NCBI GenBank assembly: GCA_048882485.1
Contig: JBHLRP010000005.1
Coordinates: 44,936 to 108,935, forward strand
Direction: 5' to 3'
DNA length: 64,000 nt
From: Candidatus Thorarchaeota archaeon
Lineage (GTDB): Archaea > Asgardarchaeota > Thorarchaeia > Thorarchaeales > Thorarchaeaceae
The notes beneath the pieces are model-generated. The model did not search any database. It saw only the letters and a list, made by a program, of their open reading frames with translations, and was not told the DNA's origin. The translations under genes were made by a program, and so were the position numbers. The first letter of the stretch is position 1; each line of letters starts with the position of its first letter. Shown one piece after another: positions 1-64,000 of this stretch.

Positions 1-18
1 CGGAAGTGAAGAAGACGA

Positions 19-258
19 ATGGGAGGTGAAAAGCGAATAATGTGTGATTCACATCCACGCATGAGAGGAAGACATGGATTTGGCTTCGGAATGATGCCGG
101 GACTATTTGGATTCATGGATTGCGCTCCAGGCTATGAAAGCAAGGAAACAGCGATCAAACGTCTTGAAGCATTAAGGTCACATTTAGAGGACAGAATTAG
201 GCAGATAGATGAGAAGATAGCTGAACTGCGGTCTCCTGGTGAAGGCGAAGAGGTCTAG
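19..258 (+). CDS. Small Gly-rich/coiled-coil protein (DUF5320-like)
   Basis: RGRHGFGFG Gly/Arg-rich N-terminus followed by a heptad coiled coil (IKRLEALRSHLEDRIRQIDEKIAEL). Confidence 0.6.
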   Translation: MGGEKRIMCDSHPRMRGRHGFGFGMMPGLFGFMDCAPGYESKETAIKRLEALRSHLEDRIRQIDEKIAELRSPGEGEEV

Positions 259-370
259 ACGACCTAAACTCGGGACTTCCACTGTGCTGTCGAGGCCCCA
301 ACATCGCCTTCTTTAGTATATTGATTTGTTTCCCTTTTATTTCTTCATTAACAACCAACACTCTTTAAGC

Positions 371-408
371 GGCGAGAGGACACCCACGATTTCCCGCGTC
401 CTCTCGCC
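371..408. terminator. Perfect 11-bp stem hairpin between convergent genes
   Basis: GGCGAGAGGAC (371-381) pairs with GTCCTCTCGCC (398-408); a T-rich tract lies at about 325-350. Confidence 0.5.
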
Positions 409-424
409 ATCTTCCTCGCCGTGA

Positions 425-2683
425 CTACTCTGATTCCTTAGAGGTGATTGCACTTGCTGCAAGCAGAGTGACTCCGGAGTCAGTCACAAAACTTGCAGTC
501 CAAGTTGGTAGGTGCGGCACCTCATCCTGTGTAAGCATATCTTGCCAAGCCTCATCTGTAAGTCGATCATCCATCGGCCAAGTAAACTCGTAGTATGAGA
601 ATACTCCCCCTCTGGTGAGAATGACTTGTCCATCAACTTCAACAGCTACATAGATGACCATAGGTCTTCCAACTGCCTCTTCAAGCACACTCGAAGTATT
701 AGGGTCGGTGTGAACATCAGCAATGACAGCCATGTCATCGTCAGCATCTGATGTAAGGTAGTCATCCTGTGGCAATGCAACAATTGATCCCAATGTCTTT
801 CCACAGCCTTCGATTAGGTAGTATTCTGACTCCGTCAGAGGAGTTCCCTCCAACTCCTTGATAGAAATTGTCTGGAGATCCAATAGAAGATCGTATAGGG
901 CGTTCAGCTTGTTGTCAATCAAAGTGGACAGAAGGGTCCTAGAATCAAGCCCATCAATCATCATCTTACATAATGAAGCCAAACGCGCATATACTCGGGG
1001 AACAGGCTCTACATATCCCCTAACAGGAGGTGGCATTGCTGTCAATTCCCAAGTATAAGACTGCTTGGCGTAGAGAATTGTATCATGCCTTAGCTCAGCC
1101 CATGAGCCAAGTGCGGTGGATAGCTGCTTATCAACCCAAGCTTCGCTCTGCATGAAGAAAGGATAGCCTTCACCTGGATCGGATAGAAGAGGTAGAAGAG
1201 AATAGAGCCATAGATAGTAAAGGTTGCTTGTCCACTCGGCATCAGTGATGTTGGCGACCATTTCCCAGAGCACGCTCATCTGTGATTCGTAGTTCTCATA
1301 GTCTCTTTCCGGTTCTAGGAGTTCCCATGCTCTCTCCGATCCAAGAGCAGCCATCACATCGAGACCCATTGGCATGAGTCTTGGATTCGACATAGTCCCC
1401 ACATTTTTGTACACGAGTTGTCCGAGAATGTAGCTATCTGGAATGTAGCGTTGTCCCATGAACCTAAGTCCCATGGTTTGCGTCAGGGTCAAGAAATCCG
1501 CAACAGGATGACCCAATATCGCTGGTTCTCGGAACTCTAATGCAGCATCAATGAAGTCCTCCAACAGGGCATCATCATCAAGGTCAACAATTGTGACTTC
1601 AGAGCCGTAGATGGTCTGGACCAACTCCAAGTACTCAGTTGGCAGCAGATCATCCGCAGACCCAACAAAGAAGACTGTAGGCTCATAGATCGCGTCCCAC
1701 AAGTCATAACCTATGATTCCAGCTGGCAAGGTGGATATCTCATCCATCAGAGCCAATGAGATGAGAATTGCCTGAGCGGTGTTGTCCATTCCCTTGTCAT
1801 TGGGGAATTCTGGAAGATCGGGTTGCAGTCGAAATGACACTCTCCCAAACCACATCATTGCCTGGAAATATCGCTCAAGAGTTTCACTGCGGGTGTAATG
1901 ACCCCTTGGCACGAATTGAGTGAAGTCTTCTCGATATCCTTGGAACCACTCATCGGTCATTTCATTGTGTGCATCAATCAGAGTAAGCACATTGGTGACC
2001 TCAGTGCCAATCTCAACTGGGAAGGCTGGAGGAATCACATAATTGCTATCGATGAGCTTCAGAGCCACTGTAAGGAACATCATGTTTCTTAATGCCGCTT
2101 CTTTCCATCTGCCTTCTGGGGCCACAAGGTATTGTCCATAGCTGGAATCCAGCATAGAGGCAGTCAGGTTGCCAAGAAGGTCCCAGAAGGAATAGACTTC
2201 AACCTCCCTAAGAGCTAAGTCGTAGAGTACGTGGAATGCATGCAGGACGGCATCTGAAGAAACGAAACTAGGAATATCCTCATCATCATTCAATTCCAAT
2301 ATTTCGTGGATCTGTTTGTATTCAATTTGAGTGGCAGCAGCAAATCCGCTCATTTCTATCTTGAGAAGCAGGTCACTAGGAAGGGTTCCGAATTGGCCAA
2401 GATTGACCACATTTGAAAGACCCTGGTAGACTGTGTATTCGGGTGCATTAGGTACAAACGACTCTTCATGAGGCTCAAAATCAGCAAAGTTGCTGGCCAC
2501 AATATTATCGATTGTATAGACGGGCATATTCAGATGGGATGGTGGAAATGCGGGATGAAAGGCGCCACCCAAATACCCTATAGTGCCCACAAGACTTACT
2601 GCAAGAAGTGCAGATACAAGTCCTGCAGCAAACATCTTTTGCCTGATATCGCTATCAATAGCTCTCGCAATGACTTGAAGCAT
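425..2683 (-). CDS. DUF3160 domain-containing exported/membrane protein
   Basis: N-terminal hydrophobic helix; EDFTQFVPRGHYT, YFQAMMWFGR, SWAELRHDTILYAKQ, RLTDEAW motifs. Confidence 0.85.
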   Translation of the reverse strand: MLQVIARAIDSDIRQKMFAAGLVSALLAVSLVGTIGYLGGAFHPAFPPSHLNMPVYTIDNIVASNFADFEPHEESFVPNAPEYTVYQGLSNVVNLGQFGTLPSDLLLKIEMSGFAAATQIEYKQIHEILELNDDEDIPSFVSSDAVLHAFHVLYDLALREVEVYSFWDLLGNLTASMLDSSYGQYLVAPEGRWKEAALRNMMFLTVALKLIDSNYVIPPAFPVEIGTEVTNVLTLIDAHNEMTDEWFQGYREDFTQFVPRGHYTRSETLERYFQAMMWFGRVSFRLQPDLPEFPNDKGMDNTAQAILISLALMDEISTLPAGIIGYDLWDAIYEPTVFFVGSADDLLPTEYLELVQTIYGSEVTIVDLDDDALLEDFIDAALEFREPAILGHPVADFLTLTQTMGLRFMGQRYIPDSYILGQLVYKNVGTMSNPRLMPMGLDVMAALGSERAWELLEPERDYENYESQMSVLWEMVANITDAEWTSNLYYLWLYSLLPLLSDPGEGYPFFMQSEAWVDKQLSTALGSWAELRHDTILYAKQSYTWELTAMPPPVRGYVEPVPRVYARLASLCKMMIDGLDSRTLLSTLIDNKLNALYDLLLDLQTISIKELEGTPLTESEYYLIEGCGKTLGSIVALPQDDYLTSDADDDMAVIADVHTDPNTSSVLEEAVGRPMVIYVAVEVDGQVILTRGGVFSYYEFTWPMDDRLTDEAWQDMLTQDEVPHLPTWTASFVTDSGVTLLAASAITSKESE

Positions 2684-2826
2684 GCTATTCTACAATGCTC
2701 AAACTTACTTAGTACCATGGAATAGAACACTGCGTCCATACTTTAGAACAGAGTTGTGAATTCGGTGCTGACAAGGAAGAAGAGATTAATCTGAAGAAAG
2801 TGAAGACTCATTGTGCGTGGTAACAA

Positions 2827-3282
2827 TTGTCGGATACAAGTGACGAGACCTCTCTCGACCCAGAACTTAGAGGAAACACACTCAGAGTCTACTGGTTGAT
2901 GCTGTCTCAAAACGAGGCAGTGGGTGTCAGAGAGGTACAGAGGGCGTTGGGCATGTCTAGCCCTTCAGTGGCAAGTCACCATCTATCGAAGCTTGTTTCA
3001 TTGGAGCTTGTTGAGAAGCTCCCTGACAACTCTTACGAGGTTAGCCGAGTTGTCAAAGTTGGAGTCCTCAGAAATTTCATCGGCTTTCGGGGAAGGTTTC
3101 TTCCACGCTACATGTTTGTGGCCATCTTCTTCACAATGGCGACCCTAGCTTATCTTGCGATAAGTTTCCTGAATCCTAGACCGGGACTCTATGACAAGTT
3201 CATTGCTCTTGCTATTGGCTCGGTTGGAGCACTCTTTGCATGGTGGGAAACGATTAGGCTATGGAAACTGAAATTGACATGA
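2827..3282 (+). CDS. Winged-helix transcription regulator with two C-terminal TM helices
   Basis: GVREVQRALGMSSPSVASHHLSKL HTH followed by two hydrophobic segments; TTG start. Confidence 0.8.
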   Translation: MSDTSDETSLDPELRGNTLRVYWLMLSQNEAVGVREVQRALGMSSPSVASHHLSKLVSLELVEKLPDNSYEVSRVVKVGVLRNFIGFRGRFLPRYMFVAIFFTMATLAYLAISFLNPRPGLYDKFIALAIGSVGALFAWWETIRLWKLKLT

Positions 3283-3303
3283 CTCCAAGCAGTTGTTGAA
3301 TCG

Positions 3304-4071
3304 TCATCCTTTGGAACTGATCTCAAGTCTTATGGGGCAGTGGTCAGAACCAAAGACCTCGCTTAGGATGTCACTTCCTACTAATTGAGCTTTGAATTCC
3401 TCGTTTATTACGAAATAATCCAGTCGCCATCCAACGTTCTTGGCTCTGGCGTTGTGAAGGTATGACCACCAAGTATAGTGACCTCCTTCCTGAGTTTGCT
3501 CCCTGAATGTGTCAATGTATCCTTTGGAAAGCATCCGATCAAACCAGGACCTTTCATCATCAGTGAATCCTGCATGACCACGATTGCTCTTGGGCCTTGC
3601 TATGTCTATCTCCTTATGTGAAACATTGAAATCGCCAGTTACGATGACGCCTTTTTCTTTCCGCAGTTCTTGGGCATATCTAAGCAATCTGGCATTGAAA
3701 TCCAATTTGAAGTCGAGTCTTTCAAGCATGCGACCTGCATTCGGGAAATATACATTCACAAGGTAGAACTTGTCATATTCTGCAGTAATGGCACGCCCTT
3801 CAGTGTCAAATCCCTTTTTGTCAGTGCCTCTGAAAACAGAGATTGGTGGTTCCTTGGTAAGGATCATGGTGCCACTGTATCCCTTCTTCGCTGCGTGATG
3901 CCAATGCTGCTCATATTCGCTCAGTGCCAACGGTGCAATGTCATCCATTCCGGATGACGACTTCGTTTCTTGAAAACAGTGGACATCAGCATTTTCGTTT
4001 TGAATGAACTCAAGAAGGCCCTTCTTGAGACATGCCCGAATCCCATTAACATTCCAGGAGATTATTTTCAA
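3304..4071 (-). CDS. xth: Exodeoxyribonuclease III / AP endonuclease
   Basis: SWNVNGIRA, QETK, GDFNV, YTWWSY, GWRLDY, SDHCP motifs. Confidence 0.95.
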   Translation of the reverse strand: MKIISWNVNGIRACLKKGLLEFIQNENADVHCFQETKSSSGMDDIAPLALSEYEQHWHHAAKKGYSGTMILTKEPPISVFRGTDKKGFDTEGRAITAEYDKFYLVNVYFPNAGRMLERLDFKLDFNARLLRYAQELRKEKGVIVTGDFNVSHKEIDIARPKSNRGHAGFTDDERSWFDRMLSKGYIDTFREQTQEGGHYTWWSYLHNARAKNVGWRLDYFVINEEFKAQLVGSDILSEVFGSDHCPIRLEISSKG

Positions 4072-4111
4072 GATGCTCGTTCATATCAACATTGGAGCCT
4101 ACAATTCTATC

Positions 4112-4969
4112 TTATGGTTGAGATTCCTTGATTCTCACGTGGATGAACTTTGCCAGTTTGAGATTTGAATTCAGAGTCATGATGAGGCGAGTGCGAAGGC
4201 CCCATCTTGGAACTGTTCTAACGCGGGAGAAATAAGGAAACCAATCAACTACATCAAGTAGCTCAGACCAGCTTTCAATTTGACTTGGGCTTTTGGCATC
4301 GAATTTGTGATCAATCCCAGTAATGCCGTACTTTCTAAAACGCCTATTAATGACCCAATTTCCTCTGGATGAACTACTGTCGAAGATGATTTCTCCTCCT
4401 GGAAATCTCTGAGCGATAGTCCTGAAGAATTGTGAAACATCTTCTTCATCAAAATATGCAAAGAGTCCTCCTGCGATCATAAGAAGTCCATCAGCATAGT
4501 TGAAGCCTATGTCTTCCATCCAGCTGAAATCAAAGATTGACTTTGCTATGTATTTACTTCTTGAAGTTTCAGGGATTAGTTGACGGCGATAATCTATTGC
4601 ATCTGGGAGATCAAGATCGAACCAATGCAAGGTTCCATTGTCAACTCTAGAAAAAGTCGTGTCCAATCCACAGCCAAGATTCACAATTGTAGCATGAGGC
4701 TTGCTTTGAAGAAATGCGGCAATTGTGTCGTCGAAGGTTCTGGCTCTGATAGCAAACGCAAGTCCCAACAGCTCATCTATGAATTCCTCCAACACATCAA
4801 AGTCATCCTGTGAGCCAGTATGTTTTCTCTTCACCTGTTCAATGAGATCTACGGCTTGGTCGTCTTTCAACAATTCAGGATATAGCTGTGAGTATTTAGC
4901 ACGTGCCCACAAGGGTCCGACCATTGTAGATTGTAGGGTTGATGCAATCTTATCAGCAGATTCACTCAT
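4112..4969 (-). CDS. Class I SAM-dependent methyltransferase (LCM/TcmP-like)
   Basis: PLWARA, VNLGCGLDT, WFDLDLPD motifs. Confidence 0.85.
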   Translation of the reverse strand: MSESADKIASTLQSTMVGPLWARAKYSQLYPELLKDDQAVDLIEQVKRKHTGSQDDFDVLEEFIDELLGLAFAIRARTFDDTIAAFLQSKPHATIVNLGCGLDTTFSRVDNGTLHWFDLDLPDAIDYRRQLIPETSRSKYIAKSIFDFSWMEDIGFNYADGLLMIAGGLFAYFDEEDVSQFFRTIAQRFPGGEIIFDSSSSRGNWVINRRFRKYGITGIDHKFDAKSPSQIESWSELLDVVDWFPYFSRVRTVPRWGLRTRLIMTLNSNLKLAKFIHVRIKESQP

Positions 4970-5107
4970 GCCATTATCTTCCTTCGAGTATTGCGAGATG
5001 GTACAAAGATATTCGTTTTTCGCCTAAAGGAAGGCTGGAGAGCAATGTCACAATTTCAGGCTCGAAGTTTATATCACTGCTATGTTACTGGTTTGCGAGG
5101 GAAAGGT

Positions 5108-6151
5108 ATGGTTCAAGTAATCAGCAAGTGCGGGAATTATTGTGGTACTTGTCCATGGGGCTGTTACCAACGTGCAAGACTCTCAGAACAGGGTTGGGAA
5201 TCTTATCGTGACGATGCAAAGAAGTATGTAGGCTTCACACCTACTGCAAAGCCATGCCAGGCTTGTCAAACTCCTAATGAAAAGCTCGCCAAGGATGTAG
5301 GGGTTCATAATTTTGTTCGCGGCTGTCTTGCAAGGGAATGTGCCACATACAATGGAATTCAGAACTGTGCTTATTGCTCAAGATATCCTTGTGACTGGAT
5401 TGAAGCTCATATAGGCGAGATTACTAGAGAAAGCGTTTCGGAACGGCTAGGTGAGCCTGTCCCCGATAAGGCTTACGAGCAATTCATTGAACCATTCCAG
5501 GGAAAAGCACACCTAGATGCGATCAGAGCCAGCTTAAGTTCTCAAGAGATCGTGGAGTCAAAGACAGTGAAGGTTCCTGTGAAGAAGATCGTTGAATATC
5601 CTGAGGACGTGAAGATTCGAGCAATAGAAGTGTCAGACCTCAGAGCAGCCCATAACTTCTTGTCCACACTAGCGAATACGAAATTCGGATTGAAGCATCC
5701 AGACACTATAGCTGGAGCTGGAATAATCAAAGGTAGACGCGATGTTCTCTTTAGATTGCTTTGGACCATTATTCAGAACGGCGAGTTTAGAGATGGCGAG
5801 AAGAAACTTGTGATTGACGGTGTCATCTATTCGAAGAACAAGAAAGGACGAGATCCCCTCACTACGTTGTTTCGAGCAAACATGTATTTCAGGATGCTGA
5901 GAAACCTTGGCTTACGAACTGAGCTAATACAGCTATATGATGATTGGACAACTGATATGGGCTTCCTACGGTCGGTCGTTCCCAAGACTCATGAACCTGC
6001 TTGGGAATTGGTGGCATCATTCACAGAGAAGATTGGAGGGGAGTCCACACTCAAGGCTCTCAAAGCCTATGCGAATGAATTGACACACGAATATGAAAAG
6101 GGTGCATACTCTCGTTTCTCAAAAGCAGATATGCGGTTCTTGATTGCTTGA
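5108..6151 (+). CDS. Cys-rich DUF3795-type protein with unknown C-terminal domain
   Basis: SKCGNYCGTCP, CQAC, CLARECA, NCAYCSRYPC; ATG at 5108 after GAAAGG chosen as start. Confidence 0.7.
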   Translation: MVQVISKCGNYCGTCPWGCYQRARLSEQGWESYRDDAKKYVGFTPTAKPCQACQTPNEKLAKDVGVHNFVRGCLARECATYNGIQNCAYCSRYPCDWIEAHIGEITRESVSERLGEPVPDKAYEQFIEPFQGKAHLDAIRASLSSQEIVESKTVKVPVKKIVEYPEDVKIRAIEVSDLRAAHNFLSTLANTKFGLKHPDTIAGAGIIKGRRDVLFRLLWTIIQNGEFRDGEKKLVIDGVIYSKNKKGRDPLTTLFRANMYFRMLRNLGLRTELIQLYDDWTTDMGFLRSVVPKTHEPAWELVASFTEKIGGESTLKALKAYANELTHEYEKGAYSRFSKADMRFLIA

Positions 6152-6166
6152 AGGTTGCGAATGCAA

Positions 6167-7006
6167 ATGAGTATAGAATTACCTGAAGCTTTGATTCTCG
6201 CAAAGCAAATGGAAAAAGAGCTGGTCGGGAAGAAGATAGAATCCTGGAACCTAGATGAACTGGAGAAGCTTCAGAAGTCCAAAATGGTGAGTAGAAGTTT
6301 GAAGAACTTTGACAAGCTAAAAGGGAGAACAATTCAGTCAGTAGTATCGAGGGGGAACGGAATACAGGTAAAGTTAGACGATGGCATGAATATGTTCTTT
6401 GCACCAGAATACGGAGCTGAGTTTGGATTCCATGAGGATAAGACCAGCCTACCTAAGAAGATTCATCTGACACTTACTTTCTTCGACAAGACACTCTTTA
6501 CTTTGAGACTCAAGGGTTGGGGTCACATCGATGCTGCTTCTAATGAAGAACTAGAAGATAATTACGTATATCGGAGAGATTTCTCAGATGTGGTGTCTCC
6601 GGATGAGAAACGGTTCACTTCTGACTGGTTCGAGGAGCAACTATCTCAGATTTCAAAGAATATCAAAATGGTATTGGTAGGCAAAGAAGCCATTCTTGTT
6701 GGAATTCAGAACAGCACATTTCAAGACGTAATCTATCAAGCTGGTGTACATCCAAAGAAGAAGGCATCTGACCTTAACAGCAGCCAAGTCAAAGCTCTCT
6801 ATAATGCAATTGTTAGGACAATGGAAGCGAGAATCCATCTTGGTGGCAAGCACCAATTCACAGACCTCTATGGGAAGCATGGTCAATACGTTCCATCGAT
6901 GGGGCCTAATATGAAGGGTGCTAAATGTCTGAAATGCAAGACTACAATCGAGAAACTTGCCCATGGTGGAGGACATGTGTATCTCTGTCCCAAATGCCAG
7001 ACATAA
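6167..7006 (+). CDS. Fpg/Nei-family H2TH DNA glycosylase-like protein (atypical)
   Basis: IELPEA N-terminus, H2TH-like GIQN..Q...QAGVHP, C-terminal CxxC...CPKCQ zinc finger. Confidence 0.8.
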   Translation: MSIELPEALILAKQMEKELVGKKIESWNLDELEKLQKSKMVSRSLKNFDKLKGRTIQSVVSRGNGIQVKLDDGMNMFFAPEYGAEFGFHEDKTSLPKKIHLTLTFFDKTLFTLRLKGWGHIDAASNEELEDNYVYRRDFSDVVSPDEKRFTSDWFEEQLSQISKNIKMVLVGKEAILVGIQNSTFQDVIYQAGVHPKKKASDLNSSQVKALYNAIVRTMEARIHLGGKHQFTDLYGKHGQYVPSMGPNMKGAKCLKCKTTIEKLAHGGGHVYLCPKCQT

Positions 7007-7033
7007 TGAACTAAATGGAGTGGGGAGAATTTC

Positions 7034-7882
7034 GTGAGAGGAAGATCTATTCTCATTGGATTCATTCTCCTGAGTCTGCTATCTTCATCGACTGGAATAT
7101 CACTAGGTAACAGGAAGCATTCACTGAGCATAGGAGAAAATCATATTCTTTCTCAGGAGAATCCAGTTAGCAACCCCGGATTCGAATCTGGTTCATTCCT
7201 CGCTTGGGACAATGTTGAGAATGTAGAAGAGAATGTAATTCAGACATCACGAGTATACTCTGGAACCTACGCACTGCGAATGGACTCTATATATTACATA
7301 TGGGCCTATGTTGATCAGGTATTCACCACGCCTATTTCAGTATCGGTGGATACTAGATTCCTCGCGGCAATATTTCCTACTAGAACAGGAATAACTTGTG
7401 GTGAATATGGAAGAGCCTCATACATTGTGGCTGTCCATGATACTGAAACAGAAGTCATTAGAGGACTGAACTACGTCTGGTCTGGCTACGACTATCCTGG
7501 TAGTGACATAGGATCAAATGTGACACGTGCCCATTATCTCCTCTATGATTGGGCGCCTAACGAATGGCATATTCTAGATCGTTCAATACTGACTGATTAT
7601 TCTGCAGTTTTTGGAGCGCCTTCTTCTCCTGACGTTTTGGAAATCACATATCTTAGACTTCAGAACCATGCATCAAATGGTGCGCCTAGCACATTCTAAA
7701 TAGATGATGTGGCAATCTGTCCAGAACCAAGCAATCCTACAACTTCAAACGGAGCTACAACAGACGCAACATCAATGGCTGTACCCACGGATGTGGATCT
7801 CATTATAGTAGACATCATCACTCTCGAATTTGCTATCATTATTGGTATCACATACAAGTCCAGAAGGAAATCTCGCCAATAG
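7034..7882 (+). pseudogene. Secreted CBM-like surface protein interrupted by one in-frame TAA (7697-7699)
   Basis: Signal peptide and NPGFESG domain; after the TAA the same frame reads IDDVAIC, a Thr-rich linker, a hydrophobic helix and KSRRKSRQ, ending at TAG 7880-7882. Confidence 0.7.
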
Positions 7883-7957
7883 TCCCTGCCACCAGAATAT
7901 ATAGAAGTGATTCCTCCTTGGGATTCTCGGAATTTGATTCGCGCGGAGTGGAGGAAA

Positions 7958-8566
7958 ATGAAGAAAGTAGATCACAAGAAGGTTTTGAAGGAGTTCTACA
8001 GTCCATCGTCAAGAAAGCCTTCAGAAGTTGATGTGCCTGAGATGAATTTCCTAATGATTGATGGAAAAGGTGATCCTAACACAGCGCAGGAGTACAAAGA
8101 TGCTATAGAAGCATTATACGCCGCTTCCCACACATTGAAGTTCAAGTTGAAGAAAGCTAAAGTCTTGGATTTCACTGTTATGCCACTTGAAGGACTATGG
8201 TGGGTTGAAGGAGAGGAGGGTTTCAAAATAGATTCAAAGGAAGGTTGGTGCTGGACTGCTTTGATAATGCAACCTGAACAAGTGTCTAGAACTGATGTTA
8301 TCGAGGCCATTGCGGAAGTCAAAGAGAAGAAAGATCCTATAGCACTACAGAAGCTCCGGTTTGAGTCATTTCGGGAAGGCTACTCAGTCCAAATAATGCA
8401 CATTGGACCATGGTCAGAAGAGAAGCCTACGATTGATGGACTGCATGCCTATGCGGAGGAACAAGGTTTCAAGCTACGGGGCAAGCACCACGAGATTTAC
8501 CTAAGCGATCCTCGAAGAACTGCTCCTGAGAAGCTCAAGACTGTGATTCGTCAACCTGTTGCCTAG
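7958..8566 (+). CDS. GyrI-like small-molecule-binding protein
   Basis: VMPLEGLWW, QIMHIGPW, HHEIYLSDPRRTAPEKLKT motifs. Confidence 0.9.
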   Translation: MKKVDHKKVLKEFYSPSSRKPSEVDVPEMNFLMIDGKGDPNTAQEYKDAIEALYAASHTLKFKLKKAKVLDFTVMPLEGLWWVEGEEGFKIDSKEGWCWTALIMQPEQVSRTDVIEAIAEVKEKKDPIALQKLRFESFREGYSVQIMHIGPWSEEKPTIDGLHAYAEEQGFKLRGKHHEIYLSDPRRTAPEKLKTVIRQPVA

Positions 8567-8653
8567 TCCTCAATATCGTATTACGAGGATATATGAAATT
8601 CAGTGCTGGATAGTTACAGGCTATCGTTCGCCAGACGATAGGGGTGCAGAACC

Positions 8654-9226
8654 GTGCAGTTAACAGACCGGCAGGCAGCGCTGATAGAAGAATTTGCTTT
8701 GAAGAAGTATCGATCACTAGACGATACGCATGGAGCAGACCACTGTGAAAAGACTGCAAGCATTGCTAGCTATTTAGCTAGAAAGGAGGGAGCAGATGAA
8801 CTCATTGCAAAGATGGGTGCACTACTCCATCAATTTCATCTTGAGGGAGCAGCTCAAGTCAATGAGTTCCTCCTTAGCATCGATGTTTCTCCTCATATGA
8901 GTGATAGAATCGTTCATTGTGTAAGGTGCATAGAACCAACCACTATCCATACTGCAAGGACTATTGAGGCGAAAGTTGTCTTTGATGCTGACAAGCTCCA
9001 GACACTGGGACCATATGGATTAGTCAGAGAGGTTGTCTATCGGACTCGTACGAAGAACGTAGATTTCAGAGTTGCATTTCGGGAGGCAGAAGAGCTTCAG
9101 AAGCAGGTGGCTGTGCTGCCACAGACTGCAACTGCAAAGGCGCTATATGAGAAGATGAAGGCTCTCTCCATCTCGATGTTTAATGCCATCCGCGAATGGG
9201 ATGCTTTGGATTTCGTTAGCCAGTGA
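8654..9226 (+). CDS. HD-domain protein (degenerate HD motif)
   Basis: HGADH, ALLHQ, IEAKVVFDADKL. Confidence 0.75.
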   Translation: MQLTDRQAALIEEFALKKYRSLDDTHGADHCEKTASIASYLARKEGADELIAKMGALLHQFHLEGAAQVNEFLLSIDVSPHMSDRIVHCVRCIEPTTIHTARTIEAKVVFDADKLQTLGPYGLVREVVYRTRTKNVDFRVAFREAEELQKQVAVLPQTATAKALYEKMKALSISMFNAIREWDALDFVSQ

Positions 9227-9235
9227 ATTAGAACT

Positions 9236-9275
9236 GTTCAGCATATTTAGTACTTACGTTCAGCAAAATATTTAA
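9236..9275 (+). promoter_or_regulatory. GTTCAGCA direct repeat (22-bp spacing) next to a TATA-like TATTTAAT
   Basis: GTTCAGCA at 9236-9243 and 9258-9265, upstream of the ArsR-GyrI regulator. Confidence 0.4.
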
Positions 9276-9312
9276 TAAGACATATCACTCCACAGGCATT
9301 GGGTGGAGTCAT

Positions 9313-10179
9313 ATTTCCGAAGAGCTAGACCATATTATCGAGGATATCATCACGGGATCAGAAGCTGATATTGCTGCGGTTCTGAGTGCAATAGCTAGCA
9401 AGGTTCGTTTGGCGATTCTTGTAGCTTTGAATAAAGTGCCGAGAGAGTTTAGCGAGCTGATGGAGATCTCGGGACTAAGTAAGACTGCATTGGCGCATCA
9501 TCTCAATAGACTAGTAGAGAATGGACTCATTATCCATGCTAGTCGAGGCTTCTATGAGATAAGCTCCGATGGTGTTGATTTTCTTAGAAGCATCAGTGCC
9601 GCTTACGCCTCTTCGAGAAGACGCCATGACCATGAATCTGCTCGTCGGGTGGACTACATCCAGCGTGTGCATACCAAGAGGAAAGACAAAATGGACGATC
9701 TCGAGGTAAGAATAGAAAAGCTTGAGCCTATGCGAGTAGCCAGGTTTCAGGCAATAAGCAAGTCTCCAGAGAATGACGCATGGGAAAAACTGCGGACATG
9801 GGCTGAACCGCGTGGGCTTCTTGATGATGTCAAGAGGAATCCGGTCTTCGGATTCAATAGTCCGGATCCATCACCTGGCAAAAAGGAGTATGGATACGAG
9901 TTTTGGATCAAGGTCGGAGAAGATGTAGAATCCAAAGGAGACGTAGAGGTCAAAGAATTCGAAGGGGGTCTTTATGCTGTCACCACTACACCTCTGAAGG
10001 CAGATCCCTATGTCACTGATGAAGGGATTATGATTATCGGTGCATGGAAGAGGTTGGGAGAGTGGATAAAGGCCAGCAAATACGAATTCGGAGATCAACA
10101 ATGCTTTGAGCGAGCACATGAGATTGGTGTATCCGAAGACGACCTGATACTTGATCTCTACTGGTCAATCAAGGAGTAG
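9313..10179 (+). CDS. ArsR-type wHTH fused to a GyrI-like effector domain; probable ATT start
   Basis: The frame is open upstream of the called TTG and encodes the first ArsR helix (AAVLSAIASKVRLAIL); HTH SGLSKTALAHHL; C-terminal GyrI domain. Confidence 0.8.
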   Translation: MSEELDHIIEDIITGSEADIAAVLSAIASKVRLAILVALNKVPREFSELMEISGLSKTALAHHLNRLVENGLIIHASRGFYEISSDGVDFLRSISAAYASSRRRHDHESARRVDYIQRVHTKRKDKMDDLEVRIEKLEPMRVARFQAISKSPENDAWEKLRTWAEPRGLLDDVKRNPVFGFNSPDPSPGKKEYGYEFWIKVGEDVESKGDVEVKEFEGGLYAVTTTPLKADPYVTDEGIMIIGAWKRLGEWIKASKYEFGDQQCFERAHEIGVSEDDLILDLYWSIKE

Positions 10180-10193
10180 TCAAAACAAACTTG

Positions 10194-10277
10194 GTGTGGA
10201 ACGCAGACGCGCACACTCAGCTGCGAGCTCAAGGGTGCATGTGCATCTGTGCCCCACACTTTCTTTTCTTTCGTTTG
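10194..10277 (+). terminator. Long imperfect hairpin followed by a U-rich tract
   Basis: GTGTGG..CGCAGA.GCGCA pairs with TGTGC.TCTGTG..CCACAC, followed by TTTCTTTTCTTTCGTTT. Confidence 0.5.
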
Positions 10278-10344
10278 CGCTATTTTGTGTTTCCATAGCG
10301 AAATCAGTAACGCTCATAGGTCAGGATTACGCACACAGCCCATC

Positions 10345-11151
10345 ATGACTGAAGTAGAGAAAATCTTTGAGATAATAAACAATAGACGGTCAATGCGCTG
10401 GTTTCTCGACAAGCCGGTGACGGATGAGGTTCTTCTCAAAATGCTGGAAGCTGGAATGAGAGCTCCATTTGCATCCCAGCTGTGTTCTGTCGTCTACACT
10501 CGGGACAAGGATAAGATGAAGAAGTTGAAAATGGGGTCATATCCTACAGCTCCGTTGCTCTTAGTCTTCTTGATTGATGTAAGGCGCCTCGAGAAGATAA
10601 TGGTCAAACGCAGTCACAACTATGAATACGATGACCTGATGACACTATGGCTTGGTATCCAGGATGTCACCTTGGCAGTAGAGAACCTCACACTTGCGGC
10701 TGAAGCATTAGGACTTGGATCTGTTCTCCTTGGGAACGCCCCTCTCCGTGCAGATATCATATCCGAGACTTTCAATATCCCGAACCGTGTGTTTCCTGTT
10801 GTGGGCATGAACTTGGGATATCCGGACCCTGCAGAAAAGACAGAGATTCGTCCTCGATTCCCGATTCAGTATAGCGCATTTGAGGACTCATATTTGGATC
10901 ACTCTGAAAGTGACATTGACGAGTGCATGAAAGTGATGGATGAAGGGATGTTGGCCCAGGGGTACTATGTCAAAGAAAGAACGAAGGTCAAACTAAAGGA
11001 AGGGAAGGATGACATAGGCTTTGATCAGTATTCCTGGTGTGAACACATTTCAAGAAAGATGTGCCAAGGCAGATGGTCCGTTGATGATCTCTTTACAATT
11101 CTCCAACACCACGGCTTCAATCCAACTGATGAGAGAGATCCACAGATTTGA
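10345..11151 (+). CDS. Nitroreductase family protein
   Basis: INNRRSMRWF, AGMRAP, LAAEALGLGSV, LGYP, RPR motifs. Confidence 0.9.
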   Translation: MTEVEKIFEIINNRRSMRWFLDKPVTDEVLLKMLEAGMRAPFASQLCSVVYTRDKDKMKKLKMGSYPTAPLLLVFLIDVRRLEKIMVKRSHNYEYDDLMTLWLGIQDVTLAVENLTLAAEALGLGSVLLGNAPLRADIISETFNIPNRVFPVVGMNLGYPDPAEKTEIRPRFPIQYSAFEDSYLDHSESDIDECMKVMDEGMLAQGYYVKERTKVKLKEGKDDIGFDQYSWCEHISRKMCQGRWSVDDLFTILQHHGFNPTDERDPQI

Positions 11152-11167
11152 AGGGATGTAGCGCAAT

Positions 11168-12145
11168 TTGTCAGAGAATCGTTTGCTCTATCTTTCGCAA
11201 GCCGATGTAATCGCCACCGGGCTTACTATGAGTGAAATCGTGGACGCGTTGGAAGTTGCATTTCGAGAGAAGGGGAAAGGGCTCGTTGAAATGCCGCCAA
11301 AGCCTGGGATACATCCCGGAGACGGAAACAATTTCATCCACGCAATGCCTGCATACATCCCATCCCTAAAATCTGCAGGAGTAAAGTGGGTGAGCGGCTT
11401 CCCTGAGAACGAGAAGAGAGGGCTTCCATACATCTCGGGACTATTGATTCTCAATGATTCAGAAACTGGCCTGCCAATATCTGTTATGGACTGCATTTGG
11501 ATAACAGCAATGAGAACAGGAGCTGCTACTGCAGTCTCCGCAAAATATCTTGCTAGAAATGACTCTTCATCAGTTGGAGTATTGGGATGTGGTGTCCAAG
11601 GACGAAGCAATATCGAGGCCTTGGCGGTGGGATTTCCCCTGGAGAAGGTGATAGCCTACGACATAAACACGAACTCAGCTAGACTCTATGCAAAGGAGAT
11701 AAGCGATAGGTTTGGCCTTGAAGTTGAAGTGGTCAATAATCCCAAGCAGGCTGTGACAGGATGCGACATAATTGTAACAGCTGGACCAATTCTGAAAAAG
11801 CCTCATGCGACTATCAAAGCAGGCTGGATGGACGAGGGTGCATTCGCCTCGCTTGTGGACTTTGATTCCTATTGGCATCCAGATGCGCTTCGCGAGAGTA
11901 GTAAATTCTGCACCGATGACACTGCCCAGCTTAGACACTACCAGGAGATTGGCTACTTCCAGAACATCCCGCCAGTCCATGCAGATCTTGGTGAGCTCGT
12001 TGCAGGGGTAAAATCAGGACGGCAAACCCGGAAAGAGAAGAACATGACTGCGAATCTCGGGCTAGCATTGGATGACATGGCTGTGGCACCGCTGATATAC
12101 CATCGGGCAATAGAACAGGGCATAGGGACATGGCTGACCCTATAG
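11168..12145 (+). CDS. Ornithine cyclodeaminase / mu-crystallin / archaeal alanine dehydrogenase family
   Basis: MPPK, HAMPAY, GVKWVS, ITAMRTGA, GCGVQG, GLALDD. Confidence 0.9.
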   Translation: MSENRLLYLSQADVIATGLTMSEIVDALEVAFREKGKGLVEMPPKPGIHPGDGNNFIHAMPAYIPSLKSAGVKWVSGFPENEKRGLPYISGLLILNDSETGLPISVMDCIWITAMRTGAATAVSAKYLARNDSSSVGVLGCGVQGRSNIEALAVGFPLEKVIAYDINTNSARLYAKEISDRFGLEVEVVNNPKQAVTGCDIIVTAGPILKKPHATIKAGWMDEGAFASLVDFDSYWHPDALRESSKFCTDDTAQLRHYQEIGYFQNIPPVHADLGELVAGVKSGRQTRKEKNMTANLGLALDDMAVAPLIYHRAIEQGIGTWLTL

Positions 12146-12292
12146 CAGGTCTTGGTTGATTCATAGAAGCAGTGTAAAGGGGCAATGAGCCCCTGCCAGA
12201 GCCCATTGCCACCAGGTCCCTTGCAAATCCAACCATTTGTTTGCTTTTGAGGAGGTAAGGAAAGGTTGCATTTCAAAGTTCGTTCATGTTTG

Positions 12293-12322
12293 TGTCCCAA
12301 TTTGGGACATCCCAATCTGGGA
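12293..12322. promoter_or_regulatory. Tandem palindromes TGTCCCAA-T-TTGGGACA and TCCCAATCTGGGA
   Basis: Seen directly; a third copy CCCAATTTGGG lies at 12960-12970. Confidence 0.55.
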
Positions 12323-12362
12323 AGCACCTTCTATTTAAAACTTTGGGTGAGCATTTGAGCTG

Positions 12363-12950
12363 TCAAAGATAGAAGTCGACTTTCGTAACGCCCTTCATCT
12401 TGAGGATTCGCTTCTTCAATGCCTCGGGATCATCAGGAATGGGGGTGAGTATTCTCCACTCTACAGCATCTTTTTTTATGATGCGTACAATCAGTGCTTC
12501 ACTGGCATCTAGGAGGGGGATAATTCGAAGCTCCTTCACACCATCTTGTCTACCAAAAGGAATAGCAATCAAATAGGAATCACGGGTGATCTCTAACATG
12601 TTGCGGATTATTCTGCTGGTATGTATTCTGCCTGCTTTGTTCACTTCCAGTGGAACTACATCATCGCCATCTCTCAAAGCTCCTTCTACTATAGGCGTAG
12701 TTGAGTGATCCTCACTGAATACAGATGTCAGTCTAAGTGCCCGATCTGTTGGAGTGATGACCGCAATTATTGTTATCGAATCGGTGCTCTTCTCAAGTTG
12801 TTCAATATGATTCTCAATACCAAGATACTCTCGGGCAGATTTAGGAATGACAAGTCTGCCTCGGTCATCAATCCTCAGTATCTCGCGCATCTTCAATTTC
12901 CTTCGCCTCAAAGCGTCTATAACGAGTGTAAATCGTTGATTCGTTAGCAA
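12363..12950 (-). CDS. Tandem AbrB/MazE/SpoVT-domain (MraZ-like) DNA-binding protein
   Basis: Two looped-hinge motifs, IDDRGRLVIPKSAREYLGI and VNKAGRIHTSRIIRNMLEI; true start may be the ATG at 12890. Confidence 0.7.
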   Translation of the reverse strand: MLTNQRFTLVIDALRRRKLKMREILRIDDRGRLVIPKSAREYLGIENHIEQLEKSTDSITIIAVITPTDRALRLTSVFSEDHSTTPIVEGALRDGDDVVPLEVNKAGRIHTSRIIRNMLEITRDSYLIAIPFGRQDGVKELRIIPLLDASEALIVRIIKKDAVEWRILTPIPDDPEALKKRILKMKGVTKVDFYL

Positions 12951-13135
12951 TGTCTATTGCCCAATTTGGGAGGAGATAAGCTATCGAATCATTTGGTTTG
13001 GGCTTTCTCTTAAGTTTATCGAGGAGATGCATAGAATCCCGCTAACTTCATTTTCCTTCTAGAACGATATAAGATGCCGGCAGACTTGCAGACTAGCAAG
13101 AAAGAAATGTGACCGTTTGACTCTCAAAATCTGCT

Positions 13136-13882
13136 ATGGTGGAGCTAGTCTTTGGAGATCCCAATGCACTTGACATTATAATGGCCGTATCGACTGGTAT
13201 CTTGGGAGGCATCGTCTTGGCTGTTGCATACAAGTGGGCAGCGCAGGGAGTAGCCAAATGGAAGCCCCGCAAGATTGTGCACATAAGTATGGGAACTATC
13301 ATCGCACTGACTGTAATGCATTACACCAATCTCAGTGGGCCATCATTGGCGGCGGGAATATTCCTGACTATACTTCTCTACGCATGGGCTCACAAGAGCA
13401 CGCTAATAGAGGAACTTCTACTAGCTGGCAGCAGACAGAGTGATCAAAGAATGGCTACATTTGCGGCTGGCTTTATGGGGATGATAGCATTTGGATCGGT
13501 ATTCCTCTTCTTCTTTCAACAACCAGAAATAATCGTTGCATCGATTCTTGCGGTTTCATGGGGTGATGCAGCCGGTGAGGTAATTGGAAGACCCTATGGC
13601 TGCCGATTCATCAAGAAACGAATTAAAGGCAAATCGTTTGAGGGTTTTCTTGGTGTATTTGCATTTTCCCTCCTTTCTGTTGTTACTGCAATGTTGATTT
13701 TCCCATCAGGAATATCACCGTTGTTAGTCCTACCACAAATAGCAGCAGTAGCATTGGTAATAGCGGTTATTGAGCTGCTGAGTATTGCCTGGACAGACAA
13801 CTTCTTGATTCCAATTCTAACTGCAATTTTGATTTGGCAAGTCCTCTTTCCTACCACTGCGTTTTGGTTCTTGATGGTCTAG
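13136..13882 (+). CDS. Dolichol/phytol kinase-like CTP-dependent isoprenoid kinase (SEC59/DGK1/VTE5 family)
   Basis: RKIVHISMG, SWGDAAGEVIG, GKSFEG, DNFLIP; multi-TM. Confidence 0.8.
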   Translation: MVELVFGDPNALDIIMAVSTGILGGIVLAVAYKWAAQGVAKWKPRKIVHISMGTIIALTVMHYTNLSGPSLAAGIFLTILLYAWAHKSTLIEELLLAGSRQSDQRMATFAAGFMGMIAFGSVFLFFFQQPEIIVASILAVSWGDAAGEVIGRPYGCRFIKKRIKGKSFEGFLGVFAFSLLSVVTAMLIFPSGISPLLVLPQIAAVALVIAVIELLSIAWTDNFLIPILTAILIWQVLFPTTAFWFLMV

Positions 13883-13893
13883 TATCTAATGTA

Positions 13894-14808
13894 CTAGATG
13901 GACTCTTCCCATCGACTCAGCCGTTCAATTCCGGAGTCGCCAAGCTCACAGAACAGTTTGAGCTCACAGAGAATGCTGTTCCAGCCGATATCATACCCCA
14001 CAACTGATTCCGGCTGTTGGAACCCGTGATGATGAAGTGTAACAAGTGTGTCACCATTGATTTCCTCGAAACGGATGTTTACCTTCGTTTCTGGCTCATT
14101 CCCATAAACCCAGGAGAATTCAATCTCTTCATCCTGGTACATTTTCGTAAAGACCACTGGACCCATGCCCTCTGCCCACCAGGTATATAGTCCGGCATAT
14201 TGGGGGTCTATTTTAGGGTCATCTGCCCGAATGAATCGTTTCAGCTTTTCTAGATTGGTGAACACATCAAATGGAAGTGACGGGGGTGCTTTGACGTGAA
14301 CGCCTATTCGAACCTCTTTGGGATCATAGCGTGTAATCCTAAGGGGTCGATAGTCCGAGTAGTCGAAACGCAGTGCTGGGCTCCCCAATTCCAATACAGC
14401 TTTGAAATTGCCTAATAGGATGTTCCAGTGTTCTGGAAGATGGAAATCCAATGCAGAGTCTGGAATCGCACCATGTTTTAGCTCAAGATAGGTGCGGCGA
14501 GGACTTTCTCGAAATCTCAGGACGAAGAGCGTCTTCGTGCCCATGATATCCCAGCTAAGGAGAATTCCCTTCTTCTCAGTAATCTCTTCAATGTCCCATT
14601 TGTTCCCAAGCTCAGATGTCGTTGGCGCATTATTGCCTAAAAACGTGATTGAACCACCAGCCCGAATGTCGGCAGATATCTCGTTACCAAGCCATTGAAG
14701 CATAATGACCGGATCAATGAACTTCTCCCAAACCTCATCCAGCCGCTTATTCAAGTTAATTCGCATTCTGATGACAGGAGCCACCTCTTCCCTCGGAGAC
14801 ATTGCCAC
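13894..14808 (-). CDS. Tandem SRPBCC/AHSA1-domain protein
   Basis: Two repeats (VWEKFIDP...LELKH...HWNILL and FDVFTN...VTLHH...GWNSIL). Confidence 0.8.
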   Translation of the reverse strand: MAMSPREEVAPVIRMRINLNKRLDEVWEKFIDPVIMLQWLGNEISADIRAGGSITFLGNNAPTTSELGNKWDIEEITEKKGILLSWDIMGTKTLFVLRFRESPRRTYLELKHGAIPDSALDFHLPEHWNILLGNFKAVLELGSPALRFDYSDYRPLRITRYDPKEVRIGVHVKAPPSLPFDVFTNLEKLKRFIRADDPKIDPQYAGLYTWWAEGMGPVVFTKMYQDEEIEFSWVYGNEPETKVNIRFEEINGDTLVTLHHHGFQQPESVVGYDIGWNSILCELKLFCELGDSGIERLSRWEESI

Positions 14809-14963
14809 AGTTCCTCAACCTCGCAGTCTGGCCTAATGCATTCTGCCCTTATTTGCCTGACGCTGATGTATTGCCATATTATAAAGCCAGAAATCATGAG
14901 CCGCTACAAAGGTTAATGTGCACTTATTTTTCTTTTCAATCACTCACACTTGAGGGATTTGTA

Positions 14964-17231
14964 ATGCGCCGTGCATCACTTCTAACTTGTCTTCTTATGG
15001 TTCTGATATCTTTGGGTTCTTTCAGTCCAATGCGGAGTATTGCTAGCAAGCCAACTGATGTTCATACTGTTGCTGATACAGATCTCAATCGAGTAGAATG
15101 GAAAACGAACCATTTTCCGAATCCGGGATTTGAGATGTGGCAGAACCCGTATTCTCCTGATCGTATCTCCAACTGGAGGACAACTGAACGATTTACGTGG
15201 TATGCATCAGCACCTTGGCCTGTAAACGAGAGTGCGCGTTCAATTGGGCTACAATCTCGTGCGGAAGATATCTTCCATCCCGGCGATGCAATACTCACTA
15301 GGTCTAGTTGGCTCTACTGGGACAATCCTTCGAATTGTACCCTGAAATTTGACTGGTATCTTGACGAGATGGCAGTGCCAACTAACCAGGACTCTTTCAG
15401 AATTAGGGTGCAGCTCGGCGCTCCGGGCACAAGATATCTCTACTACTATCTTGGGTCTCAAGACAACAATGTGGTGAATGGTTCTCAATCGGGATATTTC
15501 GCACTTCAAGGATCCATGGATACATGGAATGTCTTTCACCGAAATCTGACTCAGGACTTCTATGAAGTGTTTGCGATTTATCCAACGCAATTTCAGCAAT
15601 TCAGATTTCAATTATTGACAGAGTCAAGCTCCTATTCACGCGCGTTCATCGACGACATATGGCTTACGAATACAACCACTGTGATAGGTGGAAGTATAGG
15701 AAATGGAAACCTCGAAACCAACGCTGACTGGTATTACTACACGCCCTATGAAGCCGCGATAATATCACAGAGTTCAACCAGAGTAGAAGGTGACTGGAGC
15801 CTGAACATGACTGGTATGTCGAACGGAAATGAGAGTCGTGCAGAAGCAACTTACTATCCCGATATCAGAACCTCCAGCCTTAACAAAGACAGACTTCGTT
15901 TCCAATGGATGATCGATGATTTCGAGCATGCATCAGACGATACCTATGCATATCTATTCGTTCAAGCTGAGAATAGTTCTCAAGAGTCATTCTATATTTA
16001 CTATGTCCTCTGCCGGGGAGCTGGCCCATTGTCGTTTGGATTCTCGGGAGCTAACATTGTTGACGCAACAGGATTCAACACAACAGGGCAATGGAATCTG
16101 TTTGATAGGAGCATCTGGGACGATGTCAATGCGTTCAATCAGACGGAGGATCTCGCCATTAGGGAAATTGAGCTTAGAATCTATCTTAGAGAAGCAGGTG
16201 CTCGTTTGAGCGTCCTATTTGATGATATTGCGCTAGTTTCCTCAGCATTGAATGGCATGAGCTACGAGGACCAAGGTGATATCGGGGACCGGATTTGGTC
16301 ATGGAATATTGACTCAGTTCCTGACCCTAAACTCACAGTGACAAGCGACGCTCATACTGGTTCCAAGGCAGCAAACTTGACAATTACCAACGGCGATACT
16401 TATGATGGGCAGCAATCCTTCGACTATCGACCTATTAACAACGAAACCGACACATGGCTCGACTTGTATTGGCGACTAGACACCTTTACTGACATAGGAG
16501 ATGATCTCCTTCTCCTTGAGGTATACTTTGATTCCGGTGTGGGATTCGCATATTTACTTGCGAATGCATCGAACGTTCCCACTGGAAATGGGTTTGATAA
16601 GCTCTTCATTGTGCCAGAGGTGAACACTGTCGGAGTGTGGCATAATCTGCAGAGGAATCTCTTCGATGATTATAAGGCAGCCGTTGGAACTGAGCCTAGT
16701 ACAGGAATTAGCGAGGTCTATCTATATGCTGAGTGCGACAATGCAGGGGGGCATGTCGAGGTAATCTTTGATGATGTATATCTCTACAATGATCCTGCGC
16801 CAGACATCCTTGAAATATATCAAATTCCGGTATCAGTAGATGCAACTGATGATGTTATGGTCGTCGCCGAAGTGATTGACCCAAGTCTAGATGCAGTCAC
16901 TCTGTATTATCGTGTAGACAGCGGCACCTGGATGGAACTTGAGATGATCTATGTATCAGGCCTCGGACATAGGGCAATCATTCCAGCCCAGACTGAGGGA
17001 TCTGAAGTAGAGTACTATGTCAATGCCGCTGATGCGTTTGGACAAAGTACTGAGTCATCCACAGCTTCATATGATGTATTGACGATTCCCACCACGTCTT
17101 CGACAACAACGCCGGAGCCCGAGCCCCCTGACATGACGGTTCTATTTGTGGCTGCAGTTGGTGGAGCGATAATTATAGGAATCCTCTTGGCCTATTTCCT
17201 CGTTGCCAAGCCAAAACAACAAGTCGAGTAG
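14964..17231 (+). CDS. Large secreted, C-terminally anchored surface protein with three CBM-like repeats
   Basis: Signal peptide MRRASLL...; three repeats each with W..(F/L).R...D and closing (I/F)DD; Thr/Pro linker, TM and basic tail. Confidence 0.75.
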   Translation: MRRASLLTCLLMVLISLGSFSPMRSIASKPTDVHTVADTDLNRVEWKTNHFPNPGFEMWQNPYSPDRISNWRTTERFTWYASAPWPVNESARSIGLQSRAEDIFHPGDAILTRSSWLYWDNPSNCTLKFDWYLDEMAVPTNQDSFRIRVQLGAPGTRYLYYYLGSQDNNVVNGSQSGYFALQGSMDTWNVFHRNLTQDFYEVFAIYPTQFQQFRFQLLTESSSYSRAFIDDIWLTNTTTVIGGSIGNGNLETNADWYYYTPYEAAIISQSSTRVEGDWSLNMTGMSNGNESRAEATYYPDIRTSSLNKDRLRFQWMIDDFEHASDDTYAYLFVQAENSSQESFYIYYVLCRGAGPLSFGFSGANIVDATGFNTTGQWNLFDRSIWDDVNAFNQTEDLAIREIELRIYLREAGARLSVLFDDIALVSSALNGMSYEDQGDIGDRIWSWNIDSVPDPKLTVTSDAHTGSKAANLTITNGDTYDGQQSFDYRPINNETDTWLDLYWRLDTFTDIGDDLLLLEVYFDSGVGFAYLLANASNVPTGNGFDKLFIVPEVNTVGVWHNLQRNLFDDYKAAVGTEPSTGISEVYLYAECDNAGGHVEVIFDDVYLYNDPAPDILEIYQIPVSVDATDDVMVVAEVIDPSLDAVTLYYRVDSGTWMELEMIYVSGLGHRAIIPAQTEGSEVEYYVNAADAFGQSTESSTASYDVLTIPTTSSTTTPEPEPPDMTVLFVAAVGGAIIIGILLAYFLVAKPKQQVE

Positions 17232-17379
17232 AAGATAGCCTAGTCTATCATGTCTGGGCTTCTACTACCTCCACCTAACTATTTTATTGTCTAGGTGCAT
17301 GCATGTACTAGGACTCTGAGCCGGATTAGGGCGACCGCTGCAATTCTCCTTGTGGAAATCAAGGCTCTGCGTGATTCCC

Positions 17380-19248
17380 ATGAAGTGGATGAACATGGAA
17401 CCAGGAAAAGACAACACTACCCCGATGCCTGATTTCGAGATATATCGAGTCATCTTTGGCAAATTGCCTCAGGGTGTGGTCGTTGTCAAGAATGACAAGG
17501 TTAAGTATGCTAACTTGGCTCTATCAGATATTTCGGGTGTTCCTCTTGATGAGATTTACTCATGGGGCATGGATGACATCCTTGGTGTCTTGGCAGGTGA
17601 AGATCCTGAAGCTGTCAAGAAACTCTACCAAGATACAGCCAAGGGAAATACTACTGAAGGATTGCTTCATCTAAGCTTCGTACACCCGAATGGAGAAACG
17701 CGGCATATAGAGGTCATACCCACGATAGTTTCGATTGGAAGGGAGAATATCTACCAAGCCATCATCACTGATGTGACAGCAAGAGTCCGGGCTGAAACGG
17801 CGCTTAGAGAGAATGAAGAACGCTTCAGACAGACCTTTGATGCAATTCCAGATCCCGCCTATGTATGGGAGAGAAATAAGGATGGCACAATTGCATTACA
17901 GATGGTCAATCAAGCTATGATGCAATTCTCAAATGGCCTAGCAGAGGAATATCTTGGACGGCCACCTGAAGATCTCTTTCCTGACAACTCCGAGATGTCA
18001 TCAATGATCAGGACAACAATGAATGAAGGAGGAAAATCACGCGCTGAAATCGTCTTCAAGATTTCCTCAATTCCTGCTCATGCAGAGGCGCGACGCTTGA
18101 TTGTTGATTACACAAGACCGGCTGACAATCTTGTAGTTATGATAACCACAGATGTGACAGATATCCTCAAGGCGCAGGATGCGATTCGAGAAAGCGAGGA
18201 ACGATTCCGAAGTATGGCCGAAACCATTCAGGATGGAGTCACAATAATGGAGGGTGGTCCAGTTGCATATGTCAATGATAGAGCCTGTGAGATATTTGGA
18301 TACCCTTGTGATGAGTTCATGAAGTTGACCACACTTGATTTAGCCGCACCTGAAGAACGAGAGAGAGTAGGTGCGATTGTGGCAGAATCTATGACGACAG
18401 GTGAGTATCCAGATCAGCTCGACTTCTGGACTGCAAGAAAGGATGGCACTCGACGCTATGTTAGCAATCGGTTTGCTTCAACTACAAGAGATGATGGAAC
18501 CCATATTCAGTTTGTTATAACCACTGATATCACTGAACGAATGGAAGCGTACGATGCAGCGATGGAGTCAAGTGCACGTGCAGAGCTATTCAACGACCTT
18601 ATGGCACACGATCTAAACAACATCCACCAAGGGATCATGTCTAGTCTTGAGCTACTCATGATGAGTGGCAATCTTTCACAGAAATCGTTGGATCAGGTAG
18701 AGGTTGCATTGGAGCAAGTTAAACGTGGCAGTGAGATTATTGCCAGCGTCAGGAAATATTCGAGAGTTGTTGAGGCACCCCTAAAATTGTCAGAGTTCGA
18801 CATTAGTCCCCTACTCCTAACAGCTGAGGTTATGGTGAGCAGCGCATTCCCCGAGAAGAACATCAACGTGACCTCGAACTTCAGGAAAGGTGAATTCAAG
18901 GTATTTGCAGATGATTTCCTGGTTGATGCATTCTTCAATTTGCTTCACAATGCAGCAAAGCACGACCCTAGAAATGAAGTAAATGTAGACGTGAAAGCCA
19001 GCATCAATGAAGACTCAAATTCCATCGAAATAATGTTTGAAGACTTTGGGCCAGGTATTAAGGACAGCAAGAAGGCTACCCTATTCTCAAGGCTAACTGA
19101 GGAAGGCGAGGTGGCAGCTGGAATCGGTCTGACATTGGTCCAAAGGATTGTAAAGCGATATGGGGGAGAAATTGGTGTTGAGGACCGCGTGAAAGGTGAC
19201 TTCTCTAGAGGTGCATGCTTCATCATTAGACTTCCATTAGCTTCTTAG
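17380..19248 (+). CDS. Cytoplasmic multi-PAS sensor histidine kinase (start uncertain)
   Basis: Three PAS/PAC units (EERFR linkers), H-box MAHDLNN, N-box NLLHNAAK, DFGPGI, GIGL. Confidence 0.9.
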   Translation: MKWMNMEPGKDNTTPMPDFEIYRVIFGKLPQGVVVVKNDKVKYANLALSDISGVPLDEIYSWGMDDILGVLAGEDPEAVKKLYQDTAKGNTTEGLLHLSFVHPNGETRHIEVIPTIVSIGRENIYQAIITDVTARVRAETALRENEERFRQTFDAIPDPAYVWERNKDGTIALQMVNQAMMQFSNGLAEEYLGRPPEDLFPDNSEMSSMIRTTMNEGGKSRAEIVFKISSIPAHAEARRLIVDYTRPADNLVVMITTDVTDILKAQDAIRESEERFRSMAETIQDGVTIMEGGPVAYVNDRACEIFGYPCDEFMKLTTLDLAAPEERERVGAIVAESMTTGEYPDQLDFWTARKDGTRRYVSNRFASTTRDDGTHIQFVITTDITERMEAYDAAMESSARAELFNDLMAHDLNNIHQGIMSSLELLMMSGNLSQKSLDQVEVALEQVKRGSEIIASVRKYSRVVEAPLKLSEFDISPLLLTAEVMVSSAFPEKNINVTSNFRKGEFKVFADDFLVDAFFNLLHNAAKHDPRNEVNVDVKASINEDSNSIEIMFEDFGPGIKDSKKATLFSRLTEEGEVAAGIGLTLVQRIVKRYGGEIGVEDRVKGDFSRGACFIIRLPLAS

Positions 19249-19315
19249 CTTACAAAAGGAAAAAGAGGTAATCCTTTAAAGTGACTCAGCCCTGAGATAG
19301 GTTACACAAAGGAGG

Positions 19316-20023
19316 TTGGTTCCTATTCCTTCAAATAATTCTGCAATAGCCAAGGCAAAGCAGGATTTCGATAGAATCAAGCAACTACAGAAGATCATTG
19401 AAAAAGAGTCTTGCCTACTCATCTATTCATATCTGATGTTGTTCGGTCGAACAACGCCAGCGAAGCTCCGAGAAGTCACTGGATTAAGCAAAGCAACCAT
19501 GTTTAGGAATTTAGCCTTGCTCCATGATGCTGGGATATTAGCAAAAGAAGAAGTGGCAGTTTCTGATAGACGATACGGTCTTCACTACTATATTGCGAAG
19601 AATCTCCTAGATGTAGCTAGACAGCTTTATACGAAGAGGGTTGGGGAATATGGAGCAAAACGAGACGGTCAAAAAGTTCTCAGACGGTGGGTCGTGGCCT
19701 TGGAAACGTTGCCCCTCACACTCAATCGTTTCACAACAGAATTAATGCTGAAAATGGCACAGTCTCCATCCGAAGCAGACTCAGATGAGTGCGTTGTCAT
19801 CACTAAGATGATCGCATTTCGAGTGGGGGATATTAGAGATGCACCAAAGATTTTCGACAGGATCAGAGAACTTGTTAGTGCATTTGAAGAACAAGGGACC
19901 AAACGTCGTAACTGGAAGAAGCCTCTTAGTCAGCCTGCAACCATGATAGTGAATCTGGTGGCAATGGGTGGAGAGATTCCAGCGAACTCGTGTGCGATTG
20001 TGTCAGATAGAATTGAGTGCTAG
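19316..20023 (+). CDS. Winged-helix transcription regulator
   Basis: TPAKLREVTGLSKATMFRNLALL HTH; GGAGG upstream. Confidence 0.75.
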   Translation: MVPIPSNNSAIAKAKQDFDRIKQLQKIIEKESCLLIYSYLMLFGRTTPAKLREVTGLSKATMFRNLALLHDAGILAKEEVAVSDRRYGLHYYIAKNLLDVARQLYTKRVGEYGAKRDGQKVLRRWVVALETLPLTLNRFTTELMLKMAQSPSEADSDECVVITKMIAFRVGDIRDAPKIFDRIRELVSAFEEQGTKRRNWKKPLSQPATMIVNLVAMGGEIPANSCAIVSDRIEC

Positions 20024-20211
20024 CTCAATGACTTCAAGAGAAACGCTAATTCGACTCAGGAAGAATTTTGCATGATGATTTGCTTGCTTGGATTCCAAAC
20101 CCCCCAATCTTCGACATTCCACTCGTGCTCTATGACATCATACATGCAAGATCCCGTGGTTTTATTCCAATAAGACCAGTCTTGATCTCTCTTGGGCTGA
20201 AGTTGCCTCCA

Positions 20212-21786
20212 TCAACCTCGTTTCATGAAGACAACCATGACAGCAATGATTCCAATGATAAGTATGGACGCTCCTAATATCGGGAGCGGGAATGGGACCT
20301 CCAAGACGGATACATCAACAATCACTGTGTCATTCGTCTTCTGTCCGATATCATTTTCAATCTCCAATGTATATTCGTGTTCACCAGGCTCAAGGACTCC
20401 TAGATTGAAGGATAGCAGAGCGGGTCTCCAAAATCTGTCATAGAGGAAAGCGCCTGAATCCAGTTGGTCGGTGCTATTGCTGAAAGTGAAGTTTCCCTCC
20501 ACTGTCTTTCTAGGTCTGTAATTGTAGAACGTCTGCCATTGAAGAACCACTTCTTCTTCTGGTTCAAAATGAAGCTGCGTGGGACTTAGCAGGATTGGAG
20601 CATATCGAAAGCGTTCTATTCTGTATACTCCATATCTATACAGCTCATTGGTTCTAAATGTAAACTGCCAGGCAATATCTCCTTCTTCAGTGACCTCAAT
20701 TAGATGAGCGCCGTGCTCATAGCCTGGTCGTGATGCTGCACCAAACACTCCTAGTCGGTTTCCATTGGGCAGTCTATCAGCATCTCCCCAAAGGAACGAC
20801 CAATGTATGTCAGTCCCTCTCCACACCCAAGTCAAATGCGCTTCCATTGTGACCTCATCAATAGTAATCTCAATCATTCGTGACTTGTGGCTTCCTTCAA
20901 AATTCTGATTGTGATGGTCATTGTCAAAGAGGATGAATGTATTGTCATCTACCCTCTCCAGAGAATGTGGATGGAAGAACAAGTGATCAACTTCGACACC
21001 CAATGAATCGTACATTGTGAAATTTCCATATTCACCCAAACCCCAGATGACTTCTCCGGTCTTATGATCAATCTTGTAGAATGTATTCACGTTCCTTGGA
21101 TTATAGTAGATCATATCCTCATCTGCATCGTAGAATAGAGTGTTGGAATGAGTGATGTCCTGATAGCCGCCAAAAAGGTCTCCGTAGGGACACCCCATGT
21201 CAGGTCTTATGAACTCACTAACATCTAGCGACCAGACTAAATTGCCATTGAGGTCATATTCATGTATTAGGTCGAAAAGATATGTTGCGTTATCAATCAC
21301 TATCTGGTTGTATTTGAAGGTGAATACAGTATCGTTGTTTGGATTGTACTCATACTCGTGATGTCCATAACAATTGAGGTATCTTGTCGTGCCAGTGTAG
21401 AGGTTTACAAGAGCTACGTTGAAAGGGTATCCAACTAGAAGCGTCGTGGGACTTACGAAATCCATTGACAGGTCTGCCAGTTCGTAGACACTGCTGTTTG
21501 TCAGAATGCGCTCATAGTGAACATTTCCATCCATGTCGCAGATTATTAAGGTCTGGTTGTTCTGACGATTTTCTATATCTCGTTCCCTCAGTACAAATGC
21601 GTTATAGCCCTCGAAAGCTGCTTGAGTCTTTGTCACTTCAACTTCTCCACGCATGATTTCTGCCATATGAAAGGATGGAGATTGCAGTACCTCAGCCATA
21701 GCTGGAGTTGCTGGTTGGATGAGAATGATCAGCAAGAGAACGAGCAGTAACCGTCGATGCCAGAGCAGCCTCTCTTTGCTAGACAT
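20212..21786 (-). CDS. Arylsulfotransferase (ASST)-family beta-propeller, membrane anchored
   Basis: HHE, THSN, HPH, LFDN, GDADRLPNGN motifs; signal peptide and C-terminal TM + KRG. Confidence 0.8.
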   Translation of the reverse strand: MSSKERLLWHRRLLLVLLLIILIQPATPAMAEVLQSPSFHMAEIMRGEVEVTKTQAAFEGYNAFVLRERDIENRQNNQTLIICDMDGNVHYERILTNSSVYELADLSMDFVSPTTLLVGYPFNVALVNLYTGTTRYLNCYGHHEYEYNPNNDTVFTFKYNQIVIDNATYLFDLIHEYDLNGNLVWSLDVSEFIRPDMGCPYGDLFGGYQDITHSNTLFYDADEDMIYYNPRNVNTFYKIDHKTGEVIWGLGEYGNFTMYDSLGVEVDHLFFHPHSLERVDDNTFILFDNDHHNQNFEGSHKSRMIEITIDEVTMEAHLTWVWRGTDIHWSFLWGDADRLPNGNRLGVFGAASRPGYEHGAHLIEVTEEGDIAWQFTFRTNELYRYGVYRIERFRYAPILLSPTQLHFEPEEEVVLQWQTFYNYRPRKTVEGNFTFSNSTDQLDSGAFLYDRFWRPALLSFNLGVLEPGEHEYTLEIENDIGQKTNDTVIVDVSVLEVPFPLPILGASILIIGIIAVMVVFMKRG

Positions 21787-21935
21787 TGCGCTATCCAACC
21801 TGAATGCGAATCTACCTGTTCTTCGGGCTATACAGCTGGGAGTCAATGGGTACTATTAGATTTCCGGTTTTCCCGAATATATGGCCACATCCGAGCAACT
21901 AAAAGGCATAGCTTGAGGAGCACAGTTTGTTAAAA

Positions 21936-22901
21936 ATGGCAATTGAGAAACGTAGGCTCGGAAAGACAGACCTTGAAGTCTCTCCAATTGGATTGGGAGC
22001 TATGCAGTTTGCGGGAGGTAGCGGCTTCTTCAGATTCTACCTCACTCGTATTGCTCCTGATTGCATAGACGAGATAGTGCAGCTTGCCCTCGACAATGGG
22101 ATCAACTGGATTGATACGGCTGAGGTTTACGGCGGAGGTGCCTCTGAGAGGGCTGTGGCTCATGGTCTTGCCTCGGTCGGGAAATCTCCAGGAGATGTGA
22201 TTGTCACAACCAAATGGATGCCAGTACTGAAGAGTGCTAGTAGCATCCGAAAGGCGGCTGAGAAGAGCACCAATCGACTCACCCCGTATCCAATTGACCT
22301 TTATCTAGTCCATCAGCCATTCTCAAGGTCCTCAATCAAAACACAGATGAATGCGATGGCGGATCTTGTTGACGCTGGGCTGGTGCAGGCTGTAGGAGTT
22401 AGCAATTTTTCGAATGTGAAGATGTTTTCTGCTCACGAGGCTCTGGCTGAAAGAGGGATTCATCTTGCTACAAATCAGGTACAGTTCAGTCTGCTACATA
22501 GAAATATCGAACATAATGGAGTACTTGAGGCTGCTCGAGACTTGGATGTGACAATTACCGCGTACACTCCACTTGGCATGGGAGTCCTTACAGGGAGACT
22601 GCACAGCAATCCGGAGTTGTTTAGCAGCATGCCTCGGTTTCGGCGTTCAAGGCTTAGAGGGAAGATCAAAGAGAGTAAACCGCTAGTTGATGAGCTTGAG
22701 GCAATTGCTCGAGAGCATGAAGCTACTGCTGCTCAAGTAGCCTTAAGTTGGACAATCAACTATCATGGGGACAAGGTCGTGGCTATTCCAGGAGCCAGTA
22801 AGCCCTACCAAGCAGAGCAAAATGCTGGTGCCATGCGCGTTTCGCTCACATCTGAACAGATGGAGTCACTTTCAACTCTATCATCTGAACTGGCTGGATG
22901 A
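21936..22901 (+). CDS. Aldo/keto reductase
   Basis: DTAEVYG, IDLYLVH, VGVSNF, AYTPLG, AIPGA. Confidence 0.95.
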   Translation: MAIEKRRLGKTDLEVSPIGLGAMQFAGGSGFFRFYLTRIAPDCIDEIVQLALDNGINWIDTAEVYGGGASERAVAHGLASVGKSPGDVIVTTKWMPVLKSASSIRKAAEKSTNRLTPYPIDLYLVHQPFSRSSIKTQMNAMADLVDAGLVQAVGVSNFSNVKMFSAHEALAERGIHLATNQVQFSLLHRNIEHNGVLEAARDLDVTITAYTPLGMGVLTGRLHSNPELFSSMPRFRRSRLRGKIKESKPLVDELEAIAREHEATAAQVALSWTINYHGDKVVAIPGASKPYQAEQNAGAMRVSLTSEQMESLSTLSSELAG

Positions 22902-22937
22902 CAACATCAGGTGGCGATGCCTACTGATTAATGCAAA

Positions 22938-23705
22938 CTATGGATCCCAGTCATACTTGATGAATTGATATGGAGCATACTCATCAGGATCCAGTTCCTC
23001 CATTATCTCCCCAAATGGCATAGTTGTCGTTGCTCCCTCAGTGTAGGAAACTAACATCACATCGACTATTGGAATCTGATGCAATGGATCATACTTTGAT
23101 TCAGGGAATCTCACAGTGCCCTCACCAATCTCCAGCTTGACAAGCTCTGTTCTATTTTGCTGCCTCATAAGCAAGGGCTTCATACCGACACCAAGCCCTC
23201 TCTCGTCCAAAATGGACTTTACTAGAAAATGAGGTCCCTGTGGAGACCGCTCCTCCATAACGTCAGTAAGTGTCACTTCAATCTCTACAATGGGGGCTCC
23301 TCGTCTGACACAAACTCCCTTTGCGTTGCTGCCTGCTCTCTCAACTGTGATGGAATCTGCAATCTTTTTCGGGTATCCATAGATCTCTCTTCCCCCAATC
23401 ATTGCAATATCATTATTCACTGGCATTGATATACAGTAACTCCCTGTTTCTCCTTTATACTGCACTGGTAGGAAGACTGCAGCTTCATTATAGGGCGGGC
23501 AGAAGTTCGGCTCGTGGAATTCAGCCACATAGGTTGATGCCATAAGGATTGGTCCTGGCTCAAGCGGTGGCGGGATGACCTGTCTGATTGCGTCTTCAGT
23601 CGTCGTGAACATGGCAATAATCATGGTGGCATTGGTGAGCACATAGCCCTCAGCAAACTTCTTGGAACGTTCTTCTATTTCTTCCATTGTTCTTGTGAGT
23701 TTCAT
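22938..23705 (-). CDS. Acetoacetate decarboxylase-like (ADC) family protein
   Basis: PYNEA and GREIYGYPKK with the Schiff-base Lys. Confidence 0.85.
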   Translation of the reverse strand: MKLTRTMEEIEERSKKFAEGYVLTNATMIIAMFTTTEDAIRQVIPPPLEPGPILMASTYVAEFHEPNFCPPYNEAAVFLPVQYKGETGSYCISMPVNNDIAMIGGREIYGYPKKIADSITVERAGSNAKGVCVRRGAPIVEIEVTLTDVMEERSPQGPHFLVKSILDERGLGVGMKPLLMRQQNRTELVKLEIGEGTVRFPESKYDPLHQIPIVDVMLVSYTEGATTTMPFGEIMEELDPDEYAPYQFIKYDWDP

Positions 23706-23787
23706 CCAACAATCTCCTCAGCTGCCATAAAACAAGCTTGGGGCGATGAGCTTAGCACTGAAGTATAAGTCTAGCGAATCTGAGACC

Positions 23788-24183
23788 CTAGAGCATCTGT
23801 GCAACCATTGGAGAGAAGAATGGTATGAGCCAGAAAAGCCAGACAAATTTCGAGAAGCGATGAAACATGGCAGCTGAAATCTCATCCCCGCGTGTCAACA
23901 CTCTGATTGCCCAGACCGCATGAACCAGCATTAGGATGATTGCCGCAAGTCCAGTGACTGAATGAAAAATCGCATCAAGAGGGTCCAAGACCGTGCCTCC
24001 TGTGTCTAGGTTCAAAGCCATGATGGTTGTTCCCGTAGTGTCACAAAGAACACCAATACAGAACATCACCACAAAGACAGGTTTGAGATCCCCAGTAATC
24101 TGCTCGCCCCAAACAGCAATTGAGTAAGTGATTAGGGCTGCTCCTATGAAGTAACTTCCATACGTGTAAACGATTTGCGCCAT
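23788..24183 (-). CDS. HsmA/TIGR03987-family small membrane protein
   Basis: YSIAVWGE, CDTTGT, HSVTGLAAIILMLVHAVWA, FHRFS..VW..WLIP; real start is the ATG at 24183, not the ORF-track start. Confidence 0.75.
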   Translation of the reverse strand: MAQIVYTYGSYFIGAALITYSIAVWGEQITGDLKPVFVVMFCIGVLCDTTGTTIMALNLDTGGTVLDPLDAIFHSVTGLAAIILMLVHAVWAIRVLTRGDEISAAMFHRFSKFVWLFWLIPFFSPMVAQML

Positions 24184-24286
24184 GTTCGAATCCCCTTGTT
24201 TGATTCGATTGCTCGAATCGTTCCTGCTTTCAAGTCTTTCGTCTGTCCATTCGGGAAATCGGGGAATCTTTTCCTCCGTCCACTCG

Positions 24287-24730
24287 TCATGTTGCTTTCT
24301 TCGGACTTTTCTTGATGTGTAACAGCTTCCTGATATCCTCAAAGTCGCTGAATGGTGGCACCTTGATGTGCAACCATTTTCCATCATGATACTGCTTTGT
24401 GTTCTCAAAGAGATCCACAATTTCCGGGCTGAATTCATCCTTCGAGTCCTCGAATTTCTCGACCTCTTTCTTTCCAAAGATTATCAGAACTGTGAGTTCT
24501 TCCTTCTTTGGATAGAAGGTGATTAGAGTCTTGCCGCTTCTGCGGTATCGGATAGTGGCTTCAAGCTCATCATTCTCCCTCACAGGTTCAAATTCGTAGT
24601 TCTTTCTGAGGTATTTGGTGACGATCTTCCACATCCTCCCACCCTGACTGCCAAGTAACTTCATCATCTCATTGTTTGAAGGTGCATTATTCGAGCTTTC
24701 TGCATCTCCTCCAGTCATGAAAATCACCAT
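24287..24730 (-). CDS. DUF3788-like protein
   Basis: YRRSGKTLITFYP, VLIIFGKKE, YHDGKWL. Confidence 0.75.
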   Translation of the reverse strand: MVIFMTGGDAESSNNAPSNNEMMKLLGSQGGRMWKIVTKYLRKNYEFEPVRENDELEATIRYRRSGKTLITFYPKKEELTVLIIFGKKEVEKFEDSKDEFSPEIVDLFENTKQYHDGKWLHIKVPPFSDFEDIRKLLHIKKSPKKAT

Positions 24731-24954
24731 GTGTCATTGAATTCGCTCTGTATTCAATCTGTCGAGCCTCAAACGTTCTCAATGGGAAGGGTGTTCTAGG
24801 GACGATTCTTCAATAATAAAGCGATATCAGCAACTACAACTTCTGCGACAGTGATTATCAACATTGCATGAGGCACAAGGGGATTTCACTTATGAACGAA
24901 TAATTGAGGAAAAGGAAGAGGGAGAAGGAGGATAAAAAAGTCCTTGCTCCCCAG

Positions 24955-25791
24955 TCATCTCCGTCTAAGGAAAACGATTGCCAACACAATTACAGCTACA
25001 GCCGCTCCGCCTCCAATGACAATCAGTTCCCAAGGTAGGGGTGGTGAAGTTGGGATTGGAGTTGTGGGTGAAGTTGGAGTTGATGATGACGGCTCAGGAT
25101 ATGGAACAACAACTATGTTGTCGAGTGCATATCCGGCTTCAGCAGTGAATGTGAACAGGTCGCTTGTTGTGTGAGTCGTATCCGTGACTGTGATTCCCAA
25201 AGTGTCGTTAAAATGCACCTCAAAGTTGCCATCATAATCTCGGGTGATATTGATATGCCACCATCCAGTAACGTCTTCCACATCATAGTCTCCTATTACA
25301 GATAACAACGGATTGTCTGAGGGTCTACGGTACAGTAGGAATGCGCTGCTATAACCCTCATAAGAACCCACAACAGTGATGATACCATACTCGAATGGAA
25401 AATCTAGATCCTCAGGAACCAATACGGGACTTCCAGATACAAATGCAATATAGCTACGTCTAGTTGCAGTGTCTACACAATGGACATCAAAAGCCCATGA
25501 GCCATAAGCAACGATACTTGTCCGCCATGCTTCATTCCAGTATGGACCATAAGCACGCATTGTTTTGTCATCAGCTGTGATGTTCCCAGGGATCTTCGTC
25601 CATGGAGGGAGAGCCGGACGGAATCCTTGGACACTCCATCCACTTTCAGTGATGTTTCCATGATCAAAGTCATCTGACCATGCTTCCTCCAATGTCGCAT
25701 TTGATGTTGCTGTGCATAACGAGATACAAAGAGCAAACATTGCAAAACCTGCAATTAGATGCATCTTTCTTGTTTTCATTAAATTATCCAC
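24955..25791 (-). CDS. Secreted beta-sandwich surface protein with C-terminal TM anchor
   Basis: Signal peptide, WSDDFD start, LDNI end, Ser/Thr/Pro linker, TM, RRR tail. Confidence 0.7.
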   Translation of the reverse strand: MDNLMKTRKMHLIAGFAMFALCISLCTATSNATLEEAWSDDFDHGNITESGWSVQGFRPALPPWTKIPGNITADDKTMRAYGPYWNEAWRTSIVAYGSWAFDVHCVDTATRRSYIAFVSGSPVLVPEDLDFPFEYGIITVVGSYEGYSSAFLLYRRPSDNPLLSVIGDYDVEDVTGWWHINITRDYDGNFEVHFNDTLGITVTDTTHTTSDLFTFTAEAGYALDNIVVVPYPEPSSSTPTSPTTPIPTSPPLPWELIVIGGGAAVAVIVLAIVFLRRR

Positions 25792-25884
25792 CCATCCTTT
25801 GCTTACGTGACAAAGAACTGAACTTCATGTATGTTTGGTACTCGTTATCTCTGAGGGTCTTCTCATCGGGATGTCTACAGAAGA

Positions 25885-27069
25885 TCACGATGCATACTCC
25901 CCGTTTGACATAATCTTCCAGAGCTTGGCCATTCTTCGAAATTGCACCAATGCAATTGCACTTGTCACAAGAATCATTCCACAACCTGCAAGGAACCACA
26001 CAGACTCCCTAGCTACAAACTCCTCGTGTGTTAACTCTTCGAATACAGGTTCCCAGGCGTTGTTCTCCACGGTTTTGCGATTTGATTCTTCGAGGGAGGT
26101 GCCATAGTCGTTGTTGTTGCACGTGTTGTTTTCCACTGTGTTGAAATATGATTCTTTAAGGAGAATGTCATAGTCGTTGTTGTTGCATGTGTTGTTCTCC
26201 ACTGTGTTGTAATCTGATCCATCCAGGGAGATGCCAATACTGTTGTTGTGTACGCTGTTGCTTGAAATCGTGTTGCTATTGCTTTGCGTCAAGAATATCC
26301 CCTCCTGAGAATTGCTGTTCGCAGTGTTTTCTGCTATGATGTTGTTGCTACCACGGTGGAGTCCTAGCCCATAGTCGCTGTTGTTGAAAGCGATATTGCC
26401 TGACATAATATTGCCAGTACCATCATCTATGCCTATCCCGTCATCGTCGTTATTGTTGGCGATGTTTCCTGCGATGATATTGTTGTGGCCTTCCAGAGTT
26501 ATTCCTTGTCCATTGTCATTGAGGAGGTTCGCTACGATTGCGTTGTTATTACCGGTGACCACCCGGATCCCATTCATGGAGTTGTTGGAGCAGATGTTGT
26601 TCGCCAATTTGCCATTTGTGACATTCTCTAGAAAGATTCCAGCTCCATCAATCTTGCTAGACCACCCCCTGGCTCCAGTAAGATTGCAGTTGCGTATAGT
26701 GAAGCTGACTCGCGTATTCCTGATGCTAATGCAATTACCAGCGGCACCGCCAAAGGCAATTTCCAATCCTTCAATTATGTACGGATTAGCAGGAGAACCA
26801 TCACCAGGCCATCCCTCTAGCAGAGCTGTAGCTGCAAAGTTGGCATCTCCATCAATCTCCATGACATCGTGTGGGATGCTTTGTATTGGCAGAGGAGGCA
26901 AGTATGGTGGTGGTTGCATCCAATAATACGCTAGACCGGCTGCTGTCAAGATGAATGTTAGACTCGCAGCTATCAAGATCGTTCTTGGCTTCAAATACGG
27001 ATTCAGACCCTTCTTGGACTTTGGAGTAATCGGGCATATTCTTGATCTGATTTCTACTTCTGATTCCAC
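25885..27069 (-). CDS. NosD-like right-handed beta-helix protein with N- and C-terminal TM helices
   Basis: GWPGDGS..NPYIIEGLEI, many N.I..N...NN..GI repeats. Confidence 0.85.
   Translation of the reverse strand: MESEVEIRSRICPITPKSKKGLNPYLKPRTILIAASLTFILTAAGLAYYWMQPPPYLPPLPIQSIPHDVMEIDGDANFAATALLEGWPGDGSPANPYIIEGLEIAFGGAAGNCISIRNTRVSFTIRNCNLTGARGWSSKIDGAGIFLENVTNGKLANNICSNNSMNGIRVVTGNNNAIVANLLNDNGQGITLEGHNNIIAGNIANNNDDDGIGIDDGTGNIMSGNIAFNNSDYGLGLHRGSNNIIAENTANSNSQEGIFLTQSNSNTISSNSVHNNSIGISLDGSDYNTVENNTCNNNDYDILLKESYFNTVENNTCNNNDYGTSLEESNRKTVENNAWEPVFEELTHEEFVARESVWFLAGCGMILVTSAIALVQFRRMAKLWKIMSNGEYAS
26103..26209. repeat. 66-bp-period intragenic tandem duplication
   Basis: CATAGTCGTTGTTGTTGCA.GTGTTGTT.TCCACTGTGTTG at 26103 and 26169 (NTVENNTCNNNDY twice). 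Confidence 0.85.
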
Positions 27070-27536
27070 CTCAGTCGCCTTCCAATTATATCAACTAGGT
27101 ACACGCCGAGTTCTGTTGGAGGCCTGTCATCTGGAAGAGGGACCTCCCACTCCTCAGCCAGTGTTCGTAGAGTCTTTAGGCATTGGTCCTCCGTTCCGCA
27201 TGTGCCACAATCACGCTCGTGCTCATACCAGATTTGAAGACCAATCTTTGGAGAGTAGAAGATGTATGTGTTTGTATCGTAGGCAGCACAGTATCCTTTG
27301 GCAATGCCATATCGTGTGCTGAGTCGCTCTATCTTTACTCGATTGACCGATGCTGTATGCTGAAGGAGTTTGAGGATTCGTTCCTCAGCTGTCTTCTGGG
27401 CCATAGTGACAAATGGTCTTGATACCTTCAGATCCTTGGCGATTTCTGAGGGTCTTTCCCTCTGACGGCGTCTGAGCCAGATAAGGCCCTGTTGCTTGGT
27501 GGGATATCGAAGGTAGCTGAACATTTCTTGACCCAT
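27054..27536 (-). CDS. HTH DNA-binding protein with C-terminal Cys cluster
   Basis: PSEIAKDLKVSRPFVT HTH; H...CGTC....C motif; overlaps the downstream gene. Confidence 0.7.
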   Translation of the reverse strand: MGQEMFSYLRYPTKQQGLIWLRRRQRERPSEIAKDLKVSRPFVTMAQKTAEERILKLLQHTASVNRVKIERLSTRYGIAKGYCAAYDTNTYIFYSPKIGLQIWYEHERDCGTCGTEDQCLKTLRTLAEEWEVPLPDDRPPTELGVYLVDIIGRRLRWNQK

Positions 27537-27633
27537 CCGAGTTAATGCGAATACCTTAACAGAATTAACCTAAACACTTGAACTACTCGTTAATAAATCA
27601 TTCGGATTCCCAAGTAAAGGACTGTGAAGACTT

Positions 27634-28341
27634 CTAGCCAATTGGCGAAAGGCGTGTTACCTCTTCTGAATTGTATAGGTGTGAAACTCCATCTCTATCG
27701 ATAGAGATGCAGATCCCTCCTTGATAGGGCTCTCTATCTTGATTTCCTATGGTTCGCCCCAACAGAATTCGCTTGATTGACATCAGAGCTAGATCATGAG
27801 TCACATGAATGTGCATGACCAACTCGTTCTCATTCCTTAGCCTCTCAATCGTTGCTTCCAACAGCCTACCTCTATACGACTCAAAAGACTCAATTATATT
27901 GCCAAATTCCCCATCGGCCCAGCTGTTCACGAATTGAGTCACATTCTTCCCATCAGGCTGGAGATTATCCCATACTGCTTCGTCATCAAACTCAGGCATC
28001 ACTAGTATAGGAATGGCCTCAAACTCAACAATGTCTGCTCCGTTCTCTCTGAGCCCCATGGCAAGCTCCTCGGCTGTTTCATAGCACCTTGGAACGAAGC
28101 TGAAGAAGATTCGAATAGGTCTGTTAACAGGTAGCCTCTTTCCCATTTCATATGACATCTGCTTGCCTATCTCTGTAAGTCCCGTACTAAACTGGACTGA
28201 GTGGTCTGGAATCTCCTCACGATGAGAGTGACGCAGGAATAGCATGACACTCTCATCTGGGGGCCTTTGACCAATCCAATTCACTAGTCTTCTTGCACTT
28301 GCTAGCCAGTCGATGCTTTGCCAATCCGACAAATCCGTCAA
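27634..28341 (-). CDS. Histidine phosphatase family protein
   Basis: FLRHS, LTEIG, RCYETA, VTHD. Confidence 0.85.
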   Translation of the reverse strand: MTDLSDWQSIDWLASARRLVNWIGQRPPDESVMLFLRHSHREEIPDHSVQFSTGLTEIGKQMSYEMGKRLPVNRPIRIFFSFVPRCYETAEELAMGLRENGADIVEFEAIPILVMPEFDDEAVWDNLQPDGKNVTQFVNSWADGEFGNIIESFESYRGRLLEATIERLRNENELVMHIHVTHDLALMSIKRILLGRTIGNQDREPYQGGICISIDRDGVSHLYNSEEVTRLSPIG

Positions 28342-28411
28342 TGTTTCTACTCCGTTAGCTGCAGGTCCCCCACTTCGTAGTGATTTACTCTTCGGTATGT
28401 CTTTCGCCTTC

Positions 28412-29113
28412 CTAGCAAGTCAAGGCGTCAGATAGTTTCCTAGCCGCCTTCACAGTATTTGCTGCTTCCTTTGGCGTCGGTGGAATACCATCAAAGCCTG
28501 TCTTCTCAATGAACTCCTTTGTGCCCTTAATCAAGTCATCCGCTGATACTGCCGCGATTTTCTCTATAGTATCAAATCCGGAATCATGATACAACCTTGC
28601 TCTAACTGTCTTGACTGCGCCTAAACGAGTTAGGTTTGAGAGTTTCGCAAGTTCAAGTATCTCTGCAGTTTCTATGCCCGTTCTCTCAGAGAGTTCTCTC
28701 CTCATGGAATCGGTTTTGGCAGCTTCAAGCATATCTTCGACGGTTTCTATACCTACTTCCGAAAGCCTCCGAATTGCCTCTTGGTTCACATCCTTGAAGT
28801 TTCTCATCTTGAAAGGCTTTCTTTTCTTTGCAGTATGCTTTTCCCGTATAGTTTGAGAATATTTGACCATCTCATCATGTTCGATAAACTGGAAGTAATA
28901 TTGTAGTGTCCACATGACCTTGGCAACGTTTTTACTGCCGAGAATGGATGAAGCAAACAGATCCAAGTCCATTTGCGATGAATCCCGAGCTGTCTTTCCA
29001 CTTTCTGCGAGGAATGCCTCAAAACTATGCGCATTCTTGACACAGGAACTAATGGTTCGTTCTGTTTTGCGCTTCTTTTTCATGAATAAAATAAAACCCT
29101 CATCATCCATCAC
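28412..29113 (-). CDS. DUF4332 (HhH-like) protein with integrase-SAM-like N-terminus
   Basis: KTERTISSC...FEAFL N-terminus; LSEVGIETVEDML...RELSERTGI...LSNLTRLGAV...LYHDSG. Confidence 0.7.
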   Translation of the reverse strand: MMDDEGFILFMKKKRKTERTISSCVKNAHSFEAFLAESGKTARDSSQMDLDLFASSILGSKNVAKVMWTLQYYFQFIEHDEMVKYSQTIREKHTAKKRKPFKMRNFKDVNQEAIRRLSEVGIETVEDMLEAAKTDSMRRELSERTGIETAEILELAKLSNLTRLGAVKTVRARLYHDSGFDTIEKIAAVSADDLIKGTKEFIEKTGFDGIPPTPKEAANTVKAARKLSDALTC

Positions 29114-29237
29114 TGAAGACCTCGGCTATCTTGGTAATAGGCGCAACTGAATAAAAGCAATGGCTCCACCGCCATTGGAAGGAACAGACTTTCACAGTGA
29201 TAGTGCTCGTACTGACGTTGCACTATCTAGTATTCTT

Positions 29238-32200
29238 CTAAAGCTTCGCAAGTTCTTCTTCTCTTAGCCGCTTCTTGAACAGCTTCATTACAACGGTAAG
29301 TGGGAGCTCATCTCTGAACTCAACCCACTTTGGTATTGCATAGGGTTTCACCTTTCCCTTCAGGAACTCTATGATGTCTTGTTCAGAGACCTTTCCTCTA
29401 TGCTCGGGTTTCAGCTGGATGAATGCCTTTACTCTTTCACTCCCCGGTCTTTCGGCATCAGGAATGCCAATCACACCTGCGACATCAACCGCTTCGTGTT
29501 CGTTGAGAATGTCATCAATGACCCTGCTATACACCTTGTTGCCTGAAACATTGATCATGTCCTTGATTCTGTCTACGATTTTGAAGTATCCATCCCCGTC
29601 CATTTCAACAACGTCGCCCATTGGCAGCCAAGCGCCGTCCTTCAGTCCACTGCCTGGCGTCGGCCAATAACCCCGCATGATCTGGGGTCCGCGTATCCAT
29701 ATCTCACCACGATGACTGATAGGAAGCTCCTCTCCAGTATCAGGATCGACTATTTTTATCTCAGTTTCAGGAATTGGAACTCCGACTCCTCTCTTTGTTT
29801 CCGCCATGAAACCTGTGACCTTAGAAAGAGCTGAGATGTTTATTGTGACAACGCCGGATGTTTCGGTTGCGCCATATCCTTCGCCCATAGGCACACCTGC
29901 CTTCTTCTCGAATTCCTCAGCGAGGTCTGCGGGAAGAGCTGCCGCTCCCGAGAAATAGAAGATCTGCCCCTTGATCATGTCCATCTTTGAGAATAGCATA
30001 TAGTGAGTTGGAACTGCAAATACCACAAATGGCCGATGCTGGTTGATTACTTCAACAATCTTTGGAATATCTCTCGAGTCCATCAGGTGCATTTTGAGTC
30101 CCCAAGAGATGCAGGAGTGCAAAGCCCAGTGGCCGTATGCATGGAAGATTGGCACACATATCAATCCAGCACTCTTCCCGATGATTCCTTCCTTTAGCGG
30201 ATCCATCATCCAATGCATAGTCTGCCTCACGTTGGTAGTTATGTTGTAGTGAGTCAGCATCGTTCCCTTGGGTTGACCTGTGGTGCCCCCTGTAAAAGGC
30301 AGAAGTGCAATGTCTTCCTTTGGATTAATCTCAACAGTTTCAGTATGTGGTTCATGATTCTGGATTAAGTCATCCATGAGGTGATAGTTCTCATCATCAA
30401 TATCTTCCATTGCAGGATACTGATAATCGGGGAATAGCTTCGTTGGTGTGTAGATGACTGTCTTCACTTTGGTATCAGGTTTAACCTCATTGACACGCTC
30501 GATTCGCCTGTAGGAGCAGACCACAATCTTCGCTTTGCTTTCACTGAGCTCGTATCTCAGGTCGTCAGCCTTGTGTAGAATACTGAGAGGTACATGAATG
30601 GCACCAATCTTCATGGCGGCATAGTCTGCGATAATGAATTCTGGACATGATGGGAGAACAGTTGCAACGCAATCACCCTTCTTCACACCCAATGCCACAA
30701 ACGCTGATGCAAGTCTATCAACCCTATCCTTCAATTCGGGATAGGTCATTTCCTCATCGGCGTATTCACACGCAATCACGTCCGGGAATTCCGCTGCAGT
30801 GTCTTCAAGAAACTTATACACATTTACCTCAGGATAAGGAGCCATAGAGTGCTCGAGCTTGAATGGGCCTATCTGGTAGTTTTCGAGCCATGGCTTATCT
30901 CCAACCACTTCATTGGTTCGCAACTCAGCAGCTTTCTTCTTGGTGCCAGTGGAAGCTACGTGAGTTCTATGTCTGATCAATTCTGGGGTTTCGCCCGTAT
31001 CTGCATGGACTGTATCTATAAGCCATTCCAGCCCAAGTTCCTGAAGCTTCTCAATCGTCGGTCTGCCTTGCTCATCCCACCCGCGGTATTTGTAGTACGC
31101 ATCAAGAAGAACATCCAGGTCCACAACATGTCCCTCTGCGGGGCCTTCAGGTAATGGGTCTTCCAGCAACCGTGGTGGTAATGTGTCATCAGCTCGTGTG
31201 AAGCCTTCTCTCAGAATATAAGCTCGCTCTAAATTGTAGATTCTCTCACCTGTCTTACGGAACTCCTCTGGCGTGATTTCTAGGCCCATCAAAGCGGACA
31301 TCAGTCCAGCCCAATCCTCGGCAGTGAGAACCATACCCATGAATTTACACCCACCGATCGCATCAAAATTCCCAAGTGCGTCCTCAAAGTTCTTCACAAC
31401 TAACGCGGTTTCAGGAATCTCTTGTAGGGGGTCTCCGATATCTGCGTCCTCCACAATCATGAATGGCATTGCAAGGAAAGCTGGGCCTTCGATATATGCT
31501 GTGATGTGATCGCCACCACGGTTAGCCACCGCATAAGCGAGACCAGTTACTTTGGCAGCACGGCTATCATATCCAGGCAGCTCAAGTCCCTTGACATGCA
31601 TGGCGAAATGCTCTGATCCTTGACCAAGTTTCTCCGCCATTCGCTTTGTGCCTTCAGCCAAGACGTCACCGATGCCTTCGCGCTTTCCAATCTTATGAAT
31701 AACGTCGACAACCAGCTGAGCGTTCCCCCAGGAGAAGTCCAATCCATCCACATCTTCGTTCTTCAGAATGCCCCGCTGGTAGCATTCCATTGCAAATCCG
31801 ATAGTATTCCCTGCAGATACCACGTCAATACCGTACTCATTGCAAAGGAAGTGAGCAAGTGTGATCGCCTCTAGGTTGTCCACACCACACATTGTTCCAA
31901 GAGATGCTAGTGATTCGTATTCTGGTCCTTCTCCTCTGCTCTTGAACGGACCAGCCTTGATCTCTGCTATCCGTCCGCAATGAATGGGACATGCGAAGCA
32001 GGGCTTTCGCTTCACCAATATGTTGTCGTTAATTGCAGTCCCATTGATTTGCTCCGCGTTCTCAAAGACTCCTGTCTGCCAATTCCGTGTTGGAATACCA
32101 CCCTTGACATTCACCAAGTCTACCATCGTAGCTGTTCCATAGACCTCGAGAGTCATCTTCAAAATGCTCTGGTTCACCCAGTCGAATCTCTGTTTGGCTT

Positions 32201-32870
32201 CTGCCTTGTATACTTCAGGTTCAGCAATAGGAATAGTCATGGTTCCCTTGGACGCAATTGCCTTGAGATTCTTTGAACCCATTACTGCACCCACACCACA
32301 GCGACCTGCTGCACGCCCCCAATTCTCCTCATCGCAATCATTCATGATGGCTGCATATTTGACCAAGTTCTCCCCAGCAATACCGATGCACGCGACGTTG
32401 AACTTCTCGCCATGCTTCTCTCGAAGTATCCTAGTGGTTTCTGAAGTGTTCTTCCCCCATATCTCTGAGGCGTCCACAAGTTCAGCTTTCCCGTCTTCTG
32501 TCAGCAAATAGACTGGCTTTGGAGATTTACCCTCAAATATCACCCCATCAAATCCGGAGCGCTTGAAATCTCTCCCCCAGAACCCGGCGGAGTTGGCATG
32601 TCCCCATCCATTGGTGAGTGGTGCCTTTGTCACTACACTATAGCGACCTGTGCTGGGCGATGTTGTTCCTGTCAAGGGGCCTGTCATGAGGATTAGCTTG
32701 TTTTCTGGTCCCATGGGATCAATGCCTGGTTCTGTTTCTTCAAAGAGTATCTTTGTTGCCAGTCCAGCACCGCCGAGATATTTCCTCAATGTATCCTCGT
32801 CAGGGAATTCCTCTGTTATTGTGGATGTTGTCAAGTTAATGCGCAGGATTTTGCCCATGTAGCCAAACAT
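29238..32870 (-). CDS. Fusion: aldehyde:ferredoxin oxidoreductase (W/Mo-pterin) + long-chain acyl-CoA ligase
   Basis: AOR: GYMGKILRINLT, GAVMGSKNLKAI, CFACPIHC, GPEYE, YYKYRGWD. Ligase: KPWL, FTGGTTGQPKG, GYGATET, GD, VDRIKDMINVSG, terminal Lys. Confidence 0.9.
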   Translation of the reverse strand: MFGYMGKILRINLTTSTITEEFPDEDTLRKYLGGAGLATKILFEETEPGIDPMGPENKLILMTGPLTGTTSPSTGRYSVVTKAPLTNGWGHANSAGFWGRDFKRSGFDGVIFEGKSPKPVYLLTEDGKAELVDASEIWGKNTSETTRILREKHGEKFNVACIGIAGENLVKYAAIMNDCDEENWGRAAGRCGVGAVMGSKNLKAIASKGTMTIPIAEPEVYKAEAKQRFDWVNQSILKMTLEVYGTATMVDLVNVKGGIPTRNWQTGVFENAEQINGTAINDNILVKRKPCFACPIHCGRIAEIKAGPFKSRGEGPEYESLASLGTMCGVDNLEAITLAHFLCNEYGIDVVSAGNTIGFAMECYQRGILKNEDVDGLDFSWGNAQLVVDVIHKIGKREGIGDVLAEGTKRMAEKLGQGSEHFAMHVKGLELPGYDSRAAKVTGLAYAVANRGGDHITAYIEGPAFLAMPFMIVEDADIGDPLQEIPETALVVKNFEDALGNFDAIGGCKFMGMVLTAEDWAGLMSALMGLEITPEEFRKTGERIYNLERAYILREGFTRADDTLPPRLLEDPLPEGPAEGHVVDLDVLLDAYYKYRGWDEQGRPTIEKLQELGLEWLIDTVHADTGETPELIRHRTHVASTGTKKKAAELRTNEVVGDKPWLENYQIGPFKLEHSMAPYPEVNVYKFLEDTAAEFPDVIACEYADEEMTYPELKDRVDRLASAFVALGVKKGDCVATVLPSCPEFIIADYAAMKIGAIHVPLSILHKADDLRYELSESKAKIVVCSYRRIERVNEVKPDTKVKTVIYTPTKLFPDYQYPAMEDIDDENYHLMDDLIQNHEPHTETVEINPKEDIALLPFTGGTTGQPKGTMLTHYNITTNVRQTMHWMMDPLKEGIIGKSAGLICVPIFHAYGHWALHSCISWGLKMHLMDSRDIPKIVEVINQHRPFVVFAVPTHYMLFSKMDMIKGQIFYFSGAAALPADLAEEFEKKAGVPMGEGYGATETSGVVTINISALSKVTGFMAETKRGVGVPIPETEIKIVDPDTGEELPISHRGEIWIRGPQIMRGYWPTPGSGLKDGAWLPMGDVVEMDGDGYFKIVDRIKDMINVSGNKVYSRVIDDILNEHEAVDVAGVIGIPDAERPGSERVKAFIQLKPEHRGKVSEQDIIEFLKGKVKPYAIPKWVEFRDELPLTVVMKLFKKRLREEELAKL

Positions 32871-32908
32871 GATTGGATTGACCCCTACTTATGAAGCGGG
32901 CCTTGTAC

Positions 32909-32920
32909 GGTTTTATAAGC
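32909..32920. promoter_or_regulatory. Candidate shared TATA box of the divergent AOR-ligase / moaD-SCP2 units
   Basis: TTTTATAAG lies within a 79-bp intergenic gap and reads as TATA-like on both strands. Confidence 0.45.
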
Positions 32921-32949
32921 CTGATGTTTGGAAGACTCAGAGTGGAGCT

Positions 32950-33234
32950 ATGATGAAAGTCACTGTGAAGTTCTATATAACACTTCGAGACCTCACAGGG
33001 AAGAAAGAACCAATCAATGTCGAACTGGATAAGGGTGCAACCATTTCAAACCTTCTTGATGAACTCTATTTGGATTCAGGAATTAAGGAAGCAATGATCG
33101 CAGAGGATCAGAAGGTGAAGCCGGATATTACAATACTAATCAATGGCAGGGAGATCAAATTCCTGAATGGAATTGAAACGAAATTGAGCTCTGGAGATGA
33201 GATATCGATTTTTCCACTGGTAGCAGGCGGCTGA
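32950..33234 (+). CDS. MoaD/ThiS/SAMP ubiquitin-like sulfur carrier
   Basis: KVTVKFY, ILINGREI, GDEISIFPLVAGG C-terminal di-glycine. Confidence 0.9.
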   Translation: MMKVTVKFYITLRDLTGKKEPINVELDKGATISNLLDELYLDSGIKEAMIAEDQKVKPDITILINGREIKFLNGIETKLSSGDEISIFPLVAGG

Positions 33235-33299
33235 ACCATGTGAAGCTCAATTTATCAATCAGTTTTCCATAGCCTGTTGGCGTAGTAGAAAACAAGGGA

Positions 33300-33755
33300 G
33301 TGATTGAAATTCCGAAATTGTTCTCAGATGAATGGTTAGATTTGTACAAAGATGCAATCAATGCCAACGAGGCCTACGAGAAGGCTGCGTCTTGGTGGAC
33401 TGGCGATTTTATCTTCATAATCAAAGCAAGTGGAAATTTGGATCATGATGTCATGGCCTATATCGGACTGACCCATGGAAAATGTACTGGTGTCAAATCC
33501 ATTGCAGGGGAGGATGAATATGAGATTGTCAAGCCGGGCGAATCCGCGAGCGGTGACAAACTCGCTGTGGAATACACCTATGAAGCTGACTATGAAACCT
33601 GGGTGGATATTCTGAAAGGCGAACTGGATCCCATCCGCGGCCTTCTAAGTGGAAAGGCGAAGATCGTGGGTGAAATGGCAAAGGTTCTCAAGGCAACCGA
33701 TGCAGCAAAGGAGCTAGTGCGAACTGCAGGAATGGTTGACACTGAATACTTCTAG
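33300..33755 (+). CDS. SCP2 sterol/lipid-binding domain protein
   Basis: FSDEW...INAN..Y, ADYETWVDILKGELDPIRGLLSGKAKIVG. Confidence 0.85.
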   Translation: MIEIPKLFSDEWLDLYKDAINANEAYEKAASWWTGDFIFIIKASGNLDHDVMAYIGLTHGKCTGVKSIAGEDEYEIVKPGESASGDKLAVEYTYEADYETWVDILKGELDPIRGLLSGKAKIVGEMAKVLKATDAAKELVRTAGMVDTEYF

Positions 33756-33774
33756 CTAAGCAAGGTGATGCGTT

Positions 33775-34185
33775 GTGGATGAATCAGCACAGGAAACCCT
33801 ATTCCTGACATTTAAGACTGTGATTGAAGATGTGATTGCTGACAAGCGAAAGAATCCCAAGAACACGAAGACGCTAGATGAGTTTCAGGCCAGAATTAAC
33901 ATTGGTTTGCATGTGGAAGAGGATTTCATTCTCTGGGTGAACTTGATTGCTGATGCTGGAAAATACGAACTCAACAATGGAGCCTTAGAAGAGTTCGATT
34001 TAGAGCTTATTGCTGATCCGGAGGACCTCATGTATTTCACAAATGGACAGTATTCCACAATTAAGATGATGACTTCAAAGAATAGGTTCGGTAATAGACG
34101 GTTGCGTTACAAGGGCGGTACTACTGGTCGCAACATGGGAAAGCTTCTGAAGCTTCCAAGGATTCTCGTCTTGGATAAGAAATAG
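33775..34185 (+). CDS. Divergent SCP2-like protein
   Basis: FDLELIADPEDLMYFTNG....KMMT....LRYKG pattern resembles the SCP2 C-terminal half. Confidence 0.5.
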   Translation: MDESAQETLFLTFKTVIEDVIADKRKNPKNTKTLDEFQARINIGLHVEEDFILWVNLIADAGKYELNNGALEEFDLELIADPEDLMYFTNGQYSTIKMMTSKNRFGNRRLRYKGGTTGRNMGKLLKLPRILVLDKK

Positions 34186-34278
34186 AAGATTGGAATGAAG
34201 ACTCATTCTGAATGGCTTTATGCTTCGATAACAAGACCTTTGACATGAACCTGCAATTTGCCAGCCTAGGGGCAGATT

Positions 34279-34932
34279 ATGACAAAGAAGAAGACATTCT
34301 GGCTTCAAGCCTACAAGGAGGTTGTGGAGAACAGAAAGCAGGGACCTGACTTCAAACTGATTGAATATCTAGATATTGTCCCCAAGGGTCCTGTTCTCGA
34401 CCTAGGTATGGGTCGTGGTCGTCATGCGCTCTTCTTTGCCAAACTGGGGAGAGCAGTTGAGGGTGTCGATACATCGAAGTTTTCGAAAGGGCTACCTGAA
34501 ATAATCGAAGCTGAGGGCCTTGATTTTGTATATCACAAAATGGACCTAAGAGATTTTGAATTCCCAACTCGGAAATATGCGCTAATTGTAGCGGCAAAGA
34601 TTCTGCAATTGTTCCGGAAATCTGACATAGAGAAGATTGCTGACAAGATGCTGGCGGCCTTGAAACCTAAGGGTGTCATCTATGTCTATACATTCTCCGT
34701 CGAGGATCTTCAATTCATCCGAAGCTGGGATGAACTTGAGGAAGTTGAGAAGAACACCTTCTATCATGCTAATTACAAACTTCATTTCCACTTCTTCTCA
34801 AAGGAAGAGATTCTATCGCTCTTTCCAAAACTGAAACTGCAATATTACACTGAGGGATTGAGATTCCACTCTACACAACGCCGGTCAAGACTGAATGGCG
34901 TTATCCAATATATTGGACAAAGAGTAAGATGA
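34279..34932 (+). CDS. Class I SAM methyltransferase (TehB-like)
   Basis: VLDLGMGRGRHALFFA, VEGVD, ALKPKG. Confidence 0.85.
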   Translation: MTKKKTFWLQAYKEVVENRKQGPDFKLIEYLDIVPKGPVLDLGMGRGRHALFFAKLGRAVEGVDTSKFSKGLPEIIEAEGLDFVYHKMDLRDFEFPTRKYALIVAAKILQLFRKSDIEKIADKMLAALKPKGVIYVYTFSVEDLQFIRSWDELEEVEKNTFYHANYKLHFHFFSKEEILSLFPKLKLQYYTEGLRFHSTQRRSRLNGVIQYIGQRVR

Positions 34933-35747
34933 AGGGAGAGTCGACTTGTCTCGAGTGAGGCTGGTTTCTTTGCTTTGAATTATCTGAAGAGCAGGGAGAG
35001 GTATAGCTTCTAATTGATTCGAGTTCAATAACACAACCTAAATGAGTGAAGAATATTACAGAATGTAATTATTCTAGCTATAAAGGCTACATAAAGGTTC
35101 ATTCAATATGCTATGGAGTTTCAAGATGTTGCTTTTTGAAAAGCTAAGCTAATTAGCCTTTGTGTGTTCTTTTTCCATAGGTTCCTTTCGTATCAAGAGG
35201 TGTAGTCTCAATTGAGTGGTGTCGAAGAAAAAGAAAGGGTGATTTCAATCAAGTGTTGTATCCCCCGAAAAATGTCTTCATGCACAGATGACGAGCTGCG
35301 ACTCAGTATTGTCACCTTGAAGAATGCGATTATGAACATCACTGTTTGTATGAATAGAATCGAGCGCGAACTCAAAAAGAGAGGTACTTCAATAAGTGTG
35401 TTTAAAGCCATAAGAGAGAAGCCAATTCCCGAAATAATTGAGCTAGCCGCTTTTGGGGGTCAGATGTGAAATACTAAGTCCTCATCTTGCTAGTTGCGGG
35501 GAGCGGTCTAAAATAGAAGCGCTACTATTGGGTCATTTGATAAAGCGGAATGTCAGCTCTTATGAGTCAGCCGCCCGGAATGAAATGGCGTTCTTCATAT
35601 CCTGGGAATAGTCCGAGGTAATAGACAAGTCCACATTTCTGTTTGAATCGATTTGCGGGCACATGATATCTGTTTTCAGAAGATAGAAATGCACCTTTAG
35701 ATGCAACTCTCCTACTCTATAGGCTGATGAAACAACGTGAGTAGAAG

Positions 35748-36728
35748 ATGACGCTGAAGCACAGGATCATTAACGCCATATTGCTCCGCGTAGGATATCC
35801 AAGAATCAAAGGTATTATTGCAAAACAGAAGTCGGTCTGTAAAATCCCCACTGCATTGACTTCAACACCAAACTCACCCACAAGATTTGAGATTCCCCTT
35901 GAAGCCATTAAGATGATGAAAGAACGTGAAGACTTCGAGATGAAACAGACCTTTCCAATGAGAAGAATGCTGTCGATAATGAGGAATATCAACAAGACAA
36001 TCGATACACTACCCGATAATCCTGCTGCATCATCCAATGGGACTTCCGGTGACTTCATCGACACCTTGAAGGAATTTGCCTACTCCCAAGGTGTGGGCAT
36101 CATTCATTTCACCAAGTTGCCCAGAGACCTGATCTTCCAAGAGTTTGGTGTGCTATATGATAATGCAATAATCTTGGCAATGGAAATGAGCCAGGAGAAA
36201 ATTGACCAAGCCCCCAGTCAGGCCACATTCAAGATGGTCTTCGATACCTATGATGACCTTGGAATTGCAGCAAACAGAATCGCGGCTTTCTTGCGGGAAC
36301 ATGGGTACGCAGCTCAGGCCGATCACCCATTGGGCGGAACAGTTCTATATCCACCGCTTGCCCAAAGAGCAGGGATTGGCTTTGTGGGGAAGCATGGCCT
36401 CCTTATCACTCCCAAATTTGGCTCAAGAGTTAGACTCGCAGCTGTGTACACGAGTATTCAGAATTTGCCTGATATGAAGGAAAACAATCACAATTGGATC
36501 GCGGATTACTGCAAGATCTGCGGCCTTTGCATAAAGCAATGTCCACCTGGGGCGATTCTTGAAGAAACTATTATGCGTGACACTGGTATCAATACTGATA
36601 TCGTTCAGAGGGACTGCTTCGAATATTTCGTGGTGAATTATGGATGTTCGGTATGCATCAAGGTCTGTCCGTTCTCCAAGGGCATTGATGCTTATGAACG
36701 GTTGAAGCAAGTGGTTGAGAAACAGTAA
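35748..36728 (+). CDS. QueG/reductive dehalogenase-like 2x[4Fe-4S] protein
   Basis: AQRAGIGFVGKHGLLITPKFGSRVRLAAVYT, CKICGLCIKQCP, C...CSVCIKVCP; no Tat motif. Confidence 0.8.
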   Translation: MTLKHRIINAILLRVGYPRIKGIIAKQKSVCKIPTALTSTPNSPTRFEIPLEAIKMMKEREDFEMKQTFPMRRMLSIMRNINKTIDTLPDNPAASSNGTSGDFIDTLKEFAYSQGVGIIHFTKLPRDLIFQEFGVLYDNAIILAMEMSQEKIDQAPSQATFKMVFDTYDDLGIAANRIAAFLREHGYAAQADHPLGGTVLYPPLAQRAGIGFVGKHGLLITPKFGSRVRLAAVYTSIQNLPDMKENNHNWIADYCKICGLCIKQCPPGAILEETIMRDTGINTDIVQRDCFEYFVVNYGCSVCIKVCPFSKGIDAYERLKQVVEKQ

Positions 36729-36748
36729 TTCTAGTGGAAGTCCACCCG

Positions 36749-37891
36749 TCAATTATCACCTAAGTATTCATGTGCTTTCTTAAGCTGGTCAATGATTTCA
36801 ATGGCCTGGGGACACTTCTCAAGACACTCACCACATTCTTCGCAAGCAGAAGCATTTGCCCCTTTGGCCCATGGTGTTTTTCCAATCAATGAGTAGAGAC
36901 GCCTTGCTTGCTGTCTATGTCCATATATCTCGTAATTCTGGAGTGCTTCGAATATTAGACTGATATTCACTTCATTTGGACAAGGTTCACAGTATTTACA
37001 CTGGGTGCAGACGAGGTCACAGAGTTCTTTGAATTTCCTGGCGATGCTCTCAATTGACTCCTCTTCCTTCTGCATCAGTTTATCATAATCTTCTCTAGAT
37101 GCAAGACGAAGGTTATCTTCAAGCATAGAATCAGAACCCATTCCTGAAAGTGCAACAGAAACGTTGGGATTGCTGTAAACGAATTTCAATGCCAGGTCTA
37201 CGTAGTTCTTTCTGCCTGGTGAAAGCCATTCCTTCATCTCTTCCGGCAAATCCTCTCCAGCTAGTCTTCCTCCGCCTACTGGACCCATAATCGCAACGGC
37301 GAGCCCCTTTTTCCCGGCATAGTTGATCATCTCATGATTGACTTGGTCAACGATATTGTATTGAACAAGCATTAGCTCAAAGTGTCCTGAGTCTATGATC
37401 TCTTTGAGGACCTCAGGTTTGTCATGAAACGAGAATGCGAAGTGTCGAAATTTCCCCTCTTCCTTAGCCATCATTGCTCTGTCTATGAGATCCATGCCCA
37501 ATACTTTCTCCTCGAAGGTCTTCTTGTTCAAGGAGTGGAATAGATAGTAATCCAGATACTCGACATCCAAGCGTCTTAGCTGTTCGTCAAGATACTTCTC
37601 GAAGTGCTCAGGCTTTGAAAATTCATCAGGTCCCACCGGGCATTTCGTTGCCAATGTCACTCTCTCTCGATATCCATCCTTTAGAGCCAACCCTACGACA
37701 ACCTCGCTCTCCCCACCATGATAAGGCCAAGCGGTATCTATGTAGTTGATGCCATTGTCAATTCCTTTTCGGATTAGCTGGATTGCTTCAACTCTCTTGA
37801 TTTTGCCATCCTCATCAGTGGGAAGGCGCATTGCTCCAAATCCCAGCACTGATACCTTTGTTCCTGTATTGCCCAAAGCCCTGTACTTCAT
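36749..37891 (-). CDS. Aldo/keto reductase with C-terminal Fe-S domain
   Basis: LGFGAMRLP, IDTAWPYH, CTQCKYCEPCP, CEECGECLEKCPQ. Confidence 0.9.
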   Translation of the reverse strand: MKYRALGNTGTKVSVLGFGAMRLPTDEDGKIKRVEAIQLIRKGIDNGINYIDTAWPYHGGESEVVVGLALKDGYRERVTLATKCPVGPDEFSKPEHFEKYLDEQLRRLDVEYLDYYLFHSLNKKTFEEKVLGMDLIDRAMMAKEEGKFRHFAFSFHDKPEVLKEIIDSGHFELMLVQYNIVDQVNHEMINYAGKKGLAVAIMGPVGGGRLAGEDLPEEMKEWLSPGRKNYVDLALKFVYSNPNVSVALSGMGSDSMLEDNLRLASREDYDKLMQKEEESIESIARKFKELCDLVCTQCKYCEPCPNEVNISLIFEALQNYEIYGHRQQARRLYSLIGKTPWAKGANASACEECGECLEKCPQAIEIIDQLKKAHEYLGDN

Positions 37892-37963
37892 GCCATTTCA
37901 ACTCGTGAAGGTATCCTGCAGGTTACATCGCCTCTGTTAAATACAGGGGTTAAAGTTGAATGG

Positions 37964-39991
37964 TTGATGGCGTTGACTTCAGACACACGAAACAGTAATG
38001 CAGAAGCCAAAGCTAGAGAGATTCTCTCAAAGATGACATTGAGAGAGAAGTTCCAGATGCTGACAAGTCCGAGTTATCGACGTATATATTCAACCAGACC
38101 AATCAGGCGGCTTGGAGTCCCTTCTTTCAGAATGACAGATGGACCGCTTGGAATTGCATTTCATTCAGGTGGTTTCAAACGCTGCACAAGATTCCCCGCA
38201 ACGATTTCAGTTGCGGCAACATGGAATAGGTCGATGGTAAATGAAATGGGCATAGCCATAGCAGATGAGATTCGTGCTATCAATCGACACTTGCTGCTAG
38301 CCCCTGGCATCAACATCGCCCGAACACCCCTGAACGGGAGAACTTTCGAATACTTCAGCGAAGACCCCTATCTAACAAAAGAACTAGCTATTCCGCTCGT
38401 GAAAGGGATGCAGAGCAATGGTGTTGGCGCCTGCATAAAACACTACGCAGCGAATAATCAGGAGATTGACAGAAGATCATGCAACTCGGTAGTAGATGAA
38501 AGAGCCCTGCACGAAATATACCTTCGAGCTTTTCACGAGGTTGTCATAGAAGGTGACGCATGGTCAGTCATGGGAAGCTACAACAAAGTGAATGGTGTAT
38601 ATGCGTGTGAGAATTCGTATCTCATTCGTGAGGTCCTAATGAATAGATGGGGATTCAAGGGATTCGTAGTGACCGATTGGTTTGCTACACGTCAGTATGA
38701 AACTGCTGAAGGATGCATCAATGCGGGCTTGTCATTGGAGATGCCTGTTCCCTCCAAGTACAAACAGAAGACATTGTTGAAGGCATTCAAAGAGGGTGAA
38801 TTCTCAGAAGACACTCTAGATGATTTGGTGTTTCGCGTGTTGCGAGTGATGCACTTGACAGGTGCATTCAAAGAAAATGATGTAATGCCAAAGGGGTCGA
38901 GAAACACAAGGGAGCACCAGAATCTATCTCGGAGAATTGCAGAAGAAGGGATGGTTCTCCTGAAGAATGAAGGTCAAATACTACCCTTGAACCTTGAAGA
39001 CATTGATACAATTGCACTGATTGGGCCGAACCTGAAGAAGAGATTCGGTAGGATACTCTACGGAGGGTCGTCCGCAGTCTGGCCTCCGTATGAGATCTCT
39101 CCCTTGAAAGGCCTGCAGGAGAAACTCAAGGGCAAAACCAGAATCGTGAAGGATATATCAAGTGCAGACGCTGCGATTATCTTTGTTGGGTTGAATCATA
39201 ACAAAGGCCAGGACTCTGAATCACATGACCGCGCAGAGCTTGGGCTCCCTGAAAAGCAGGTTCAACTGATAAATGAAACAGCTAAAGACAATCCAAATAC
39301 AATCGTTGTTATTGTTGCAGGCAGCCCCATCACAATGAACGACTGGCTGGAAAATGTGCCTGCAATCCTTGATGCATGGTATTCAGGAATGGAAGGAGGA
39401 AGAGCAATTGCCAACATACTCTTTGGAGATGCGTATCCGTCAGGTAAACTTCCAATTACTTTTCCAAAGAAGCTGACCGACTCACCAGCCCATAGCACAG
39501 GCGACCCAAGAAATTACCCCGGCGATGAAGAAAAGAATGTATACTATGACGAAGGAATTTTCGTGGGATATCGGTGGTTTGATGAAAAGGATATTGAGCC
39601 GCTATTTCCATTTGGCTATGGTCTGAGCTATACTTCATTCGAGTTTGGAGATGTTCGTCCTCAAATTGACAAATTCTCAGGAGTAACCGATTCAATTAGC
39701 GTTGAAGTGGATTTGGAAAACGTTGGAGAGAAGAATGGAGCTGAGGTCATTCAGATCTATTGTCGTGATATAGAGAGTTCTGTTGAGAGGCCGCCCCAAG
39801 AGCTGGTAGGTTTTGAAAAAGTGGTTTTGCAGCCGGGCGAGAAAAAGTCAGTACCTGTTTTGATAAAGCCAAAAGATCTGATGTTTTACGATGTCAATAG
39901 GCATGATTGGCATCTGGAACCAGGAGAATTCGAGCTAAGAATTGGAAACTCAAGTAGAGATCTATTCTCCAATCTAAAGATAAGCTGCTGA
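37964..39991 (+). CDS. GH3 beta-glucosidase
   Basis: TDGPLG, GRTFEYFSEDP, KHY, VVTDW nucleophile, PFGYGLSYT, Fn3-like end. Confidence 0.95.
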   Translation: MMALTSDTRNSNAEAKAREILSKMTLREKFQMLTSPSYRRIYSTRPIRRLGVPSFRMTDGPLGIAFHSGGFKRCTRFPATISVAATWNRSMVNEMGIAIADEIRAINRHLLLAPGINIARTPLNGRTFEYFSEDPYLTKELAIPLVKGMQSNGVGACIKHYAANNQEIDRRSCNSVVDERALHEIYLRAFHEVVIEGDAWSVMGSYNKVNGVYACENSYLIREVLMNRWGFKGFVVTDWFATRQYETAEGCINAGLSLEMPVPSKYKQKTLLKAFKEGEFSEDTLDDLVFRVLRVMHLTGAFKENDVMPKGSRNTREHQNLSRRIAEEGMVLLKNEGQILPLNLEDIDTIALIGPNLKKRFGRILYGGSSAVWPPYEISPLKGLQEKLKGKTRIVKDISSADAAIIFVGLNHNKGQDSESHDRAELGLPEKQVQLINETAKDNPNTIVVIVAGSPITMNDWLENVPAILDAWYSGMEGGRAIANILFGDAYPSGKLPITFPKKLTDSPAHSTGDPRNYPGDEEKNVYYDEGIFVGYRWFDEKDIEPLFPFGYGLSYTSFEFGDVRPQIDKFSGVTDSISVEVDLENVGEKNGAEVIQIYCRDIESSVERPPQELVGFEKVVLQPGEKKSVPVLIKPKDLMFYDVNRHDWHLEPGEFELRIGNSSRDLFSNLKISC

Positions 39992-40032
39992 CATATAGCT
40001 TGAGAGATCAACGCCTTACCCTGGTCTTGGCT

Positions 40033-41535
40033 CTAAGTCCTGAACTGCTTTCCTTCTCTCTTGCACAATATCTGGACTACGTTCCTGCCTGTGTAGATGC
40101 TCCCTGGCACACCTCCGCCTGGCAGAACCCAGTGGCCCGCCATATAGAAGTTCTCTAAACCTGGGAGTGTTCGAGGAATTAGCTCGGTCAATGTGTTCCT
40201 TGTCAATAGCCATCCCATAGGAGAACCCTTGTCGTTTAGTGTATACCTCCAAGAGGTGTAGGGTGTTGCAACATCTATCATCTCAACCTGAGAAGTTATC
40301 CCTGGATAATGAACTTCGAGGCGTTTGATTATCTCTTGTGCAATCTGGTTCTTGACAGCTTTGTATTCATCATGATTTTTCCGGAGATTGTACCAGTACT
40401 CCCAATCAGTTTCAAGCATGATTTGGATGACTGTCTTACCTTCTGGAGCAAATGCATCGCTATAGTTCATGACTCTCAACGGCAGACAAGTAATTGAGCG
40501 ACCGGCATATTCGAGTGGTTCCTTCAATACATAAACAGTAAACGGCGCTTCTTGCTCGAATTCCCTGTTTACACCCAGTGACACTGCTACCATTGGGTCA
40601 TAGGGCTTCCATGTGTCGTAGCATTTCTGGATCTTATCATCGACATACTTGCCGCCCAGCATGTCGAAGATTGTGCTTCTGCCATCAGCTGCAGACACGA
40701 CAATATCTGCTCTGTGCTCAGTTCCATCCGCAAGAACTACACCAACGGCTACATCATCTTCAACCAAGATTTTCTCGACTTTTGATCGATATTGAATCTC
40801 TCCGCCAAGCGACTCGTACTTCTTTACAATAGCTTCAATGAATTCGTGGCAACCTCCTTTGAAGAGACCTAGGAATCCGCCAGCTACAGTGGCCATAATC
40901 ATTATCACAAACCAGAACGAGATGTCAGGAGCAAATAGGTTCCTGATTAGCGTCTTCATAAACGGGTCTTTGTAATATTCAGAATACCCAGCCGCAGTCT
41001 TGGACCACTTGCCCATGAAGTACTTCATGAAGCCGCGCATATTCCACATGTCTTTCAGTGAATCAAAGCGTCCTCTCAACTCCGGAGGAGCTGTGCTCAT
41101 ACCCAAGTCCGTCAACAGAGGCGAGTCCTTCATCCACCTCACCTCTTTAATGAACGCATGAATCTCATCGGCATCTTCGGTAGAGAGGTCAATGAGGTTT
41201 CGCTCGAGTTTCTCTAGGTCCATTGTGAATTCAGCGACCTTTGATCCAGTTTCATCCACAAACCGCATATACCTAGTCATGTCCGCTATCTCATACGACC
41301 CGACTGCACCAATCTCTTCGTACACATCGTATATTGACGTTCCTGGCTTGTGGCAGATTAAGAAATGAATTCCGCCATCTATCAGATACTCTCCCCTTCT
41401 CCAAACAGCAGCAACCCCGCCTGGCTTTGAGTGATACTCAAAGATTCTACTCTCATAGCCATTTTTCTGTGCATAGCAGCCCGTGGAGAGTCCTCCCAAG
41501 CCCGCTCCTATAATTATCATTGTTTTCTTGCCCAT
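40033..41535 (-). CDS. Phytoene desaturase-like FAD oxidoreductase
   Basis: IIGAGLGGL, DVATP, GLENFYMAGHWVLPGGGVP. Confidence 0.85.
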   Translation of the reverse strand: MGKKTMIIIGAGLGGLSTGCYAQKNGYESRIFEYHSKPGGVAAVWRRGEYLIDGGIHFLICHKPGTSIYDVYEEIGAVGSYEIADMTRYMRFVDETGSKVAEFTMDLEKLERNLIDLSTEDADEIHAFIKEVRWMKDSPLLTDLGMSTAPPELRGRFDSLKDMWNMRGFMKYFMGKWSKTAAGYSEYYKDPFMKTLIRNLFAPDISFWFVIMIMATVAGGFLGLFKGGCHEFIEAIVKKYESLGGEIQYRSKVEKILVEDDVAVGVVLADGTEHRADIVVSAADGRSTIFDMLGGKYVDDKIQKCYDTWKPYDPMVAVSLGVNREFEQEAPFTVYVLKEPLEYAGRSITCLPLRVMNYSDAFAPEGKTVIQIMLETDWEYWYNLRKNHDEYKAVKNQIAQEIIKRLEVHYPGITSQVEMIDVATPYTSWRYTLNDKGSPMGWLLTRNTLTELIPRTLPGLENFYMAGHWVLPGGGVPGSIYTGRNVVQILCKREGKQFRT

Positions 41536-41541
41536 TTCTCC

Positions 41542-42033
41542 TCACCCCATTTTTTCACTGGCAAGATATTCCAGCACCTTCTCTAGAGCCTCATTCCAAA
41601 CTCCAATTCCTCTAATTTCAGCATTCACAGCTCTCTTCAGTGCGGCGTCTCTCTTCTTATTCCTAGCTAAGAGATCTCTCATGCTGGCGATGAAATTTCG
41701 GTTCACTGCGATAAGCTGTTGAAGCATTGACATGCCCAAGTTTGTCGAGGATGCGACCCGGTACCGATAGCCAGTTTTTCGAGACCCGGTTTTCTCAACA
41801 ACACCATAGGTTTCAAGAACTTTGAGTGCGCGATTGACAGAAGGGATCGAAGTAGGGTATTTCGACTCAGGGAAGAGTTCTCCCAGTCGTGCTGAGATTC
41901 CTTTCTGTGTCCACTCTTGAGGTTCAAGTAGCATTAGCCCCTCAATCCAGCCGCAATACTCGGGATACCCATATTGGTCGTACATAGTTCCTATAGTGGT
42001 TAAGAATATTCTACGTAACTTGTGACTTGCCAA
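41542..42033 (-). CDS. GbsR/MarR-type transcription regulator
   Basis: GWIEGLMLL, TQKGIS, SIPSVNRALKVLE..G.V; TTG at 42033 after GTGAGG. Confidence 0.7.
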   Translation of the reverse strand: MASHKLRRIFLTTIGTMYDQYGYPEYCGWIEGLMLLEPQEWTQKGISARLGELFPESKYPTSIPSVNRALKVLETYGVVEKTGSRKTGYRYRVASSTNLGMSMLQQLIAVNRNFIASMRDLLARNKKRDAALKRAVNAEIRGIGVWNEALEKVLEYLASEKMG

Positions 42034-42076
42034 TTGCTGCGCCTCACAAGAAATATGACAAAGGAAGAATTTAAGT

Positions 42077-42094
42077 ATTTCAGTATTCTGAAAT
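42077..42094. promoter_or_regulatory. Inverted repeat ATTTCAG-N4-CTGAAAT (candidate operator)
   Basis: Perfect 7-bp arms between the divergent regulator and methyltransferase genes. Confidence 0.45.
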
Positions 42095-42193
42095 TTTGAA
42101 ATTAATAGGATTAGACAAGTCGAAGGCCATGTCTTGCTTTCAGAGATGAACTTTAAGGCAAATTGCACCTCTGCACCTTGAGGGAGATTCAAT

Positions 42194-42976
42194 TTGCAGA
42201 CCATGACTGATAGTATAAGAAATTCAGGCGTTCTTGAGATTCGAGATAGACTGTCATTCATTTCTGGAGGGAGGGCATTGGATGTGGGAACTCAGCAAGG
42301 CCGTTTTATTACTGTCATGATGAAATTCATGGAAAGCTATGAATCATTCGTTGGCATTGATATATCAGAGGCGGTTTTGGAGAAAGCTAGAGAGGCCATC
42401 ACTAAGGATTTTGTTGAGTTCAAACTCATGAATGCCGAGGTACTTAATTTCGAAGATGAATACTTTGATACGGTATCCATATCCCACTCTCTTCATCATC
42501 TCGATAGTATAGACAACGTTCTTGGGGAGATGCTGCGTGTGCTAAAACCAGGTGGACATCTGATTCTTCAGGAGATATTCTCTGATGATGATCAGAACGA
42601 TGCACAGCAAACTGAGATTCTCACACATCACTTGGATGCAAGAATGGACAGAATCGAGGGGACTCCTCATTTTGATACACTTACACGACGACAGATTAAG
42701 GATATTGTAAACGGACTGGGAATGAGCACCGTTGAAGTGTTCGAAACGGCATGGGGACTTAGTTGTCTAGATTGTGACAAGGCTGAGCAATGCGAAGATC
42801 CCAAGAGCGAATACAACATGAAACACGGTCGAGAGGAAATTGAAGATATTCTGAAAAGGGCGAAGGATCAACCAGGGACTGATGGCATTCAACAAGAAGC
42901 TGAGCTCCTACATGAAAGGTTGGAAAGAACCGGCTATCAATCCGCTTCGCTACTGTTCTTCATCTGTAGGAAATAA
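42194..42976 (+). CDS. Class I SAM methyltransferase
   Basis: ALDVGTQQG, GIDIS, FDTV, RVLKPGG; additional CLDC....C. Confidence 0.85.
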   Translation: MQTMTDSIRNSGVLEIRDRLSFISGGRALDVGTQQGRFITVMMKFMESYESFVGIDISEAVLEKAREAITKDFVEFKLMNAEVLNFEDEYFDTVSISHSLHHLDSIDNVLGEMLRVLKPGGHLILQEIFSDDDQNDAQQTEILTHHLDARMDRIEGTPHFDTLTRRQIKDIVNGLGMSTVEVFETAWGLSCLDCDKAEQCEDPKSEYNMKHGREEIEDILKRAKDQPGTDGIQQEAELLHERLERTGYQSASLLFFICRK

Positions 42977-42984
42977 TTCAATAT

Positions 42985-43344
42985 TCAGCTCTTGATCCGT
43001 CCATCTTCTATTCTCTCAAGAGTAAGGAGTGCGTTGATGTAATCATCCATAGTCTGGGTTCTCTCTTTCAAAGTCAAACTTGAATCAAGAATCCGCTTTC
43101 TCAACATACTCAAGTACCGATTCTCAAGCCTCTCGATATAGGTTGACGATCCCATCTTTGTCACTTTGATTCTTGGTTGACTCTGTATGTATTCGATTAG
43201 TCTGACCCAGCTTTCCGCAGTTACTGGATTGAGGCCAATCCTTTGGAACTCGGATTTTGGAAAAGGTTCAGGCTGCGCCTCGATGAACCTGAAGATCGAC
43301 TCTACTCGTTCGGCCAATGTTCGTCGACGCCTCTTTTTGGACAT
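42985..43344 (-). CDS. Small basic hypothetical protein (possible winged helix)
   Basis: MSKKRRRRTLAERVESIFRFI..., ATG at 43344; AT-rich promoter immediately upstream. Confidence 0.6.
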   Translation of the reverse strand: MSKKRRRRTLAERVESIFRFIEAQPEPFPKSEFQRIGLNPVTAESWVRLIEYIQSQPRIKVTKMGSSTYIERLENRYLSMLRKRILDSSLTLKERTQTMDDYINALLTLERIEDGRIKS

Positions 43345-43435
43345 AATACAATAATGTATTATATAATATATAAACATATCTTTTATATGCAAGTCGAATT
43401 CCATCAATATCAGAACTTCAATTGGATGGACCACC

Positions 43436-45475
43436 TTGATTGAAGATGCTGTTGGAAACATGCAGTCTCATGTCATTAGTATCACTAGAGGCTTCTTCGA
43501 AGAACATTTCCCTGATGATGCAGAAGCCATGAGTAAGGCATTCGCTGAAAAATACGAATCGCTAGTAGAGCAGCAAGAAAGAGAAGACGCCACTGAAGTA
43601 GAAGGAATGCGTAACCTCATTGTTTCCTTCAGGCCTGCGTTATCCTATGTCCTGCAACAATGTGAAGAATTTGACATGCTCTTGACTATGATGTTGTATT
43701 CGTTCAAGGCTTCATGGGAAGGAGCACACCGAAGAAGGTCGAAGCCTCCTCCCAAGAAAGGACCAGTCATGCCAGGCAGCGATCAGTCAGTGAACCTCGA
43801 ATTCTACTGCACAGTATGCGAACAAGTTATTGATGTGCCTTATGAGAAGAAGATGGAGATTCTCAATTCTGAGGAAGAAGTTGAGCTTCCAACCCATTGT
43901 GGTCAGTCAGTTAAGATCAGAATCTCTAGGAAGGGAGAAGAGTCAAAGGTGGAAGAGGCTGAACAAGAGGAGTCAATCGAACCCATCGAATTGCTGATGG
44001 GTCATGTGCCAGCTGATAACGTTGAGTACATGAAGGTTCTTAGTGTCGGGATTGATATAGGTTCATCCACATCGCATCTCATTTTCTCTCGACTTACACT
44101 CAAACGGGAAACAAGCCTGTTCAATATCACGAATCGTTTCAACCTCGTCAATCGAGAGATCATCTACGAGAGTTCCATTATCTTCACGCCACTCATCGAC
44201 CGATACAATATCGATGTCGAGGCTGTGATCGAGTTTTGTGAGGAGGAGTACAAGAAAGCCGAAATAACTCCGGAGATGGTTGAAACAGGTGCAGTTTTAG
44301 TTACAGGAGAGACTGCTAAGAAGGAAAATGCTGCAGAGATTGTTAATCGTCTATCCTCCGAATCTGGCAAATTTGTTAGTGCAGCCGCTGGTCCAAATCT
44401 TGAATCCCTTCTAAGTGCCATGGGAAGTGGGATTGTTGATCAATCACTCTTCAGCCAGAAATCACATTTGCATGTTGACATTGGTGGAGGAACTAGCAAC
44501 CTTGCTATTGTATCCCGTGGTCTGGTTCTAGGCACAAGTTGCATCAATGTTGGAGGCCGTTTGCTTGGGATTGATAAAAACCTCAAGATTTGGCGAATAG
44601 ATGGCCCCGCACAATTCCTCATGAATGAACTAGGTATGCAGTATCAAATTGGCGACACCATTGCTGAAGAAGATGCAAGGAGTATTGCTGGAGAGTTTGC
44701 AGAAGCACTGTTTGAAGTAATGCAAGGTCCTGCGGAGAGCAAAATTGCTAGGGAACTGATGATGACGGATGATTTGGATTTCTCAATCCCGATAGATGCC
44801 TACTCCTTCTCAGGTGGGGTTTCTGAGATGTTCTACGGCAACGATGAAACCTTCGATGATATCGGTGTGATGCTAGCAGAAGAAATCAAGGCCTTAGTCG
44901 AAGACAAAGGCTTGTCAGTGGTTGAGCCTGACAATAAGATTCGAGCCACAGTCATTGGCGCTGGAGCCTTTTCTCTCTCGGTGTCGGGCTCAACTACTTT
45001 CTTCGGTGAGGGCATTGAGCTACCACTCGTTAACATACCTGTGCTCCCTGTAGGTTTAGGAAATGAGGAATTCTCTCCCGAAAGGCTGGTCAAGGAAATC
45101 CGTAGATCATTCACCACTTTTGACATGATTGAGGGAGAGGATATTGTCGCCTTATACTTCAAAGACCGAGTCATATCTAGAGTATATACAGGCGATGGGT
45201 GGCTTCCACCATTTGCAGAGTCAATAGAAGAGGCTATGTCAAATTCTGTTTCAAAGAGGAGACCTGTCATTTTGATATTTGGATACGATGTAGCCAAGAG
45301 ACTGGGTCTCGCGATAAGGGATGAAACTTCTATCAAGACTAACATTCTGGTTCTAGATGAGCTGCTGCTGGAAGCAGGTGATTGGATAGATATTGGCGCA
45401 CCCCTCAAAGACACAGAAGCTTTTCCTGTCACTGTGAAGAGTCTTGTGTTCAATAAGAGCAAGAAGTATTCCTAG
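43436..45475 (+). CDS. eutA: EutA-family reactivating factor (ASKHA ATPase) with about 195-aa N-terminal extension
   Basis: SVGIDIGSSTSHLIFS, TGETAKKENA, AGPNLES, DIGGGTSN, IRATVIGAG, GDWIDIGAP, PVTVKSLVF. Confidence 0.85.
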   Translation: MIEDAVGNMQSHVISITRGFFEEHFPDDAEAMSKAFAEKYESLVEQQEREDATEVEGMRNLIVSFRPALSYVLQQCEEFDMLLTMMLYSFKASWEGAHRRRSKPPPKKGPVMPGSDQSVNLEFYCTVCEQVIDVPYEKKMEILNSEEEVELPTHCGQSVKIRISRKGEESKVEEAEQEESIEPIELLMGHVPADNVEYMKVLSVGIDIGSSTSHLIFSRLTLKRETSLFNITNRFNLVNREIIYESSIIFTPLIDRYNIDVEAVIEFCEEEYKKAEITPEMVETGAVLVTGETAKKENAAEIVNRLSSESGKFVSAAAGPNLESLLSAMGSGIVDQSLFSQKSHLHVDIGGGTSNLAIVSRGLVLGTSCINVGGRLLGIDKNLKIWRIDGPAQFLMNELGMQYQIGDTIAEEDARSIAGEFAEALFEVMQGPAESKIARELMMTDDLDFSIPIDAYSFSGGVSEMFYGNDETFDDIGVMLAEEIKALVEDKGLSVVEPDNKIRATVIGAGAFSLSVSGSTTFFGEGIELPLVNIPVLPVGLGNEEFSPERLVKEIRRSFTTFDMIEGEDIVALYFKDRVISRVYTGDGWLPPFAESIEEAMSNSVSKRRPVILIFGYDVAKRLGLAIRDETSIKTNILVLDELLLEAGDWIDIGAPLKDTEAFPVTVKSLVFNKSKKYS

Positions 45476-45496
45476 AAAGAGATTGCGTCACACGCT

Positions 45497-45793
45497 CTAA
45501 TCTCTCACACCTAAGATTACCAAATCCTCCAGTGCTTGAATGCCTCTCATTTGATTTGCTTCCATAGATATGAACTGGTTCTCTTCGAGTTCGACCTTCT
45601 TCTCCCCAGAGGTGATGATCGCTTTTCCCTTTAGTACTAAGAAGAACGCAGAGTGATTCGCCATGTGGGGAGGGATTTGTGCTCCCTCTCCAAGGGATAT
45701 TCGCAAGATTGAATATCCGTCTCTCTCCGCCAATGCGACTTTATTCGGACCCTTCGGGAAGACCAGATTCTCAAAAACATTGCCGCTTGTCAT
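45497..45793 (-). CDS. Cupin domain protein
   Basis: GAQIPPH, VLKGKA cupin pattern; 98 aa. Confidence 0.75.
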   Translation of the reverse strand: MTSGNVFENLVFPKGPNKVALAERDGYSILRISLGEGAQIPPHMANHSAFFLVLKGKAIITSGEKKVELEENQFISMEANQMRGIQALEDLVILGVRD

Positions 45794-45854
45794 TGGTGTT
45801 CACGAGGTTGTTGTCCACTGCTTCAGCATATAAACAATAGTTAATAACCAATCT

Positions 45855-46394
45855 TCAGATCCAGCATCTGACGCGTTTCTTGAATTCTCGATACTCATCC
45901 CCAAATTCCTCTTCCAGAATGGTCTCTTCCCTCTTTATGAAGAATCTGAAGACAATGTAGGTGAGAACAAGGAGGAATGAAGTTACCAGGCTACTCAAAA
46001 CTACCGCCAATCCGAAAAGCGCCACGAGGCATCCCAGATATAAGGGATTCCGCGAGAATCTGTAAGGCCCCACAAGGACTAGTGCTTCAGGCCTCTGCAT
46101 AGGCTCTCGATTTCGTAGACTTATTCTTCCTACGTAAAGCAGAGAGTAATTTGCCCATATTATCAAGAGCATGCCTATAGGAATGAACAGGAGTCCTATG
46201 AGATTGTAGGGTTGCGGAATTATGTCGGCCGGAAATGTGAATATGTCAATGAGGATTTGTATATCGACATTGAAGATAAGGAATGGGGCAAGAATGACAT
46301 AGGCGAAGATGGTTGATAATATGATTATCCACAATCCTTGAAGGACTATTCTCGCACGAGGGTGTCGTTTTTTGAATTCTTCGAACTCAACCAT
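45855..46394 (-). CDS. ICMT/PEMT-family membrane methyltransferase
   Basis: LVLVGPYRFSRNPLYLG, EE..L.EEFGDEYREFKKRV. Confidence 0.9.
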   Translation of the reverse strand: MVEFEEFKKRHPRARIVLQGLWIIILSTIFAYVILAPFLIFNVDIQILIDIFTFPADIIPQPYNLIGLLFIPIGMLLIIWANYSLLYVGRISLRNREPMQRPEALVLVGPYRFSRNPLYLGCLVALFGLAVVLSSLVTSFLLVLTYIVFRFFIKREETILEEEFGDEYREFKKRVRCWI

Positions 46395-46683
46395 TCAAGC
46401 ACCGTCAACATATTCATCTTATTTGCTCACTTAACCGCTTTGGATTATTTGATATCGCCGTCATGATTTCAATAAGATGATAATCCTGAGTTTGTTCGAA
46501 TTTGAGGCTCATCTGATATAAGGGGGAGCGAGTATCTTGCAGCAATCTACTTATGGCAGAGGAAATCCGCTTCTGAGATAAAAGAGGAATTCAATCAGAT
46601 GTGGATGAGGGAAAGGAAATACCTGGCTGAGTGAGTCGCTAGAAAATGGTATTTAAGCCAGACATGAGACCTGAGAATCTAAT

Positions 46684-47997
46684 TTGAAGATTCTCAACTA
46701 CTCGAGGCTCAGAGCAAAGGAATTCACTGGGCTGTCCACGTTCCAATTCCTCGCCTTCTTCAGAAGGTCCATAGTGTATACTTTCTTGTCTATCTATCTG
46801 AGGTCCCTGGGTCTCTCGACAACGGAAGTCACATTGATGGCGACTGTGGGAATGATCGGCAATACTCTGGCACAGTCATTGCTCTGGGGCAATCTGCTAG
46901 ACAAGTACCGAAGACCCACCGAGTTCGTTGTCATGGGAGAATTCTTTGCTGGAGTCGCTCACATCTTCATGGTCCTTGGGTATATGTTCTTTCTCGGATT
47001 GAATCAGTTGATTATCGCTGGTTATGTTATAATCTTCAGTCTAGGTGGAATTGAAGTCTTCTGGAGTATGTCAAACGTCGGATGGTCAGCGCTGATATCC
47101 GAATTGACTGAGGATGACGAGAGAAAGCAGCTGATGGGCCAATTCTCAATAATCGGAGGATTTGGAGGAATTGGTGGTGCCATTCTTGGAGGCCTTCTCT
47201 ATGACAATGGCGTAGGGTTTGTCAGCGGAATCATCTTCATTATTGCTGCTGTTGTCATGATATTCTCGAGTTTCATTGTCTACTTCTCAGTCAGATTGGG
47301 AAGGGATGATGAGTCACAGGAATCTAATGATGAAGCCTCAGAGAGCTTTTCACTGAGTGATCTTCCTTCACAACTCCGCATGGGATACCTCATCTTCATA
47401 GTTGCCTTGGTATTCATCAATTTTGGAAGGAACTCGATTGCAATCATAACAGCCCTATTTGTCCAGGACGCAACAGGCTTCAACGCGAGTGGAATAGAAA
47501 TTGCACTCTACAGCAATGTCAGAAGTATTGCATCTATGATTGCTGGATTGCTGATTGGATCTGTCGTTGCCAAAGCTGATGATAACAGAGTAATGGTTCT
47601 GGGAACAGCGTTTTCCATTGCCGGCATTTCGTGGTTAGTAGTCGCCCCGACCTTTGCCCTGGCTTTATTGGCATCATTCCTCAGGGGGGCATCGGAGGTC
47701 ATCATCAACGCTTCAAGCTATTCCATCGTAGCCAGAATGGCGCCTAAAGAGTACCGTGGTAGGCTGTTTGCATATTATAATGCGACATTCTTCCTTAGTT
47801 GGGGAATCGCTGCCACCTTCATCGCCGGACCAATAGCCGACATTCTGATTAGCCAAGGTCTGAGCAATGCAGACGCATACCGAGGAAGCTTCATAGCAGC
47901 AATTGCTTTGATTGCCATAGGAATCATCATCCTTCTTGTTTCATTTAGGTATAACCAAAGGAAGGGACTCATCGCGCAGAATCAGGATGTTGAATAG
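46684..47997 (+). CDS. MFS transporter (intact copy A)
   Basis: About 12 TM; WGNLLDKYRR, APKEYRGR motifs. Confidence 0.9.
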   Translation: MKILNYSRLRAKEFTGLSTFQFLAFFRRSIVYTFLSIYLRSLGLSTTEVTLMATVGMIGNTLAQSLLWGNLLDKYRRPTEFVVMGEFFAGVAHIFMVLGYMFFLGLNQLIIAGYVIIFSLGGIEVFWSMSNVGWSALISELTEDDERKQLMGQFSIIGGFGGIGGAILGGLLYDNGVGFVSGIIFIIAAVVMIFSSFIVYFSVRLGRDDESQESNDEASESFSLSDLPSQLRMGYLIFIVALVFINFGRNSIAIITALFVQDATGFNASGIEIALYSNVRSIASMIAGLLIGSVVAKADDNRVMVLGTAFSIAGISWLVVAPTFALALLASFLRGASEVIINASSYSIVARMAPKEYRGRLFAYYNATFFLSWGIAATFIAGPIADILISQGLSNADAYRGSFIAAIALIAIGIIILLVSFRYNQRKGLIAQNQDVE

Positions 47998-48686
47998 TAG
48001 TGATTATAGATTTTTAATGGGGATCCTCCCAAGGCATACCAAACACGACAAAGCATAAATTCTGCAATAATGGGAATTACTCCTCGTTTTCGAAATTCCT
48101 CAGCACTAGTTTCAACTCTTTTCTCAAGTAGGACTACTCGACCAAATTTCCTCATGCATTTTGCCAATCGCAAATCCTCGAAAAGGGGGACTTCAAGCAC
48201 TTCCATACAGCTTTTCAGTACATCAGTACGAATAAACATTGCATGGTCGCCATAAAACTCACCTGAGATTCGAAACCACTGATTCAGCATCCATAATCCA
48301 AGGTCATAGTATGGTCTATGGGTGTCGTAGGCCACGGCGAACCCCCCACCGACAACTTCAGGGTCCTCCATAGCGGCTATGATTGCGCGGTCCCATCCCT
48401 CAAGAGGAACCGTATCAGAATGCAGCAGCAGGGTTATTGCACCAGTGATATTAGTCATTCCTTGAAGAAAAGCAAAGCCGCGGCCTCTTCGCCGGGCAAC
48501 GACCACCATTTCATTGGCTCTCTGGGATTTAATCTGTTGAATAAGGATTGGGTTGTTTAGTACCATGATTAGTTGTGTCGGTGCGTCCGCCAGGGATAAT
48601 GCCCTCCTTATTTCTGGAATTCTATGATTTGATGTATGTATAGGAGTAATCACAGATATCAGAGGGGATCCTACCATGACGCGCAC
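47982..48686 (-). CDS. GT2 glycosyltransferase, TIGR04283 (arsenosugar-associated) type, copy A
   Basis: ISVITP, GRG, LLLHSDT, VGGGF, YGDHAMF, PLFED, VETS. Confidence 0.75.
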   Translation of the reverse strand: MRVMVGSPLISVITPIHTSNHRIPEIRRALSLADAPTQLIMVLNNPILIQQIKSQRANEMVVVARRRGRGFAFLQGMTNITGAITLLLHSDTVPLEGWDRAIIAAMEDPEVVGGGFAVAYDTHRPYYDLGLWMLNQWFRISGEFYGDHAMFIRTDVLKSCMEVLEVPLFEDLRLAKCMRKFGRVVLLEKRVETSAEEFRKRGVIPIIAEFMLCRVWYALGGSPLKIYNHYYSTS

Positions 48687-48791
48687 CGTTAGGATATTCG
48701 AAGGTGTTCAGGAATCAAGAATCGATACACATATCACTATCCATGGAAAGGGACTGCGTATTTCCATCAGAGAGTTGGAGTGGATAACTCA

Positions 48792-49547
48792 TTGGTTTCT
48801 GAAACTGTGCCCGACACCGACGACTTTCGACCCAATAAGTATCAAATCGGTCCTGGAATAGGGCTTTTGCTAATGGGTATTTTGTACTAAGTTTTTTGGC
48901 TTTCACCATTGACCTATGAGTCATTCGTCACAGATCCTCGCTGGTCCCACAACTGGGTCTATTCACTAATAATCATAACAATTGGGGCGTCGTTTTATCA
49001 AAAGACTGTGACAAGTAGATTAATTGCAATTCTTCAGCGATTGCTTATGCCAATCACCGCGAGTGGTGCGTTCAATACAACCTTTATGGCCATAGTTGCT
49101 TTGCTACTACTCTCACTATGGATTATTGTTACACTGATTGAACGTTCAAATAATGTCCCACTTATTGACCACCAGTTCTCACAGCGCACTCGGAATTGGC
49201 GAGTCATACATTCGTTGATAGTCTGTTGGATTCTGATGGCACATATGGGACTAGTATTCTTCATAGGTCGACTACCATTTGAGGCTCAACTTGACACCAT
49301 TGGAACAGGTCTGGGACAAAGCTTGGGCTTCTTACTTAATCTTCCAATTGAGCGATATGATCTCATCTCTTATGTCTTTGATATCGACCTGACAGTTCTT
49401 GCGATCCTATTTGGATACGAGCAATTCAAAGGGGGATATAATCCAAGGAACAAGCCATGGCCACGAATCAGTTTCTGGTTTCTCTGAATCACCGTTATAC
49501 TCAGTCTAGCATTGCTTCCTATAAACCTCGAAGGCATAGTCCCCTGA
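48792..49547 (+). pseudogene. Multi-TM membrane protein, copy A, with two nonsense codons
   Basis: Colinear with 56573-57328; TAA at 48888-48890 (Leu in copy B) and TGA at 49485-49487 (Trp in copy B). Confidence 0.85.
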
Positions 49548-49569
49548 AATTCTCATATCTTGCCATCAA

Positions 49570-50280
49570 CTAGGAGAACAAGATTTCCAGCAGCATTTGG
49601 TCCATCCGAAGATATCTCAGAGAGTGCAGTGTGGCTCCCGCTCGCGATTTATGTAGCATATAGAATTCCTGAAGATTGCTTTTGGTGTCTATATCCTGCC
49701 ATTCAGGTAGCACACACACTTCATTGGTTTCTGCTTCTATCCGTGTCAAGGTCTCTTGAAATACTGCATCTGTACTCCAAGATATGTTTCTAAAGGAGTC
49801 GGGAATGAAAGAATCCTTGGAGAACCCAATCAAGTAATACCCTCCATCAGTCGCTGGTCCAATTACAGCCTTGTGCGTCTTGAGATTAGACACAGCTTTT
49901 TGCAGAATCTCAGCAGGTAGATCTGGGCAATCACTTGCGAGAGCAATCACCTGATTATACTTCTGGTTAAACATGGCAATGAAGCCATTATGGAGCCGTT
50001 CTCCAAGATTCGCACCCTTTTGTGGAAAATACCTAAGCGAAGGACCAAGCCACTGTGCAAGCTTCACATGTGATTCAGGAGGATGCACTGCAATATGAAA
50101 CGGAACGTCGAGATCTTGCACCGTTGCAAGCGTGTCCAGAATGAACGCTCGATATAGGCCAGTTGCGGCTGTTTCTCCTAAAGACTTTGCCAATCGTACT
50201 TTAACCTTGCCTGCCTGAGGATGCTTCACCATAATGAATATCCCTGGACGAAATGTGTTCACAACGTTCCCCATATCCAC
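49570..50280 (-). CDS. TIGR04282/DUF2064 glycosyltransferase-like protein (arsenosugar-associated)
   Basis: KHPQAGKVKVRLA, QKGANLGERL, SDCPDL, IGPATDGGYYLIG, ISWST, DIDT. Confidence 0.85.
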   Translation of the reverse strand: MDMGNVVNTFRPGIFIMVKHPQAGKVKVRLAKSLGETAATGLYRAFILDTLATVQDLDVPFHIAVHPPESHVKLAQWLGPSLRYFPQKGANLGERLHNGFIAMFNQKYNQVIALASDCPDLPAEILQKAVSNLKTHKAVIGPATDGGYYLIGFSKDSFIPDSFRNISWSTDAVFQETLTRIEAETNEVCVLPEWQDIDTKSNLQEFYMLHKSRAGATLHSLRYLRMDQMLLEILFS

Positions 50281-50300
50281 ATCCTTTCCTGTTTTGATTG

Positions 50301-51260
50301 TTACTCAATGGCGCCATCACAAGATGAACCATATCCTGCGGTGCAGCCATAGCAATGAGGTCCGGTAACAATCTCACGAGTTAGGTGAGAAATAGGATCA
50401 AATTGGCCGACATGTTGTGGCGTTTTGGCAACAGGGACTTTGAGCGCGAAATTGAAATCGCAATCGTAGGTCCGTCCATCCCATCCAATACAAACTTGAT
50501 GCCTGCACATCAGTCTATCTAATGTAGCTGGATTGAAGGAATCTTCAAGTAGCTGCTGGTACTGAGAGGCTTGATTCTCTATTTCCAACATCTGTTTGAA
50601 CCTTCCAATCGGCATGTTCGTGATAGTGAGCAGACGGTTGAAACTGATGTTATATTCTGTCGACAGTACTTCTTTATAGGTGCCCTCAAGCTCGGATTGC
50701 TCTGGAGGTAGAAATGGACCTTCCGGATTGAAGACCAGGTTCATAATTAGCCCTTGATCTATACCATAGCCCAGTCCATTTAATTCTCTTAGGACTTGAA
50801 TGCTCTTCCTGAATACACCCCTACCACGTACATTGTCCACATCTTGCTCCAAATAGCATGGCAAGGATGCAGCTAATCGAATCTGAAGGTTTCTGTACAT
50901 CTTCATGTATCTTTTCAGGGCAGGATGCAATAATACCGTTAGGTTGGTTCGCACTTGGACATTATAATCCCTCTCAACCAAAGCTTGCAGAAATCGTGGC
51001 AAAAAGGAGTTTAGCTCAGGAGCCCCGCCTGTGATATCGACAAGCTCTGGATGAATTTCCTCAGCGACTATGAGTGCTTCTTCCATTGTCTTCCAGCTCA
51101 TGATGTCATTGCTCCAAGGGGTGGCTTGTACGTGGCAATGATTGCAGAGATGATTGCACCGATTTCCCACGTTCACCTGTAGTGTTTCATGAGTCAAGCC
51201 GGTTAGTTTGAACCCTGTTTCATTTAGAGTCCGTTGACTGAATTTCATCATCTGCGGCAT
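50301..51260 (-). CDS. arsS: Radical SAM/Cys-rich protein, ArsS family (TIGR04167)
   Basis: TLQVNVG..CNHLCNHCH, DITGGAPEL, ASLPCY, ITNMPIGRF, LMCR, YDCDFN, HCYGCTAG.GSSC.G. Confidence 0.85.
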   Translation of the reverse strand: MPQMMKFSQRTLNETGFKLTGLTHETLQVNVGNRCNHLCNHCHVQATPWSNDIMSWKTMEEALIVAEEIHPELVDITGGAPELNSFLPRFLQALVERDYNVQVRTNLTVLLHPALKRYMKMYRNLQIRLAASLPCYLEQDVDNVRGRGVFRKSIQVLRELNGLGYGIDQGLIMNLVFNPEGPFLPPEQSELEGTYKEVLSTEYNISFNRLLTITNMPIGRFKQMLEIENQASQYQQLLEDSFNPATLDRLMCRHQVCIGWDGRTYDCDFNFALKVPVAKTPQHVGQFDPISHLTREIVTGPHCYGCTAGYGSSCDGAIE

Positions 51261-51548
51261 CCTGAATAGACTGTTGTGCTAACCTGGATTTCGCTCATAT
51301 AGATGTAGAGATTCAGGATGGAATTCATCGGTGAAGATTTTCATTTAGTCCGAGCTAAACTCCAATCTCAGACTTCTACCCTTCCTAGAAGAGTTAGAGC
51401 TTTAGTGACTTGGCTTTCCAAATGGAATCTATCTGAAGTTCCGCCTCTTGAGCCTAATACGGCCTCTCTATACGAAGCTCTATAAGCTACCTCCGGCTAA
51501 TTAGCAATTCGTTTGATTCGCTGGAGACACTAGAGGGAGTGCTTTCAG

Positions 51549-53048
51549 ATGAAGCCACTTGGTACGATCACAAAGTACTATCCGTTCATTGATGAGGAGT
51601 CCAAGTCCACTTTGAATTCCCTCTTGGAGAAATCAAGTAGCTACTTTGATTTTGTTCAGCGTTTGTGTGAATCAGTTATAGCTAATGAAGCTCCTGTCAA
51701 TCTGGCCTATATCGCGGCTGTACAGGCATGGTGGTGTAGATTGGATAAGGCTATGGTGGGCATACGTGAGAAATACAATGATTCGCGTCGCATAAAGTCG
51801 TGGGGATTTGCTCACGCTTCTTTTGAGATTGATCAAGCCCGCTATCATGATTCTGTTGTTGAAGCCATTGAGCAAATGATGAGTAACTCTCCCGAAGATT
51901 GGATTCTGACAGAACTTCACCTTCTTCATGCGCATTATCACTGGCCCATGTTCGGTGACATTCCAAGTCTTCTGGAACCTGTCGAAAAGGGGAGGAAATT
52001 GATAGCTGCAAACCCTCTTCTGGAATGCTTTGAAGCTCAAGCCTGTTTCTATGAAGGATGGGCGAAGAGAGTCGAGGGTGACATAAAGGAAGCAATTGCA
52101 ATCTATCAAAAGGGGATTGAGCTCGCTCAGGCGTACGACGAATTTCTACACCTGTACCTGAACCTGGGCGGTAAAGGGGACGCTCAGAAGAATGTCAATA
52201 TTCAGGATGCACTAGCATCCTTTGATGCGTCCTATGTAGTAGCTCAGGACCTAGGAGTGCCCTATCTAGAGGCTGAAGTCTTGCATGACACAGCCCTAGT
52301 GTTTGAGACCGCAGGGGAGTACGACCTGGCAATCTCAAGTCTTCTCGAAGCCTGGAAAACATATGGATTGGATAATGGCACTTCTTTTCCTTTATTGCAG
52401 CTATCAAGAGTCTATGCTAGATTAGGGGATGGTCAACAAGCTCTTGAAACTGTGCAATCCTATATGGACTCTATAGGACACCAAGAAACTATTGGTGGTT
52501 ATCTTGTGAGAGCCCTAGCTCTGGCACAGCTAGATAGAGTGGCAGAGGCGGAAAGTGACCTGATCAAAGTATATCCCCTCGTTATGCAGAGGGGCTTGGA
52601 TCGCATTCTGGGCAGGTATTATCTCGCATCTGGACTTGTTGAGCAAGCAAGGGGTGATTACCTAGCTGCTTCAGATTTCCTTGAGAAAGGTCTAGAAATC
52701 TTCGAGCAAGTTGGCGACGTTCATGGAGAGAAGAGTCGTGCTCTCCTGGGATTAGCCAGAGCGGAGATAGTGCTCGTCAAGAAAGCAACGAATGGTGAGA
52801 AGAGTATTACTCCAGGCACATGGCTCTGCAGGGCTGAGAAACATGCAGTAGATCGGAACCTCCCCGGCATTAGAATGGAGGTTGCCTTCCTCATGTCGGA
52901 ATTCTATCAAAGCCACGGGCAAATCAAAGACGCTATCGGGACTCTTGAGGGTGCGCTTGATATCACAGACTCATTGGGAGTAAGAACTCTAAGGACAAGG
53001 ATTTCTGAAAGAATTGCCGAGCTGAGGAGTCTACCAAAGGAAATATGA
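51549..53048 (+). CDS. Tetratricopeptide-repeat protein
   Basis: MKPLGTITKYYPF N-terminus; repeated helical TPR patterns (G.Y..A...LE.AL). Confidence 0.75.
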   Translation: MKPLGTITKYYPFIDEESKSTLNSLLEKSSSYFDFVQRLCESVIANEAPVNLAYIAAVQAWWCRLDKAMVGIREKYNDSRRIKSWGFAHASFEIDQARYHDSVVEAIEQMMSNSPEDWILTELHLLHAHYHWPMFGDIPSLLEPVEKGRKLIAANPLLECFEAQACFYEGWAKRVEGDIKEAIAIYQKGIELAQAYDEFLHLYLNLGGKGDAQKNVNIQDALASFDASYVVAQDLGVPYLEAEVLHDTALVFETAGEYDLAISSLLEAWKTYGLDNGTSFPLLQLSRVYARLGDGQQALETVQSYMDSIGHQETIGGYLVRALALAQLDRVAEAESDLIKVYPLVMQRGLDRILGRYYLASGLVEQARGDYLAASDFLEKGLEIFEQVGDVHGEKSRALLGLARAEIVLVKKATNGEKSITPGTWLCRAEKHAVDRNLPGIRMEVAFLMSEFYQSHGQIKDAIGTLEGALDITDSLGVRTLRTRISERIAELRSLPKEI

Positions 53049-53122
53049 GGAATATTGATACATGCAATATTTATTATTATAAGATAATAGCATATACTAG
53101 TATCATCTTTGGAGGCTTTGCC

Positions 53123-53284
53123 ATGTCGAATTCTCAAGTCTGCAAATTCAGATTCAAGAATGGATCAAAATCTCTCCGCTTGAATATTCGGTACTATCCG
53201 GTGGATTCAAAGGGGCCAGAAGAGATATTGGCCAATTTCGTCGGCATTCTTAGATACGCACTAGGTGTGTCTTTGAGTGATTGA
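53123..53284 (+). CDS. Unannotated 53-aa protein
   Basis: GGAGG SD and ATG; C-terminus conserved with mostly synonymous changes in a remnant at 57554-57598. Confidence 0.6.
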   Translation: MSNSQVCKFRFKNGSKSLRLNIRYYPVDSKGPEEILANFVGILRYALGVSLSD

Positions 53285-53403
53285 GTAGACCTTGATTCCA
53301 ATTCTCTGTCCGCTGCTGCCATTAACCTCGCTTTACATTTTCATCTTATCGACCAGATTTATTATGGTGCAATGTTGCTTCTCGATTCTAGGGAATATCC
53401 GAG

Positions 53404-54005
53404 ATGGAACGCAAAGAAGAGGAGATGAATGGGATTCTCGTAGCTTTCGATGAGCGTTTGCCACTAAGGTCGAGATTTGCCTTTGGGCTATCTCAAGCTT
53501 CCATAAACATTCTTCAAGTCATTGCGTTAGGGTCAGCAATCACGTTCTTTTACAATGTTAAGCTAGGACTGAGCGAAGAATTGGTCTCGCTTGCTTGGCT
53601 CCTATTTGCGGCATGGAACGCTGTTAATGATCCACTTTTCGGGATTCTTCAAGAGAGGATCGATATGGACATCGGACGGCGCATTCCGGTCTTGCGCTTC
53701 GGAGCCCTAGTTTATGCGACCGCTTTTCTCATATCTGGTTTCCGTTCTTAGGCAGCACGCAAATAGCCCTCTTCTGGAACTTTCTACTCCTCCTATTTCT
53801 GTTCGATTCAATGTTCACTATGGTTGGATTAATCCGAACAGCTTTGCCTGCTGAAATATGCATTACTCAAGAAGCTAGATCGGGGCTCAGTCTATATAAT
53901 GTGGTTCTTGGGTCCATTAGAATCTTATTGGCGATGATAATCCCATTGGTCCTCCTTACCGATGAATTAGCAATCGAGCTCAATCCTCTCTTCAAACGGG
54001 TCATT
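53404..54005 (+). pseudogene. GPH/MFS sugar transporter, frameshifted and truncated copy A
   Basis: Colinear with 57718-58320; 1-bp deletion (CATATCTGG vs CATATGCTGG) near 53733; 3' half missing. Confidence 0.9.
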
Positions 54006-54267
54006 GTCAATTGTAGGGATTTCTTGGCTGATCCTTGCCCCAAACTTTGCACTGGATTTGATAGCCTCCTTCAATAGAGGAGCAGCGGAAGTCAAAATCG
54101 GTGCATCGAGTTATTCGATAGTTGCTAGAATGGCACCTAGGGAGTATCGTGGAAGATTGTCTGAAGACTCCAATGCGACTTTCTTCCTGAGTTGGCGAAT
54201 CTCCGGTACACTTGTTACAGGACTCGTAGCAGATATCCAAATTGGGCTTGAATTGACTTTTTTATGA
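54006..54267 (+). pseudogene. 3' fragment of the MFS transporter (copy B of 46684-47997)
   Basis: GISWLILAPNFAL...ASSYSIVARMAPREYRGRL...NATFFLSW matches copy A. Confidence 0.85.
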
Positions 54268-54322
54268 CACTTTTGTGAACTTCAACCTCGTAGCATTTCC
54301 CTCATTTCCTTAAATGCTGAAT

Positions 54323-55474
54323 TCATTCTTGTAGTTCGGGATTCGGGCGTTCTAATGATGAATGGTGCTCGAGAAACTCTAGTGTCAGAATTAAGGAAAG
54401 CAAAATTGAAGCTATTAAATAAGGATACCCAATTTGGAGCGCCAGCCATTCATTGTTCAATGAAGCCAACGTTCCTCCGGCAACTAACAAGAATTGGAGG
54501 AGGAAAAAAAGGGGCAGCATTAATGAATTCCATCGACTTTCGTTTTGTGTAATATAGATACAGAAGATTGGAATATACCATAAAGCATAGTATAGGACTA
54601 CCTTATTGAAAAGGATGAATATCACTAGAATCAGATTGCTTTGACGAAGTAAGTCGATATTAGCACGTCTTTTATTCAAGGCAATCATAGCCAAAAGTGC
54701 TAGCATAATCATGGGCTGAATTGCCCAAAAGTCCTGAGGGCCTTTCCAGATATTCGGAGATTCTGAGAACAAGTTATAAAACGAATATCCGGATGAGCCT
54801 CGTGTAAAAGGAAATTCAACAACGTATGAAAACCATGCATCTCGTGATAGCATAATGAATGGCAATTCAATGAGAATAGAAAGTGTTGTGAATGTGAAGA
54901 AGTACTTCATTCTCTGACGGTTGTCTTTGATATACAGAAGAGCAGGAAATGCAATTAGAATTGGGAAGTACTTGTAGGCTACGCCGATTGCCAAAGCAGC
55001 AGCTGAATAGATATATTGTTCCCTAAAAAGCAGCAGAACACTCAGCAGCATCCAGAATGCTGCGGTTGAATCAAAGCTGCCTGACAGAGTCGTAGCTATA
55101 AGCGGGAGAGGAGAGAAGCTATACAGGGCAGCAGCCATGAGGCCTTTTTTCTTGGTAGAGTTAGTAGCTACGATCAAATATACTAAGACGATAATACCAA
55201 GGTCATAAATCAGTGGAACAACCTTCCAAATCAAAGCAGAATTCCCAAAAACTGCAAAGAATAAAGCTTCAGTGAACGCGTACAATGGAGGATATGCAAA
55301 TGGTGCATCAATATAGAGCAATCCTCCATCGAGAATTACCTGTGCAGCATGAGCGTTATTAGCCGCATCAATCCCTACTATCCCTCCAAGCAGCAGCGGC
55401 ATCCGAATAAGAATAGTGATAAGTATAAGCCCTATGAAACCAAATTCCTCCTGATAGCCGTCCTTCAATGTCAT
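54323..55474 (-). CDS. GT-C fold membrane glycosyltransferase (GT87/PMT-like)
   Basis: D after TM1, LY.D...YPPL, K.FP, multi-TM; visibly AT-rich. Confidence 0.75.
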   Translation of the reverse strand: MTLKDGYQEEFGFIGLILITILIRMPLLLGGIVGIDAANNAHAAQVILDGGLLYIDAPFAYPPLYAFTEALFFAVFGNSALIWKVVPLIYDLGIIVLVYLIVATNSTKKKGLMAAALYSFSPLPLIATTLSGSFDSTAAFWMLLSVLLLFREQYIYSAAALAIGVAYKYFPILIAFPALLYIKDNRQRMKYFFTFTTLSILIELPFIMLSRDAWFSYVVEFPFTRGSSGYSFYNLFSESPNIWKGPQDFWAIQPMIMLALLAMIALNKRRANIDLLRQSNLILVIFILFNKVVLYYALWYIPIFCIYITQNESRWNSLMLPLFFLLQFLLVAGGTLASLNNEWLALQIGYPYLIASILLSLILTLEFLEHHSSLERPNPELQE

Positions 55475-55760
55475 GAAACCGTTCTTCCCTAAGGAGCTTA
55501 CAGCATATCTACTCTTATCTCTATGTCCAAAATGTATCTAGGCTCTACGAATGATGCAGCTAGGCCAAGAGCCAAGTAGAGGAGGTCGCACAGATTGGAG
55601 GTGGTCCCCACTCAGAAGAACACGTTCCCTTTGGGCGATTAGGCGATTCTATTCGATGAGTGAATTAGATCCAAATCTCGACGTCATCGCTTGCAAGGGA
55701 CTTGAGAGTCATAAGCCTGCACAGACTCTGCCTGAAGCATAAATTGATGCTGCGAGAACA

Positions 55761-56462
55761 CTATCGCTCCAATTTCCTAGTTGAATAATATGCATTGTAA
55801 ATCTGGAATGGAGATCCTCCCAAAGCGTACCATACTCGGTAAACGATGAAACTCACTTGTTCTCGAAAACTCTTGGAAATGTTCTCAACCTTATCCTTGA
55901 GTAATACTACTCGACCATATCTGCGCATACATAATGCTAATCGCAAATCTTCAAAAAGCGGAACTTCCAGCACTGACAAACAGCGTTTCAGAATATGGGA
56001 GCGAATAAACATGGCACGGTCTCCATAGAGTTCCCCTGATATTCGAAACCACTGATTCATTACCCATGTACCAAGGTCTAGGTTGGGTTTAGATATATCA
56101 TAAGCAATGGAAAAGCCTCCACCTACCACCTGCGGATCTTCCAGCGCTGCAAGAATTGCATGATCCCATCCAATTGGAGGAATTGTATCAGAATGTAAGA
56201 ATAGGGTGATGTTGCCTGTGATATTAGCGAATCCCCGAAGAAATGCAAAACCACGACCTTTTCGAGGAGCAACTACTATTAATTCGTTGGAGCCTTGGGG
56301 TATTATATGATTAGCAAGTTTAGGATTGTTTAACACCAAAATCAGTTGTGTAGGTGCGTTTGCTGAGGATATTGACTTCCTAATCTGCGGGATTTTATGA
56401 TTTATTGTATGTATGGGCGTAATCACAGAGATCAAGGGGGAATCTACCACAGTATACACCAC
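55761..56462 (-). CDS. TIGR04283-type GT2, copy B (short in-frame deletion near C-terminus)
   Basis: Paralogue of 47982-48686; KVENISKSFREQVSFIVYRVW versus RVETSAEEFRKRGVIPIIAEFMLCRVW. Confidence 0.7.
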   Translation of the reverse strand: MVYTVVDSPLISVITPIHTINHKIPQIRKSISSANAPTQLILVLNNPKLANHIIPQGSNELIVVAPRKGRGFAFLRGFANITGNITLFLHSDTIPPIGWDHAILAALEDPQVVGGGFSIAYDISKPNLDLGTWVMNQWFRISGELYGDRAMFIRSHILKRCLSVLEVPLFEDLRLALCMRRYGRVVLLKDKVENISKSFREQVSFIVYRVWYALGGSPFQIYNAYYSTRKLER

Positions 56463-56572
56463 GCTATACTATTCATGGGGTGGTCTGCCATCGACATCGG
56501 ATAAACATGTTTTTATCACAAGAATCATGATTGTCAGATTAATTTTCTTCATAATTGAGAGTGGATTACGTC

Positions 56573-57328
56573 ATGACAAACGATACTACACCCGATACAA
56601 GCTCAACTCCACAGAATAAATATCAAATCGGTCCTGGACTGGGGCTCTTATTAATGGGAATTCTATACCTCGGATTTTGGCTCTCTCCCTTGACCTACGA
56701 AGCCTCAATAACTGATCCTAGATGGTCGCATAATTGGGCCTATTCTCTAATAATCATAACAATAGGAGCTTCATTCTATCATAAGACCATCCTTAGCAGA
56801 TTCATTTCGTTGGTCCAAGCAATACTGATGCCGCTCACTGCGAGTGGGGCATTCAATACGACATTCATGACCCTGGCCGCACTGCTTATCCTTTCACTAT
56901 GGATTATTGTTTTCCTTATTGAACGAAGAAGAAGAGTTCCATTTCTTGGTGATCGGGTGTCAAAGCGGACTCAGAATTGGATTGTCATGCATTCACTAAT
57001 TGTCTGTTGGATTCTTATTGCGCACATGGGTCTTGTATTCTTTATTGGTAGGCTACCATTTGAAGCTCAACTTGATACTATAGGGACAAGCATAGGACAG
57101 AGCCTAGGCTTTCTGCTCAATCTGCCAATTGAACGATTTGACCTAGTTACTTATGTCTTTGACATTAACTTGACCATTCTAGCCATCCTATTTGGTTATG
57201 AACAATTCAAAGTTGGATACAACTTGAGGAATAAGCCCTGGCCGAAGATTAGTTTCTGGTTTCTATGGATAACCATTATACTTGGGATAGCATTACTTCC
57301 TTTCAGTCTACGAGGTGCTATTCCTTGA
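56573..57328 (+). CDS. Unknown multi-TM membrane protein (intact copy B)
   Basis: About 7 hydrophobic segments; DPRWSHNW, H..IVCWIL.AHMG, GRLPFEAQLD conserved between copies. Confidence 0.8.
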   Translation: MTNDTTPDTSSTPQNKYQIGPGLGLLLMGILYLGFWLSPLTYEASITDPRWSHNWAYSLIIITIGASFYHKTILSRFISLVQAILMPLTASGAFNTTFMTLAALLILSLWIIVFLIERRRRVPFLGDRVSKRTQNWIVMHSLIVCWILIAHMGLVFFIGRLPFEAQLDTIGTSIGQSLGFLLNLPIERFDLVTYVFDINLTILAILFGYEQFKVGYNLRNKPWPKISFWFLWITIILGIALLPFSLRGAIP

Positions 57329-57330
57329 TT

Positions 57331-57553
57331 TCACAATTGGTTCTCAACGGGCTTGGATGATGCCATTTGTAGAATCCCTTTATGGCTGCGAAGATACTTC
57401 ATAGCAATTAGAGTGTTTAATGAGTTTGCTTGATGTTTCTTATAGAACTCCCGTAGGTTTCTCATGGTGTCAATGTCTTGCCATTCGGATAATACATGAA
57501 ACTGATGCGTTTCTGCTTTGTATTCGCGAGAGGGTTTCCTGAAACACAGTACT
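57331..57553 (-). pseudogene. 3' remnant of TIGR04282/DUF2064 gene (copy B)
   Basis: VFQETLSRI/AET..VLSEWQDIDT..NL.EFY matches the C-terminus of 49570-50280, with a frameshift. Confidence 0.85.
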
Positions 57554-57717
57554 GTTGACATCCTTAGGTATGCACTAGGTGTGTCCCTGAATGAGTGATT
57601 AGATGTCGATACATTTTCCCACGCCACTACCTTCATTCATCTCGCACCGAAATTGCGTCTTGCCAACCAAATTTATTATGGCGCAATGTTGCTTTTCCAG
57701 TTCAGGGATTATCTGAG

Positions 57718-59190
57718 ATGGAAGGCACCGAAGAAGAAATGAATGAAGTCGCTGTTGATTTTGATGAGCGTTTGCCGCTAAGGTCGAAGTTTGCCTTTGG
57801 TCTATCTCAGGCGTCTATTAACATCCTTCAAGTCATTGCACTAGGGTCAGCAATCACTTTCTATTATAATGTCAAGCTAGGACTAAGTGAGGAATGGGTT
57901 TCTCTTGCTTGGCTCCTGTTTGCCATATGGAACGCCATTAATGATCCTCTCTTTGGAATTCTTCAAGAGAGGATTGATACAGACATCGGACGGCGTATTC
58001 CTATCTTGCGCTTCGGAGCACCAGTCTACACAATTACTTTTCTCATATGCTGGTTTCCGTTCTTGGGCAGCACGCAAATAGCCCTCTTCTGGAACTTTCT
58101 ACTCGTCTTATTCCTTTTCGATTCAATGTTCACTATGGTTGGATTGGTGCAGACAGCTTTACCTGCTGAAATGTGCATAACCCAAGAAGCTAGATCTGGA
58201 CTTAGTCTGTATAATGTGGTTCTAGGATCCATTGGTGGACTATTGGGGATGATAATTCCGTTGGTCCTCCTTACTGATGAGTCAACAACCGAGCTCAATC
58301 CTCTCTTCAAGCCAGTGATGATTCTGGCAGCCTTGACTGCAGGGACAATCCTGTTTCTCTCAAGTTATGCTCTCACGGAAAACGAGTACGCAAGGACTGA
58401 GGAAACTCTTGGTTTCAAGGAGTCCATGATTGAAACGCTCAAGAACAGGGAGTTTCTCTCATTCGAGGCAATGAATTTCTTCCGTGAGTTCGCCTTCACG
58501 ATAGTGACTGGTTCCATGATTTATTTCGTACAATTTGTGTTGGACTTGCAGGGCTTCATGGCTTCTGTTCCTCTGGCAGCTATTTTCGTTGTTATGCTCA
58601 TCTTCAGTTTCCTGGCAGACAGAATGGTGAAGAGGCGTGGACTAAAGCAGGTCTATATCATTGGATCCCTGATTGGCGGTGCTGGCCTCTTTCTGTTGCT
58701 ATTCGCTGGAAGTATGCAGTTAGCAGTGATGCTATGCTTTGTTGTAGTAGGAATTGGTTTGGCTCCAGTCCTATTGATTTTCAATCCGCTATTGGCTGAT
58801 GTCATGGATTACGATGAACTGCTAACCGGTAAGAGACGGGAAACGACTTATGCAGGAATGAACGCGCTACTCACAAAACCAGCAATCTCTATTGCTAACG
58901 CGCTATTCTTGCTGATAATCAGTGGATTTGGCTTTGACAATACACAGACTGCGCAGTCAGTAACAGCAATCCTTGGAATTCTGTTGGGATACTCACTAAT
59001 TCCCGCGCTATCATTCATAATCAGTGCGATCGCGCTTTGGAAACTTTACAGGCTCGATGGCAAGGAGTGGATAGAAAAGAAGGTCGAATTGGGTAAGGTG
59101 CGACTGCTGAAAGAGAGGGAATACATCGAACGCCTTCAAAGAGAAGGGAAGATATCCAAGGTCTATGAGAGAATCTACAGGGAGTCCTAG
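57718..59190 (+). CDS. GPH-family (MelB-like) MFS sugar/glycoside transporter (intact copy B)
   Basis: WNAINDPLFG, GRRIP, LADVMDYDELLTGKRRE..Y.G. Confidence 0.9.
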   Translation: MEGTEEEMNEVAVDFDERLPLRSKFAFGLSQASINILQVIALGSAITFYYNVKLGLSEEWVSLAWLLFAIWNAINDPLFGILQERIDTDIGRRIPILRFGAPVYTITFLICWFPFLGSTQIALFWNFLLVLFLFDSMFTMVGLVQTALPAEMCITQEARSGLSLYNVVLGSIGGLLGMIIPLVLLTDESTTELNPLFKPVMILAALTAGTILFLSSYALTENEYARTEETLGFKESMIETLKNREFLSFEAMNFFREFAFTIVTGSMIYFVQFVLDLQGFMASVPLAAIFVVMLIFSFLADRMVKRRGLKQVYIIGSLIGGAGLFLLLFAGSMQLAVMLCFVVVGIGLAPVLLIFNPLLADVMDYDELLTGKRRETTYAGMNALLTKPAISIANALFLLIISGFGFDNTQTAQSVTAILGILLGYSLIPALSFIISAIALWKLYRLDGKEWIEKKVELGKVRLLKEREYIERLQREGKISKVYERIYRES

Positions 59191-59268
59191 GACAAGAACG
59201 AAAGCGGCAGTTGGCTTCATATTCCCCTAACATCTCTATTAAATGGCTTCAACACGTTCATTTTATGC

Positions 59269-60156
59269 GTGGTTGTGATGCATCTAAAAGGAATTGAGAA
59301 ACTGCGAGAGAAATTGCCCGCCTACCCTGGAAACCGAATAGGAATCATTCTTCTAAGAGGTTTCCTTGGGATGATATTGGGCTACTCCTTTATGATATTC
59401 CTAGACATAGTTGCGCGGATTCTTCCCGACGTCGCCTTTCTTGCGTCCATTGAACCCTATCTGCCGTTTGTTGGTAGCATCATTGTTGGAGGAATTGGAA
59501 TATTACTCATCAGAAGAATCTGGGACCTACGAGATGAGAGGAAAAGGGAATACGGGAATTTGGCATATCAGAAAATGATTCCGATTGGAGTGGCGGGGGT
59601 CTTCCTCGTCCCATCGGTTGTCTTTCATGCATTTACATCTATTCGATCCTTACCGCCTGGGCCTCCTATTAATAATCTGACATCGCTTTGGTCACAATCC
59701 ATTCTCTCAATAGCTGGGATTTCGGCTGAGATTGATGTTATTCTTCGGCTAGCAATCAGCTCAATCCTTATCCTTATTGGTATCCTGCTTGTAAGGAGTG
59801 CCATCCTGACTTTCGGGATAGACTACATGACTGTTGTGTACCTATATTTCCCAGAAGAATCAGAAGTCCAACAGAGTGAGATTTACTCTGTCATTCGCCA
59901 CCCCGCCTACCTTGCTGTTGTTCTCTTTGGAATGGCGGCACTATTCTTTAGGCTCTCTGTCTATTCGATTGGAATCTGTGTCATTATCTATGCATTACTG
60001 AGGCTCCACATCCGAAGAGAAGAGAGGGAACTCATTGAGCGGTTTGGAGATGGCTATTCTGAGTATATGAGGAGGGTTCCCGCGCTATATGTTAGTCCAG
60101 AGAATTATGGGAAATTCTTCAGATTCCTCAGGGGAAGTGATTCAGCTGACCAGTGA
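59269..60156 (+). CDS. ICMT/PEMT-family membrane methyltransferase with N-terminal TM extension
   Basis: IYSVIRHPAYL, EERELIERFGDGYSEYMRRVP. Confidence 0.85.
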   Translation: MVVMHLKGIEKLREKLPAYPGNRIGIILLRGFLGMILGYSFMIFLDIVARILPDVAFLASIEPYLPFVGSIIVGGIGILLIRRIWDLRDERKREYGNLAYQKMIPIGVAGVFLVPSVVFHAFTSIRSLPPGPPINNLTSLWSQSILSIAGISAEIDVILRLAISSILILIGILLVRSAILTFGIDYMTVVYLYFPEESEVQQSEIYSVIRHPAYLAVVLFGMAALFFRLSVYSIGICVIIYALLRLHIRREERELIERFGDGYSEYMRRVPALYVSPENYGKFFRFLRGSDSADQ

Positions 60157-60192
60157 CAACTTATGGATATTTCATGAATTCCCTTAGTATAG

Positions 60193-61818
60193 TCAAGGAA
60201 TCACTTGGTCATCAATTATCTCTATCTGGAACATCTTGCCATCTCTCCAAAGCTCACATGTTCGTTGTAATGACCACAAATAAGCTCCATCCCATGCCAA
60301 AGCATCAGTTCCCCATGCGACAGGATAAATCTTCCCGGCCAACGTCCAGTTCGAATCCCATTTCGTCAAATAGAGACCTGATTCTCCCCAGAAGAAAGTT
60401 CCAGTCCATACAATAGAACCCGCAGAAGTGCCACCTTTAAAGGGAATCTCCGAAATCAGACTCCCTGTCATATTCATTCTATAAACAACGGTTCCCGCGA
60501 CCGTGTATAGGAAGTTGCCATCGCATGCTAGGGTAGCGTAACCTGTTTCTTCAGAATGAGGGGTAGAAAATGAAGTCAGCAGTTCTATGTACCCGCTTGT
60601 GTTGACTGTGAATTTGAAGATTTTCCGATGTGTCAGGTCATTGACCCAGAAGTATTTGCCATCATTAGCTAAGCCTCGCGGATTGAATACAAAATCATTG
60701 CCATAGAAAGTATGGTTTCCCGTGACAGGATCAATTCTAATGAAATCCTGAAAGGTTCCTTTTGTATGCGAAGCAAAGTCGAAACGCCAGAGACTTCCGT
60801 TCAAGAAGGTAAGCGCAGGTCCAGTGGTAGTTTCTTTCTCAAGGCGCTTCACAACCCTACGGGTTTCGTCCTCTGCTGGATAGACGTAAAGATATTTGTC
60901 CTCCGGGTCACCAGGAACATACCCTAGCTCCACCCGCTTGCTGTCTTGAAAATCGAGAGTTGGAATAGCTACCGTACCGCTTCCAAAGTCATTGTCGTGG
61001 GTTGTATTTGTTGTCGTGAAATCAATCGCAATTGGGGTATCTCCTATGTTCTCGAATCGATTTCCAATGATTGCAACGTTGGAGTATTCTCTTGCGGATA
61101 CTGCCCTACCGGTGTAATTGACGAAATAATTCCCTTCAATTGTTGCGTTTGAGTATTCTGTGTGAATTCCATTGTGCCCTCCTTTGAAAATATTGTAACG
61201 GATTGTTACGTTGGGATTCCGAAGTTCCATTATAAGTTCATGATAGGCATTCTCGTAGAGAAGATTGTATTCAATAATCGGGGATGATGCAAAAGATGCA
61301 ATCCCCTCTGTATTTGCCCATCTCACAATAGAATGAGAAATAGTGACTTGTGAGCCCCACTGTTCAATCCCGATGGTGCTAAACTCAATGATCACATACT
61401 TGAAGATGGTGTCATTTGTACCTGAACAACTAATTCCTCCCCAATCGCCATTTATTGGCTCATCAGCATCAGAAGTGAACCATATCTGCTGATCCGGCGT
61501 TCCTATAGCAATCACGGTGCCTCCCGCCACAAAGAAGCTCACAGAGGTGTCTTCCCTATAACCTCTGTAATGTCTGAATTCAACCCACGTACCTGGAAGG
61601 ATTGTCAAGGTCACATTTTCTGGAACTACTACAGTATCATCAACATGAACCAGCCCGGACCAAGTGGTGTCCTCCTCCAAAGTTCCTCCAACGAATGTCA
61701 ATCCACTTTCAGGATGGCTATAGTTGATCAGAACCAATATGGACATAGTTGATATAACCACAATAGCTACAATGATGAGTGCGATAGATTTTCTGCTTGA
61801 TACTATTGTGTTATTCAT
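60193..61818 (-). CDS. N-anchored surface protein: beta-helix plus beta-propeller
   Basis: DTTWSG..V...V.V...VTLTI.PG, GDWGGI; C-terminal GLA.DG..W / LAWDG.YLW repeats. Confidence 0.75.
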   Translation of the reverse strand: MNNTIVSSRKSIALIIVAIVVISTMSILVLINYSHPESGLTFVGGTLEEDTTWSGLVHVDDTVVVPENVTLTILPGTWVEFRHYRGYREDTSVSFFVAGGTVIAIGTPDQQIWFTSDADEPINGDWGGISCSGTNDTIFKYVIIEFSTIGIEQWGSQVTISHSIVRWANTEGIASFASSPIIEYNLLYENAYHELIMELRNPNVTIRYNIFKGGHNGIHTEYSNATIEGNYFVNYTGRAVSAREYSNVAIIGNRFENIGDTPIAIDFTTTNTTHDNDFGSGTVAIPTLDFQDSKRVELGYVPGDPEDKYLYVYPAEDETRRVVKRLEKETTTGPALTFLNGSLWRFDFASHTKGTFQDFIRIDPVTGNHTFYGNDFVFNPRGLANDGKYFWVNDLTHRKIFKFTVNTSGYIELLTSFSTPHSEETGYATLACDGNFLYTVAGTVVYRMNMTGSLISEIPFKGGTSAGSIVWTGTFFWGESGLYLTKWDSNWTLAGKIYPVAWGTDALAWDGAYLWSLQRTCELWRDGKMFQIEIIDDQVIP

Positions 61819-62089
61819 TTCAAGGCCTCTCGGCAGATAATCCCTTCACAATGGGCTTTGCGGCTTTAAAATCTTCAGATGATTCTCGCAATCAGAAAAT
61901 CAGTGTCAACTCAAAGTACAGTCAGGAAATCCTCGTATGCCACGCTTGTGGAGCCGCCGATATTAATATGCCATTGCAAATTCTCTCACTGGAGATTCTA
62001 TTTCATGACGAATGCTATCAAAACATGAAAAGACTCTTGTTCCCATAGTCCACTACTCTGTGACTACAACTTGTAGGAACCTGTTAGAA

Positions 62090-63112
62090 ATGAAGGTCTT
62101 GGGATATGCAGCAAGCGGAGTCGGACAGCCGTTAGAGCCATTCACGTACACGCCGCCCAAACTGGGGGAACGTGATGTCCGGGTTTCGATAACGCACTGT
62201 GGTATGTGCCATTCCGATATCCATGCCATCGACAACTACTATGGAATAACCACCTTCCCTTTTGTTCCCGGTCACGAGGTAGTTGGGCGTGTGTCAGCAA
62301 TCGGCACCGAAGTATCTGACCTTAAGAAAGGGGATCGCGTAGGCATCGGCTGGCAGGGCCGATGTTGCATGCAGTGTGAATGGTGCCTACAGGGTGAAGA
62401 GCAACTCTGTATGGACATTGTGCCGTCAGGAACATGGATCCCGTATGGCGGCTTTTCCACCTCCATCAGTGTGGACAGCCGCTTTGTCTATCCGCTTCCA
62501 GACGCCATGCGCTCTGAGGCGGTCGCAGTGCTCATGTGCGCTGGCATTACAGTCTATTCTCCACTCCGATCGAACGCAGCGAAAAAAGCGCAGAAAATTG
62601 GCATCATCGGTGTGGGAGGGCTGGGCCACCTCGCATTGCAGTTCGCCCGCGCACTCGACTATGACGTAACCGCCATTTCCTCTTCTCCAGAAAAGGAGGA
62701 CCAAGCGCTTGCCTTTGGAGCGGACCATTTCATCGATTCGCACGACGAGGCCAGCTTGCAGGAGAGAGAGTTTAGCTTCGACATGCTGCTATGCACAGCC
62801 TCTGGCAAGATCAACTGGGAACTGTTGTTGAGCACCCTGAAGAAAAATGGGAGTTTTGTTCTTATCGGCTTCCCAGATGTATCTTTCAATTCGACTGATC
62901 TCGTGGCGCACCAGCTATCGATTACGGGGTCATTCCTTGGCAATCGGGCTACAATGCGGGAGATGCTCTCATTTGCCCAGAAACACGACATCGCGCCCAA
63001 GGTAGAGTTGATGCCCATGACAGAGGTAAACGAAGCAATTCGAAAGGTGAGAGAGAACAAGGCACGCTATCGAATCGTGCTATTCAACGACTTCACCGAT
63101 ACGGGAGTCTAG
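62090..63112 (+). CDS. Zn-dependent NAD(P) alcohol dehydrogenase (CAD/Ahr-like)
   Basis: CHSD, GHE, CCMQCEWC.......C, GVGGLGH, RYRIVL. Confidence 0.95.
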   Translation: MKVLGYAASGVGQPLEPFTYTPPKLGERDVRVSITHCGMCHSDIHAIDNYYGITTFPFVPGHEVVGRVSAIGTEVSDLKKGDRVGIGWQGRCCMQCEWCLQGEEQLCMDIVPSGTWIPYGGFSTSISVDSRFVYPLPDAMRSEAVAVLMCAGITVYSPLRSNAAKKAQKIGIIGVGGLGHLALQFARALDYDVTAISSSPEKEDQALAFGADHFIDSHDEASLQEREFSFDMLLCTASGKINWELLLSTLKKNGSFVLIGFPDVSFNSTDLVAHQLSITGSFLGNRATMREMLSFAQKHDIAPKVELMPMTEVNEAIRKVRENKARYRIVLFNDFTDTGV

Positions 63113-63201
63113 GCAAGAAGGAAAATGCGCTAGTGAACAAGTTTATGGTCACCTGGCTTTGGAATCATCCTAGGGCAGTAACGACTCTTTGAGGAATCAT
63201 T

Positions 63202-64000
63202 ATGAAATCTATAGATGGAGCCACAAATTCGGAGATACGCGAGCTAAGGTCAGATGAATACGATGAATTCGTGACACTTATGGAGCTGGCTTTCAAGGAC
63301 AGCATTGAGCAGGACCGGCTTGACGCAGATGAAGTGCGGAAGCTATTGAAGAAGGTTCAAACGCGCTTCTACAAAGTCCTTCAACGAGCCCTGGGAATGA
63401 GAATGGAGTTCTACGTTGCTGAAGTGGAAAACGCCATTGCAAGTGGAATTCAATTAGGTATTGAGAAAGATGAGGTCTATGTAGGTAATCTCATGACACA
63501 TCCAAAATACCAGCGGCAGGGGCTTGCAAGAAAGTTGCTTCAACTAACGTTTGAACGAGCTCGTGAGTTGGAAATGAAGAAGGTGCGACTTGATGCAAGG
63601 GCAGATAATGTCAATGCGGTAAGTCTATACACTTCAGAGGATTTTCAAACAACACTTCAATCTGGCCGTTTTGAATTAGATTCCTTTGCTGAAATCAGTA
63701 GGAGCACAACCGATGATGTGGTTGTACGTGAAGTCAATAGGGTTCCTACTACTGTTATAGACGCAATGTTGGATGATTCCTTTCCCGCGTCATACCTAGA
63801 AGCCAGGGGACGAACGAAATTCCTCAAGGATCTTATTCCCTCAAGAGCCTTACGTTTCTTTGCGGGAAGGCTCGGAGGACAGCTAATCCACAACTATGCC
63901 TTCTATGTGAAGGGAGATGCGGATCCTCGTGGAATCATCGAAGCTTCTCAATCAAGAATTGAAGAAAGGATTCGTCTTTCATCGCCAATTCTTCTTGAGA
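63202..64000 (+). CDS. GNAT acetyltransferase (runs off the window end; absent from the ORF track)
   Basis: Own translation: MKSIDGATNSEIRELR...NLMTHPKYQRQGLARKLL...LDARADNVNAVSLY. Confidence 0.85.
   Translation, partial: MKSIDGATNSEIRELRSDEYDEFVTLMELAFKDSIEQDRLDADEVRKLLKKVQTRFYKVLQRALGMRMEFYVAEVENAIASGIQLGIEKDEVYVGNLMTHPKYQRQGLARKLLQLTFERARELEMKKVRLDARADNVNAVSLYTSEDFQTTLQSGRFELDSFAEISRSTTDDVVVREVNRVPTTVIDAMLDDSFPASYLEARGRTKFLKDLIPSRALRFFAGRLGGQLIHNYAFYVKGDADPRGIIEASQSRIEERIRLSSPILLE

Follow-up and report, generated by a model that had tools for sequence, protein, structure and literature searches.

A mobile cassette of the database-named arsenic-sugar type in the genome of a Thorarchaeota (Asgard) archaeon

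The radical SAM enzyme ArsS has been studied in the cyanobacterium Synechocystis sp. PCC 6803, in which DMAs(III) is adenosylated to yield 5'-deoxy-5'-dimethylarsinoyl-adenosine (review PMC13598754). The NCBIfam families TIGR04167, TIGR04282, TIGR04283 and NF038099 form a bacterial gene set named for arsenosugar biosynthesis. Among 78 ArsS loci sampled outside the Asgard archaea (76 bacterial, one from Thermoplasmatota and one from an uncultured archaeon), the commonest neighbours of ArsS were family-2 glycosyltransferases (GT2; 22 loci), ArsM-like proteins (20) and DUF2064 proteins (18), and a PNP_UDP_1 phosphorylase recurred beside ArsS in eight. The protein of PDB entry 3CGX, a structural-genomics entry titled 'putative nucleotide-diphospho-sugar transferase', is homologous to the TIGR04282 protein described below (E 1.4e-47, residues 14-225), but the solved protein itself carries no assigned function. 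The searchable literature yielded no functional test of the membrane protein reported here, nor of TIGR04282 or TIGR04283.

In this study, a stretch of 64,000 nucleotides (the window) from a Thorarchaeota-like genome, which a preliminary description had rightly placed in a probable Asgard archaeon, was analysed. The ArsS gene (50301-51260, minus strand) encodes a protein with a Radical_SAM domain and a C-terminal Cys-rich DUF3641 domain (Cys, not Sec), which scored 380.3 bits against TIGR04167 (cut-off 300) and 174 bits against PF12345, and which is, by the NCBI curated cut-off, a member of the ArsS family. The CX3CX2C motif corresponds to C35/C39/C42, and every family-invariant cysteine is retained in both the radical SAM and the C-terminal parts. 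The radical SAM family, the motif and the Cys-rich DUF3641 C-terminus are shared with the Synechocystis ArsM-ArsS system. An intact TIGR04282/DUF2064 gene (49570-50280, minus strand; TIGR04282 193.2 bits, cut-off 134; PF09837), whose product has a CofC/MobA-like nucleotidyltransferase fold, lies directly downstream of ArsS, as the preliminary description had noted, at a distance of 20 bp. No second copy of the TIGR04282 gene was detected in the genome, and ArsS likewise has one copy over the TIGR04167 cut-off genome-wide.

The TIGR04283-type GT2 that had been noted nearby is present (GT2a, 47982-48686, minus strand, intact, 234 aa, PF00535), although its 107.9 bits fall under the family cut-off of 182 bits, and a second intact GT2 had been overlooked (GT2b, 55761-56462, minus strand; 86.1 bits, also under the cut-off; LHSDT motif). 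GT2a and GT2b are 65% identical and belong to the Asgard GT2s that score 86-108 bits, unlike the bacterial set; GT2a has the family motif LH(S/A)D(T/S) in common with bacterial ArsS-linked GT2s and the other Asgard TIGR04283-type GT2s. The arrangement resembles the NCBIfam set in that ArsS is followed by TIGR04282 with a motif-bearing GT2 nearby. The divergent intergenic region between GT2a and the adjoining membrane-protein gene contains a conserved 18-nt element, GATACACATATCACTATC (48724-48741), and a second copy, GATAAACATGTTTTTATC (56500-56517), lies in the second cassette copy described below. The element was found in the corresponding intergenic region of Thorarchaeota cassettes; it has four matches with three or fewer mismatches in the 3.96-Mb genome, two of which are the two cassette copies, and it is a candidate operator or promoter.

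The 'unknown TM protein' of the preliminary description (48909-49487) belongs to a real membrane-protein gene, but that reading frame is the open middle of a broken copy, TMa (48801-49541, plus strand). The profile match to TMa crosses one TAA and one TGA, and reading the sequence directly placed these in-frame stops at 48888-48890 and 49485-49487, respectively. The intact paralogue, TMb (56573-57328, plus strand), starts with the ATG at 56573 and encodes 251 aa with about seven helices; numbered from the open reading frame 56555-57328, its family-conserved residues are H59, N60, R82, E123, H146, H157, R166, E170, E193, GYN221-223 and PWP228-230. TMa and TMb are 78% identical. In the tree, TMa falls among orthologues from the same genus and has a long end branch (0.22), and the TMb branch is short (0.043). 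Profile searches matched the protein to no Pfam or NCBIfam family, and an AF2 model of TMb (pLDDT 85.6) matched no structure in the PDB (lowest Foldseek E 0.17; highest VIA-align Z 6.6). Its relatives comprise 115 clusters, of which the named ones are all Asgard, and just 38 representatives occur among 1.84 billion proteins; the family is almost confined to Asgard archaea. It was found in none of the 78 non-Asgard ArsS loci, and profile comparison detected no relation to the VTT/DedA and FA_hydroxylase proteins of those loci.

The four genes are laid out as GT2 <- -> membrane protein <- TIGR04282 <- ArsS, and this 3.5-kb cassette, not a 13.5-kb pathway, is the real unit. The trio of ArsS, TIGR04282 and TIGR04283-like GT2, expected from the outset to belong together, was recovered in all 13 Asgard ArsS loci (this locus and 12 others), and the membrane-protein gene in 11 of the 13 with unchanged order and strands. 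Synteny with arsS in relatives, which had been anticipated for the accessory genes in general, thus holds for the orphan membrane protein alone and does not extend to the other genes of the proposed pathway. ArsS is patchy, being present in 18 of 400 Asgard genomes, and the cassette sits at other positions in two genomes (G344 and G004); the cassette is mobile. Compared with bacterial ArsS loci, the Asgard cassette carries no ArsM, PNP phosphorylase, pyridine-nucleotide disulfide oxidoreductase, FA_hydroxylase or VTT/DedA gene and has the orphan membrane protein instead. The host also differs from Synechocystis in being archaeal, and the added membrane protein is not known from bacteria.

The locus holds two copies of the cassette. 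Copy A keeps ArsS, TIGR04282 and GT2a with the interrupted membrane gene, and copy B retains GT2b, an unbroken membrane gene and, of TIGR04282, a stump (57364-57594, minus strand, within the open reading frame 57331-57636 of the same strand), which corresponds to the 3' end of the gene (aa 162-233; tblastn 39% identity, E 3e-11) and clusters with the TIGR04282 family. The open reading frame 53320-54258 is a chimeric pseudogene, in which the 5' part of a GPH gene (53320-54008, plus strand; aa 14-243, frameshift at about aa 153; tblastn 76-86% identity in two frames) abuts the 3' part of an MFS gene (54010-54258, plus strand; aa 312-394; tblastn 66% identity); on this sequence evidence, a tandem duplication has its junction here. 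At the DNA level, 53245-53995 matches 57560-58311 (81%), 47989-49520 matches 55781-57302 (69.5%), and 49648-49764 matches 57431-57548. The cassette would have been inserted just downstream of the MFS gene (about 47957-51434) into a Thorarchaeota backbone of PEMT1-MFS and GPH-PEMT2, and a segment from inside MFS to inside GPH would then have been duplicated in tandem. Deletion probably removed most of TIGR04282, together with ArsS and the TPR gene, from copy B, which also acquired a GT-C gene, and two stop codons arose in the membrane gene of copy A. Because both copies decayed, the intact set is split between ArsS, TIGR04282 and GT2a in copy A and GT2b and TMb in copy B. The duplicated parts have diverged unequally (69.5% against 81%), which shows a history more complex than a single duplication.

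The preliminary description had read the whole block of 46684-60156 as one pathway that makes or exports arsenosugars or membrane arsenolipids, with 'lipid/membrane add-ons'. The genes that it named are all present: the MFS transporter (46684-47997, plus strand) at the left edge of the insertion, the GPH (MFS_2) transporter (57595-59190, plus strand) at the right edge, the GT-C glycosyltransferase (GT87/PMT_2/PIG-U-like by Pfam matches; 54323-55474, minus strand) inserted in copy B, and PEMT/ICMT-type genes on both flanks (PEMT1, 45855-46394, minus strand; PEMT2, 59269-60156, plus strand). They are physically adjacent, the MFS gene adjoins the cassette in another genus as well (g2; G017 and G389), and related clusters in the Asgard family f9 have a GPH homologue (43% identity) adjoining in one genome and a PEMT2 homologue at 7.6 kb in another. 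Nevertheless, this reading is very improbable, as the site exists empty: two ArsS-negative genomes of the same genus are cassette-free but keep the gene order, namely PEMT1-MFS-GPH-PEMT2-ADH-GNAT in G005 and PEMT1-MFS-TPRx3-GPH in G011, with homologues of 88-90% (MFS) and 87-91% (GPH) identity. PEMT1, MFS, GPH and PEMT2 are therefore backbone, and the TPR gene between MFS and GPH (51549-53048, plus strand) is a variable backbone gene. Moreover, MFS homologues occur in 44 of 86 family genomes, mostly ArsS-negative, and six ArsS-positive genomes have them on a different contig; GT-C, GPH, PEMT and TPR genes were found near ArsS in none of the 12 other Asgard loci, and the GT-C gene, absent from the two empty sites too, is specific to the source genome. 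By this comparison of gene order, the transporters and lipid methyltransferases are ordinary neighbours outside any pathway.

Whether the cassette itself works on arsenic was weighed against two further explanations. It might be a general module for a 5'-deoxyadenosyl or other radical-SAM-made adduct, with the ArsS-clade enzyme adenosylating a different nucleophile, for example another metalloid or a compound of sulfur or selenium. The triad of TIGR04282, GT2 and membrane protein occurs without ArsS in 32 of 135 f9 genomes, accompanied by a SPASM-type radical SAM enzyme and a pair of class I methyltransferases, and the membrane protein tracks TIGR04282 (38 of 47 genomes), not ArsS. These clusters, in Promethearchaeota/Lokiarchaeota-named records and not described in the papers searched, run membrane protein - radical SAM/SPASM - class I methyltransferase - TIGR04282 - TIGR04283 within about 4 kb (TIGR04282 98-186 bits; GT2 133-176 bits), and their membrane protein is 41-47% identical to that of the cassette. 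They differ from the window cassette in the SPASM-type enzyme (about 340-360 aa) in place of ArsS, the methyltransferases inside and the single strand throughout. Because the triad also accompanies a radical SAM enzyme other than ArsS, the module is not necessarily specific to arsenic. In addition, no arsM was linked to ArsS at any Asgard locus examined, and the Asgard ArsS sequences form a single clade (SH-aLRT 99) with a long stem branch (0.58) in a tree that left out the experimentally studied cyanobacterial ArsS. Against this, ArsS exceeds its equivalog cut-off by 80 bits, and its Asgard clade nests with its nearest bacterial relatives, which are ArsM-linked (4 of their 11 loci have an ArsM-like gene 1-3.4 kb upstream). 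On contig C13, a whole-genome search also revealed an island complete for arsenic methylation and efflux, with arsM (306 bits, cut-off 263), an ArsR-like gene and ACR3; within the window, arsM was correctly reported as missing, the best match being a generic class I methyltransferase (42194-42976; 33 bits to NF008823). As in Synechocystis, the genome contains an arsM, but here the gene lies apart from ArsS and belongs to the generic detoxification type (110.8 bits to the 'arsenosugar ArsM' profile NF038099, cut-off 400). The presence of arsM in 15 of 18 ArsS-positive Asgard genomes says little, because 62 of 85 family genomes have it. We consider a non-arsenic role unlikely. A decaying relic that has lost its function in the source genome is doubtful to a greater degree: the stop codons in TMa, the loss of ArsS and most of TIGR04282 from copy B, the chimeric fragments and the frequent loss implied by the absence of ArsS from 14 of 16 other same-genus genomes would fit, but ArsS, TIGR04282, GT2a, GT2b and TMb are full-length with family-invariant residues kept, the short TMb branch is as constraint would predict, and the two copies jointly make one complete set.

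The reading that we favour, with a probability of roughly 0.6, is that a four-gene ArsS cassette was inserted, duplicated in tandem and partly decayed, and most likely works in an arsenosugar-type manner. We infer its product from the genes; what has been established, in cyanobacteria, is the first ArsS step alone. ArsM, encoded apart from the cassette in the arsR-like/arsM/acr3 island, would supply dimethylarsenite, to which ArsS would join the 5'-deoxyadenosyl group of SAM. Adenine may then be removed by a housekeeping nucleosidase or phosphorylase, and the arsenoribose may be activated with a nucleotide by the CofC/MobA-like TIGR04282 protein, after which a GT2 may pass it on to a membrane-located acceptor. 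The orphan membrane protein would receive, anchor or translocate the product, and this conserved protein is the one new part of the cassette.

An ArsS-type radical SAM gene was found at 50301-51260 (-), and its product matched TIGR04167 over model positions 7-303 at 380.3 bits, exceeding the NCBI curated equivalog cut-off of 300 in the profile search. The protein carries a Radical_SAM domain, whose CX3CX2C motif is C35/C39/C42, and a Cys-rich C-terminal DUF3641 domain (PF12345, 174 bits); C135, C252, C267, C303, C306 and C314 did not vary among 10 aligned family members. Thorarchaeota proteins already carry the NCBI label 'ArsS'. Many JGI calls of Thorarchaeota ArsS (P0213, P0218-P0243) are only 261-267 aa long, start at the equivalent of M55 and lack CX3CX2C; start-codon miscalls probably explain these short forms. 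For both ArsS and the membrane protein described below, the top matches bear the name Candidatus Thorarchaeota (73-92% identity), so the earlier assignment of the host as a probable Asgard archaeon holds. ArsS was distributed patchily: 18 of 400 Asgard genomes carried it, as did 5 of 41 near relatives. A tree built from 91 non-cyanobacterial ArsS sequences joined the 13 Asgard proteins in a single clade (SH-aLRT 99) with a Thermoplasmatota sequence as sister, and both fell within a group of Planctomycetota, Poribacteria, Nitrospirota and Eubacteriales sequences that was itself well supported. An ArsM-like gene was located 1-3.4 kb upstream in 4 of 11 ArsS loci of this neighbouring group.

Only 20 bp separate ArsS from the TIGR04282/DUF2064 gene downstream (49570-50280, -; 193.2 bits, cut-off 134), which has the same orientation; this bears out the adjacency of the two genes in the preliminary description. 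The TIGR04282 protein has a CofC/MobA-like fold, with 3CGX as PDB homologue. Two GT2 glycosyltransferase genes were detected, GT2a at 47982-48686 (-) and GT2b at 55761-56462, which are 65% identical. The preliminary description had called a TIGR04283-type GT2; motif and cluster position agree with that call, whereas both proteins scored below the curated cut-off of 182 (107.9 and 86.1 bits, respectively). Judged by these scores, both are divergent TIGR04283 relatives and not members by the NCBI rule. The family motif LH(A/S)D(T/S), which replaces DXD, reads LHSDT in the window GT2s and in 14/14 Thorarchaeota-type GT2s. Among non-Asgard GT2s it was present in 22 of 27, and the five exceptions read LHxD(S/T/A) with V, C or I at the variable site or end in A; among aligned GT2s of f9, another Asgard family, it was present in 7 of 8, the remaining one being a fragment without the region. 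The position of the window GT2s in an ArsS/TIGR04282 cluster is typical of the TIGR04283 family, and the ArsS/TIGR04282/TIGR04283 set is already named in NCBIfam. The literature searched contained no link between Asgard archaea and arsenosugars, and no function assigned to DUF2064, TIGR04282 or TIGR04283.

ArsS, TIGR04282 and GT2 occurred together in all 13 Asgard ArsS loci. In 11 of these, a gene for an orphan membrane protein (TM) lay between TIGR04282 and GT2, always on the opposite strand; the two loci without TM in the cassette belong to genus g2, where GT2 is followed by MFS. The divergent GT2/TM intergenic region contains a conserved 18-nt element with GATAA/TTATC arms and an 8-nt spacer (consensus GATAAACATATCATTATC), located in the window at 48724-48741 and 56500-56517 and found in the same intergenic region of loci L028, L029, L055, L056, L061 and L062. 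The element is nearly unique in the genome, which holds only four matches at no more than 3 mismatches, two of which are the two cassette copies. This GATAA-N8-TTATC element may be an operator or promoter element.

The TM protein has approximately seven helices. Residues H59, N60, R82, E123, H146, H157, R166, E170 and E193 and the motifs GYN and PWP did not vary in close relatives and reached at least 90% conservation across 80 sequences. Its relatives formed 115 clusters in a set of 5.8 billion proteins, every named cluster being Asgard, and searching 1.84 billion representatives exhaustively with a profile yielded only 38, a few of these being distant relatives encoded in a Methanomicrobiaceae and a Chloroflexota MAG. 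No Pfam match better than E 0.004 was obtained among 23 members, NCBIfam yielded no family, and the ESM Atlas gave nothing above noise. Two AF2 models were built (pLDDT 73, then 86), and Foldseek against PDB and the wide VIA-align search were each run twice; the best hits to PDB were E 0.17 by Foldseek and Z 6.6 by VIA-align for the second model (pLDDT 85.6), neither of which exceeds noise. TM was absent from all 78 non-Asgard ArsS loci sampled, and when compared by hhalign with the VTT/DedA and FA_hydroxylase membrane proteins that recur in bacterial ArsS loci, it gave a probability below 1%. Two distant relatives (P0121, P0129) carry a ferritin-like/rubrerythrin-like domain N-terminal to the membrane domain, a fusion that hints at a metal/iron or redox role for the family.

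The distribution of TM tracks TIGR04282 and not ArsS. Among 400 Asgard genomes, TM was found in 47 (including 32 of the 135 in f9), TIGR04282 in 62 and ArsS in 18, none of them in f9; TM and TIGR04282 shared a contig, within approximately 3 kb of each other, in 38 of the 47 genomes with TM. The f9 operons are ordered TM, a radical SAM/SPASM enzyme of ~340-360 aa that is not ArsS, a class I methyltransferase, TIGR04282 (98-186 bits) and a TIGR04283-type GT2 (133-176 bits), often with an extra UbiE-like methyltransferase. Such clusters, with one or two class I methyltransferases, were located at L043-L054 (e.g. L047:8085-12528 and L046:4605-8829). Records from Promethearchaeota, Lokiarchaeota, Hermodarchaeota, Thorarchaeota, Odinarchaeota and Halobacteriota give the radical SAM family concerned no name beyond 'radical SAM/SPASM domain-containing protein'. 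The f9-type cluster looks like a parallel to the ArsS cassette. Because TM stays with the TIGR04282/GT2 pair when another radical SAM enzyme replaces ArsS, the two 'arsenosugar' transferases may lack arsenic specificity. A speculative extension, which we regard as doubtful, is that TM, TIGR04282 and the TIGR04283-like GT2 would constitute an Asgard-wide processing module that attaches the products of interchangeable radical SAM 'front ends' to the archaeal membrane or moves them across it. In this scheme TM would be a membrane enzyme or translocase of a new type, producing organoarsenic (or related) ribosides linked to ether lipids. The front ends would be ArsS in Thorarchaeota-type genomes, and the SPASM-type enzyme with methyltransferases in Lokiarchaeota/Promethearchaeota-type genomes.

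The genes flanking the cassette were examined in same-genus genomes without ArsS. The MFS, GPH and GT-C transporter and glycosyltransferase genes and the two PEMT/ICMT-type genes named in the preliminary description were all recovered at their places by ORF listing and profile searches. The proposal that they extend the pathway failed on synteny: across the 12 other Asgard ArsS loci, no GT-C, GPH, PEMT or TPR gene lay near ArsS, and MFS did so in two. MFS homologues occurred in 44/86 genomes of the family, the majority without ArsS. In the ArsS-negative genome G005, the MFS locus reads EutA-cupin-PEMT1-MFS-GPH-(1.6 kb)-PEMT2-ADH-GNAT, with 87-95% protein identity to the window, and in G011, likewise ArsS-negative, PEMT1-MFS-three TPR genes-GPH; neither locus contains ArsS, TIGR04282, GT2, TM or GT-C genes. 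Since these loci keep the order of the window without the cassette genes, PEMT1, MFS, TPR, GPH and PEMT2 form a native backbone, and gene order indicates that ~47957-51434 (GT2a, TMa, TIGR04282 and ArsS) is an insertion just after MFS. The cassette sits elsewhere in relatives: in G344 it is flanked by homologues of window positions ~34145 and ~40253, and its flanks in G004 map to other contigs of the window genome. Direct or inverted repeats sought at the flanks as insertion scars were only short, chance-size matches, and 40000-64000 held no Rfam families or tRNAs. Three further genes in the region were recorded. The EutA-like gene at 43436-45475 (+; PF06277, 437 bits) encodes ~200 extra N-terminal residues and has two tandem copies in G011; a right-handed beta-helix/NosD-like gene at 60193-61818 (-) lies between PEMT2 and ADH and is missing there in G005. 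A class I methyltransferase gene at 42194-42976 (+), 5 kb from the cassette, is a homologue of the f9-type UbiE-like methyltransferase; it belongs to the conserved backbone, 39758-43054 having 92.8% DNA identity to G005.

The cassette is present in two copies of differing integrity. TMa, the copy adjoining ArsS, is broken by TAA at 48888-48890 and TGA at 49485-49487, its frame otherwise matching the family profile end to end; a selenocysteine reading of the TGA was dropped because homologues have Trp at this position and the gene also has the in-frame TAA. TMb (56573-57328, 251 aa) is intact and 78% identical to TMa. Collinear DNA matches joined 47989-49520 with 55781-57302 (GT2 and TM, 69.5%), 49648-49764 with 57431-57548 (3' end of TIGR04282) and 53245-53995 with 57560-58311 (5' end of GPH, 81%). 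What remains of a further TIGR04282 gene, its final ~72 codons, lies in an ORF at 57331-57636 (-). Directly adjoining pieces of GPH (aa 14-243, frameshifted) and MFS (aa 312-394) make up 53320-54258, as would be expected at the junction of a tandem duplication running from inside MFS to inside GPH. Following such a duplication, copy B would have lost most of TIGR04282, ArsS and TPR and gained the GT-C gene. In the TM tree, TMa grouped on a long branch with same-genus orthologues and TMb on a short branch with a 92%-identical metagenomic protein; given this placement and the unequal divergence (69.5% vs 81%), the history goes beyond one simple event.

As the preliminary description had noted, the window contains no arsM, nor did any arsM lie beside any of the 13 Asgard ArsS genes. 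The whole-genome search placed a single arsM above the cut-off (306 bits) on C13, another contig of this genome, in an arsenic island at C13:42845-48525 (L143:5846-11526), with a divergent ArsR/PadR-like regulator and, 3.3 kb downstream, a gene for ACR3 arsenite efflux (425 bits). This arsM is of the generic type, and no NF038099 'arsenosugar ArsM' was found in the genome. ArsM was present in 15/18 ArsS-positive Asgard genomes against a family background of 62/85; given how common arsM is among Asgard genomes, its co-occurrence with ArsS was uninformative and was rejected as a functional test. Many ArsM-model matches in other Asgard genomes (e.g. G151, G153, G178, G149 and G160) contain one in-frame TAA or TAG. 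Frequent neighbours in the 78 non-Asgard ArsS loci were GT2 (22), ArsM-like (20), DUF2064 (18), pyridine-nucleotide disulfide oxidoreductase (15), FA_hydroxylase (10), VTT/DedA (9) and PNP_UDP_1 phosphorylase (8).

We favour a four-gene cassette acting on arsenic, with a probability of roughly 0.6. DMAs(III) would come from the ArsM encoded on C13, and ArsS would convert it to arseno-adenosine; adenine would be taken off by an unlinked enzyme, the ribose derivative would be activated by the CofC/MobA-like TIGR04282 protein and transferred by GT2, and the membrane protein would handle the product at the membrane. Adenosylation of DMAs(III) by ArsS is the step established, for the cyanobacterial enzyme (PMC13598754), and we infer all of the steps for the window locus. 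A non-arsenic substrate would suit the partnership of TM, TIGR04282 and GT2 with a SPASM enzyme in f9 and is unlikely given the TIGR04167 score of ArsS. Decay of TMa and truncation of copy B would fit a dead relic, a reading made quite improbable by the intact TMb and the ArsS cysteines. Least probable is the extended arsenosugar or arsenolipid pathway over 46684-60156; its genes are indeed present, and the transporters and methyltransferases stand in the same order where ArsS is missing.

The locus is interpreted as a minimal mobile archaeal cassette, not a 13-kb pathway, and the one extra gene that it conserves encodes a strongly conserved membrane protein with no family or fold match above noise. 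It differs from the named sets in this orphan membrane protein, which a SPASM-type cluster also has, and in its history of insertion, duplication and decay. The result also carries a caution for annotation, as the flanking transporters and lipid methyltransferases resembled pathway members and are backbone genes. To our knowledge, the steps of arsenosugar and arsenolipid synthesis after ArsS have no assignment in any organism. The four genes provide a small testable set for these late steps, because TM follows the TIGR04282/GT2 pair even with another radical SAM enzyme.
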